Under the pieces are notes generated by a model. The model searched no databases. It was given only the letters and a program-made list of their open reading frames with translations, and was not told where the DNA came from. A stretch of DNA of 37,001 bases from a virus (taxonomy: Duplodnaviria > Caudoviricetes), in IMG/VR virus record IMGVR_UViG_3300012348_000089, positions 1-37,001 of that record. One strand, 5' to 3'. Both the position numbers and the translations under genes were made by a program. This document shows positions 1 to 37,001 of the stretch, piece after piece; positions within the stretch are counted from its first letter, which is position 1, and the number at the start of each line of letters is the position of its first letter.

Positions 1-55
1 ATTAACTACTAATCTAGCATCGGGAACTTACAAAGGGTACAACTACTATTCGCCG
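1..55. repeat. terminal direct repeat (assembly overlap), copy 1
   Basis: ATTAACTACT...TATTCGCCG at 1-55 is identical to 36947-37001. Confidence 0.97.
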
Positions 56-901
56 CTATTCTTTGACGGGATATTATTGTTAGGTGGCGGAGATGGTGAC
101 CTATTGCTATCGGATCAATACGATAACTTACTTATTTCAAACTATGCGGATGATTGGTTAACGGAGCGTAAGATTGACGAGGTTGAATTAATCTTTGGTA
201 AGCGTTTGTTTATATCGTTTTTAGCCAATGAGGTTACGGGCGGCAAGATTGAGGTGCAAAAGATTGACGGCAACGGGGATTTAGGTACAGCCGCAACGGG
301 TGGGGATATTGTATTTGCGGGTGAATTTAATCTGTTTGAGTTTGGTCAAGATTCAATTAATAATTACTTAGGTAGTGAATTTATTGTTGAAACCGATTAC
401 GGTTATAAAGTTCGTTTAAACTATGATGGCATTGCGTCCAACTGGATTGTTATTCGCCACGTGTGCTATGACCGAAGCAACCCCGTTAACGTTCACTTCC
501 TAAACCGTTTAGGCGGGTGGGATACATTCGGGTTCAACCTAATTAACAAGCGCCAAACTGAGTTTATTCGCAGGTCGTTTAGGCGTTTGCAGTATCAGTT
601 ATCAGGTGACCAAATGACCAATAACGACATTTATAACAGATACAATGAGGGTACGATTAACTTCAGTACCGAACATAGGGACGGTTACCGATTGATTTCA
701 GATTACATACGCGAAGAGGATTATACTTGGTTGGCTCAGTTGGTTGCTTCGCCTTTGGTTTACCTTGAGGTTAGAGGTGCTTACTTTCCCGTTACGGTTG
801 TGCAAAATAACTATGAATACAAGACTGAAAAATCAGACCAACTGTTTAACCTTGAATTAGAGATAGAGGTTTCTAAATACGTAAACAGCCAATACAGATA
901 A
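2..901 (+). CDS. distal tail (Dit-like) protein, 3' part; gene starts at 36624 and runs across the junction (407 aa in total)
   Basis: Frame of ORF 77..901 is open back to base 2 and joins in frame with ATG 36624 after circularisation; FLNRLGGWD motif; precedes hub and TMP genes. Confidence 0.7.
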   Translation, partial: LTTNLASGTYKGYNYYSPLFFDGILLLGGGDGDLLLSDQYDNLLISNYADDWLTERKIDEVELIFGKRLFISFLANEVTGGKIEVQKIDGNGDLGTAATGGDIVFAGEFNLFEFGQDSINNYLGSEFIVETDYGYKVRLNYDGIASNWIVIRHVCYDRSNPVNVHFLNRLGGWDTFGFNLINKRQTEFIRRSFRRLQYQLSGDQMTNNDIYNRYNEGTINFSTEHRDGYRLISDYIREEDYTWLAQLVASPLVYLEVRGAYFPVTVVQNNYEYKTEKSDQLFNLELEIEVSKYVNSQYR

Positions 902-902
902 T

Positions 903-2924
903 ATGCGGACACGGTTATATTTAGAGGGCATTAACTTAGACTTATACGAAGATATAGATACTACGTTTACTTATGTTATTGACGATGTAAAAGAGTTTGG
1001 AACTCGTAATACTTCATTTAGTAAAACAATAACTATTCCAGGTAATGCAGTAAACAATAAAGCATTTGGGCATATCTTTAACTTAGGTAGTGCAAATGAT
1101 TATACAAACCAAGAGCCAAACATAGGCTACAACTTTAATGCTTCTGTTTCTGCGCGTTGCGCTGTGTTTATAGACCAAGTGCAAGTTTTTAAGGGTTCGC
1201 TAAGACTAATTGAAATAATAGATACAGCAGGTGAGTTAGAGTACCAGTGTTTCGTATTTGGTGAATTAGGTGGATTGTTTTATCAGATAGGCAACAAGCG
1301 TTTGACTGATTTAAATTTTAGTGAGTACGATTTAAATTACAGTTATGCTAATATTATTTCAAGTTGGGATAATATTAACGGCTCAGGAGTTTATTTTCCT
1401 TTGACAGACTACGGAAATGTATCTACAAATAAAGAGGATTTCCAATATACAGCATTTAGACCTGCTTTGTATGTTAAAGAGTATTTAGAAAAGATATTTT
1501 CTCAAACCGATTATACAATTGAAAGTAATTTTTTATTAAGTAGCGTATTTGACAATTTAGTAATTCCGCATAACCAAAAAGAATTAACAAAATATTCAAG
1601 CAACTTTTTTCAAGGCGCACCAGCGTTTACTACTTACAATAGTACGGGCAATCAAATACAATTAACATTTACAGCATCTGCATTAGGTTCATTTACTTTG
1701 CAATCTAGTAATACCGCAATTAGAAACGATGGTTCAACTATAACTACTAATTTAGTTTTCATTGTAACGGGATTATGGGCTCAAGGTGGTAGTGCTACAT
1801 TTAATCTTAGAAAGAATGGCGCAATAATAGCTTCTACTTTTTTAGGTAGCGCATTTAGCGGCAGGTTCTTTAGTAGTACAATAACAGCTGCTAACGAATC
1901 AATCGCTACTAATGATGTTATTACTTTGACTTTAGATTGGTCAACTTCGCAGCCTTACAATTTGCAAGTAAGCGCAGGATCTATTAACTTTCAATCTTCT
2001 ACGCCTACTAGAGTAAGGGTTAATCTAGGCGATGAGATTATTATAAACGATACGATACCACAAGGTATATTCCAAAAAGACTTTGTGCTAAGTATTATAA
2101 AAATGTTTAACCTTTATGTTTACGAATCTTCTTTTGATGAAAAAAAGTTAATAATAACACCTTATGTTAATTTTTATTCAAATGAACAACCACTTAATTG
2201 GACTGATAAGATAGACCGTTCAAGTCCTATTAAGCAAATACCAATGAGTGAATTAAATGCAAGGTACTATCAATATAAGTTTAGAGAAGATAATGATTTT
2301 TACAATGAAGATTATCGTAAAGCATTTAACGAGGGTTACGGAGATAGAATATACGATACAGAGTTTGAGTTTAGTAATGAAACGGATGAACTGCAATTAA
2401 TATTTGCTGCATCGGTATTATACCAAAACGTTGGAACGGATAAAATATATCCTGCTATTTACAAGTTATCTGGAACGACAGAAACGCCAATGGATCATGT
2501 AATGAGAATTGGTAGGGCAAAAAAAATAATTTGTAATCAATACGATATACTTGATACTATAACTGTACTTGGCAGTCCTACAGCTTACGGTTATGTAGGT
2601 CATTTAGATGACCCAAACAATCCAACATCGGATATTAATTTTGGTGCACCAGAAGTATTGCAGTTTACACCAACGGGGCAATATCCAGCGGCTAACTTGT
2701 TTAATAGTTTCCATTCTGGCTACATATCTGAAATTACCGATAAAGACAGTAAGTTAGTAGTAGCCTATGCTTACTTAAATACAGTTGACATAATGAACTT
2801 AAATTTTAGTAAGTTAATTTATGTTGATGGAGTGTTATTTAGATTAAACAAAATTAACGAGTACAATCCGACTGATTTAGGTACTACTCAAATACAATTA
2901 CTCAAAGTAATAAACTTAATATAA
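903..2924 (+). CDS. tail hub/baseplate structural protein
   Basis: 673 aa; N-terminal SFSKTITIPG motif typical of siphovirus tail proteins; lies between Dit-like gene and TMP. Confidence 0.65.
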   Translation: MRTRLYLEGINLDLYEDIDTTFTYVIDDVKEFGTRNTSFSKTITIPGNAVNNKAFGHIFNLGSANDYTNQEPNIGYNFNASVSARCAVFIDQVQVFKGSLRLIEIIDTAGELEYQCFVFGELGGLFYQIGNKRLTDLNFSEYDLNYSYANIISSWDNINGSGVYFPLTDYGNVSTNKEDFQYTAFRPALYVKEYLEKIFSQTDYTIESNFLLSSVFDNLVIPHNQKELTKYSSNFFQGAPAFTTYNSTGNQIQLTFTASALGSFTLQSSNTAIRNDGSTITTNLVFIVTGLWAQGGSATFNLRKNGAIIASTFLGSAFSGRFFSSTITAANESIATNDVITLTLDWSTSQPYNLQVSAGSINFQSSTPTRVRVNLGDEIIINDTIPQGIFQKDFVLSIIKMFNLYVYESSFDEKKLIITPYVNFYSNEQPLNWTDKIDRSSPIKQIPMSELNARYYQYKFREDNDFYNEDYRKAFNEGYGDRIYDTEFEFSNETDELQLIFAASVLYQNVGTDKIYPAIYKLSGTTETPMDHVMRIGRAKKIICNQYDILDTITVLGSPTAYGYVGHLDDPNNPTSDINFGAPEVLQFTPTGQYPAANLFNSFHSGYISEITDKDSKLVVAYAYLNTVDIMNLNFSKLIYVDGVLFRLNKINEYNPTDLGTTQIQLLKVINLI

Positions 2925-4684
2925 TGGCAGAAGAAATTATAGGACTCAAGGTAGTAGTAAACGGGCAAGAAAAGGTAGTTGGTTCGGTTGGTGAGATGCG
3001 TAAGCTACTTAAAGAAGCGCAGTTTGAAGCGTTAAAGCTCTCACAACAGTTTGGTGAAACATCAGCAGAGGCTTTAGCGGCAGCTAAGGGTATCGCAATG
3101 ATGAAAGACCAAATTGCAGACGCTTCGGAAAGAGTGGACTTGTTTGACCCAGGAAAGAAGTTTCAAGTATTTGCCAATGCGGTATCGGCAGCAGGTGGGG
3201 GTATTGCAGCATTGCAGGGCGCTATGGGGTTATTGGGTAGTGAGTCCGAAGATGTACAAAAGGCTTTGCTGAAAGTTCAGTCCGCTCTAGCTTTATCTCA
3301 AGGGCTTTCAACTATTGCAGATGCACAAAAAGACTTTGAAAGATTAAGTGCTGTTATTCAGCAAACTACGCTATTTACTAAAGCAAATGACTTAGCCAAT
3401 AAAGCAACAGCGGGTTCTTTGCGGTTTATGGGCATTAGTGCAGAGGCTTCAAGCGTTGGGTTTAAAGTATTAAAAGGCGCTATCGCGGCAACTGGAATAG
3501 GTGTATTGGTTATACTATTGGGTGAAGCGGTTGCAGCGTTTGAGAACTACACAAGTGCAGCCGAAGATGCAGCTAAGGCTCAGGATGAATTTAACAAAAA
3601 GACGGTTGAATATGCAGATGCTCAGTTAAAGGGGGAGTTAGAGATATTAGATAGAAAGCAAAAGGAGTTGGTTTCTGAGGCTAAAGCTAGAGGTGCTAAC
3701 GAGGCTGAAATATTTGAGATTGAGCAATCAGGTAGACGCTTGAGATTGGCGGCATTAAACAGATATTATGAGCAAGTAAAAGGGGCAGATGATAAAGCGG
3801 CTACTGAGGTTATAAAGCAGATTAAAGATACTGAAACAGATATAACAGTTGCTCAAAACGAAGAACGTGCAAGGCGTAGAAGTAAGCAAATAGCCGACAA
3901 TGAAGCGGCGTTTATTGAGCAGCAAGAAGCATTAAAGAAAAGCATTAACGCTCAGTATCAATTAGAACTAGATGCGTACAACCAAAGAAAGGCGTTAAGG
4001 GATAGAGAGCAAGCTGAGATAATTGACGCAAGTAAAACGCTGACAGAGCAACGTGCAGAGCAAAAGATTAAAGACGAAGAACAGCGCAAGGCAGATGAAG
4101 AGGCTTTAGATAGAATGCGTGAAAGCCAATTAGGCAAAAGCATTGAGGCTCAGGTTGCCGCAAACGCTGCAAGACTAGCAAACGAAAAGCAAACATCAGA
4201 TGCAAACATAGCTATTGCAACTGCCGAAGCAGAATCTAAACGTGTTCTACTTGAAACAACCGCATCGGCTTTAACTAATCTTAGCTTAGTTGCAGGGCGT
4301 GAAACAGTTGCGGGTAAAGCGTTGGCTATCGCATCGTCTATTATAAATACTTATCAAGGTGCTACTAAGGCTTTGGCTCAAGGAGGTATTGCGGGGCCGA
4401 TTGCAGCAGCTGGTATTATTGCAGCTGGGTTAGCATCGGTTAAGCAAATAGTATCAGTTAAAGTACCAGGTGCATCAGGTGGCACTCCGTCGGTGGCAGC
4501 CCCTACACTCAATGCAGGTTCACCACTTAACCCTACAACCATTGCATCTAATCAAGTAACATTAGACCAAAGAAGTATTAACGCTATGGGCAATAGAGCT
4601 ATTAGGGCATACGTTGTAGAGTCTGAAATATCAGCAGCACAACAAAAGGTTAGACGAATACAAAGGCAGACTACGTTTGGGTAA
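2924..4684 (+). CDS. tape measure protein
   Basis: 586 aa Ala/Gln/Glu-rich helical protein with hydrophobic Gly/Ala segments (AIAATGIGVLVILLG; AGPIAAAGIIAAG). Confidence 0.8.
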   Translation: MAEEIIGLKVVVNGQEKVVGSVGEMRKLLKEAQFEALKLSQQFGETSAEALAAAKGIAMMKDQIADASERVDLFDPGKKFQVFANAVSAAGGGIAALQGAMGLLGSESEDVQKALLKVQSALALSQGLSTIADAQKDFERLSAVIQQTTLFTKANDLANKATAGSLRFMGISAEASSVGFKVLKGAIAATGIGVLVILLGEAVAAFENYTSAAEDAAKAQDEFNKKTVEYADAQLKGELEILDRKQKELVSEAKARGANEAEIFEIEQSGRRLRLAALNRYYEQVKGADDKAATEVIKQIKDTETDITVAQNEERARRRSKQIADNEAAFIEQQEALKKSINAQYQLELDAYNQRKALRDREQAEIIDASKTLTEQRAEQKIKDEEQRKADEEALDRMRESQLGKSIEAQVAANAARLANEKQTSDANIAIATAEAESKRVLLETTASALTNLSLVAGRETVAGKALAIASSIINTYQGATKALAQGGIAGPIAAAGIIAAGLASVKQIVSVKVPGASGGTPSVAAPTLNAGSPLNPTTIASNQVTLDQRSINAMGNRAIRAYVVESEISAAQQKVRRIQRQTTFG

Positions 4685-4690
4685 TCCTAT

Positions 4691-4720
4691 TTGACCAACA
4701 AAATACGGGCAACCTATTTA
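4691..4720 (+). promoter_or_regulatory. putative phage late promoter TTGACC-N17-CTATTTA
   Basis: One of 4 copies, each ending 4 nt before a structural-gene ATG (here 4725). Confidence 0.75.
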
Positions 4721-4724
4721 AGTT

Positions 4725-5318
4725 ATGGATTTGCCCGTTTTTTTATTAGATATATCCGAAGACCAACAAGCGGAAACTGAGGTTAATTACATTGCCTTAG
4801 TTGATAAACCCGCTATTAAAATAAATTGGACTGCCTTTAAAGAGGCGCCGCAACGCTTTGCAATAGACAAAGAAAAGCGCATTGTATCTGGTCCTTTAAT
4901 GGTAGCCGATATGAAAATCTACCGTAAGGATGAAGAGTTCGGCGAATATTGGGCGATATTCACAGCCGAAGCCATAGAAAAGATTGCTCAGAAATTCTAT
5001 CAAAAAGGCTTTCAATCCAACGTGAATTTAATGCACGATGGCGGTATGCAGGTTGAGGGCGCTACCATGTTTGAAAGTTGGATAGTGGATAGAAATAATG
5101 GTAAGATGCCTTTAAAGGGTTACGAAGATATTTCAAACGGATCATGGTTCGGCTCGTTTAAAGTAGAAAACGAATCAGTTTGGCAGATGGTAAAAGGCGG
5201 TTTAATTAAAGGATTTAGCGTTGAGGGAATGTTTCAATACAAGCCTAAAAAGCAAGAAATGTCTGAGGAACAAGTGTTAGAAAAGATTAAAAACTTATTG
5301 GCTCAAATTTCTATTTGA
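4725..5318 (+). CDS. prohead protease (XkdF-like)
   Basis: IALVDKPAI, NLMH and GFSVEG motifs; upstream of scaffold and MCP. Confidence 0.8.
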   Translation: MDLPVFLLDISEDQQAETEVNYIALVDKPAIKINWTAFKEAPQRFAIDKEKRIVSGPLMVADMKIYRKDEEFGEYWAIFTAEAIEKIAQKFYQKGFQSNVNLMHDGGMQVEGATMFESWIVDRNNGKMPLKGYEDISNGSWFGSFKVENESVWQMVKGGLIKGFSVEGMFQYKPKKQEMSEEQVLEKIKNLLAQISI

Positions 5319-5344
5319 CCATATTAACAAACAAATACTATTTA
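5315..5344 (+). promoter_or_regulatory. putative phage late promoter TTGACC-N17-CTATTTA
   Basis: Motif copy 4 nt upstream of ATG 5349. Confidence 0.75.
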
Positions 5345-5348
5345 GATT

Positions 5349-5891
5349 ATGGACGCAAAAACAATTTTGAAAAACATTAAGGCTTTATTCTCAGAATTAC
5401 CTGCTGAACCAGTTGCTCCTGCACCAGTTCAAGAACCCGTGCAAGTTGAAATGAAAGAATATTCATTAGCAGATGGAACTAAGGTAATGCTAGATAAGCT
5501 AGAGATTGGCGGAATGGTTACTATCAATGATTTACCTGCACCAGTTGGTGAGCATCTGTTAGCAGATGGTACAAAGATTACTTTGGATGAAGCAGGGGTT
5601 ATTGTAGAGATTGAAGCAGCAGAACCTGCTGAAGTTGTAGCACCAGTTGAAGCAGCTGCACCAGTTGCTCCAGTTCAAATGAAAGATGCAAGAGTAGATG
5701 CTTTACAAGCTGAGGTTAAGAAGTTAAAAGACGGATTTGCACAAATGGTTTCTTTGGTTGAAGCGTTAACCGAAACTCCTGCTGACGAACCTATTGAGCC
5801 TCAAAAAACTCAGTTTGGCGAAGTAATTGAAGCAAAGAAAAATCGCTACAAAGCAATTCAAGAAGTATTAGCAAAACACAAAAATAAATAG
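5349..5891 (+). CDS. capsid scaffolding protein
   Basis: Acidic, Pro/Ala-rich, repeated LADGTK, C-terminal coiled coil; between protease and MCP. Confidence 0.65.
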   Translation: MDAKTILKNIKALFSELPAEPVAPAPVQEPVQVEMKEYSLADGTKVMLDKLEIGGMVTINDLPAPVGEHLLADGTKITLDEAGVIVEIEAAEPAEVVAPVEAAAPVAPVQMKDARVDALQAEVKKLKDGFAQMVSLVEALTETPADEPIEPQKTQFGEVIEAKKNRYKAIQEVLAKHKNK

Positions 5892-5915
5892 TTTAAAATT
5901 TAAAATTAGATAACA

Positions 5916-6863
5916 ATGGCATTTAATGTATCAGCCCTAACCAACTACGTAAAGGAAGACGAAAGGTCGCTCTTTACCTCATCTTTGTTTGACGCAAAGA
6001 CCCAGCAATTAATTCAATCAGCGGGTAACGTTATGGTTGAAGTTAAGTCTGCTGCAACTGTAAACATCATGGACACAGACGCTGCGTTCCAAGACGATAG
6101 CGGTTGTGCTTTCAACGCATCAGGTACAACTACCTTTACTCAGCGTACACTAACCGTTGGTAAAATTAAAGTACAAGAGGCTTTATGTCCTAAAGACTTA
6201 GAAGCTAAGTACTTACAAAAGGCCTTACCAGCAGGTACCAACTATACCGAAATCATTTTTTCTCAAGAGTATTCTGAGCGCAAAGCAGGTAAGATTGCTG
6301 AGCAATTAGAAACCGCTATATGGCAAGGTGATACTGCAAGTACCAATATGAACTTGAATAAGTTTGATGGTTTGCAAAAAATTATTGCTAATGCATCAGG
6401 AGTTATTGACGCAAACACTACTCCATTTGTAAGTGCTACCGTAACAAGCATTACAGTTGCTAACGTATTAAGCGTTATCAAAGGAATTAAGAACGCTATT
6501 CCTGCAAGAGTTAAAGGCAAGGATGATGTTAAATTGTTCTGTGGTTGGGATATTTTTGACCTAATCGTAGATGCTCACGTTAACGCTAACTTGTTTAACT
6601 ACGGCTCTCAAAACATCGGTGACGGTACTTTCACTATTCCTGGCACTCGCTACGTTGTAGAAGCAGTACACGGTTTAGATGGTACTAACGACCTTTACGT
6701 AATGAGAACTAGCAACATGTTCTTAGGAACAGACTTGTTAAGCGACCAAGATCAGTTTGAAATGTGGTACTCTCAAGACGATAGAAATGTTAAGTTTCAC
6801 GTTGGTTTCAAAATGGGTGTACAAATTGCATTCCCTAACGAGATTGTTAAGTTTATCGTTTAA
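5916..6863 (+). CDS. major capsid protein
   Basis: 315 aa; IAEQLETAIWQGD...FDGL motif of HK97-fold capsids; strong codon bias; followed by a terminator. Confidence 0.85.
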   Translation: MAFNVSALTNYVKEDERSLFTSSLFDAKTQQLIQSAGNVMVEVKSAATVNIMDTDAAFQDDSGCAFNASGTTTFTQRTLTVGKIKVQEALCPKDLEAKYLQKALPAGTNYTEIIFSQEYSERKAGKIAEQLETAIWQGDTASTNMNLNKFDGLQKIIANASGVIDANTTPFVSATVTSITVANVLSVIKGIKNAIPARVKGKDDVKLFCGWDIFDLIVDAHVNANLFNYGSQNIGDGTFTIPGTRYVVEAVHGLDGTNDLYVMRTSNMFLGTDLLSDQDQFEMWYSQDDRNVKFHVGFKMGVQIAFPNEIVKFIV

Positions 6864-6869
6864 TTCATA

Positions 6870-6897
6870 GGGTAGGCGTAAAAACCTACCCGTTTTT
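6870..6897 (+). terminator. intrinsic terminator
   Basis: GGGTAGG-loop-CCTACCC followed by GTTTTT. Confidence 0.7.
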
Positions 6898-6911
6898 AAA
6901 AACACAATATT

Positions 6912-7424
6912 ATGGCTTGTGCCTTAACTTCGGGATATACTTTAGACTGCCGAGATTCGGTAGGTGGAGTAATTGAAATGTACTTTATTGAGGCGGGTAA
7001 TGTTACAGCCATTACAGAAGCATCAGGGGTAGTAACAGCAATTACTAAAGCGTCAGGTAAGGTTTTCCGTAAATACGAGCAAGACCAAGACGTAGCATTC
7101 TTTGTTGAAAATTTAAACAGTAACGTGCAAAACGGTACTATTTTCTATCAGCAAGAATTAACCGTTGTAATCAATAAAATGGCAACAGCTATTCGTAACG
7201 AGTTGTTATTGCTTAATAAAAATAGATTGATTGCAGTTGTTAAAGACGCTAACGGTTCTTATTGGTTGTTGGGTAAGACTAGATTTTTACACGCTACTGC
7301 TGGTAACTCAGGAACAGGTACTGCGTCAGCAGACCGTAACGGATATACTTTCACTTACACAGCTTTAGAACCATCTTTAGCGCCATCGGTTAATAGTGGA
7401 ATTATAGCTGGTTTACTAACCTAA
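6912..7424 (+). CDS. major tail tube protein (probable)
   Basis: 170 aa beta-rich protein MACALTSG...DCRDSVGG, NGYTFTYT; follows MCP. Confidence 0.65.
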   Translation: MACALTSGYTLDCRDSVGGVIEMYFIEAGNVTAITEASGVVTAITKASGKVFRKYEQDQDVAFFVENLNSNVQNGTIFYQQELTVVINKMATAIRNELLLLNKNRLIAVVKDANGSYWLLGKTRFLHATAGNSGTGTASADRNGYTFTYTALEPSLAPSVNSGIIAGLLT

Positions 7425-7444
7425 AGTATTACAGATTATTTGCG

Positions 7445-7478
7445 AAGCCTCACCTAAAAAGTGGGGCTTTGTTGTTTT
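7445..7478 (+). terminator. intrinsic terminator
   Basis: AAGCCTCAC-loop-GTGGGGCTT followed by a T-rich tail. Confidence 0.7.
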
Positions 7479-7505
7479 GACCAAAATACAAGCATTTTCT
7501 ATTTA
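7477..7505 (+). promoter_or_regulatory. putative phage late promoter TTGACC-N16-CTATTTA
   Basis: Immediately after a terminator, 4 nt before ATG 7510. Confidence 0.75.
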
Positions 7506-7509
7506 GTTT

Positions 7510-7878
7510 ATGATTAATTTGGTAAAAGGAGTTACTTCTTCAATAATTGTTACGTTAACAGAAAAGCAACTGTTAACTAACCCAAATTACCTTTTTGTGT
7601 TTACGGGGCGTACTACCAATACGGAAACTAAGTTTGTTTTATTAAATAATGCTGATATAAGCCCATCAAAAAGCAGGTATAACAAGTTTAGTTTAAATCA
7701 AGTATTATTTGCTACTTCTAAAATTCAGCAGTACACTTACAACATATACGAACAAACAAGTACAACTAATTTAAATACTGCTGGATTAAATTTATTAGAA
7801 ACAGGCATAATGGTTTTAAGTGAGCCGACGGAAGTATTCACAGAGCCAACAGCCGAAACAGAATTTACTATATTATGA
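7510..7878 (+). CDS. virion structural protein (possible head closure)
   Basis: 122 aa beta-rich ORF in the structural block, ATGA-coupled to the portal. Confidence 0.5.
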   Translation: MINLVKGVTSSIIVTLTEKQLLTNPNYLFVFTGRTTNTETKFVLLNNADISPSKSRYNKFSLNQVLFATSKIQQYTYNIYEQTSTTNLNTAGLNLLETGIMVLSEPTEVFTEPTAETEFTIL

Positions 7879-9872
7879 CAGAACCAAATATTATCATATT
7901 AAACTTTGCAGAAGCAAGACAGCCTGAATATAAGGAAAAAAAAGGCGTTGGATATATGGAATTTGGAGAGCGCAACGACTATCCTAACTATTTGCTAGAA
8001 CTTGCTCAGAAGTCTACTAAGCACGGGGCTATTATTAACAATAAAGCTAAATACATTAGTGGCAATGGTTGGACTACTGAAAGCGGGGTTGAATCACCTA
8101 TCATTAAAAAATTAATGTTAGATGTATTGCTTCGTAAGGTTGTAATAGATATTGAAACATTTGGCGGTTGTTATTTGGAAATAATTTGGTCACAGTTGGG
8201 AAGAACTATTGCTCAGGTAAATCATTTAGATTATACGCGTGTGCGAACCAATCAAGACAATACGCAGTTTTGGTATAAGAAAGAATGGAAGCAGTACGGG
8301 CGCAACGCAGAACAAGCAATCGTATTAAACGCGTTCAATCCTGCGTCAAACGATAAAAAGCAAATACTGTTTGTTAAGGAATATAGACCAGGTTCTAAGG
8401 CTTACCCGTTGCCAAGCTACATTAGTGGCTTAAACTTTATTGAATCGGATATTGAGGTTAGTAAGCACGTTTTAGGTAATGCGGCTACGGGCTTTACGCC
8501 GTCTAAAATGATTACGCTTACTAACGGTGAACCTGCGCCTGATGTGAAGAAGCAGACAACCGATATGTTTCAAAAGCGGTTTACGGGATCAGACGGATTA
8601 AAGTTTATCCTAAACTTTGTACAGAACAAAGACCAAGCACCGATAGTTGAAGACTTGGGCGCATCGGACTTGACTAAAGAAGACTTTACCGCAGTTGACA
8701 CGCTTATACAAAATAACATATTTGCGGCGCATGAAATTACATCACCGTCTTTATTCGGTATTGCGCAACCAGGGAAACTAGGCGGCACAACTGAACTGCG
8801 CGATGCTTACGAGATATTTAAGAATACATACGTAAACGATAAGCAAAGACTAATTGAGGGAGTATTTAATTTATTGGTACGTTATGCGGGTGGTACTGAG
8901 ATATTGAAAATACAGCCAGTTAACCCCGTAGGGTTGCAGGTAACAATGAGCGACTTGATTACAATGGGTGCGCCTAAAGAGTACTTGTATGAGGTTGCGG
9001 GTATTGACCCAACTAAGTACGGTATACAGCCAACTGCAACGGATGCGCCACAAGGCACTAACGAGGCGTTACGTTCGCTTACGGGTAAACAGCATCAGCA
9101 ATTATTGCGAATCATTAGGCAAGTTGGGCAGGGTAAGTTGACCCGTGAAGCCGCAACCGTAATGCTTAAAAGCGCATTAGGGTTAAACGATAGCGAAATT
9201 GAAACCATGTTAGGGGTTGACGAAATACCGCAGCAAATGAGTTCTCAAGAAGCTATTGAAGTTTTTGCAGCATTTGGCGAAAGTAAATCAAACTACAACG
9301 TATTAGCCTCTCGCGTAAGGTTTAACGATAATTCGGAATACGAAGCATTTGCAGAAGTTACGCAGACCGAAAGTAATGTATTAGACCTAATTGCTAAAGA
9401 TAAGCGCATTACCCCTGAAGTGATTGCCGATACACTAAAGTTAACCGTTGGGCGCGTTAATTCGGTTATTGATAGCGCAGTTGAAAAAGGATTAATTGAA
9501 ACCAAAGAAACAGTTGAGGGTAAGGGATTGCAGCGCAATGTTATCATTGAGCGTAAACTCACTCAGCCATTGGCAAAGATTGTTGAGCAAATAAAGCCAA
9601 AAACTACCGAGTTTTTAATTCGTTATAGCTACGAATGGCGGCCTGAAGTGCCAGTGTCAGAAAGAGATACAGCCGAACATCCTAGCCGTTCATTTTGCAA
9701 AAGATTAATGGCATTAGATAAGGTTTACAGCCGGGCAGATATTGAGCAAATCAGCAACCGTTTAGGGTACTCGGTATTTGACCGTCAAGGCGGGTGGTGG
9801 AATGATGATGGCAATACTAAGCCGCATTGCCGGCATACATGGGTAAGTCAAGTAGTAATTAAAAAATCGTAA
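7875..9872 (+). CDS. portal protein with C-terminal winged-HTH and MuF-like extension
   Basis: Portal-like first ~360 aa (FGERNDYP, IFAAHEITSPSLFGI); HTH-like ITPEVIADTLKLTVGRVNSVID; C-terminal SRSFC...GG...HCRHTW. Confidence 0.8.
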   Translation: MTEPNIIILNFAEARQPEYKEKKGVGYMEFGERNDYPNYLLELAQKSTKHGAIINNKAKYISGNGWTTESGVESPIIKKLMLDVLLRKVVIDIETFGGCYLEIIWSQLGRTIAQVNHLDYTRVRTNQDNTQFWYKKEWKQYGRNAEQAIVLNAFNPASNDKKQILFVKEYRPGSKAYPLPSYISGLNFIESDIEVSKHVLGNAATGFTPSKMITLTNGEPAPDVKKQTTDMFQKRFTGSDGLKFILNFVQNKDQAPIVEDLGASDLTKEDFTAVDTLIQNNIFAAHEITSPSLFGIAQPGKLGGTTELRDAYEIFKNTYVNDKQRLIEGVFNLLVRYAGGTEILKIQPVNPVGLQVTMSDLITMGAPKEYLYEVAGIDPTKYGIQPTATDAPQGTNEALRSLTGKQHQQLLRIIRQVGQGKLTREAATVMLKSALGLNDSEIETMLGVDEIPQQMSSQEAIEVFAAFGESKSNYNVLASRVRFNDNSEYEAFAEVTQTESNVLDLIAKDKRITPEVIADTLKLTVGRVNSVIDSAVEKGLIETKETVEGKGLQRNVIIERKLTQPLAKIVEQIKPKTTEFLIRYSYEWRPEVPVSERDTAEHPSRSFCKRLMALDKVYSRADIEQISNRLGYSVFDRQGGWWNDDGNTKPHCRHTWVSQVVIKKS

Positions 9873-9875
9873 CAA

Positions 9876-10454
9876 ATGAGCAGCAATACATTACTTATAA
9901 AGGTTCAGCAAATAAAGGATAGGACTTCTTTACATTCAAACGTGGATGAAAAGATGGTTAAGCCTGATATTAAATACGCTCAAGATGCTTATATCCTACC
10001 AATGTTAGGAACGGCTTTAATGCTGAAACTACAAACAGATATTGAGGGTGCAGGGGTTACGGGTAACTATGAAACTTTATTAAATGATTACATTGTTGAT
10101 GCTTTGGTTTATCACACGTTGGCGGAATCGCCAATGACTTTATCGTATCAACTTTACAATAAAGGGGCGGTTAGAAAAACGGGGGTTGACACAGATACGC
10201 CAAACGTTAACGAGGTTATTCAGTTAGCGGACAAATACCGTAAACGTGCAGAATGGTACACACAAAGACTTGCAGACTACCTATTGGAGAATCACGAACT
10301 GTTTACCGAATATGACAATCCAGGAACGGGCATTGATGTATTTATTCCTGAGGTTGCTCAGTATAATACGCCGTTCTTTTTGGGTGACGATTGCAAATGT
10401 ACTGATGGCAGTTTTGATGTAGCACCAAGTAAATATAAAAAAGGATGCAGATGA
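9876..10454 (+). CDS. head-tail adaptor (probable)
   Basis: 192 aa helical protein following the portal; AQDAYILPMLG motif. Confidence 0.6.
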   Translation: MSSNTLLIKVQQIKDRTSLHSNVDEKMVKPDIKYAQDAYILPMLGTALMLKLQTDIEGAGVTGNYETLLNDYIVDALVYHTLAESPMTLSYQLYNKGAVRKTGVDTDTPNVNEVIQLADKYRKRAEWYTQRLADYLLENHELFTEYDNPGTGIDVFIPEVAQYNTPFFLGDDCKCTDGSFDVAPSKYKKGCR

Positions 10455-10591
10455 GCAATAAGACTTATCATTTAAAGAATCAGGAAAAGTTAGCAAAGTT
10501 TATAGAACAACAAAAAAAGCAGAATGAGCCTAACGTTAAATCAAATAGTAGCAAGAATAAAAGCAATAGCAGAGGCTCACGAACAAATTAA
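10451..10591 (+). CDS. possible small protein (46 aa)
   Basis: ATGA overlap with the adaptor stop; MSNKTYHLKNQEKLAKFIEQ...; overlaps the next gene. Confidence 0.3.
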   Translation: MSNKTYHLKNQEKLAKFIEQQKKQNEPNVKSNSSKNKSNSRGSRTN

Positions 10592-10994
10592 TACGTTTGT
10601 CTTTGGCGACTTAGACGAAGTTTTGCGTAGTGAGGTTGTTTATCCTGCTTGTTTTATGCCTTACCCTAGAGAGCGCGGTAATGGCAGCGATTTGCTTATG
10701 AGTTGCACTTTATTTTTTATGGATAGGGTTATTGTCGGCGGCGGCGAAATAGACAAAACATTTAATGAATTAGAAGTTACTAGCGATATGCGAGAGGTTG
10801 CTAAAGATATTTACGCTCAACTTCGCTACCAAAAGTTTGACCCACGTTGGAATGTTCAAACGGACTTCGCTATTAACCTAGCCAACGAAGCACAACCTGA
10901 TTATTTAGCAGGGGCGCAGTTAGAATTTACTATTAAATTACCGTACAATACAGATAGATGTAGCGTACCAACAACTTACACGTATGGCAATTGA
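10524..10994 (+). CDS. tail terminator protein (probable)
   Basis: 156 aa; VVYPACFM motif, size and position. Confidence 0.55.
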   Translation: MSLTLNQIVARIKAIAEAHEQINTFVFGDLDEVLRSEVVYPACFMPYPRERGNGSDLLMSCTLFFMDRVIVGGGEIDKTFNELEVTSDMREVAKDIYAQLRYQKFDPRWNVQTDFAINLANEAQPDYLAGAQLEFTIKLPYNTDRCSVPTTYTYGN

Positions 10995-11358
10995 TAAACG
11001 GATAGACCAACTTGCAGCAGCCGTACCTGAGTTATCAGACCTATTGGCATTGTACGACCTTAGCAATCCAGGCACTAAAAAGATTGCTATTAGTCAACTT
11101 GTTTCATTGATTAGCCTTGCAAACGGGGTAACAACCATTTGGGCAACCGCTACGGATAGTAACACTTTTTATGACGCACGGCTAATTGGCAGAGCAGTTA
11201 GATTGGTTTTACTAGGCGGAATTGGATCAGGTGAAGTAATTACAACGGGTACGCCAACTGGTAATCAATTGTTATTTGACTCGGCATCAGGAACTTTAAC
11301 AAGACCAATGGGCGTAAATTTTGTAGATGGCGAAGAATTGACAATTCAATATTTATAA
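10984..11358 (+). CDS. virion structural protein (possible fibre anchor)
   Basis: KRIDQLAAA...DLLALYD...TKKIAIS N-terminus resembling fibre-attachment domains; precedes the fibre gene. Confidence 0.5.
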   Translation: MAIDKRIDQLAAAVPELSDLLALYDLSNPGTKKIAISQLVSLISLANGVTTIWATATDSNTFYDARLIGRAVRLVLLGGIGSGEVITTGTPTGNQLLFDSASGTLTRPMGVNFVDGEELTIQYL

Positions 11359-11366
11359 TATAACAT

Positions 11367-13964
11367 ATGAGATACATTTTAATACTTTTATTATTCATTT
11401 CAGGTGCAGCTTCTGCACAATTTGCGCCAACTTCGGCAAAGACTAAATTTGTGAATGGGATTGCTATTGGCAGTAGAGATACAAGCCAATTTACGGCGGC
11501 AGACACTATTGCATTAACCATTGCAAGGGATAGTGTAATGTATTACAGATATAGAGGACTTTGGCGACCTATTGCAACTGGCGGTAATCTAAGCGCATAT
11601 AAGTTGATTTCAGACACTTTGTTCAATAATGGATATACTACAAGGGCAAGACTAAAACAAGGCCTAGATAGTCTTGCAGCTACCAAAGTGAATATAAGCG
11701 ATACGGCTAGTATGTTAGCACCGTACTTTAGGGATAGCGATACAACGGGATTGTTAAACCAAGTAGTTAGAACATTTGGAACGCAGACGATAGGGGGAAA
11801 TAAAACGTTTAGCAATAACATAGTTGTAGGTATTAATACGATTGGTGCAGGGGCAGGTTCGCAATCGGTTTTATTTGGAAATTCAGCATCAGCAAATGGA
11901 ACAAGGTCGGTAGCTATTGGTGCGGAAACATTTGCAGACGGCACAAGAAATATAGCCATTGGTGCGGGTGCAAGTGGCGGTGGCTCATCTTCAAGCGATA
12001 ACACTTCAGTTGGTGCAGGTGCAGGTGCTTCGCTTGGCAATTTTAGCGGAAATACAATGATAGGAAAAGACGCTGGTAGGTTTTATGGCGGTTCTTCGTT
12101 GCCATTAGGACAAGCACAAAACAGTGTATTTGTTGGCGCAAGTACAAAGGCATTAACTAATACAGATGATAATACTATTGTAATTGGACATCAAGCAACA
12201 GGCAACGGCTCAAACACCGTAACGATAGGGAATTCAAGTGTAACAAACAACTACTTTAGCGGTAATATACGAAGCAGCAACGGTACAGCCTTCCTTAAAA
12301 ACATGGCTAACGGTAGTTCATCCGATAGCGTAATAGTTAGCAACAACGGAGAACTTAGGAAGATAGCGCAGTCAAGTATTGTCGGTAGCGGAGGTACAGT
12401 AACCAGTGTAGCAACAAATAACGGTTCGGGTATTACGGGTGGAACAATTACAAGTACGGGTACAATCGCAGCAGATACCACAATTTTAGCAACAAGGGCT
12501 TATGTAGTAGGATTAGACGTAGGTAAAGCAAATACAAGTTTAAATAACGTAAACGGCGTTTTATCTTCTACCTATGGTGGTGCGGGTTCTGTGAATGGTA
12601 TTTTAAAAGCCAATGGTTCAGGGGTGGTAAGTGCAGCAGTAGCGGGAACGGACTATGTTGCGCCAAGTGCTTTGAGTGGGTATTTGTCGTTAGCTGGTGG
12701 GCTTATGACTGGCAACGTTGTTTATAAAAATGCAGCAGGTTCTAATACAGTAAACATTGGTGCTGATGATGGTATGTATGGAGGCGCAAGTGATAACGGT
12801 GGAATTTTTATTTACGGCAATAATAAGTTTATAATTTCTACAAATTCAACAAGGCAAGTTGCGGTTGATGGTAGTGGTAATATGGGAATAGGTACGCTTA
12901 CCCCTGCATACAAATTAGACGTAGTTGGTACAGCTAACTTTACAGGCGCACTAAGCGGCACAAGTTTGTCTATGAGTGGGGCGGGGAGTTTTGGAACGAC
13001 ATTACGTATTGGTGGTGCTTTAAAATCTTGGGATGCTTTTGAACCCGCATTGCAGATAAAAACAATGGCTTTAGGGTCAAGTGGGCAAAGTAATGGTAGG
13101 ATATTTACTAATACATACTATGATGGAAACTATAGATACCAAGGAACAGGTACAGCAACTATGTACGAAGCGGATGGAGGTTTCTTTTGGAGTACAGCAG
13201 CTAGTGGTGTTGCCGATGGATTGATTAGTTGGGTTGAAAGAATGAGGCTAACAACCGCAGGCAATGTATTAATCAAAACCACCACCGACAACGGCACAGA
13301 TGCTTTGCAGGTTAATGGAAGTGGTTTATTCAATGGTCGCATCAGATTAGGTACAAATTTTATAGGGGATATTGGGAATGGTTCAGGAATACTTTTTGGA
13401 ACAACTTCACTTTTTTCAACAGATGGTAGCGACAATCGTGTACCAAAAGACTTAGGTGCATCTTCTTTACGTTGGGGTACATACTACGGTTCAGGTGGAG
13501 ATTTTAGTTCAAGCGTTACAGCTTCTTCATTAATTAAATCAGGTGGTACAAGCGCACAATTCTTAAAAGCAGACGGTAGCGTAGATGGTAGTACATATGT
13601 CAACACATCTTCCACGCAATCGGTAGGAGGGAATAAAACATTTACGAGTTCTACAGTATTTACTGGGGTTAGATTTGCGTATTCTTCTGTTTCTTCAAAT
13701 TATACCTTAACAGACAATGACGATTATATCAATGTGACATCATCTTGTACAATAACATTGCCAACGGCGGTCGGTAGAAGTGGGAAGCGTTATGTTATCA
13801 AGTGCGTAGGCACGGTAACAGCAACAATAGCGTCTACATCAAGCCAAACAATTGATGGCAATGCGGCTTCATCTTACAGCTTTGGGGGTCCAAATTTCAA
13901 TGTACTCATAGTTTATTCAGACGGCTCAAATTGGTTTACAGAAGCATTTACATCAGGTTCTTAA
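11367..13964 (+). CDS. tail-fibre/adhesin-like protein with N-terminal Sec signal peptide
   Basis: 865 aa Gly/Ser/Thr-rich; YadA-head-like SVAIG/NIAIG repeats; two TQ(T/S)(I/V)GGNKTF fibre repeats; GNMGIGT; C-terminal TITLP...TIDG...SDGSNW domain; N-terminus MRYILILLLFISGAASA-Q. Confidence 0.8.
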   Translation: MRYILILLLFISGAASAQFAPTSAKTKFVNGIAIGSRDTSQFTAADTIALTIARDSVMYYRYRGLWRPIATGGNLSAYKLISDTLFNNGYTTRARLKQGLDSLAATKVNISDTASMLAPYFRDSDTTGLLNQVVRTFGTQTIGGNKTFSNNIVVGINTIGAGAGSQSVLFGNSASANGTRSVAIGAETFADGTRNIAIGAGASGGGSSSSDNTSVGAGAGASLGNFSGNTMIGKDAGRFYGGSSLPLGQAQNSVFVGASTKALTNTDDNTIVIGHQATGNGSNTVTIGNSSVTNNYFSGNIRSSNGTAFLKNMANGSSSDSVIVSNNGELRKIAQSSIVGSGGTVTSVATNNGSGITGGTITSTGTIAADTTILATRAYVVGLDVGKANTSLNNVNGVLSSTYGGAGSVNGILKANGSGVVSAAVAGTDYVAPSALSGYLSLAGGLMTGNVVYKNAAGSNTVNIGADDGMYGGASDNGGIFIYGNNKFIISTNSTRQVAVDGSGNMGIGTLTPAYKLDVVGTANFTGALSGTSLSMSGAGSFGTTLRIGGALKSWDAFEPALQIKTMALGSSGQSNGRIFTNTYYDGNYRYQGTGTATMYEADGGFFWSTAASGVADGLISWVERMRLTTAGNVLIKTTTDNGTDALQVNGSGLFNGRIRLGTNFIGDIGNGSGILFGTTSLFSTDGSDNRVPKDLGASSLRWGTYYGSGGDFSSSVTASSLIKSGGTSAQFLKADGSVDGSTYVNTSSTQSVGGNKTFTSSTVFTGVRFAYSSVSSNYTLTDNDDYINVTSSCTITLPTAVGRSGKRYVIKCVGTVTATIASTSSQTIDGNAASSYSFGGPNFNVLIVYSDGSNWFTEAFTSGS

Positions 13965-13977
13965 AAACAAAAATTAT

Positions 13978-14307
13978 ATGAAACACCTGCTAATCATCAT
14001 CGGTTTAGCGTTCACCTTAAACGCATCAGCACAAAAGGTTGACACCGTCCGCAACGCAATCCAAGTAAAGCCAATACTATTCAATTGGATTACTAAAGAC
14101 AGCGCGTATCAAGTAACATGGGATTTATTCCAAGTAAGCAGAGATACAACGCAAGGCTGCAACTCCTACGTTCAAGTATATGACCGCAAAGGAAAGAAGT
14201 TATACGATAAAAACGTGCCAATTGATAAGATTACACTACACAGCTACCCAAAGGTAGATGCAATTGATAAATACATAGTATTCGCATTAGGATTAGAATT
14301 AAAATAA
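13978..14307 (+). CDS. secreted protein, possible fibre chaperone
   Basis: Signal peptide MKHLLIIIGLAFTLNASA-Q; directly downstream of the fibre gene. Confidence 0.6.
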   Translation: MKHLLIIIGLAFTLNASAQKVDTVRNAIQVKPILFNWITKDSAYQVTWDLFQVSRDTTQGCNSYVQVYDRKGKKLYDKNVPIDKITLHSYPKVDAIDKYIVFALGLELK

Positions 14308-14317
14308 CAGCAACACA

Positions 14318-14548
14318 ATGGAACACAACAGCCCGGGAGCAAACATAGCAGCCGCAGTAGGCGGTTCAATTTTCGCAGCGTACAGCAGCATTAAGACACT
14401 ATTCCAGCAGCCTATTAGATACAGCTATGAGATTAACTGGCCTGAAACGTTTCAGGTATGTTGGAAAGCAGCAATCGGGGCGGTTGTAGGTCTTGCAGTC
14501 AAAGCCCTTTGGGATAAATTATTTAACACTAAAACAAAAACAAAATGA
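14318..14548 (+). CDS. holin-like membrane protein
   Basis: 76 aa, two hydrophobic segments, basic C-terminus; in the lysis region. Confidence 0.5.
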   Translation: MEHNSPGANIAAAVGGSIFAAYSSIKTLFQQPIRYSYEINWPETFQVCWKAAIGAVVGLAVKALWDKLFNTKTKTK

Positions 14549-14787
14549 AAATTCCTCCTTTTATTACAGAATTAGTACAGCGTTTTGCAAAGAAGAATCC
14601 CAAATTCTTCCAAATAATTCAGGCCATCAGCGCGGCCGTTGCATTTGTGGCTTTCATACCCGATCTTGCCGCCTACCTTGAATTACCGTCACCAGCATGG
14701 TTAGAAATCTTGCACGACAAAGCTATTAAGATTGGAGCGTTAACGGCTATTATTTTGGCGCAGTTGCCGAATGAAACACAGAAATAA
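14545..14787 (+). CDS. holin-like membrane protein
   Basis: 80 aa, KNPKFFQII followed by two TM segments. Confidence 0.55.
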   Translation: MKIPPFITELVQRFAKKNPKFFQIIQAISAAVAFVAFIPDLAAYLELPSPAWLEILHDKAIKIGALTAIILAQLPNETQK

Positions 14788-14789
14788 TT

Positions 14790-14820
14790 TTGCGATATAA
14801 AATATATTGCTTAATATAGC
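14790..14820 (+). promoter_or_regulatory. putative host-type promoter
   Basis: TTGCGA-N16-TAATATAGC, like the copies at 29525 and 35616; variant of the Bacteroidota TTTG/TAnnTTTG consensus. Confidence 0.45.
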
Positions 14821-14823
14821 CAT

Positions 14824-14925
14824 ATGAAATTGAAAGATTGGCTAATACTCGCATCATACGCAACGATATTGTTGTTAGTGGGCGGCTTATTAGGAATAGT
14901 CGTTTCAATCATAGCAAATGCTTGA
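14824..14925 (+). CDS. small membrane protein (33 aa)
   Basis: MKLKDWLILASYATILLLVGGLLGIVVSIIANA. Confidence 0.5.
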   Translation: MKLKDWLILASYATILLLVGGLLGIVVSIIANA

Positions 14926-15088
14926 TTTTATATGTTATTTTGTAACACCTCTAATTATATTTAGTCAAATTTTTGCGCTATACCAATTAAGAAAATTATC
15001 AAGTATGCCATCTAAACCAACAACAACAGAAATATTATTAGGCGTATTCTTTATGTTTACGCTAACCCTTATCGTAATTAATCTATAA
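14918..15088 (+). CDS. small membrane protein (56 aa)
   Basis: MLDFICYFVTPLIIFSQIFALYQ...EILLGVFFMFTLTLIVINL; two TM segments; tiles the gap exactly. Confidence 0.5.
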   Translation: MLDFICYFVTPLIIFSQIFALYQLRKLSSMPSKPTTTEILLGVFFMFTLTLIVINL

Positions 15089-15091
15089 TTT

Positions 15092-15379
15092 ATGGCACAA
15101 TACAGAAAAAAACCAGTAGTAATTGAAGCAATTACTTTTGATGAATTAGTAAAACACGGCTTAGAAAACGGGGCAAACGTAAACAATGGTATGCCTTGGA
15201 GTTGGAACTATAAAGGGCATCCAATCACTCACGAAAATGATGAAACCTATTTAATCCCCACACTTGAAGGTACAATGGTTTTTACAAAAAACGATATGCT
15301 TATTACGGGCGTTAATGGGGAAATATATCCATGTAAAATTGACATTTTTGAAAAGACTTACGAATTAGTAAACCCATAA
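15092..15379 (+). CDS. conserved phage protein (RKKPVVIEA / TLEG / YPCK family)
   Basis: YRKKPVVIEA...IPTLEG...GEIYPCKIDIFEKTYE, a widespread phage motif. Confidence 0.75.
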   Translation: MAQYRKKPVVIEAITFDELVKHGLENGANVNNGMPWSWNYKGHPITHENDETYLIPTLEGTMVFTKNDMLITGVNGEIYPCKIDIFEKTYELVNP

Positions 15380-15382
15380 TCT

Positions 15383-15889
15383 ATGTGTAATGTCATTAAT
15401 CGCAAAGTGGCTTTTGCCGTTCTTTTATCCTTGAGCAGCGGTTGCGGTATTAAATACGCTACTAATAAAGTATTGAGTAACCCCGAAGCTATTGCAAAGG
15501 TGGGGGCGGTTTATGACAACTTAAACCCTAGAGATACTACTGAAAAACTGTTTTTTATTGCGGGGGATAGTATATTTTCAGTTACACACGATACTGCAAT
15601 TATAAAAGATTATATTTTCAATAGAGATACTATTCGCATTTCAACTGTCAAGAAAATCTTGCGGGTTGATACTATTATTCGGCAATTACCCCCCGACAAT
15701 CGTGCAATGGCTCGTCTGCTTGATTCTTTGGGCAAATACACCAACGAATTAAACCAAGCTAAGGGAAGTATTAAAGAGAAAGATAAGGGGCTTAAAACGG
15801 CTAATAATAGGCTTTTATGGATGGCTGGTATAATCTTACTGTTAGGGGTAGTTATTGGGTTGTTGTTGAGGTTTAAAGTAAAATTGTAA
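15383..15889 (+). CDS. lipoprotein with C-terminal TM segment, unimolecular-spanin-like
   Basis: Lipobox LSSG-C at residue 21, coiled coil, C-terminal TM LLWMAGIILLLGVVIGLLL; upstream of the endolysin. Confidence 0.65.
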   Translation: MCNVINRKVAFAVLLSLSSGCGIKYATNKVLSNPEAIAKVGAVYDNLNPRDTTEKLFFIAGDSIFSVTHDTAIIKDYIFNRDTIRISTVKKILRVDTIIRQLPPDNRAMARLLDSLGKYTNELNQAKGSIKEKDKGLKTANNRLLWMAGIILLLGVVIGLLLRFKVKL

Positions 15890-15890
15890 A

Positions 15891-16019
15891 ATGACAAAAT
15901 TCAGCGATATTTTAATAGGGCAGTACAAAGAACGCGGCAAGTGGCAAAGGGATTTGAACATTTACTTCAAACTAAAGCGCTACCAATATTATCATCATAC
16001 TAAATACGGCAGCAAATGA
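15891..16019 (+). CDS. small basic protein (42 aa)
   Basis: MTKFSDILIGQYKERGKWQ...; fills the gap and is ATGA-coupled to the endolysin. Confidence 0.45.
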   Translation: MTKFSDILIGQYKERGKWQRDLNIYFKLKRYQYYHHTKYGSK

Positions 16020-16558
16020 TAAACATTCCTTCATTCGTAAGGGGTTCAATACCCCGTCATATGCAAATAGCTTACTCGTTAATCGGGACAAAAGAGATTG
16101 TCGGCTCAAAACATAACAAGGTCATCCTTGATTGGGCTAAAGACTTGGGGCTTGACCGAATTTACAAAGCAGACGAAACGCCTTGGTGCGGTTTGTTTTT
16201 TGCTTATGTAATGAAAGAAGCGGGGCGAAGAGTTGACCTAAGTACCAAAGATGCGTTTGATTATTTACGAGCGTTAAAGTATCGTGATATGCCAAACGTA
16301 ACCTCTATTTCTAAAGGAGAGGAAAGGTTTGGGGATATACTTATTTTTCAGCGTCCTAGCGGGGGGCATATTGGGTTTTACTCAAGTGAAAGCGAGAACT
16401 TTTTTAACGTGCTAGGGGGTAATCAAGGAAATTCGGTTAACCTAGTTAATATACACAAAAACAGACTTGTAGCTTGTTTGCGTCCTAACTACATATCATT
16501 TAGACCGACAAAATTTATCATTGCTAGTAATGGCAGAGTAAGCACAAATGAAGCGTAA
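16016..16558 (+). CDS. endolysin, CHAP/NlpC-P60-like (TIGR02594-type)
   Basis: DETPWCGLF, GGHIGFY and LGGNQ motifs. Confidence 0.85.
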   Translation: MINIPSFVRGSIPRHMQIAYSLIGTKEIVGSKHNKVILDWAKDLGLDRIYKADETPWCGLFFAYVMKEAGRRVDLSTKDAFDYLRALKYRDMPNVTSISKGEERFGDILIFQRPSGGHIGFYSSESENFFNVLGGNQGNSVNLVNIHKNRLVACLRPNYISFRPTKFIIASNGRVSTNEA

Positions 16559-16571
16559 TTAAAACAATAAT

Positions 16572-17549
16572 ATGCAAAGACGAGGAATGAAGCCGCAGGT
16601 TAAGAGTACAACTGCAAGACAAATCGTTCAAGACTTCCCAGGGATTTCAAAAAGTGCATTAGCTGCAAAGCTATTTGACCTTTACCCTACTTTGTACAAA
16701 GACAAAGAAGAAGCTAGGTCATTTATTAGAACGGTTACGGGTGCTAATGGAAAGAATAGCGCAGTAGACATTACCGAATATTCATTACCTGAAAGCAAGG
16801 CTAAAGAAAGGGAGTTTTATCGCATTGAGCGTAACAATATACTTTGGCTGTCTGACATTCACATACCCAATCAAAACAACGAAGCGATTGAACTAGCGGT
16901 TAGCTATGGCTTAAAGCATAATGTAAACTGCATTTTACTAGGTGGCGATATAATGGATAACACGCCGTTTACGGCTCACGATGCGCCACCGCCAAGCCCG
17001 AATGATGTAAGAGATTATTTTGAAATGACGGAGCAGTTTTTAGGGTGGTTGCGGTCTAAGTTTCCTACGGCTCACATTATTTGGATAGAGGGAAACCATG
17101 ATCAATGGATGATGCGCTGGTTAATGCGTAAAGCACCCATATTATTTAATGACCCTTACTACCATTTGCCGCAAAGATTGAACTTAAAAAAGTATAATGT
17201 AGACTTCTTAGAGCAGCATATAATCGTTCAAATGGGTAAGTTATATGGCTCACATGGGCATACTATTGTTAAAGGCGTATTTGCGCCAGTAAACGCCGCT
17301 AGAGGCGCATTTGTAAAGACTAAGAGCAATTACATTATAGGTCATGTCCATTCAACTTCGCATCATGGAGAAAGCAATATTAAAGAGGATGCAATCGGTT
17401 GTTGGTCTGTTGGGTGTTTATGCGAATTGTCGCCATCATACGACCCGCATAACACTAAACATAATCTAGGGTTTGCTCGTATTATTGTTGAAGATAATGG
17501 AGATTTTACGGTAGAAAATAAGCGTATATTTAAGGGTAAGATAGTTTAA
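16572..17549 (+). CDS. calcineurin-like metallophosphoesterase
   Basis: SDIH, GGDIMD, EGNHD, SHG and GHVH motifs. Confidence 0.85.
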   Translation: MQRRGMKPQVKSTTARQIVQDFPGISKSALAAKLFDLYPTLYKDKEEARSFIRTVTGANGKNSAVDITEYSLPESKAKEREFYRIERNNILWLSDIHIPNQNNEAIELAVSYGLKHNVNCILLGGDIMDNTPFTAHDAPPPSPNDVRDYFEMTEQFLGWLRSKFPTAHIIWIEGNHDQWMMRWLMRKAPILFNDPYYHLPQRLNLKKYNVDFLEQHIIVQMGKLYGSHGHTIVKGVFAPVNAARGAFVKTKSNYIIGHVHSTSHHGESNIKEDAIGCWSVGCLCELSPSYDPHNTKHNLGFARIIVEDNGDFTVENKRIFKGKIV

Positions 17550-17690
17550 CCGCAATAGCTTAAAAAAAGAGCCGTCAATAAAACACTTAGTAAGGCGTGG
17601 CACAAGCATTGAAAAGTTGAAAGGCGGGGTTCAGGACTGAAAACACTGATTGCGTTGTGCCAAAACAAGGTTAAAGCTGACATTAGAACT

Positions 17691-17786
17691 ATGACTAAAG
17701 AAGAGATTAAAGCGGAGATTGAAAGGCACGAAAAGGAGTTATCAATACTTTACCAACAATTAAGAATGTTAATCTATGGAAGATGA
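17691..17786 (+). CDS. small helical protein (31 aa)
   Basis: MTKEEIKAEIERHEKELSILYQQLRMLIYGR. Confidence 0.4.
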   Translation: MTKEEIKAEIERHEKELSILYQQLRMLIYGR

Positions 17787-18003
17787 ACCAATAGAAGAAG
17801 AAGCGGAGTTTGAAACGACTACGCAATCGGAATTAATTAGTTGCTCATTCTATGCCATATCTAGCGTTGTGGATTTGGATACCGCTATGATGGGTAAGTT
17901 AGAACAAGCTATGGTAAAGCGCATTATAAAGCGTTCTTTGCGGCTTATAGATACTTGCATTAAAGAGCTTTACGATGTAGAGTTCGGGGAAGATGGGGAA
18001 TAA
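17776..18003 (+). CDS. acidic hypothetical protein
   Basis: 75 aa ORF, last of the rightward block. Confidence 0.6.
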   Translation: MEDEPIEEEAEFETTTQSELISCSFYAISSVVDLDTAMMGKLEQAMVKRIIKRSLRLIDTCIKELYDVEFGEDGE

Positions 18004-18026
18004 AAAAAGCCCCAAACTACGGGTCT
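18002..18026 (-). terminator. terminator at the convergence of the two transcription units
   Basis: Minus strand AGACCC-loop-GGGCT followed by T7. Confidence 0.5.
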
Positions 18027-18100
18027 TCGTTATTATCTTCTCCTAAGTTAATTATACACCAACTTAAAGCGGCGTAAAATAGAATAATGCTAATTATCAT
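18017..18100 (-). CDS. membrane micro-peptide (27 aa)
   Basis: MIISIILFYAALSWCIINLGEDNNEDP. Confidence 0.4.
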   Translation of the reverse strand: MIISIILFYAALSWCIINLGEDNNEDP

Positions 18101-18176
18101 CTTCAATAGTTTGTGCGCCTTTGTAAGCGCAATAAAGGCATATTAAATAGATTGCGAGTAGTATGTAGGATAACAT
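18090..18176 (-). CDS. membrane micro-peptide (28 aa)
   Basis: MLSYILLAIYLICLYCAYKGAQTIEDDN; preceded by the AAACCTTTAAA start-region motif. Confidence 0.4.
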   Translation of the reverse strand: MLSYILLAIYLICLYCAYKGAQTIEDDN

Positions 18177-18268
18177 AAATTAAGGCTTTAAAGGTTTGGT
18201 GTATTTATTTTGTTGACAATTTAAAAAGTATATTAAACAATATTATATGCGTATTGCGTCAATCGGCG

Positions 18269-18279
18269 TGTTGGGCGCA
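18269..18279 (-). mobile_element. attC-like R'' half site
   Basis: Minus strand TGCGCCCAACA (RYYYAAC) 1 nt after the stop of ORF 18281-18553; exact reverse complement of 18562-18572. Confidence 0.55.
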
Positions 18280-18280
18280 A

Positions 18281-18553
18281 TTAAGCGACCACATCCAATC
18301 CGACATAATCCTCAATCAAAAAACCATCATTCCAGAAAAACAGACTACCCTTTTTTAGTATCGTTTCTTTATGCGGTTCTGTTGAACGTGGCGTTCCGTA
18401 ATGTGCTGTTTCAAGTTTTACATCAACTTTTCGTCTTTGAATCAAACCTTCGCACCTCACACCATCGGAGTTGATGAAATAAACCTTATCACCTTCTTTA
18501 ACCTTTTTGCCATTAAAAAGGGTAGCCGTTTTTTGTTGAAATAAATTGAACAT
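18281..18553 (-). CDS. hypothetical protein in a cassette-like unit
   Basis: 90 aa ORF tightly bounded by GTTGGGC and GCCCAAC. Confidence 0.7.
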   Translation of the reverse strand: MFNLFQQKTATLFNGKKVKEGDKVYFINSDGVRCEGLIQRRKVDVKLETAHYGTPRSTEPHKETILKKGSLFFWNDGFLIEDYVGLDVVA

Positions 18554-18564
18554 AATTTAACTGC

Positions 18565-18695
18565 GCCCAACAATGTGTTTATGCAAGCGGGGCTGAAACG
18601 CTTTGAATAAACATTAGCACTTAATTTATATTTGTGCATCTATGAAGCGGTAGTGCTAATAATCCCCGCCTGACATAAACACTTGACCGTTAGCG
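18565..18695 (-). mobile_element. integron attC-like recombination site
   Basis: 131-bp imperfect palindrome CGCTAAC...GTTGGGC with an unpaired spacer, 9-bp stem, single extrahelical base and further stems. Confidence 0.65.
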
Positions 18696-18770
18696 GTAAT
18701 TTTGACACCAATATTCTAAATGTTCTTCGTGTTCTTTTTGACAATATTCTGCTATTTCTTTTGGTGTCAT
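18690..18770 (-). CDS. mini ORF (26 aa) ending in the attC-like R'' box
   Basis: MTPKEIAEYCQKEHEEHLEYWCQNYR; its TAA lies inside CGCTAAC. Confidence 0.45.
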   Translation of the reverse strand: MTPKEIAEYCQKEHEEHLEYWCQNYR

Positions 18771-19003
18771 TTTGTTAAGGTTTAAAGGTTCTTATATAAT
18801 AATCTTTACAAGTTTGTTCGGCTATTGGAATATCTTGACCTCCATCCCAATACGCTTCCTCTATTTGCTCACGCTCCATTTGTAGGGCTTGTTGAAACTC
18901 CTCTTGCCATGCAGTACTAAATTGGTTTAAGTTGTTATCTATTTGCTGCATTAGCCATTGTACGGCGGTTAACTTCTTTTCCATTTGTTAAGGTTTAAAG
19001 GTT
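18771..19003. repeat. 20-bp direct repeats flanking one gene
   Basis: TTTGTTAAGGTTTAAAGGTT at 18771-18790 and 18984-19003. Confidence 0.9.
18775..18984 (-). CDS. hypothetical phage protein (TAVQWL...MEREQI family)
   Basis: 69 aa; motif pattern common in small genes of Bacteroidota phages. Confidence 0.75.
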   Translation of the reverse strand: MEKKLTAVQWLMQQIDNNLNQFSTAWQEEFQQALQMEREQIEEAYWDGGQDIPIAEQTCKDYYIRTFKP

Positions 19004-19359
19004 AATTCGGTGTTGGTTAAAGCGAAGTATAGGTTTTGAAGTTGGTGGAGATATTGAATAGGATTCCCAATTAACTGTTGTTTTTTAAAAGTAGAAAATT
19101 GAAAGCCGCTTGGGTAACATTCGTTTAGGTAATAAAATTCAACAACATCTTGATGCTGCCTAAATGCTTGATGATATATACTCCAATTAAACCCGCACTT
19201 ATATAATATTTCAGGGGTAAGGGGGATGGGTTGATAAAACTCTACGCCGATGCCCTTTTCTATTGTGCCAATATCATTAGCATTAATGACGGCTGAATGA
19301 TTAGCTCCTTTCGGGTAATATAAATTCCCAACTCTCAATTCATTTGCTAAAATTGCCAT
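18988..19359 (-). CDS. hypothetical phage protein (ELRVGN...HQLQNLYFALT family)
   Basis: 123 aa; PIPLTPEIL and LHQLQNLYFALT motifs. Confidence 0.75.
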   Translation of the reverse strand: MAILANELRVGNLYYPKGANHSAVINANDIGTIEKGIGVEFYQPIPLTPEILYKCGFNWSIYHQAFRQHQDVVEFYYLNECYPSGFQFSTFKKQQLIGNPIQYLHQLQNLYFALTNTELTFKP

Positions 19360-19793
19360 AAAAATGATTTATAAGTTTTTAATCTTCCTCTTTTTAATGC
19401 TGAAAATGCCGTAGGTATTCCGCCTACTGCTTTAGCAGCTTCTGTATATGAATTAAATTTTTTAATAAAAACTCCGTTTAAGTCATATTGCGAAACAGAA
19501 ACTTTGTTTTTTGCGCTTATTCCCCTTTTAGCCAAACTTTGCTTTTCTTTTTGCTTGTCAGTATAATCATACTTTCTGTGACATGAGGGGCAAAGCATAA
19601 TATAATTGTTTCTGTTTTTTGCATAATCCTTGCCCTTTAGCAAAGCCCATTCAAATCTTTTTGGATTAACTGATTCGCAGTTTTCATTTTCGCATTTATT
19701 AGCCTTCCCGTGATGGTAGGATATCCAATTATGTATTCTAAAATACTCTTTATCGTGTTTCATGATACAAATATACAAATATTTTCATTTGCT
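19339..19793. mobile_element. endonuclease insertion bounded by 10-bp direct repeats
   Basis: TTCATTTGCT at 19339-19348 and 19784-19793. Confidence 0.65.
19347..19763 (-). CDS. HNH homing endonuclease with NUMOD1-like C-terminus
   Basis: CENENC...LCPSCHRKYD; VSQYDLNGVFIKKFNSYTEAA; probable start at ATG 19763. Confidence 0.75.
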   Translation of the reverse strand: MKHDKEYFRIHNWISYHHGKANKCENENCESVNPKRFEWALLKGKDYAKNRNNYIMLCPSCHRKYDYTDKQKEKQSLAKRGISAKNKVSVSQYDLNGVFIKKFNSYTEAAKAVGGIPTAFSALKRGRLKTYKSFLWQF

Positions 19794-19828
19794 TGTATCA
19801 TGTTATTGATTTTTTAGTAATCCCTTCC

Positions 19829-20362
19829 TTATATATATTTAAGCAATATTTCTTTTTGTTTTTCTAATTCAGCATCCCTAGCAGCAGCCCAAGCAGCAGC
19901 CCCAGAAGCAGCCCAAGCAGCAGCCCCAGAAGCAGCCCCAGAAGCAACCCCAGCAGCCCTAGCAGCAGCCCAAGTAGCATACCAAGCAACAGCCCTAGCG
20001 GCATCACAAGCAGCATCCCCAGCGGCATCACAAGCAGCAGCCCTAGCAGTATCTAATTCTTCTAAAGTAGCCTCTCCATTGGCATATTTTCTGCTTACGG
20101 CAATAGCATTAACAGCCCTATCATCGTTAGCTAAATGAACTACGCTTTCTGCAAAATCACAAGCCATCAGTCTTATTTCTCTATCACATCCTTCAACTGC
20201 TCGTAATGCCCATATTGCATCTTTCACGCCATTAGACTCAAGAATAGTTCGGATTGGTAGCGGTTCGTCATCTGGTTCTGTTTTGTTTAGAAACAAAAGC
20301 AACTTTGCCCACCCTTCTGTACAAGGGATATGCTGTTTGATTTTGGTTAGTGTAGTTAACAT
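19829..20362 (-). CDS. Ala-rich repeat protein (Imm5-like)
   Basis: PCTEGW...RLMACDFAE N-terminal domain followed by AAWAA/AACDA repeats encoded by 12-bp tandem units. Confidence 0.7.
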   Translation of the reverse strand: MLTTLTKIKQHIPCTEGWAKLLLFLNKTEPDDEPLPIRTILESNGVKDAIWALRAVEGCDREIRLMACDFAESVVHLANDDRAVNAIAVSRKYANGEATLEELDTARAAACDAAGDAACDAARAVAWYATWAAARAAGVASGAASGAAAWAASGAAAWAAARDAELEKQKEILLKYI

Positions 20363-20389
20363 GGTTTGGTTTGTTTAAATTAAAAAATA

Positions 20390-20563
20390 CTAATCCCCAT
20401 CAGTAATATAAAGCATCACAAAACCCACCCAACTTAAAAGTATAAGCATAATTTTTACAGCAGGATGAACTTCCCGTGCAGACAAAGAATTTTGTTTCTT
20501 AAAAAGACGGATTGACAATAATCCTCCAATTACCCAAAACAAAAGAAATAGTAATGCACACAT
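20390..20563 (-). CDS. small membrane protein
   Basis: Two TM segments; ATG 20563 preferred over TTG 20584, which abuts a terminator. Confidence 0.5.
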   Translation of the reverse strand: MCALLFLLFWVIGGLLSIRLFKKQNSLSAREVHPAVKIMLILLSWVGFVMLYITDGD

Positions 20564-20582
20564 AATAATTAATTTTTTACCC

Positions 20583-20613
20583 AAAATGCCCCGCTACTTT
20601 TTAATAGCGAGGC
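20583..20613 (-). terminator. intrinsic terminator
   Basis: Minus strand GCCTCGCTA-loop-TAGCGGGGC followed by ATTTT. Confidence 0.55.
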
Positions 20614-20635
20614 TAGTGTATTGGTGTAGGATTGG

Positions 20636-20821
20636 TTACTGTAACTCAAAATATGTACCCCACTCCATTTTTTCATCAGTAGATAAGCAAGTCATTTGCT
20701 CGCAACTTTCTTCATTTTCTTTAGTTGATATAAAAATATCAAACCCATAATTTCTAAACCAATTAGCAAACAATTCTTGCTGTTCAGAACTGTCAAAAGA
20801 TATTTGAATTAAGGTTTCCAT
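20636..20821 (-). CDS. acidic hypothetical protein
   Basis: 61 aa ORF with an A-rich start region. Confidence 0.6.
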   Translation of the reverse strand: METLIQISFDSSEQQELFANWFRNYGFDIFISTKENEESCEQMTCLSTDEKMEWGTYFELQ

Positions 20822-20963
20822 TTTAATTGTATTTAATGTTATTTAATGAATTTTTTTCGTAGTACTGTGCGGTAATTTGAACTAGTATTGTTTTCATTTC
20901 GTTTTATTTAAAGCGTTAATTAATAACAGCTTTATCGCTGCTTTGATTGGGAGGGGTTTGCTT

Positions 20964-21170
20964 TTATTCATTTACAAAAGATTTTAGGGTATCAAATAAT
21001 TCTAACGTAGTGTTGTAAATATCCGTATGCTTAAACCCTAGCTTATCAAAAAAAGTGCATGACTTGTTCGCTATTGCATACATAATTTCAATTTCCTTTT
21101 GGCTCTCCAACGTAATCTCTAACGTTACGGGCTTAAATTCTTCGGGTTGTTGTTTTACTGTTACTTTCAT
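20964..21170 (-). CDS. hypothetical phage protein
   Basis: 68 aa; FKPVTLEITLES motif. Confidence 0.65.
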   Translation of the reverse strand: MKVTVKQQPEEFKPVTLEITLESQKEIEIMYAIANKSCTFFDKLGFKHTDIYNTTLELFDTLKSFVNE

Positions 21171-21171
21171 G

Positions 21172-21333
21172 TTATTTGGTTTTTAGTTTTCTATTTGGTT
21201 TAGCTTCATCCTTTGCTTTGACATAAGCCTCTAAGCCTTTATCGTAGCTAGTAAAATAGCCTAAATGTTTTCGCTTGCCGTTTACTACTATCATAACCTT
21301 GTATGATCCGTTTTTAATTTTTTCAATGCTCAT
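21172..21333 (-). CDS. stand-alone AP2-like DNA-binding protein (53 aa)
   Basis: GSYKVMIVVNGKRKHLGYFTSYDKGLEAY; first gene of the leftward unit. Confidence 0.65.
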   Translation of the reverse strand: MSIEKIKNGSYKVMIVVNGKRKHLGYFTSYDKGLEAYVKAKDEAKPNRKLKTK

Positions 21334-21351
21334 TTGGTTTGTTTAAGGATT

Positions 21352-21359
21352 CAAATATA
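21352..21359 (-). promoter_or_regulatory. Bacteroidota -7 promoter element for the leftward operon
   Basis: TATATTTG (TAnnTTTG) 18 nt upstream of ATG 21333, in an AT-rich divergent region. Confidence 0.6.
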
Positions 21360-21432
21360 CAAATAGTTTTGATATAAAAAAATATTTTTTACTATTAATA
21401 AAAATAGTACATTCGTGCAAAATTAATTATTT

Positions 21433-21585
21433 ATGAAAAAACAACAAGGTAGACCAAAAATTAACCCATCAGAAAAAAGGGTATTAGTTGCAACGTACAT
21501 AACGGAAAAGCAAAAACAATCGTTAAAAAAGAAATACGGAAATGTATCAAATGCAGTAAGAACAGCTATTTTAGCACAATTGTAA
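21433..21585 (+). CDS. small ribbon-helix-helix-like regulator (50 aa)
   Basis: MKKQQGRPK...VLVATYITEKQKQSLKKKYGNVSNAVRTAI; at the divergence point; TACATTCG -7-like element at 21408. Confidence 0.6.
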   Translation: MKKQQGRPKINPSEKRVLVATYITEKQKQSLKKKYGNVSNAVRTAILAQL

Positions 21586-21653
21586 AAAATAATTAAAAAA
21601 TATTTTGTCAATTCAAAACAACCTATTAACTTCACATTCTAAACTTAAAAAAC

Positions 21654-21935
21654 ATGACAAACTCACAAATTCAGTTACACCAACAGGCCTTACACATTCT
21701 ACACCTTATTGAAGAAAACAACACGCAAATCGCTAAGATGTACGATAAGTGCGTAGAAATTGAGAAATGCCCTAACACAGACCCATCATTTAAGAAAATG
21801 TTTATAGAGCAGTTTCACGATATGATACGTTCAACTCGTGCAACCAAAGTAAACAATGCGGCTACTTACGCCGATATAATGGCGAAGCTAGTTAAACCAG
21901 CGATGGATAGAATGGAATGTATTAATAATCAATAA
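21654..21935 (+). CDS. hypothetical helical protein
   Basis: 93 aa ORF with an A-rich start region. Confidence 0.6.
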   Translation: MTNSQIQLHQQALHILHLIEENNTQIAKMYDKCVEIEKCPNTDPSFKKMFIEQFHDMIRSTRATKVNNAATYADIMAKLVKPAMDRMECINNQ

Positions 21936-21954
21936 ACCTTTAAACACAAATACA

Positions 21955-22623
21955 ATGCAAATTCAAAAGTCAACAACCACAGAAATTATGAGCATAGGCA
22001 AAGCCTTTGCAGAATCGGGAATGTTCCCTGACACTAAAAGTGCAGCCCAAGCAATCGTTAAGATACAAGCTGGGCAAGAAATCGGTATACCGCCATTTGC
22101 CGCTATGAGTGGCATCCATATCATTCAAGGTAAGCCAACGATCGGAGCGGGTATTATGGCATCAATTGTAAAGGGTAGCGGCAAGTACGATTATCGTGTT
22201 GTAGAAAGCACCGAAAAAGTATGCAGCATAGACTTTTATCAAGGCAAAGAAAAGATTGGTAACAGCACATTTACGATTGATGATGCTAAAAAAGCCCTTA
22301 CAAAAAACTTGGACAAGTTCCCTAAAAATATGTTGTTTGCTCGTGCAATGAGTAACGGCGTTAAATGGTATACTCCTGACGTATTTAGCGGACCAGTTTA
22401 CGTTCCCGAAGAAATGACTGCACCTATTACCGAAGATGCGAAAGCAGAAGTTGTAGAGGTTACAACGCCCGAACAAGCCTTGCACATGATTAACGAAGCA
22501 ACAACCGTTGATGCAATAGGTATTATTTTTAAATCATTGCCAATAGAATTGCAAAAAAATAACGATATTATACAATTTTGTAAGGACAAGAAAACGCAAT
22601 TAACTAAAACCGAAAACCAATAA
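21955..22623 (+). CDS. RecT/Red-beta-like single-strand annealing protein
   Basis: GQEIGIPP..AMSGIHIIQGKP...FTIDDAKKA...FPKNMLFARA...PDV. Confidence 0.75.
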   Translation: MQIQKSTTTEIMSIGKAFAESGMFPDTKSAAQAIVKIQAGQEIGIPPFAAMSGIHIIQGKPTIGAGIMASIVKGSGKYDYRVVESTEKVCSIDFYQGKEKIGNSTFTIDDAKKALTKNLDKFPKNMLFARAMSNGVKWYTPDVFSGPVYVPEEMTAPITEDAKAEVVEVTTPEQALHMINEATTVDAIGIIFKSLPIELQKNNDIIQFCKDKKTQLTKTENQ

Positions 22624-22624
22624 C

Positions 22625-23101
22625 ATGAACCAGGAATTATCAACCCAAGTATTGCAGTTGTTTCATACAACTAAAGAACAAAGAAAAGAGTTTGTTCAAA
22701 ACGTAGTTAGTAGTATTGAAAATGGCGAAGCGGATGCAATTAAAGTGCATTTGTTTATTAAGTCAATGGAAGATTTAGTAAAGCAAGTAAATGACGATAA
22801 AACGTATAAGCAGTATCTTTTAGATGCTGCTGAAAAGAACGGCAAAAAGTTTACTGCATTTAACGCCGAGTTTAGCATTCGTGAGGTTGGGGTTAAATAT
22901 GATTACAGCCAATGTAATGATCCTGAAATTGTAGACTTAGAAAACCAAATAAACGAACTTACGGAAAAGCTAAAAGGCAGGTATAAGTTTTTACAAACAG
23001 TACCACAATCGGGCATTGATGTTAGGGTTGGAGATGAAATGGTTACTGTTTACCCGCCGTCTAAATCTTCAACTACTTCTGTAACTGTAACACTTAAGTA
23101 A
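22625..23101 (+). CDS. conserved hypothetical protein in the recombination module
   Basis: 158 aa; EVGVKYDYSQCND motif. Confidence 0.7.
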   Translation: MNQELSTQVLQLFHTTKEQRKEFVQNVVSSIENGEADAIKVHLFIKSMEDLVKQVNDDKTYKQYLLDAAEKNGKKFTAFNAEFSIREVGVKYDYSQCNDPEIVDLENQINELTEKLKGRYKFLQTVPQSGIDVRVGDEMVTVYPPSKSSTTSVTVTLK

Positions 23102-23102
23102 C

Positions 23103-23390
23103 ATGACCTCAAAAGAAGCTATATCTTGGCTAGTTGACACGAACCTAGAACTTGCAAGGCAGTACCGTTGCGCAATAGAGCGTGAAATTTGGCATGTAAA
23201 CCGCATATACAATAATAAGTTAAGCGAAGAAGTTAAAAGGCTGCTAAAGCAAAGTATAAAGGAAATACAAATACCTACTTACCCAAAGCCGCCTTGCAGG
23301 GAAGCGGTTGCGGCGGTATTTAATAAAGTGCCAAAGATAAATTTTTTACTAATAAGGGCGGAGTATCTGAATACGATTGACAGCCTTTAA
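23103..23390 (+). CDS. hypothetical protein
   Basis: 95 aa ORF starting 1 nt after the previous stop. Confidence 0.6.
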   Translation: MTSKEAISWLVDTNLELARQYRCAIEREIWHVNRIYNNKLSEEVKRLLKQSIKEIQIPTYPKPPCREAVAAVFNKVPKINFLLIRAEYLNTIDSL

Positions 23391-23397
23391 CAACACT

Positions 23398-23492
23398 TGC
23401 AGCGTGGCGGAATTGGTAGACGCTAACCTTAACATAAAGCCTATTGGCTTCAATCAAAGGGGATATTGCAGGTTCAAATCCTGCCGCTGCAA
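23398..23492 (+). ncRNA. tRNA-like element lacking a canonical anticodon arm
   Basis: Acceptor TGCAGCG/CGCTGCA, Leu-type D arm GCGGAATTGGTAGACGC, T arm GCAGG-TTCAAAT-CCTGC. Confidence 0.75.
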
Positions 23493-23529
23493 CTTAAACA
23501 AATCGGCTCTGTATAAACCGACCTTTACT

Positions 23530-23820
23530 ATGAGTACACTTTACAATGGCAGTATTTGCCTAAGCGACATCCCGAAAGAAAAGATTACCACTTCTGAAAA
23601 GAATGGTAAGAAGTATTTAAACTTTAATCTTTGGGTAAATGATGAAAAAGACCAATACGGAAATATTGGCTCAATCAATGTAAGTCAGTCAAAAGAAGAA
23701 CGCGAAAGCGGGGCAAAAAAAGTTTACTTCGGCAATATTAAGCCAGTAGAACGTAATGCACAGCCGCAAGCGGCTGCACCGAGCAGTGAACCAAACTTAG
23801 CAGACGATCTTCCTTTTTAG
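23530..23820 (+). CDS. single-stranded DNA-binding protein (probable)
   Basis: Starts MSTLYNGSICL; NGKKYLN, DQYGN and acidic DDLPF tail. Confidence 0.75.
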   Translation: MSTLYNGSICLSDIPKEKITTSEKNGKKYLNFNLWVNDEKDQYGNIGSINVSQSKEERESGAKKVYFGNIKPVERNAQPQAAAPSSEPNLADDLPF

Positions 23821-23832
23821 CCTAACAACCGA

Positions 23833-23858
23833 GTACGGGCGGTTACCCGTACACTTTT
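23833..23858 (+). terminator. intrinsic terminator
   Basis: GTACGGG-loop-CCCGTAC followed by ACTTTT. Confidence 0.55.
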
Positions 23859-23861
23859 AAC

Positions 23862-24029
23862 ATGAAATACTTAATCGGAATTACACTATCTATTATCTTT
23901 TTATTTTGTATTCAGTTCTTAAGTGAAAATATTCTTAAAAAAGAAATACCTGAATTTATTTATGGTTGGCTTTGCTGTATGGCTTACCATATTGGTATTA
24001 AAATTTACGAATTATATAAACAAGATTAA
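23862..24029 (+). CDS. small membrane protein (55 aa)
   Basis: MKYLIGITLSIIFLFCIQFL...; stop 1 nt before ATG 24031. Confidence 0.5.
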   Translation: MKYLIGITLSIIFLFCIQFLSENILKKEIPEFIYGWLCCMAYHIGIKIYELYKQD

Positions 24030-24030
24030 C

Positions 24031-24246
24031 ATGACCAAACCACAATACACAACACTACCAAGCGAGTATTTGCGTAGAAAAAACAATTTAACTCAAACGA
24101 CCTACATTCGCAAACAAGGCAAAGGCTTCTATCTAATTAACGGCGAAGAAATACCCGCTAAAGAATGGGAGAAAGCAAATGAGTTGCCGTTGTCGTTGAG
24201 GTTAGGGCGTGAGAATCCCGATACAACACGCTCTTGGAAATTTTAA
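24031..24246 (+). CDS. hypothetical protein
   Basis: MTKPQY... 71 aa; probable true start within track ORF 23923..24246. Confidence 0.55.
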   Translation: MTKPQYTTLPSEYLRRKNNLTQTTYIRKQGKGFYLINGEEIPAKEWEKANELPLSLRLGRENPDTTRSWKF

Positions 24247-24258
24247 AATAAATAACCT

Positions 24259-24939
24259 ATGTCAATAAAAAATAAGTTTACTGTAAAATCAATAGATAAT
24301 TTTATTTGTAAAGATTGGCTATTAAACAAGCATTATGCAAAAAGAATACCTCCAATTGAATATGCTTTTGGCTTATTTGAGGGTTCTATATTACAAGGCG
24401 TTACCACCTATGGCACACCTGTCGCTAATTCATTGAGAGAAATATTTTTACCAAATTACAAATTGATTGAGTTAAATAGATTGGTTGTAAACGAAGGACT
24501 AGAAAAAAATGCATTATCTTTTTTTGTTAGCGAATCATTAAATATTATACCTAAACCTTACGCAATAGTATCTTATGCAGACACTTCGCATAATCATCAT
24601 GGGTATATTTATCAAGCCACAAATTGGATTTATACTGGTTTGTCTGCTGAATTTAAGGATTATATGGTTAAGGGTATGGAACATTTGCATGGAGCATCTG
24701 TATTTGATTTAAGCAGAGGCAAGGAAAATAGGGTTGAATGGCTAAAAGAAAAATTTGGCGATAAGTTATACATGAAAGATAGGCCTAGAAAACACCGTTA
24801 TTTTTACTTTATTGGCTCAAAAACGGATTGTAATAAAATGAAAAAACTGCTCCCTTACCCAATTGAAGCCTATCCAAAAGGGGATAATAAAAGATACGAT
24901 GCAAGTTATAAGCCGATTACACAACAGCAATTATTTTAA
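24259..24939 (+). CDS. Mom-like DNA adenine modification enzyme
   Basis: KHYAKR, ELNRL and VSYAD..H.GYIYQATNWIYTG motifs. Confidence 0.75.
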   Translation: MSIKNKFTVKSIDNFICKDWLLNKHYAKRIPPIEYAFGLFEGSILQGVTTYGTPVANSLREIFLPNYKLIELNRLVVNEGLEKNALSFFVSESLNIIPKPYAIVSYADTSHNHHGYIYQATNWIYTGLSAEFKDYMVKGMEHLHGASVFDLSRGKENRVEWLKEKFGDKLYMKDRPRKHRYFYFIGSKTDCNKMKKLLPYPIEAYPKGDNKRYDASYKPITQQQLF

Positions 24940-24940
24940 A

Positions 24941-25315
24941 ATGAATCTACCCGAATACCAAGCCGCCGTTCAACACTTTGAACAAGCTATCCGCAGCTTA
25001 TTGCAAGACTATCACATACCCGATGCAACGCCTCAATTATATCGTGCTTATGTAGTTGAAGTATTTGGAGCAGACCCAGCAATACGCGCAAGGTCAAGCG
25101 ACAAAGTAAGCGAGGCGAAACATTGTTATCGTGCATTACTTCGGTTTAATCTTAACTTGTCAACGCAAGAAGCAGCCGACTTATCAGGTGGTATAAACCA
25201 TACAAGCGTATGCAATAGCGTTAAGAAGCATAAAGATTTAATGCTAACCGATAGAGGGTACAATGCAAAGGTAATGGCAGTACAAAGTAAAATTGATGCT
25301 TATGAGCGCAATTAA
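24941..25315 (+). CDS. DnaA C-terminal-like HTH protein
   Basis: AKHCYRALLR...LSTQEAADLSGGINHTSVCNSVKK resembles DnaA domain IV (GGRDHTTV). Confidence 0.6.
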   Translation: MNLPEYQAAVQHFEQAIRSLLQDYHIPDATPQLYRAYVVEVFGADPAIRARSSDKVSEAKHCYRALLRFNLNLSTQEAADLSGGINHTSVCNSVKKHKDLMLTDRGYNAKVMAVQSKIDAYERN

Positions 25316-25505
25316 AGCATACAGCCACCAAGTAGCTGAAATATACGAGAACGGAATAATACAGCGTAGGGTTGTGTTAGTACAAGGCAAAAAGACTAGC
25401 CAAATGATACGCAAGGAAATGCTAACCCGCTTGTATAAGGAAGTAGAAAAAGCGGCTGCGATGCAGAAAGGAAATGTATATTATATAGAAGTTAAATACA
25501 GCTAA
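25302..25505 (+). CDS. hypothetical protein
   Basis: 67 aa ORF tiling between its neighbours. Confidence 0.55.
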   Translation: MSAIKAYSHQVAEIYENGIIQRRVVLVQGKKTSQMIRKEMLTRLYKEVEKAAAMQKGNVYYIEVKYS

Positions 25506-25675
25506 TGGGCATAGACAAACAACCAAACGGGTCATTTAAAGTTACTGTAATGATTGAGCGCAAACGAATATACTTGGGGTATTTTACAAGCTATGCGAGG
25601 GCGGTGGAAGTTTATAATAATGGCAAGAAAAAAAGTAAAAACAATACGGGCAGAAAAATAAAACAAGCAATATGA
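25505..25675 (+). CDS. stand-alone AP2-like DNA-binding protein (56 aa)
   Basis: GSFKVTVMIERKRIYLGYFTSYARAVEVY; TAATG and ATGA coupling on both sides. Confidence 0.65.
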   Translation: MGIDKQPNGSFKVTVMIERKRIYLGYFTSYARAVEVYNNGKKKSKNNTGRKIKQAI

Positions 25676-26100
25676 TTAACTGGAAACAACGCTACACCGA
25701 AGCGCATTATAAGCACACATTAGAAAGAACGCCGTCAGTCGTGAAAGATGGGCATTACTCGCCGCCAAATATGCCAAAGATAAATACCGCTAACGGATTA
25801 ACATTGTTTATCTGCAATTACATCAATTGGATGGGGTGGAGAGCAACCCGTATCAACACAATGGGCAGAAACATTGGCGGCAAATGGATTAAAGGAACTA
25901 CAAGGCGAGGTGCTTCAGACGTGTCAAGCACCGTGCTTGGCCGCTCAATTATGTGGGAAATAAAAGTAGGAAAAGACAAGCCTAGCGAACACCAATTAGC
26001 AGAACAAGCTAAAGAAAGAAAAGCGGGTGGAGAATATTATTTTGTGCATACTCCAGAGGAATTTTTCTTGCTACTAGATGAGTTTTTAAGTAGGATTTAG
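25672..26100 (+). CDS. VRR-NUC / PD-(D/E)XK nuclease (resolvase-like)
   Basis: GASDV...WEIKVGKDKPSEHQ...AGGEY. Confidence 0.75.
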   Translation: MINWKQRYTEAHYKHTLERTPSVVKDGHYSPPNMPKINTANGLTLFICNYINWMGWRATRINTMGRNIGGKWIKGTTRRGASDVSSTVLGRSIMWEIKVGKDKPSEHQLAEQAKERKAGGEYYFVHTPEEFFLLLDEFLSRI

Positions 26101-26108
26101 TATATTTG
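26101..26108 (+). promoter_or_regulatory. Bacteroidota -7 promoter element
   Basis: TATATTTG exact TAnnTTTG match upstream of the replication genes. Confidence 0.6.
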
Positions 26109-26115
26109 CTATGTC

Positions 26116-26211
26116 GGTTCGTAAATGTAATTGCAGTATATTTACGAATTTATTGTCTAACTAACACTTAGACGAAGCCCCTTCGCTGCAATCGTTGGGG
26201 CTTAATTTTTT
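26116..26211 (+). ncRNA. structured 5' leader with three hairpins and a kissing-loop pair
   Basis: Loops ATTGCAG (26130-26136) and CTGCAAT (26186-26192) are exact complements. Confidence 0.65.
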
Positions 26212-26214
26212 CCC

Positions 26215-26829
26215 ATGAATAAAAGTTACAGCAAAAAAGAACTTACAGAGTATTGCCGTTCTATGCTTTACGGCATAACTCCGATTAATTACGAATTTCT
26301 TACTAATGAATTATTCCCTATGCACCCAGAATGGGAGCAAAAGAAAGGGTGCGGAGTAAAAGATATTTTAATTATTGATACTAAGTACGGTAATAAGTGT
26401 TTTGTAATACACAGAATTGACGATACAAAGACTGATATATCTTTCACAAAATGTATAACAAATCCTAGTAAGATATTTCAAGTAAAATGCGCTTTACGTT
26501 CTGCGGTTAGACCTGAAATTGAAGCGTTTAGAGAAAAGGTTAAGTTTGGAGTAGATAGATGCATATTTACTGGAGATATTTTAGAAAGGCATAATACGCA
26601 TATAGACCATTACGATTATGAATTTAACGACTTAGCTAATGCCTTTATTATTCAAGAGGGGCTAGACAATCTTTATAAGCAGATAAAACCTAGCAAGGAC
26701 AATGTATTTGAAATAATTTTTAGTAGCTTGTTGGTTATAATGATGTTTCGTAGATTTCATAATGAAAACACAAAACTTAGAGCAATAAGCAAAAAAGCAA
26801 ACCTTTCATCTAAAATTCGCAAAGCATGA
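26215..26829 (+). CDS. DCL (DUF3223)-family protein with HNH-like C-terminus
   Basis: HPEWEQKKGCG...CFVIHRIDDTKTDISFTKC; later C..TG...HIDH. Confidence 0.65.
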   Translation: MNKSYSKKELTEYCRSMLYGITPINYEFLTNELFPMHPEWEQKKGCGVKDILIIDTKYGNKCFVIHRIDDTKTDISFTKCITNPSKIFQVKCALRSAVRPEIEAFREKVKFGVDRCIFTGDILERHNTHIDHYDYEFNDLANAFIIQEGLDNLYKQIKPSKDNVFEIIFSSLLVIMMFRRFHNENTKLRAISKKANLSSKIRKA

Positions 26830-29093
26830 ACATAACCTATTTCAAAGAACTTGTTAAGCTAGGGCTAAAGCCATTGCCTATTAAATGGGATGAAAACGGT
26901 AAGATTGCCTCAAGCCATATCATAGCCCATAGCACCATAAGCGAATCCCAATGGAACGAAACTACATTGGATCAATGGATTGATTTAATAGATAACGCCA
27001 ACGGTATAGCACTAAAGTTATTCCCCCCGTTTGGCACGATTGACTTTGATACAAAGAACGAAAACGGGACTGTATCATTTAACGACTGGTTTAATATTAT
27101 TGAAGCTACCAACCCCGATTTATTAAGAAAGGTATGCATTGAATCAACTAGAAACAAGGGTTATCACGTTTATATTAAATACCCTAAATTAAGCCATAAG
27201 ATTACTTTAGCGGCTAGTGAAGAGGGAAAAGAGGTTATAGCCGTTTATACGGGCGGGTTGTTATCTTATTGCGCCCCAACCCCAGGGTATGAGATGTTTC
27301 ATAATTCATTTGAGGACTTAGAAGAATTAACGGATAATGAATTTGATTTGCTGACAAGTACGGGCGGGTTGTTTAATAAGTACAAAGAGGAAATTAACAA
27401 TACATTCCACCCCGTTGAGTACCCGCAACAATACGAAACTACTTGTTTGCTTTTTGACAAAGAAATTACAGACGATGCTTTTGAGGAACTACTGAATCAA
27501 ATAGATTTATACGAGGTTAGAGATTTTAGGTATAGGCAAAAGCAAAAGTTTACGGCGTACTTACGCAGAACGTCATTAGCAAACTACTCGGCAAAGGTTT
27601 ACTTTAGTTCTCGTAAAGTTTTATTGTTTACAACATCAATGCCTCAATACCCTTGTTGGTCGGATAGTAAAGGCAATGGCGATAGAAGTTGGGTACTTAC
27701 CCCTAGTCGTATAATTTACTACAAAAACGGTAGAGATTGGAAAAAGACCATAGAGGAAATACAAGCGATTGCTGATAGTATAGGCATTGAAATAAACCAA
27801 CAACCAATTGAGCAACAGCCTATAAGTAAAGATAGGATGCAGTTCCCTTACGATGTATTCCCGCAACCGATACAAGATTACATAAAAAGCCATAGAATAC
27901 AGAACGAATACATAGCGGGTTTTATGTTATCGCAGTTAAGCACCGCAATAGGGAATACTTGTTATTTAGAGGCACTGCAAGGGTATAGATTAAGAACTAA
28001 TCTTTACATAGCGATTGTTGCTCACGCTGGGGGTGGTAAAAGCCCCGCAATGGGTATTGGGTACGGACACCTTAAAAAGATAGATGACGAGAATTATAGA
28101 GCCTACAAGGCACGTTTAGCGGCATACAATGAAGAAGTAGCAACAATGGATAAGAAAGACAAGCATAAGCCGATAAAGCCTATTCTCCAACAAATGGTTA
28201 TTGACGATGCTACTATTGAAACCGTTATTAATGTATTACAATACAATCCTAAAGGATGCTGCTTAGTTGCGGATGAATTAGCGGGGTTTATCAAACGTAT
28301 GAGCCAATATAAAGACGGAGATGATGCCCAAAAATGGCTTCAAATGTGGTCAAGTGAAACGGTATTTCAGCAGCGGGTAACGGTAGAAGAACGTAAGATT
28401 ATAGATTACACGATGGGTATTGTTGGCGGAATACAACCAGGGATAATGGAAATACTATCTAAGAATGAAAACCAATACAACGGGTTTTACCATAGGTTTC
28501 TATTTGTATTCCCTGAAAGTGAACCAAAGCCGTCCTTTGATTTAATTAGCTGCCCCGATTACATTAAAGACCAAGTTGATGAAATACTAAACAAACTGTT
28601 AATATTTAGAGAAAATGACAGAAAAGACAAATACATACTTTCTAGCGATGCTTTAGCCTTGTATAAGTCATGGCACGATTACAAGAATCTTTACTACAAC
28701 CGTACACAAGACGAGAACGCAAAGGGGATTATAGCAAAGTATCAAGCCTACTGCTTACGATTTGCACTTATTATTCAATGCTGCGATGATTTAGACAAAC
28801 GTACTGGAGTAGTTGAACAATCGGCTGTTGAACGTGCCATTAGATTAACGGAGTATTTCTTAGGAAATATGCTAAAGTCGTTAAAAATACTTAGCCCAGA
28901 AACGCCATTGGATAATTTAAAGAAGCCTTACGATAGTATTTATAAAGATTTGCCTGATGCTTTTAGCACAAAGACGGCTATTGAAGTAGGGGCGAAATAC
29001 AATATAAAGACATCAACGATTAAAATGTGGTTGCAAAATAATCGGCAACTGTTTCAAAAAATAGAACATGGATCATATCAAAAGCTGCTTTAA
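26826..29093 (+). CDS. primase-polymerase fused to a DUF3987 P-loop helicase-like domain
   Basis: IDFD and STRNKGYHVY prim-pol motifs; Walker A AHAGGGKS; DATIE, DEL, GGIQP and RFLF. Confidence 0.85.
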   Translation: MNITYFKELVKLGLKPLPIKWDENGKIASSHIIAHSTISESQWNETTLDQWIDLIDNANGIALKLFPPFGTIDFDTKNENGTVSFNDWFNIIEATNPDLLRKVCIESTRNKGYHVYIKYPKLSHKITLAASEEGKEVIAVYTGGLLSYCAPTPGYEMFHNSFEDLEELTDNEFDLLTSTGGLFNKYKEEINNTFHPVEYPQQYETTCLLFDKEITDDAFEELLNQIDLYEVRDFRYRQKQKFTAYLRRTSLANYSAKVYFSSRKVLLFTTSMPQYPCWSDSKGNGDRSWVLTPSRIIYYKNGRDWKKTIEEIQAIADSIGIEINQQPIEQQPISKDRMQFPYDVFPQPIQDYIKSHRIQNEYIAGFMLSQLSTAIGNTCYLEALQGYRLRTNLYIAIVAHAGGGKSPAMGIGYGHLKKIDDENYRAYKARLAAYNEEVATMDKKDKHKPIKPILQQMVIDDATIETVINVLQYNPKGCCLVADELAGFIKRMSQYKDGDDAQKWLQMWSSETVFQQRVTVEERKIIDYTMGIVGGIQPGIMEILSKNENQYNGFYHRFLFVFPESEPKPSFDLISCPDYIKDQVDEILNKLLIFRENDRKDKYILSSDALALYKSWHDYKNLYYNRTQDENAKGIIAKYQAYCLRFALIIQCCDDLDKRTGVVEQSAVERAIRLTEYFLGNMLKSLKILSPETPLDNLKKPYDSIYKDLPDAFSTKTAIEVGAKYNIKTSTIKMWLQNNRQLFQKIEHGSYQKLL

Positions 29094-29108
29094 TTAGCGG
29101 CTTTTTTT
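29082..29108 (+). terminator. intrinsic terminator
   Basis: AAGCTGCT-loop-AGCGGCTT followed by a T run. Confidence 0.65.
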
Positions 29109-29116
29109 ATGCCTAA

Positions 29117-29499
29117 TAAAAGTCAAATCAAAAGTCAAAAGTCAAAAAAAAAGTTGACTTTCTACGATGTAGATAAATATTTATAATATGTTATGGTCAA
29201 AAATAGTCAAAAGTCAAAAAATAGTCAATATTGAAATTGACTTTTTTTCTATAGTAAACTATTTGCAAATCAATAAGTTACGTTTAGAAAAAGCCGAAAG
29301 TCAAAAAGTCAAGCCACTTTTACAAATAGTCAAAAAGTCAAGAAAAACATAAGATATTAAAAAACATTATTATTATATAAATATTATATATATTATTACA
29401 TATTTATACTTTGGTAGAAAATTAATTGACTTTTGACTTTGGCATATTTCAACCCCTTTTGCCACTTTACCAAAAATTGCGTAACACTAGGTCAAATAG
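29117..29499. repeat. iteron array, putative replication origin
   Basis: About 12 forward (A)GTCAA and 4 inverted TTGAC(T) copies around an almost pure AT tract at 29345-29410. Confidence 0.75.
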
Positions 29500-29524
29500 A
29501 AACGTTAAATTTTTCATAAAGTAC

Positions 29525-29554
29525 TTGCGACTAAAAAATTAGTTGTAAATTAGC
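29525..29554 (+). promoter_or_regulatory. putative host-type promoter for the sigma gene
   Basis: TTGCGA-N15-TAAATTAGC. Confidence 0.5.
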
Positions 29555-29558
29555 AAAC

Positions 29559-30101
29559 GTGAACGTACACGCAATAATAAATTCTTACTATACCGCAACA
29601 TGGCTAACGGATGCTTTGTCAAAGATGCACCCCGAAGATTTGAGAGAAGATTTAAAGCAAGAAGTTTTTTTAGTAGTATTAGAAAAAGGACAAGATTGGA
29701 TTATTGAAGCTCATGGAAAAGGTTTTTTAAAATGGTTTATCGTTCGCGTTATGTTAAACCTTATCAAATCTGACAGTTCAAAGTTCTGGTATATGTTTAG
29801 AAACTTTGTACCGACTGATGGGCATGAAAAACTATTTAGTGGCTTTTTTGATCCTGATGAAGAACAACCACCAGAACCGCCTGAGTTAAACCTTGATGAA
29901 GTATTTGGAACGACTAGGGAGGGGCTTTACGAAAGAGATATGCTTTATCACTACGTTTTTACCTTTAACTCAAATGCCCTTAAACTTTCACAAGCTACAC
30001 AGATACCATACAAAACAGTTACACGAACACTACAAATAGCAAAAGAACGATGCAAGAACTACTTAATGCAGCAGCAGCAGTCACAACCGCAATCTACCTG
30101 A
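29559..30101 (+). CDS. phage RNA polymerase sigma factor (ECF/sigma70-like)
   Basis: Region 2-like EDLKQEVFL...KWFIVRVMLN; region 4-like LKLSQATQIPYKTVTRTLQIAK. Confidence 0.75.
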   Translation: MNVHAIINSYYTATWLTDALSKMHPEDLREDLKQEVFLVVLEKGQDWIIEAHGKGFLKWFIVRVMLNLIKSDSSKFWYMFRNFVPTDGHEKLFSGFFDPDEEQPPEPPELNLDEVFGTTREGLYERDMLYHYVFTFNSNALKLSQATQIPYKTVTRTLQIAKERCKNYLMQQQQSQPQST

Positions 30102-30292
30102 TTGTATTTGCAAATTGGCACAATATGCTTAGAATCAATTTTAAGCCATTTAATTGCGCTTTATGCCTTTCAGTGTGGGTTTATATTCTTTTTTCTTTTT
30201 TGCCTCCATATGTGTCTTTAAATGCATTCTACGCATGTTTAGCAGGTTGTAGTGCAGCAATCATACAAAAATTACTAAGCAAATGGCAATAA
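30050..30292 (+). CDS. membrane protein with a CxxC motif
   Basis: KPFNCALCLSVW plus TM segments. Confidence 0.65.
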   Translation: MQELLNAAAAVTTAIYLIVFANWHNMLRINFKPFNCALCLSVWVYILFSFLPPYVSLNAFYACLAGCSAAIIQKLLSKWQ

Positions 30293-30537
30293 CCGAACAA
30301 GATAGACAAGTGCTTCAAGCCAATGAGGGTCATATGTTAACTGCTAAAGATGGATGGGTGCAGCAGGTTTATGATTTAACTAAGCTGCATGAAATTTATG
30401 AGCGCAATGTTGCTCACTACCCATTAACAACATGGTGTCCGTCTTGTGTAATTAAGTTTATGCAAAGGTTGGGTAGTTGGTGGGATGGGGTGAAGTTAGC
30501 AGAACAATCACAAACAAAACAGAAACGCCGCAAATGA
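30283..30537 (+). CDS. small CxxC protein
   Basis: TWCPSCV motif. Confidence 0.65.
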   Translation: MAITEQDRQVLQANEGHMLTAKDGWVQQVYDLTKLHEIYERNVAHYPLTTWCPSCVIKFMQRLGSWWDGVKLAEQSQTKQKRRK

Positions 30538-31553
30538 ATATACTAGCATTATCGTCAACAACCTCAGGTGTAGGGTATCACCGTATTATAATGCCGCTTA
30601 CCTACATGATGCAGGATAAGCCAAATGATTCTGTATTAATTACTAATATCATTGACGAAGAAACACTAAGCCGTAAACATTGGGACGTGGTTGTAATGAA
30701 TCGGAGTGTATCGTTTCCTGCAGAACGAATGGTTAAGCTGCGTGAGAAGTACGGTTTTAAATTAATAGTTGATAACGATGACCATTGGGTTTTAGATCCG
30801 CATCATAATCTTGCAGACCATTACGCCGAAAGCAAAATAGCCGAACAAATTATAAGCTACATTGAAATAGCTGACATTTGCACGGTAACGCACGAAAGAC
30901 TAGCAGCTGAGGTTTACAAGCATAACAAGAATGTTTATATTTTACCGAATGGTTTGCCTTATGGCGACGGTCAATTCTCGGCGCATAAGCAACCAAGTGA
31001 AAGAGTAAGATTGTTTTGGTCTGGTAGTGATACTCACGCTCAAGATATATCAATACTTAGAAACCCAATGAACCGAGTTTGGTCGGACTTTGATTTGAGG
31101 TGCAAGGTTAAAACGGTTATGGCGGGGTATAGTGAACGTTCAAAACCAGTTTGGGACGTAATGGCATCTGCTTTTACTCAAGCATTAAGGTTTGAGTCAA
31201 CCATTTACCAAATGTCAATGCCTGACAGATACATGGCAGCTTATTGTGATTCGGATATATCTGTTATACCTTTGCTCAATACTAGGTTTAACTCAATGAA
31301 GTCTAACCTGAAAGTATTAGAGGCCGCAACTAAACGTAATCCAGTCGTGGTTAGTATGGTTGACCCATATTTAGATATGCCCGTTTGTTATGTACGTACA
31401 CAGCAGTATTGGTACAGATGGGTAAAGGAACTGGTAAACGATGCGGCAATGCGTGAAGAAAAAGGCAATGAGTTGTATGAGTTCTGCAATAAGCATTTTA
31501 ACATAAACACAATAAACCAAAGAAGATATGAAATCTATAAAGGGTGTATGTAA
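30534..31553 (+). CDS. GT-B glycosyltransferase
   Basis: Start at ATG 30534 (ATGA overlap); GVGYHRI, DNDD, WSGSDTH, PL...FN.MKSNLKVLEA. Confidence 0.8.
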   Translation: MNILALSSTTSGVGYHRIIMPLTYMMQDKPNDSVLITNIIDEETLSRKHWDVVVMNRSVSFPAERMVKLREKYGFKLIVDNDDHWVLDPHHNLADHYAESKIAEQIISYIEIADICTVTHERLAAEVYKHNKNVYILPNGLPYGDGQFSAHKQPSERVRLFWSGSDTHAQDISILRNPMNRVWSDFDLRCKVKTVMAGYSERSKPVWDVMASAFTQALRFESTIYQMSMPDRYMAAYCDSDISVIPLLNTRFNSMKSNLKVLEAATKRNPVVVSMVDPYLDMPVCYVRTQQYWYRWVKELVNDAAMREEKGNELYEFCNKHFNINTINQRRYEIYKGCM

Positions 31554-32124
31554 TGGTATTACAGACAGTAATAAATTTGTAACAAGCGTAGATAGAGAAT
31601 TTTGGATTAAACAAAACGAAACAAAATATACAGTAGGCGCTAACACGTTTATTCATCCAACGGCTATCATAGCAGATAATGTAGTGATTGGGGATAATTG
31701 CTATATCGGCCCATATTGTTTAATTGGCGAACCTGCGGAGTGGAAAGGGAGGGAACATGAGAGTAAAGGGGTAATAATTGGGAATAATGTTAGAATAACG
31801 GGGCATGTTACTATTGATAGTGGAGTTGATAAGCCTACTGTTATACATGATTGGTGTTATATTATGAAAGGGGTTCATATTGGACATGATTCAATTATTA
31901 GAAAGAATGTAACATTATCATGTCACGCTTTGATTGGAGGTCATAGTATTATTAATCATGATGTTAATATTGGACTAGGAGCAATACTTCATCAAAAAAT
32001 TATAGTTCCTTATGGCTGCATGATCGGAATGGGAACAGTAGTTACTAAAAAAACCGAAATGCAACCTAATTCAAAATACGTTGGTAATCCTGCGAGATAC
32101 CTTGCACCAAACATTAAACCATGA
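31528..32124 (+). CDS. hexapeptide-repeat (LpxA-like) acyltransferase
   Basis: IHPTAII, IGDNCYIGPYCLIG, HIGHD, GNPAR. Confidence 0.85.
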   Translation: MKSIKGVCNGITDSNKFVTSVDREFWIKQNETKYTVGANTFIHPTAIIADNVVIGDNCYIGPYCLIGEPAEWKGREHESKGVIIGNNVRITGHVTIDSGVDKPTVIHDWCYIMKGVHIGHDSIIRKNVTLSCHALIGGHSIINHDVNIGLGAILHQKIIVPYGCMIGMGTVVTKKTEMQPNSKYVGNPARYLAPNIKP

Positions 32125-32327
32125 CAAAGGAAACAGAAACTTTGCTTGACAATATGATTATAAAAGCAAATAAAAATATGTTAAAACCTGCTGCTTTTTA
32201 TATGCACCATAATACTAAAGAGGATAAAAAGATACCAGACTCTTTCAAAGGTGTTGATGTATTTGTAAGTGGCTTAATGCCTATTGATTCAATTTACTTA
32301 ACAGAACAAACTTGTTTATGGGAGTAA
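32121..32327 (+). CDS. hypothetical protein
   Basis: 68 aa, ATGA-coupled to the upstream gene. Confidence 0.55.
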   Translation: MTKETETLLDNMIIKANKNMLKPAAFYMHHNTKEDKKIPDSFKGVDVFVSGLMPIDSIYLTEQTCLWE

Positions 32328-32941
32328 CAATCATTCTTTTAGACTACTTACGTCACGAACACACCCAAAGAGTTAAAGATGTTAATCTTAACAACGCAGG
32401 TCATCCGTTTGAACTTGTCACGGTAGACAAACAAGGAATTTCAGCAGCCATTAACGAGGGTATTGCTCAAGCATGTGGTGATGTGGTTACAATGGCAAAC
32501 GATATACTAATGCCAGATAATTGGTTGTTTAACTTTGTTCGCTACCGTTCACAGATACCTAATTCAGCTATGATAGGTATTCATACAGTTGAGGGGCTAC
32601 CAGCACCAAGTGAAGTTAATGGTTTAAAGATATGGCCGTGCTGCCCATTCGGCAATGTGCTAATAACACGTGAGGCTATAGATAAAATAGGTTACTTTAA
32701 TCTTGACCTTGATCCGTACAGCGTGAACGATAGAGATTATTGGCTAAGATGCGAACTTGCAGGAATGTTAAGTTACTACATTCCAGGTACAGCCGAACAT
32801 ATAGGGCATGACGTAGGAGAAAAAACAGACTACCGATTAATGAAAGATAAAAGCCTAAATGAGAAGTGGCGTAAGGGGGAGCAATGGTTTGAATACTATA
32901 AAAATACTGGCAATATCTATTTAGGATATAAACAAGATTAG
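32312..32941 (+). CDS. GT-A (family 2-like) glycosyltransferase
   Basis: GISAAINEGI, ANDILMPDNWL, KIGYF, DRDYWLR. Confidence 0.75.
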   Translation: MFMGVTIILLDYLRHEHTQRVKDVNLNNAGHPFELVTVDKQGISAAINEGIAQACGDVVTMANDILMPDNWLFNFVRYRSQIPNSAMIGIHTVEGLPAPSEVNGLKIWPCCPFGNVLITREAIDKIGYFNLDLDPYSVNDRDYWLRCELAGMLSYYIPGTAEHIGHDVGEKTDYRLMKDKSLNEKWRKGEQWFEYYKNTGNIYLGYKQD

Positions 32942-32944
32942 ATT

Positions 32945-33457
32945 ATGAGAAGAAAGTTAGAACCGCCAAAGGGCGTACCAACTAAAGGAATAGGTTTAAA
33001 AGGAGAAGATAAACCTAATACTTCGCCAACCAAGCAGCATTATGTTGGCGTTAATCAGTTAATTGATTTGTTCTATGAATATTGCGAAGATGTTAAAGCA
33101 AACCCGATACTTGAGGAAGACTATGTAGGCGGGGCAGGAATAAAGGTTGAAAAGAAAAAACAAAGACCATACACCAAACAAGGCTTTTTCGTGTTTGTAA
33201 AGCATAGAACGGGGTTTAATGTATCTCACTATTTTAAGCCATCGCAGCAAAATGATTACTCAGCCTACAAAGATGTTATTGAAGAAATTGAGCTAACCAT
33301 TGCAGACAATCAAATTAGCGGTGGAATGGTTGGAATATTTAACGCACGTATGTCATCACTTATGCAAGGGTTAGTTGAAAAGACTGAAAACAAGAACGAT
33401 AATAAAATTACCGTAACAGTAGAATATGCCGACAGAAGTAAAGGTAGTATTGAATAA
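32945..33457 (+). CDS. terS: terminase small subunit
   Basis: RPYTKQGF...QISGGMVGIFNA motif (P22 gp3-like); overlaps the TerL start. Confidence 0.75.
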   Translation: MRRKLEPPKGVPTKGIGLKGEDKPNTSPTKQHYVGVNQLIDLFYEYCEDVKANPILEEDYVGGAGIKVEKKKQRPYTKQGFFVFVKHRTGFNVSHYFKPSQQNDYSAYKDVIEEIELTIADNQISGGMVGIFNARMSSLMQGLVEKTENKNDNKITVTVEYADRSKGSIE

Positions 33458-34604
33458 ACCACACGCAGGGCAGCAAAAGGTACTAGATGAAGCGCAACGC
33501 TTTAACGTGCTTTGTTGCGGTAGGCGTTTCGGTAAGTCTGCATTAGCGGTAAACCTATTAAGCGAAACAGCTTTAGACGGGTTTCCTGCGGGGTACTTTG
33601 CCCCTACGTATAAACTTTTAGACGGCACGTATAACGAATGTTTACACGCTTTAGAGCCTATTGTTAAACGTAAAAACGAGCATCAGTTTATTGAACTATT
33701 GAACGGAGGTCGCATTGAGTTTTGGTCGCTTGAGAATGAGTTGGCAGGTCGTTCACGAAAGTATAAACGTACCATTTTAGACGAGGTTGCTTTTGCAAAG
33801 TCATTGTACAAACTTTGGACTGAATCAATACGTGCAACCTTATCAGATATGAAAGGTGACGCTTGGTTTATGTCAACACCAAAAGGTAAAAATGATTTTC
33901 ATAAGCTATTTATGCGAGGCGTTATGGAACACCCTAATTGGCAGTCATGGCAAATGTCAACCTACACTAACCCGTTTATTGACCCTAGCGAGATTGATGA
34001 TGCAAAAGCAGATTTGCCTGAGTTGGCTTTCTCTCAGGAGTACATGGCTGAGTTTAACGATAATGTGGCTAATCCATTTGGTACGGCTTACATCGCTCAA
34101 TGTACATTCCCGATGTCAACGCTACCCGCCGTATGTTACGGGGTTGACCTTGCTAAGTCTTTTGATTTTAGTGTTATTGTTGGCTTAGATAAGCATGGCA
34201 GCGTATGTTATTTAGACCGTTGGCAGTCGGATTGGAGAACGACAAAGGAAAAGATATTAAGGTTGCCACAAGCAGCTATTGCAATAGATAGTACTGGTGT
34301 TGGTGACCCGATAGGCGAAGATTTGCAAAGGGTAAGGGGTAATATTGAGGCGTTTAAGTTTACGGCTGCATCAAAGCAGCAACTAATGGAAGGGTTGGCG
34401 GTTGCAATCCAAAGCAGAATTATAACATTTCCTGAGGGAGTTATTACCGAAGAATTAAATAACTTTGAGTATATTTACACGAGAACGGGGGTAAGATACT
34501 CAGCACCTACTGGCTTACACGATGACGTTGTGTGTGCTTTAGCTTTGGCATGGAAGAAGTATCAAGAAGTTGGTAAAGGTGCGGGGCAGTATTCATTCGC
34601 TTAA
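33426..34604 (+). CDS. terL: terminase large subunit
   Basis: CGRRFGKS Walker A, ILDEVA Walker B, STPKG, GVDLA and HDDVV nuclease motifs. Confidence 0.93.
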   Translation: MPTEVKVVLNKPHAGQQKVLDEAQRFNVLCCGRRFGKSALAVNLLSETALDGFPAGYFAPTYKLLDGTYNECLHALEPIVKRKNEHQFIELLNGGRIEFWSLENELAGRSRKYKRTILDEVAFAKSLYKLWTESIRATLSDMKGDAWFMSTPKGKNDFHKLFMRGVMEHPNWQSWQMSTYTNPFIDPSEIDDAKADLPELAFSQEYMAEFNDNVANPFGTAYIAQCTFPMSTLPAVCYGVDLAKSFDFSVIVGLDKHGSVCYLDRWQSDWRTTKEKILRLPQAAIAIDSTGVGDPIGEDLQRVRGNIEAFKFTAASKQQLMEGLAVAIQSRIITFPEGVITEELNNFEYIYTRTGVRYSAPTGLHDDVVCALALAWKKYQEVGKGAGQYSFA

Positions 34605-34614
34605 AAAATAACAC

Positions 34615-34779
34615 ATGAGAAATATTTTAACAAAAGTGTTAGTTTTTTTAAAAAATATCACAACTACTAAGTGCCAAAAGTGCATAATAGGTAGAGTTTC
34701 ACATAACCATTCTGAAATACATAAACGCATATGGGTTGAAGTTTATAAGTGCGATAAATGCCATACAGAATTTATATAA
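34615..34779 (+). CDS. small zinc-ribbon protein (54 aa)
   Basis: KCQKC...YKCDKC. Confidence 0.55.
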   Translation: MRNILTKVLVFLKNITTTKCQKCIIGRVSHNHSEIHKRIWVEVYKCDKCHTEFI

Positions 34780-34797
34780 AAATAAAAACATTACCCC

Positions 34798-35451
34798 ATG
34801 TGGAACAAACTAACAATACAACAAGCGCAAGAGATTGATAAACTAAGACGCAACTTATCTAAAGAAGATACTGAAATTGATATTGAAACCCGTCTATTGT
34901 CAATTATCTTAAACAAGAATCAATCAGAGATTGACAGTTTAGGATGGCAAGAGTATTTAGACCAACGGGCAGCTTTGAAGTTTTTAGAGCAAGAGCCTGA
35001 GGGTTCGCCTATTCAGTACGTTACTATCGGAAAACGTAAGTACCGTTTTGTTTACGATATTAGACAAATGCCATTTGCAAGGTACATTGAAAGCAAAACA
35101 TTCGCTAAAGACTTTGTTGGCAACTTACATAAGTTAGCCGCTTCAATGGTTATACCGCAGCGCAAAACATGGTACGGCAAATGGAAAGATACAAAGTACG
35201 ATGCGAGTAAGCATATTGAATATTCTAACGATATGCTTCAAGCACCGTTTGAGGCTGTTTACGGATCAGCGGTTTTTTTTTATCATCTATACAAGAATTG
35301 GATAATAGCTTCAAAGGATTATATGATAGCCGAACAAGTGAAGAGGGGAAAGAGTCAGGAAGAAGCAGAAAAGCTGGTGAACAGTTTGTTAAAGTCTATG
35401 GATGGCATTGGACAGCTGAGGAAATTAAGAACTATCTCGGAATCACTTTAG
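34798..35451 (+). CDS. tail assembly chaperone (gpG-like)
   Basis: 217 aa containing slippery GTT TTT TTT with an overlapping -1 frame ORF. Confidence 0.65.
   Translation: MWNKLTIQQAQEIDKLRRNLSKEDTEIDIETRLLSIILNKNQSEIDSLGWQEYLDQRAALKFLEQEPEGSPIQYVTIGKRKYRFVYDIRQMPFARYIESKTFAKDFVGNLHKLAASMVIPQRKTWYGKWKDTKYDASKHIEYSNDMLQAPFEAVYGSAVFFYHLYKNWIIASKDYMIAEQVKRGKSQEEAEKLVNSLLKSMDGIGQLRKLRTISESL
35272..35281 (+). other. programmed -1 frameshift site
   Basis: G plus T9; heptamer T TTT TTT in frame. Confidence 0.7.
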
Positions 35452-35549
35452 AGGCTGTTTTTGAACTGCCCACCATTGAAGCCGTTAACGCAATGAGTTA
35501 TTTAAAAGGAAAGTCAAAATATTTGCAGGAATTGCAGAAAAATGGTTAG
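35280..35549 (+). CDS. -1 frame extension of the tail chaperone (gpGT-like C-terminus)
   Basis: Open -1 frame LSSIQELDNSF...VYGWHW...VFELP...; no credible start codon of its own. Confidence 0.65.
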   Translation, partial: LSSIQELDNSFKGLYDSRTSEEGKESGRSRKAGEQFVKVYGWHWTAEEIKNYLGITLEAVFELPTIEAVNAMSYLKGKSKYLQELQKNG

Positions 35550-35582
35550 ATTGCAGTTTTGATTCATGTACAACAAGGGTTT

Positions 35583-35612
35583 CCCGCTTCGTTTCTACGG
35601 GGCGGGTTTTTT
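35583..35612 (+). terminator. intrinsic terminator
   Basis: CCCGCTTCGT-TTCT-ACGGGGCGGG followed by T6. Confidence 0.75.
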
Positions 35613-35615
35613 GTT

Positions 35616-35645
35616 TTGCGAATTGAGAAATAGTTGTATATTAGC
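35616..35645 (+). promoter_or_regulatory. putative host-type promoter of a moron
   Basis: TTGCGA-N15-TATATTAGC. Confidence 0.55.
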
Positions 35646-35665
35646 GGAAACAAAAACCATAAAAC

Positions 35666-35884
35666 ATGAAATTAGAATTTGTTAACGGGAATCTTTCCCT
35701 AGTTTCAAGCCCAAATGGATTAGAAGGGGCTGTAAATGTTTCAATTGAAGCAGAAGATGATAATTTAGTTTTTTGCATATTTGGCGCATTATCAACTAAT
35801 GAAGAAACGGCAGTAACTTATGAAATAAGTAGGGGCGAAGCCTTGTATCTTTTAAATTTTATTAAATCTTTCTTAAAAGAGTAA
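35666..35884 (+). CDS. moron-like hypothetical protein
   Basis: 72 aa with its own promoter and flanking terminators. Confidence 0.65.
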   Translation: MKLEFVNGNLSLVSSPNGLEGAVNVSIEAEDDNLVFCIFGALSTNEETAVTYEISRGEALYLLNFIKSFLKE

Positions 35885-35923
35885 AATAGTTTTGTGAGCT
35901 ATTCGTTAACATCATAGCTTAAC

Positions 35924-35951
35924 GCCCTTAGTTTCCACTAGGGGCTTTTTT
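35924..35951 (+). terminator. intrinsic terminator
   Basis: GCCCTTAGT-TTCC-ACTAGGGGC followed by T6. Confidence 0.75.
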
Positions 35952-35956
35952 ATGCC

Positions 35957-35985
35957 TAGACCGATAATCCCGCTTTTTCTATTTA
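35957..35985 (+). promoter_or_regulatory. putative phage late promoter TAGACC-N16-CTATTTA
   Basis: Immediately after a terminator, 4 nt before ATG 35990. Confidence 0.7.
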
Positions 35986-35989
35986 ATGT

Positions 35990-36640
35990 ATGGCTATTAC
36001 GGCAAATCAGGTAAAGTTTTTAAAGGACAAGTTTCTGCAAACGGCGGGAATGGCAAGGCAAAACAATAAGTTAGAAGTAGTTGAGCAGATACTTTCCGAT
36101 TACGCTAAGAAGTTTATCACAACAGCATACGCAAACGCCAATAAAGAAGGGTTAGACTACAAAGGCTCAATAGGATCTGATTTATCTTTTAGGGTTACCG
36201 AAAACGGCTCAAGTTACGAAATAGCCATAGGCTACCCGTCTACTAGCCCTGCGGCCGAATATTACGATTTTCAAAACAAGGGGGTGGCAGGAGTTGGGAA
36301 GTCCATTGCCTCCCCTTATTCTTTTAAGACTATGTACCCGTCTCGCAAAATGGTATCGGCCATTGAAGAGTGGGTACGGTTTAACGGTATATCAAATAGA
36401 GCAGAAGACCAAGCACGTAACCTATCCGCATTGCAAACTAAGCGTAAAAGACTGAGTGACACGCAAGAAACAGCCTTTGCAATAGCAATGGGTATAAAGC
36501 GTAAGGGAATTAAACAAACCCTATACTTTGACAATGCAATAACATCCACTTTTAATAAAGACTTTGTGAACGTACTAAGTAAGGCATTAGCCGCAGATGT
36601 TTCACTAAAACTAATACAGACAAATGGCAATAACAATTAA
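35990..36640 (+). CDS. neck/tail completion protein (HK97 gp10-like)
   Basis: YYDFQNKGV.G, IEEWVR and AFAIAMGIKRKGIK motifs. Confidence 0.6.
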   Translation: MAITANQVKFLKDKFLQTAGMARQNNKLEVVEQILSDYAKKFITTAYANANKEGLDYKGSIGSDLSFRVTENGSSYEIAIGYPSTSPAAEYYDFQNKGVAGVGKSIASPYSFKTMYPSRKMVSAIEEWVRFNGISNRAEDQARNLSALQTKRKRLSDTQETAFAIAMGIKRKGIKQTLYFDNAITSTFNKDFVNVLSKALAADVSLKLIQTNGNNN

Positions 36641-37001
36641 TTCAGTACCCGCTACCTTTGCATCGTTACATGACGATGCTTGGTTTGTTGTGAGTAGCGA
36701 TAACGCAACGCAAGATAACTTCAAGTATGTATTTGATGCTTACGTATCGGGTGAACTTACAAGCAGGGTAAAGGTAATACCCGCTGCATCTGCTGAGGGT
36801 AGTTATGGAATATACAACTCAGCGCCGATTATCCGTAACTACATGACGAACTATTTTAAGCCAGTTGAGGGTAGTGTATTACAGCATAGTTCGGATGAAA
36901 TACGAATTGAATACGATATAAGATTTGGGGAAGAAGTATCGGGAGTATTAACTACTAATCTAGCATCGGGAACTTACAAAGGGTACAACTACTATTCGCC
37001 G
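36624..37001 (+). CDS. distal tail (Dit-like) protein, 5' part, continues at the window start
   Basis: ATG 36624 MAITINSVP..., open to the end of the window and in frame with 2..901. Confidence 0.7.
   Translation, partial: MAITINSVPATFASLHDDAWFVVSSDNATQDNFKYVFDAYVSGELTSRVKVIPAASAEGSYGIYNSAPIIRNYMTNYFKPVEGSVLQHSSDEIRIEYDIRFGEEVSGVLTTNLASGTYKGYNYYSP
36947..37001. repeat. terminal direct repeat (assembly overlap), copy 2
   Basis: Identical to 1-55. Confidence 0.97.

Follow-up and report, generated by a model that had tools for sequence, protein, structure and literature searches.

P0001, a mosaic tail-fibre-like protein of 865 aa (11367-13964; all features given here lie on the + strand), is very likely exported from the cytoplasm, is likely O-glycosylated by the host at its base, judging from motif counts, and probably docks on the virion. 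That it is exported, glycosylated and virion-docked together seems to us a somewhat better than even prospect. Tailed phages are usually taken to produce and assemble their parts in the cytoplasm, and the textbook fibre is made without an export leader, a trait that P0001 does not share. The window, the whole stretch of 37,001 nucleotides analysed here, is a complete 37-kb phage genome.

Gene setting and host

The fibre gene is co-oriented with its surroundings, with virion genes on one side and lysis genes on the other. The lysis region (14318-16558) appears to comprise two small hydrophobic holin-like genes, a spanin-like gene and an endolysin-like gene (16016-16558; phrog_1259, E 6e-23; phrog_21357, E 3e-5). 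The host phylum is inferred to be Bacteroidota. A Shine-Dalgarno-like word is found at 0/32 gene starts and an A at -3 in 18/32, the start signature of this phylum. Cellulophaga or Flavobacterium are the hosts in 13 of the 17 records of cultured-phage matches. The Bacteroidota promoter word TANNTTTG was not enriched in the genome (43 vs 55.6 expected). The capsid and a 673-aa gene (903-2924) had no match among 50,697 phage records and no cultured relative, and PDB sequence searches returned nothing useful. Scanning GTDB with the fibre base and the capsid, which detects close relatives only, gave no prophage or chromosomal relative. The 673-aa gene and a 274-aa gene are unannotated.

A conserved leader followed by Gln

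The start of P0001 had been read as MRYILILLLFISGAASA|Q, and the open reading frame agrees. A true start further downstream was considered, but the ATG at 11367 is upheld because the preceding gene stops 8 nt before it and homologues share the same start. Leaders were called with a hydrophobicity and charge heuristic combined with conservation. On this basis aa 1-17 (11367-11417) form a Sec leader of the signal peptidase I type with a basic n-region, a short hydrophobic h-region and small residues at -3 and -1, the predicted cleavage being A-S-A|Q18.

P0001 has 206 homologues at E<=0.001. By the heuristic 107 of 119 encode a leader and Gln, and in all 107/107 leader-bearing homologues a small residue precedes the Gln. 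In a 68-row alignment, with rows picked mostly for N-terminal matches, Gln is present in 65 rows behind 50 distinct leaders; the leaders are 16-19 aa long, with A/G/S at -1 in 65/65 and Ala at -3 in 55/65. The leader sequence drifts while the mature start is conserved: in four close homologues the leader preserves 3-6 of its 16-17 residues and the mature start 44-49 of its first 50. Gln at +1, cyclised to pyroglutamate, is the 'Q-rule' of Bacteroidota. The conservation of leader and Gln thus lends good support to the earlier note's claim of export.

A mosaic fibre

At the mature N-terminus, a conserved strand (aa 20-35, 11424-11471) with P21, K25, F28 and G31 nearly invariant is a candidate dock-binding peptide. 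A BppL_N-like trimer motif at aa 132-149 (11760-11813) matches PF18338 (E 7e-5, 22.7 bits, below the 25.8 cut-off). It is followed by a predicted YadA-like head beta-roll (aa 145-291, 11799-12239; model pLDDT 58-91 there), which resembles the heads of UspA1, EibD and BoaA at VIA Z 9-10 but with an rmsd of 7-8 A; aa 146-301 are 41% identical to gp31 of the phage Ingeline_1. The C-terminal beta-sandwich (aa 767-865, 13665-13961) is of the T4 gp9/gp10 and TSP4 type by VIA (Z 10.4-12.0, rmsd 1.9-2.6 A over ~90 residues) and Foldseek, and holds the only two Cys of the protein (794, 813). Over its full length the model is of low quality (mean pLDDT 56). P0001 thus has the mosaic domains of a putatively trimeric fibre in a late operon.

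No Peptidase_S74 domain, type IX secretion system (T9SS) C-terminal domain, lipobox or second hydrophobic segment was detected in P0001. For the T9SS sorting domain no Pfam or NCBIfam profile matched at E 0.01, nor did any for a C-terminal YadA-type beta-barrel anchor, and the C-terminus models as a gp9/gp10-type sandwich, not as such an anchor. Peptidase_S74 (PF13884), a C-terminal chaperone, had no match anywhere in the genome, though many P0001 homologues carry it.

Sequons are concentrated at the fibre base

We scored D-[ST]-[AILVMT] as a strict sequon. As the earlier note had it, all 8 Asp in aa 38-125 (11478-11747) precede Ser or Thr; six of these are strict sequons (46, 55, 83, 101, 112, 125), and DTS38 and DSD123 are not. 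Two further strict sites, DSV320 and DTT370 (12324-12482), and a sequon-free distal part were likewise confirmed, with none of the 25 Asp beyond aa 372 preceding Ser or Thr. When the mature chain was shuffled 100,000 times, eight consecutive Asp-Ser/Thr arose in 23 cases; as many shuffles of the aa 18-130 segment never gave six strict sites (mean 0.76). The excess over the whole mature chain is modest, about twofold (8 strict sites vs 4.0 expected, P=0.039).

Homologous leader-bearing fibres turned out to be enriched as well. In aa 18-150 of 23 non-redundant lineages there are 92 strict sites vs 14.1 expected, with 22 of the 23 above expectation. Along 107 homologues the ratio of strict sites to Asp drops from 0.58 in the first tenth to 0.05 in the last, and in the same homologues the control motifs E-[ST]-X and N-[ST]-X show no enrichment. 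Conservation differs by site, from 47/55 at aa 112, 46/65 at aa 55 and 43/53 at aa 125 to 1/51 at aa 123. Such a six-fold enrichment confined to the base, with flat controls, implies at the level of motif counts selection for the sites in this fibre family. We also considered the distal depletion (0/25 Asp, 6.1 expected, P 0.0008) as a sign of glycan avoidance at the tip and rejected it; leaderless fibres of sister phages are equally poor (7 vs 23.0 expected), so the depletion is not diagnostic.

Whether fibres are compared with one another or proteins within a genome, sequon enrichment goes together with a leader. Two more leader-bearing, sequon-rich proteins, overlooked in the earlier note, are encoded downstream of P0001. 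The first is a 109-aa accessory protein (13978-14307; A-S-A|Q; strict sequons at 3 of 9 Asp, 0.4 expected). The second (15383-15889; strict sequons at 6 of 10 Asp, 0.5 expected) has a lipobox and a C-terminal hydrophobic segment, which suggests a unimolecular spanin, and it serves as an internal positive control for periplasmic location. Together the three exported proteins have 17 strict sites per 59 Asp vs 21 per 478 in the 37 others (Fisher P 2.6e-8), the difference that the earlier note's reading predicts. Among 25 leaderless G/S/T/N-rich proteins from the fetched loci no sequon excess was found (134 vs 139 expected).

The Bacteroidota general O-glycosylation system recognizes this D-(S/T)-hydrophobic motif in proteins that carry a leader; in the available text of a 2025 review the motif is described as used on non-cytoplasmic proteins only and as nearly fully occupied, and the substrates named there are all bacterial, none from a phage (PMC12871550).

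The 109-aa protein is possibly a fibre chaperone or tip. It weakly matches a family with both leader-bearing and leaderless members (hhalign 22%, E 9e-4). In one locus (L052) the fibre has a leader and the gene after it encodes a leaderless member of that weakly related family, an arrangement that bears on the idea of the 109-aa protein as an obligatory co-exported chaperone. Protein-atlas matches for the fibre base and the 109-aa protein were all below 0.9.

A candidate dock is encoded upstream

The claim that P0001 is the only fibre-like gene overlooked the gene upstream (10984-11358). It encodes a leaderless 124-aa protein in which fold and sequence comparison distinguish a fibre-type repeat (aa 1-46) and an Ig-like candidate dock (aa 47-124, 11122-11355); the first 50 aa match a repeat that recurs in long proteins. 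The Ig-like domain matches in fold the Mycofy1 head-tail interface chain (Z 8.3) and also CBA120 TSP4 in 7rej_A 265-332 (Z 7.6, rmsd 1.9 A, 64 aligned) and 7rfv_A 187-249 (Z 7.1, rmsd 2.2 A, 62 aligned), with many adaptor chains at Z 5-7. Scores of Z 7-8 are middling, in the range the tool terms common. The 124-aa protein has the small Ig-like fold, with ~65 aligned residues, that characterizes XD-type and adaptor docks.

Like the XD domains of CBA120 TSP4, the T4 gp10-type docks and the podophage adaptor docks, which are small Ig-like attachment sites for separately made spikes, this domain could hold a fibre. The partners of those docks are leaderless and assemble in the cytoplasm. For the XD domains, a role in tailspike binding is given in the available text of PMC8825819. 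The likeness lies in the fold. In the present phages the domain acts as a mobile tag, carried by tube, head-completion or short fibre-repeat proteins: in relatives it is fused to tail-tube and head-completion proteins, and 0/64 of its carriers have a leader. It is homologous (hhalign 72%, E 3e-5) to the C-terminal domain of a tube-like gene that stands before this fibre family in phages whose head-tail module is a different one.

Of the 25 dock lineages, 15 encode a leader-bearing protein with Gln within two genes after the dock. Each of the 15 has more sequons than expected, and 12 of them match the fibre family. Seven of the 25 have no leader-bearing fibre in reach, and two further lineages are uninformative. 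A predicted complex with three copies each of the fibre N-terminus (aa 18-135) and the 124-aa protein scored 0.00, which carries no weight either way. From its fold and gene context, the Ig-like domain of the 124-aa protein is probably the dock for P0001.

Related fibres and the place of P0001

In one dock lineage a leaderless fibre occupies the same slot, with Peptidase_S74 in 4 of the 5 complete ones scanned. These fibres, from sister uncultured phages (L059, L060, L063, L070, L072, L076), also stand behind a homologous dock-bearing gene, share shaft modules with P0001 (E 2e-9, 2e-7) and have a similar N-terminal K/G spacing, but unlike P0001 they are without a leader and have few sequons (7 strict sites per 232 Asp, vs 6-7 per 10-13 in the spanin-like genes of the lineage). 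They form one clade (98/97) within a group (94/93) in which the other members carry the P0001-type N-terminus. Their Peptidase_S74 domain and position suggest a virion role. The mature N-terminus of P0001 is weakly like theirs (-5 to +4 bits, noticed post hoc by eye and in one lineage), scored with an ungapped profile because long insertions make a gapped HMM unsuitable.

Similar genes are found in cultured phages. Cellulophaga phages phi19:1 and phi18:3, and Ingeline_1 (gp31-34, MT732435), encode late fibre- or lyase-type proteins with leaders of the form MK-hydrophobic-small|Gln, directly preceding lysis-type genes, as in P0001. Those of phi19:1 (gp101-104, KC821607) and phi18:3 (gp85-87, KC821620) are annotated 'structural protein, experimental MS/MS'; the leader of phi19:1 gp104 lacks the Gln. 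None of the proteins of the three phages matches the P0001 N-terminal module. Compared directly, the MS/MS-annotated proteins show no significant similarity to P0001 (best E 0.24); the connection passes through Ingeline gp31, for which the 'structural' label is, in the available part of its source, not proteomics-based. The dock HMM had no match in Ingeline gp30 or in the phi19:1, phi18:3 and phi18:1 proteins tested (best E 0.05). A published analysis of phi18:1 free virions (PMC13288928) was considered as a test of the export route and found unsuitable, as the phi18:1 fibres are leaderless. Bartlau 2021 mentions in passing 'signaling peptides' on the lyase proteins of Ingeline and Nekkels; the available text proposes no export route for them (PMC8776804).

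The earlier note left two endpoints for the exported fibre, addition to virions or use as a cell-envelope or decoy adhesin. The first is favoured by the conserved candidate dock, the leaderless S74 fibre in the slot of the sister phages and the MS/MS labels in phi19:1 and phi18:3, and the second is less favoured. A glycosylated fibre kept out of the virion, acting as a soluble adhesin or decoy at lysis or masking receptors on the infected cell, is unlikely; adsorption would then proceed through the tail tip alone, for example through the 673-aa gene, and the unannotated 673-aa and 274-aa genes could hold a receptor-binding part. Export does part the fibre from the site of assembly, and aa 145-291 resemble the heads of bacterial trimeric adhesins. 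The MAT fibres of Bdellovibrio are likewise phage-like, mosaic trimeric proteins with a signal peptide, and they remain on the cell as surface adhesins; P0001 aa 585-664 have a weak fold match to two of them, Bd1334 and Bd3182 (Z ~6). MAT fibres differ in being chromosomal adhesins of a predator, with no virion and with a conserved 130-aa beta-rich base domain of their own, and the available text reports no Bacteroidota sequons in them (PMC10769870). Against a cell-bound or soluble role stand the missing anchor and T9SS domain, the lack of a tyrosine integrase in this genome, which leaves no evident lysogen for the fibre to decorate, the sister fibres and the MS/MS labels, though co-purification with virions may explain the last.

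Virion docking therefore remains the favoured endpoint, and the sequons could still be incidental or dispensable, export serving folding with periplasmic chaperones and disulfide formation or segregation from unfinished particles. This we consider quite improbable. It would fit the pair of Cys in the tip domain, the merely twofold excess over the whole chain and, unlike P0001, the sequon-poor MS/MS-annotated proteins of phi19:1 and phi18:3 (7 strict sites in seven proteins vs 22.7 expected); it accords poorly with the base-only enrichment in 22/23 lineages and the flat control motifs. The glycosylation claim of the earlier note thus gains statistical support at the fibre base and is tempered by those seven proteins; the fibre probably benefits from its glycans without needing them. 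That the hydrophobic stretch is an uncleaved anchor, tethering an unexported, unglycosylated fibre to the inner membrane on its cytoplasmic side during assembly, would suit the established cytoplasmic assembly of tailed-phage particles but is very hard to reconcile with the short leaders, their -1 and -3 residues and the parallel between sequons and leaders.

We propose that Sec exports P0001 and that signal peptidase I cuts before Gln18, which would become pyroglutamate; of export and cleavage we are nearly confident. Host periplasmic O-glycosylation would then likely modify the majority of the 6-7 sites that lie within 110 residues of the mature N-terminus, and the base glycans may stiffen or shield the fibre base. 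Having neither a T9SS domain nor a lipobox nor a membrane segment, the folded trimer would wait in the periplasm. The 124-aa protein would be built onto the particle in the cytoplasm and, when the inner membrane opens, would with fair probability capture the N-terminal strand of the fibre. T4 long tail fibres and P22 tailspikes are precedents for late spontaneous attachment.

Implications for phage assembly

New here is the leaderless upstream 124-aa gene with an Ig domain resembling, by modelled fold, the TSP4 docks; our literature search found no paper describing a periplasmic-fibre route. By extension, and with a chance that we put at about even, many Bacteroidota tailed phages may split virion assembly across the inner membrane, with dock-bearing particles in the cytoplasm and glycosylated fibres in the periplasm, joined only at lysis. 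The same transplantable Ig-like dock would take exported or cytoplasmic fibres, and the virion would bear the glycan stamp of its host species. The pair of exported and leaderless fibres behind homologous docks, together with the cultured phi19:1 and phi18:3, makes the idea directly testable. Annotation may mistake fibre genes of this kind for genes of secreted host-like proteins, and their study would need periplasmic expression.

If this is true, the periplasm is a second compartment in tailed-phage assembly, and phage proteins become substrates of the Bacteroidota O-glycosylation system, the function of which is largely unknown according to the available text of the 2025 review (PMC12871550). 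The outer glycan being specific to each species, the host could leave a non-genetic mark on the virions it produces.

Fibre leader and anatomy

P0001, the 865-aa tail-fibre-like protein encoded at 11367-13964 (+), begins with a predicted Sec-type leader ending before Gln18, and this claim of the earlier note was borne out. At least 120 of its 206 homologues were listed, the query among them, and of the 119 others 107 have a basic-hydrophobic leader followed by a small residue and Gln according to a heuristic. Among the 12 missed, two begin within the hydrophobic stretch, one has a leader at the threshold and another is a T4 gp9/10-type fibre without a leader; the other eight appear by eye to be truncated or leaderless. 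In a 68-row alignment, with rows selected mainly by N-terminal match, Gln is at the predicted cleavage site in 65 rows, position -1 is always A, G or S, and 50 leaders are distinct. Four close homologues match P0001 at 3-6 of 16-17 leader residues and at 44-49 of the first 50 mature residues, a varied leader with a kept mature start being the pattern of a cleaved signal. Domain searches and a sequence scan of P0001 found no second hydrophobic segment, lipobox, T9SS domain or autotransporter barrel. Export of P0001 is very likely, as a computational prediction for this phage. Long sequon-rich fibres in six loci (L011:7493-11131, L012, L015, L019, L020 and L025) carry a conserved 40-45-aa basic amphipathic extension ahead of the leader, preceding the hydrophobic stretch and the Ala-Gln junction.

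The monomer model of P0001 is poor overall (mean pLDDT 56) with some confident parts. Of these, aa 145-291 resemble a YadA-like head (Z 9-10, rmsd 7-8 Å), about aa 585-664 a short beta-helix like that of a Bdellovibrio MAT fibre (Z about 6), and aa 767-865 a sandwich of gp9/gp10 or TSP4 type (Z 10-12, rmsd about 2 Å). Peptidase_S74 is absent from the window genome; many P0001 homologues have one.

Genome and host

The window, a complete virus record, is 37,001 bp long, has direct repeats at its termini and codes for a terminase, a portal, a prohead protease, and capsid-like and tape-measure-like proteins. It lacks a tyrosine integrase, and searches of GTDB detected no related prophage. Of 32 gene starts in the window, 18 have A at -3 and none has a Shine-Dalgarno-like word, a combination that is a Bacteroidota signature. 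Of the 17 phages whose records match the fibre, 13 infect Cellulophaga or Flavobacterium, and from both observations we infer a Bacteroidota host.

Gene order in 1-11358 is unusual, with a 673-aa gene and the tape-measure-like gene before the protease and capsid and the portal after the probable tail tube, as also in L005-L008, L033, L034, L041 and L043. The portal (7875-9872) has a 300-aa C-terminal extension with a winged helix (MarR_2 and HTH_24 above cut-off) and a CxxC/HCxH-like end. A gene of the Mom DNA-modification family is at 24259-24939 (PF25680, E 7e-35). Directly 5' of the terminase genes, 30477-32941 holds a hexapeptide acetyltransferase-like gene with a glycosyltransferase-like gene on either side (phrog_7162, E 1e-58; weak PF00535), all without a leader. 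Possible targets of their products are virion proteins, surface glycans of the host or the lipid-linked O-glycan.

Sequons and predicted glycosylation

All eight Asp residues in aa 38-125 of P0001 precede Ser or Thr, with further strict sequons (D-[ST]-[AILVMT], the Bacteroidota O-glycosylation motif) at 320 and 370 and none beyond, as the earlier note described, but only six of the eight are strict. DTS38 matches the wider motif given in the available text of PMC12871550. A run of eight Asp-Ser/Thr arose in 23 of 100,000 shuffles and six strict sites within aa 18-130 in 0 of 100,000; the complete chain shows just a modest excess (8 strict sites, 4.0 expected).

Homologous leader-bearing fibres share the cluster. 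Across the 107, strict sites per Asp by length tenth are 0.58, 0.49, 0.29, 0.36, 0.32, 0.18, 0.10, 0.09, 0.08 and 0.05. Their first 130 mature residues hold strict sites at 6.2 times expectation, with same-region controls at 0 (E-[ST]-X), 0.6 (N-[ST]-X) and 1.5 (reversed motif). In 23 clustered lineages there are 92 strict sites at the base versus 14.1 expected, and 9 in the last 300 aa versus 29.4. The three leader-bearing proteins of the window (P0001, a 109-aa accessory protein at 13978-14307 and a spanin-like protein at 15383-15889) have 17 strict sites per 59 Asp versus 21 per 478 in the 37 others. Among G/S/T/N-rich proteins of the fetched loci, 25 leaderless ones, one probably a truncated exported fibre, have 134 strict sites versus 139 expected, 10 leader-bearing ones 59 versus 26, and five with a delayed leader 82 versus 29. 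According to the portions of PMC12871550 available, the motif is modified solely in non-cytoplasmic proteins, at nearly full occupancy, and is functional when engineered. O-glycosylation of the P0001 base is likely for this phage, as predicted from these statistics.

A candidate dock

Directly upstream of the fibre gene, 10984-11358 (+) encodes a leaderless 124-aa protein with an Ig-like C-terminal domain (aa 47-124; predicted structure, pLDDT 74-85), the candidate dock. At middling Z values it resembles small Ig-like virion-protein domains, including a Mycofy1 head-tail chain (8.3), CBA120 TSP4 residues 265-332 and 187-249 (7.6 and 7.1) and many podophage portal-tail chains. The TSP4 XD domains mediate tailspike binding, according to the accessible part of PMC8825819. 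A profile search listed at least 150 of 154 matches; among these, 64 carriers chosen by match range as covering the C-terminal domain include none with a leader (0/64), and some are fusions with tail-tube and head-completion proteins. Some phages whose head-tail module is of another type share the P0001-type fibre N-terminus; in them the gene before the fibre encodes a tail-tube fold with a C-terminal domain homologous to the dock. Some virion proteins carry tandem double dock domains, and some phages have docks on several neck or tail proteins (L062, L073, L085, P0196, P0204 and P0206).

With the dock motif written as a DNA pattern, 38 viral and 55 metagenome loci were retrieved. After 15 without an in-frame dock ORF and two truncated ones were dropped, 76 remained in 25 clusters. 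A leader-plus-Gln protein lies within two genes after the dock in 15 clusters; each of the 15 representatives has more sequons than expected, and 12 match the fibre family. Other genes follow in seven clusters, four of them mid-operon among neck and tail genes, and two are uninformative. Four loci (L051, L054, L091 and L101) have no long fibre behind the dock gene in the contig, while their close relatives L064, L139 and L103 do, which may reflect fibre loss or assembly collapse. A small fibre-associated family (L052:2535-2795, L072:9229-9573, L051, L054 and L067) has leaderless and leader-bearing members; in L052 a leaderless one follows a leader-bearing fibre.

In the remaining cluster (12 loci) the fibre slot is occupied by a fibre that lacks a leader. 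The in-frame upstream sequence is too short for any leader, and four of five complete fibres have Peptidase_S74. Six distinct slot fibres have 7 strict sites per 232 Asp versus 171 per 648 for the 27 downstream proteins with a leader, while the spanin-like genes of the same phages have 6-7 per 10-13 Asp. The host type is therefore the same, and sequons track the leader. In a tree of 32 tube domains (from the dock gene, not the fibre) rooted on six plain tail tubes, this lineage is one clade (98/97) within a group (94/93) including L002, L009, L010 and L028, whose fibres start like P0001. The tree is compatible with both leader loss and fibre replacement. A likeness to the mature fibre N-terminus was first noticed by eye; when 756 leaderless N-termini were ranked by a 15-residue profile of that N-terminus, seven of the eight variants without a leader came among the first 10, at one offset, with low scores and from one lineage. 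By this comparative evidence P0001, once exported, would probably dock on the virion.

Cultured analogues and the proposed export-and-dock route

Gp31 of Cellulophaga phage Ingeline, which has a leader and Gln, is 41% identical to P0001 aa 146-301 and matches phi19:1 gp101 and phi18:3 gp85. The records of phi19:1 gp101-104 and phi18:3 gp85-87 state 'annotation based on experimental MS/MS proteomics analysis'; all seven proteins start with a leader, six with Gln. By analogy, they support the possibility of exported proteins becoming associated with virions. Their strict sites are fewer than chance (7 versus 22.7 expected), lending no support to glycans being needed, and a dock-HMM search found no match in either phage. 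Signal-peptide-bearing phage-like fibres in Bdellovibrio are described in the available text of Caulton et al. (PMC10769870). Bartlau et al. (PMC8776804) mention 'signaling peptides' on the lyase proteins of phages Ingeline and Nekkels.

A literature search, with subscription journals largely outside its reach, found no description of an exported-fibre route. Its components are of known kinds; the route itself is undescribed in the literature searched. The leader and sequon cluster are real and conserved. For the proposal that the phage exports its fibre for glycosylation by the host and addition to virions, export has the conserved leader and base glycosylation the statistics behind it, docking is a probable computational prediction, and we lean towards all three occurring jointly.

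Follow-up and report, generated by a model that had tools for sequence, protein, structure and literature searches.

How can a small gene enter a phage genome at an exact position when the phage encodes no enzyme to put it there? Mosaics of small accessory genes in phages are usually ascribed to homologous or illegitimate recombination. In the window, i.e., the whole 37,001-nucleotide stretch of DNA analyzed here, a first-pass annotation made from the sequence alone had pointed to a hairpin resembling an integron attC site next to a small gene. Based on comparisons with relatives, we read this stretch with considerable confidence as a one-cassette array, the cassette being a 419-bp unit of hairpin plus gene that was likely moved by an integron-like site-specific recombination system of Bacteroidota. 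The borders of the unit, its AAC junction, the reversed direction of its gene, the strand bias, and the lack of a recombinase gene all emerge from sequence comparison. The features of the locus are listed in Table 1.

Table 1. Features of the cassette locus in the window
Feature	Coordinates	Strand	Remarks
Leftward block of small genes	18281..21359	-	Cassette at its far end; converges on late genes
Mobile unit, 419 bp	18271..18689	+	From the TT of the docking-site crossover to the G of the crossover at the hairpin's far end
90-aa cargo gene	18281..18553	-	Starts 11 nt after GTTGGGC
attC-like hairpin	18569..18691	-	Minus (coding) strand predicted to fold and recombine
Crossover triplet AA|C of the hairpin (plus strand, G|TT)	18689..18691	-	Sister-phage insertion point
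Cassette core adjoining the hairpin	18562..18571	+	Complements 18270-18279; R'' in classical polarity
Cassette core at the docking-site junction	18270..18280	+	G|TT at 18270/18271
Terminal site, inferred attI-like double-stranded docking site	18254..18272	+	No hairpin
19-nt motif beyond the docking site	18213..18231	-	Common to L011/L043; candidate accessory binding site or promoter
Mini ORF, 26 aa	18690..18770	-	Stop is the TAA of CGCTAAC; ends in a cassette-type core

RESULTS

The locus lies in a tailed-phage genome without an integrase

The window is a complete tailed-phage genome of ~36.9 kb with a 55-nt end overlap and direct terminal repeats, and it contains genes for portal, capsid, terminase, helicase, and a RecT-like annealing protein. 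On the minus strand, motifs of the form TAnnTTTG, which we take to be the Bacteroidetes promoter consensus, are located at 21359 and 19775, each ahead of a gene of the leftward block, whose small genes span 18281-21333. Among named genomes, relatives of the cargo gene occur in Plebeiibacterium and, weakly, in Niabella only. Based on the two motifs and these relatives, we infer that the host belongs to the Bacteroidota.

The first-pass annotation had described the phage as lacking an integrase, and our searches bear this out. No integrase was present among 59 phage ORFs scanned against PHROGs, the phage genome gave no PF00589 match, and tblastn of 20 array-type recombinases against it returned nothing better than an E value of 0.28. 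The proposal that a recombinase acts in trans agrees with the lack of an encoded enzyme in this phage. The locus had no match among 50,697 annotated phages.

Several other features of this genome were noted. A run of 12-base repeats at 19846-20073 gives a 177-aa protein (phrog_18326) its alanine-rich AAWA-type repeat, a repeated promoter-like motif precedes two leftward genes (21340-21369 and 19756-19785), and an inverted 26-nt repeat lies in a divergent control region (21594-21619). A Mom-like DNA modification gene and a glycosyltransferase gene (24259-24939 and 30477-31553) have possible anti-restriction roles. A short GCCAAC...GTTGGC inverted repeat at 33012-33060 is probably due to chance, because it is too short and lies inside a core gene, that for the terminase small subunit. 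Within a 123-aa gene, 19016-19061 and 19189-19234 are the sole match of many contigs from other phages and have fixed exit points; these are further mosaic joints without hairpins.

The minus strand contains an imperfect hairpin with AAC and GTT ends

Read on the minus strand, the hairpin measures 123 nt from AAC to GTT and 131 nt with the 7-mers. The AAC at 18691-18689 is followed by a 6-nt spacer and an outer stem in which GTGTTTATG (18682-18674) pairs with CATAAACAC (18583-18575). After a single unpaired T at 18673, a second stem pairs CAGGCGGGG (18672-18664) with CCCCGCTTG (18592-18584), the inner stem is formed by ATTAGCACT/AGTGCTAAT, and a 3-nt spacer lies ahead of the GTT at 18571-18569. 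As folded DNA, the minus strand is predicted to reach -26.1 kcal/mol (z -4.28; matched by none of 200 shuffles) and the plus strand -23.7 kcal/mol (z -3.81). The 131-bp imperfect hairpin with AAC/GTT ends of the first-pass annotation is therefore found with every element named there and folds far better than shuffled sequence. It is also the sole match within 37 kb of a strand-symmetric hairpin detector, for which the background was five matches in 20 simulated 37-kb sequences.

In being an imperfect hairpin of 57-141 bp with conserved structure rather than sequence, the element corresponds to an attC site. Its ends had been described as bounded by RYYYAAC, a consensus that CGCTAAC does not fit; this hairpin end, GTTAGCG, departs from GTTRRRY, and the other end fits (GCCCAAC = RYYYAAC). 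While attC sites have two to three extrahelical bases on the R''-L'' arm and 5- to 6-nt spacers on each arm, the spacers in the window are 6 and 3 nt.

Relatives place the exchange at the AAC in front of the hairpin

A sister phage (L008/G001) is syntenic with the window phage over most of the genome. In L008, the mini ORF region is 98% and the hairpin 100% identical to the window, and 530 bp of extra sequence lie between them, exactly at the AAC; the flanks of the extra unit in L008/G001 are 98-100% identical to the window. The 530-bp unit has a hairpin of its own, matching cores, and a gene for a 135-aa WDGH-domain protein, and the sister phage therefore has two hairpins versus one in the window. 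Only an AAC-to-AAC event yields the window from L008, because a GTT-to-GTT removal would leave the other hairpin.

The cassette also occurs in a second genomic background. Window positions 18270-18696 (427 bp) are 100% identical in L052, an unrelated phage-like contig of 36.5 kb that has nothing else in common with the window over 12 kb. There, the unit sits within a row of eight detected hairpins, and the window-type cassette is followed by a gene that by eye is methyltransferase-like. The homology of the window to L001-L006 stops at 18270.

We also compared the window with contigs assembled in other studies, a comparison that concerns assembled contigs, as none of 24 runs contained half of the stretch. 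Contigs of four studies depart from the window at 18270, 18688, 18692, and 18696. The X1 and X4 contigs run on into other hairpins from 18688; one X1 contig has a further unit of ~390 nt at the same AAC, and two X4 contigs depart there. One X6 contig joins 18272 to 18772, i.e., both the cassette and the mini ORF are absent, and the short side of this joint is 43 nt. The X7 flanks are those of L052 and were not counted as independent. The first-pass annotation had suggested looking for different ORFs in this slot in relatives, and the 135-aa gene unit in L008 and the X1 unit at the same AAC are such cases.

Across the family, we considered 71 cassette pairs that are at least 75% alike and that are not independent of one another. 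The front hairpin alone was common to 22 pairs, the rear sequence alone to 0, both to 1, and neither to 48. Between cultured Polaribacter phages, Freya_5 corresponds to Freya_10 minus 903-4100, and the joint in Freya_5 falls inside an AAC that connects the start of a hairpin with a site directly ahead of the integrase gene. Exceptions were also observed: the front hairpin differs in 5 of the 16 cassette pairs that are at least 90% alike, and neither flank is common in 7 of 35 near-identical hairpin pairs. Based on these exceptions, exchange at the hairpin's other end or homologous recombination also occurs.

These comparisons locate the junction ahead of the hairpin, at AA|C on the coding strand; they also define the borders of the unit and make the locus an unusually clean comparative proof of mobility. 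Because the exchange point is the coding-strand AAC, the hairpin travels with the gene behind it, and because the junction lies ahead of the hairpin, the cargo gene is antisense to the classical attC polarity. A crossover at AA|C on one favored strand is a property of attC sites that, judged by comparison together with the strand bias described below, the window hairpin has as well; a classical cassette gene lies in sense upstream of its own attC, whereas the window gene is antisense.

The first-pass annotation had instead placed the junction at the coding-strand G|TT after the hairpin and assigned the hairpin to the mini ORF. In its full form, this explanation holds that the hairpin is a classical attC site of classical polarity that belongs to the mini ORF and is cut at G|TT by a host IntI, while the downstream site is a decayed attC. 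It is consistent with the length, the AAC/GTT ends, and the matching cores, with the existence of cargo-gene copies that have a different front hairpin, and with the recombination by IntI1 of five of six phage attC sites described in the accessible text of PMC9892861. However, the insertion in L008, the linkage of 22 versus 0, and the Freya junction all point to the coding-strand AAC, and L008 by itself largely refutes a cut at G|TT. Moreover, P12002L_attC1, the site from a Polaribacter phage for which, according to the same part of PMC9892861, IntI1 failed, by eye has the same 6/3 spacer layout as the window. We consider this explanation the least probable of those weighed here.

The 90-aa gene is flanked by covarying cores

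The exchange at the coding-strand AAC implies a unit in which the hairpin precedes the 90-aa gene, i.e., in plus-strand order, the antisense gene followed by the hairpin. One nucleotide past the stop of this gene, an 11-nt sequence is the exact complement of the upstream core, verifying the earlier claim that the trailing sequence of the gene exactly complements its leading core. After five duplicates had been dropped, 29 of 53 entries of the cargo family had a GTT core ahead of the gene and a complementary AAC core behind it, and 3 more had both with a 1-nt loss; the remaining entries are truncated by contig ends or have lost their borders. Across the 29 homologs, the two cores covary: position 1 is G-C in 13, A-T in 13, and G-T in 3, and position 2 is G-C in 13 and T-A in 15. 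The same holds for cassettes with many different genes, in which the cores around a gene pair at 4.82 of 6 positions versus 3.04 when permuted (54 consecutive cassettes), while good pairing of the cores that flank a hairpin was limited to 3 of 98 cases. The agreement between leading and trailing core that characterizes attC cassettes is thus present as a covarying 11-nt match. Together with the identical unit in L052, the covarying cores support the earlier suggestion that the 90-aa gene is a gene cassette.

The cargo gene has 72 homologs, and the relatives of its protein come from 47 metagenome, 15 viral, and 2 genome loci. We found no PHROGs or Pfam family for it. The protein is predicted to adopt a small beta-rich fold (pLDDT 90.9), for which the best structural matches are weak (Z 3.0-3.7, to YopX-like and Tudor/BAH-like chains); no match reaches a Z of 4, and all Atlas matches are under 0.9.

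The mini ORF on the other side of the hairpin has no matching partner core ahead of it. Its pattern was found elsewhere in the sister phage only, and in L008 it is broken by a stop codon. This ORF is likely what remains of an earlier cassette.

Hairpins of this family have a fixed polarity

Using a detector that scores both strands alike, we found 103 hairpins in 60 loci after 8 duplicate loci had been dropped; one of the 103 calls, inside a gene in L058, is probably false. In coding-strand orientation, the spacer after AAC is longer than the other spacer in 97 of the 103, and the surplus on this cut arm is mostly 2-5 nt. An alignment of 52 family members has two-sided changes at 16 of 18 stem pairs; a single T-A pair never varies, and a G.T pair persists in 50 members. 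Of the alignment cells, 94.9% are paired, a value inflated by the choice of members with a pairing detector. A lack of covariation, which the first-pass annotation had named as an observation that would count against it, is therefore not what we see. Between the boxes of 97 hairpins, bases are present on neither arm in 62, on the cut arm only in 21, on both arms in 11, and on the other arm only in 3, and no extrahelical base is conserved across the set. The description of the window hairpin as having one extrahelical base and several stem pairs consequently holds for this copy, in which they are present, but across the family, neither the unpaired T nor the inner stem is conserved.

The two strands are not equivalent. 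Of 97 hairpins, 79 have their better fold on the coding strand, and in the phage-type set, G.T outnumbers A.C on the coding strand by 153 versus 41. At 102 phage-type hairpins, 88 genes are reversed and 3 are sense, with 8 ties and 3 unpolarised cases (L099 and L100 were excluded from these direction counts and from the core-pairing counts). Chromosomal hairpins have genes in the classical direction in 22 of 24 cases, and across 22 chromosomal hairpins, the G.T:A.C ratio is 37:10 on the non-coding strand. Because in chromosomes it is the non-coding strand that carries the bias, the G.T bias tracks the polarity of the DNA hairpin and not the mRNA.

This strand bias also bears on the possibility that the hairpin is an RNA element of the mRNA, i.e., a terminator or a processing or translation signal, and that the mosaicism at its edge is incidental. 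The position between two genes and the best fold on the coding strand with G.T(U) pairs would suit such an element, but the bias on the non-coding strand of chromosomes would not, and an RNA element cannot explain covarying complementary cores 300 nt apart. Moreover, no terminator pattern is present at the hairpin, and an Rfam scan gave no family at the site. An RNA element is unlikely as the primary role of the hairpin, and we give this explanation of the locus as a whole very little credence.

We noted further arrangements in this family. In L052:4933-5870, two adjacent cassettes have hairpins that are 96% identical and agree in the leader as far as the ATG and in the tail core, yet their genes are unrelated, a possible clue to how new cassettes arise. 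In L101:2069-2315 (L001), L043:2718-3020, and L260:3791-4100, genes start in the hairpin loop, and the 3' arm of the hairpin is translated. L060 has two oppositely directed arrays on one contig (636-2777 and 5891-7545) with a common 98% identical hairpin and different flanks.

The array ends at a conserved site that does not fold

Behind the cargo gene, the array ends at a site in which, on the minus strand, an AAC and a W-T-W box lie 6 nt apart and which does not fold (z 0.16 to 0.34). The same 19 nt end an array behind a different cassette in L011/L043 and, with one mismatch, in L025. We collected 21 terminal sites without a hairpin-like start; a T at position 8 after AAC is present in 17 of the 21 and in 6 of 7 recombinase-adjacent sites (background, 27%). 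Among 1,664 AAC contexts, the window site ranks 2 with a matrix of 18 other terminal sites and 1,092 with a matrix of the seven recombinase-adjacent phage sites. Relative to seven chromosomal attI candidates, obtained from only 7 of 19 chromosomal loci, it is at the 99.3rd percentile. The 19-nt motif beyond the docking site overlaps a plus-strand match to the consensus TTGACA-17-AACAAT.

As judged by this recurrence behind other cassettes, the terminal site belongs to a conserved end-of-array class and likely serves as the fixed docking site of the array. The first-pass annotation had taken it for a degenerate attC, a broken site, and the conserved docking class is the better reading. In a separate degenerate search for terminal sites, 31 of the 33 stretches returned were chance matches in coding DNA and only L025 and L043 were real; in another search, two of three matches were chance matches in coding DNA.

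The terminal site also enters into a further explanation, according to which the unit was placed once, either through insertion at an attG-like secondary site or through homologous recombination with an array-bearing donor phage, in a lineage without a working platform. The single hairpin, the missing recombinase, and the encoded RecT-like annealing protein are consistent with such a relic, as are the low rank of the terminal site when scored with recombinase-adjacent sites and the ability of IntI to use loose genomic sites, which is described in the part of bioRxiv 2022.09.11.507474 available to us. On the other hand, close relatives have at least three alleles at the same AAC (the window, L008, and X1; two more X4 contigs depart there), and one contig is without the unit. 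In addition, the junctions have only ~4 nt in common, which would be too little for annealing-driven exchange, and other phages carry the terminal site behind different cassettes. A single placement is improbable in our view.

Related recombinases accompany arrays in chromosomes and in other phages

Related recombinases were present in 20 of 151 Bacteroidota genomes, and hairpins scoring at least 15 were found nearby in 9 of 18 fetched recombinase regions, some downstream and some upstream of the enzyme gene. The array-linked chromosomal enzymes have Phage_integrase and Phage_int_SAM_4 domains. In Plebeiibacterium marinum, scaffold L099 is a hairpin array in which the cargo-gene homolog is reversed relative to the host genes. 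The recombinases of this species match the IntI model TIGR02249 in two pieces around the IntI insertion and remain below the cut-off, with 204.5 of 265 bits for the best match in the genome, which also argues against a classical attC cut by a host IntI. A complete integron has an intI with the IntI-specific insertion beside attI; the window phage has no recombinase.

Of the 80 top-ranking viral loci that encode a recombinase of this kind, 17 have a hairpin within 4 kb. Among 12 phage loci examined, 7 have a reversed array whose terminal AAC site, which is not a hairpin, lies 44-90 nt ahead of a gene for a 266- to 289-aa recombinase. A separate set of 17 viral records with the gene family, the hairpin, or the terminal site gave no PF00589 match, although only 1 of these records is at least 90% complete. 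In a quick tree with many open forks, the phage and chromosomal recombinases fall into the same group and are partly mixed; given this mixing and the open forks, no donor can be named. These data suggest that the enzyme is likely an Xer-like recombinase lacking the IntI insertion rather than an IntI.

A 295-aa recombinase abutting the P. marinum array was set aside as the array enzyme, its closest relatives being IS91 transposase partners. The P. marinum array contig overlaps the contig of this IS91-type recombinase right after a hairpin GTT (L099:4572-4647/L117:1100-1180), and in L156:4306-5526, an IS91 transposase lies in an array and adjoins a 687-aa recombinase; IS91-like elements may target hairpin arrays. 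This 687-aa protein (L156:7644-9707) heads a chromosomal array and has a C-terminal tyrosine recombinase domain preceded by an apparent second, partial SAM-like module.

DISCUSSION

A model for the gain and exchange of cassettes

In the mechanism that we propose for this locus, the coding strand would fold into the hairpin when single-stranded, and an Xer-like tyrosine recombinase without the IntI insertion would cut at the AA|C of the longer-spacer arm. The resulting circle would be joined either to the double-stranded terminal site or to the AAC of another hairpin, so that new units would enter at the tail of the leftward block with their hairpin in front and could be transcribed by read-through from upstream promoters of the phage itself. 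The enzyme would be supplied in trans, by the recombinase of a host chromosomal array or by a co-infecting phage that encodes one.

We tentatively extend this to a broader picture, which may well prove wrong, in which Bacteroidota phages share a cassette market built on integron-like machinery of their hosts. Enzyme-less phages would keep a docking site and trade cassettes with unrelated phages and with chromosomal arrays, and the placement of genes on opposite strands would act as a polarity firewall. If so, host cassettes in a phage array would go unread, and phage cassettes in a host array would be silent until picked up again.

Two unrelated genomes with the identical cassette, exact gains at a single trinucleotide in sister phages, and a chromosomal relative together reveal a defined site-specific route to phage mosaicism. 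The locus is the smallest possible version of such an array, i.e., one docking site, one cassette, and no enzyme, and for this reason readily serves as a substrate for finding out which recombinase is active, which strand it uses, and whether recognition of a folded single strand depends on the IntI insertion.

Comparison with integrons and other known systems

As far as our literature search extended, with most subscription journals outside it, the published phage precedent consists of integrase-less attC clusters only, and we found no account of reversed phage arrays or of an enzyme group of this type; nor did the search return Bacteroidota chromosomal hairpin arrays beside XerA-like recombinases. 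Such chromosomal arrays belong to the same hairpin family as the phage-borne ones, with the same strand bias and recombinase group, but differ from them in the classical direction of their genes and in having an adjacent enzyme gene. The portion of PMC9024848 at hand lists one complete integron in the Bacteroidetes and, in a survey of complete genomes, almost none there, and because of this, an integron-like system relying on another enzyme may have gone unnoticed in this phylum. In the main text of PMC8776804, to the extent available, the Freya integrase is interpreted as pointing to a temperate lifestyle, and the term "integron" is not used.

The closest phage counterparts are the CALINs of Qi et al. 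(2023), whose accessible text (PMC9892861) describes 17 integrase-less attC clusters in phages. Like the window, they have attC-type sites without an integrase, including Polaribacter phage P12002L attC1, and DNA methyltransferase cargo compares with the methyltransferase-like gene in L052. That set required at least two sites, whereas the window has one hairpin; single attC sites can be true according to the consulted part of PMC9024848. Divergent P12002L sites are mentioned in the accessible text of PMC9892861, and systematic reversed polarity, a docking site, a non-IntI enzyme, and identical cassettes across unrelated phages are not mentioned there. The attG sites, as presented in the available part of bioRxiv 2022.09.11.507474, resemble the proposed docking site in being double-stranded targets outside a classical integron with a single cleavage; they are, however, loose GWT positions in genomes, while the window site belongs to a conserved class that ends phage arrays.

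With integrons, as described in the sections of PMC5027507 that we drew on, the window has in common a predicted single-stranded hairpin of 57-141 bp with an AAC/GTT R box, an L box, and an unpaired spacer, an AA|C crossover on the favored strand, complementary cassette ends, and a putative fixed insertion site that is not a hairpin. In classical attC sites, according to the same sections, cleavage at AA|C falls on the bottom strand, with the extrahelical bases located on the opposite arm. Unlike in integrons, the window gene is antisense to the hairpin polarity, with the hairpin in front and the docking site at the tail; the spacers of the window family are strongly unequal, and no extrahelical bases are conserved on the other arm; and the recombinases of the family lack the IntI insertion and fall below the TIGR02249 cut-off, with no enzyme encoded in the phage genome. 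The locus thus works like an integron, and it is not a canonical member of the IntI/attC system.
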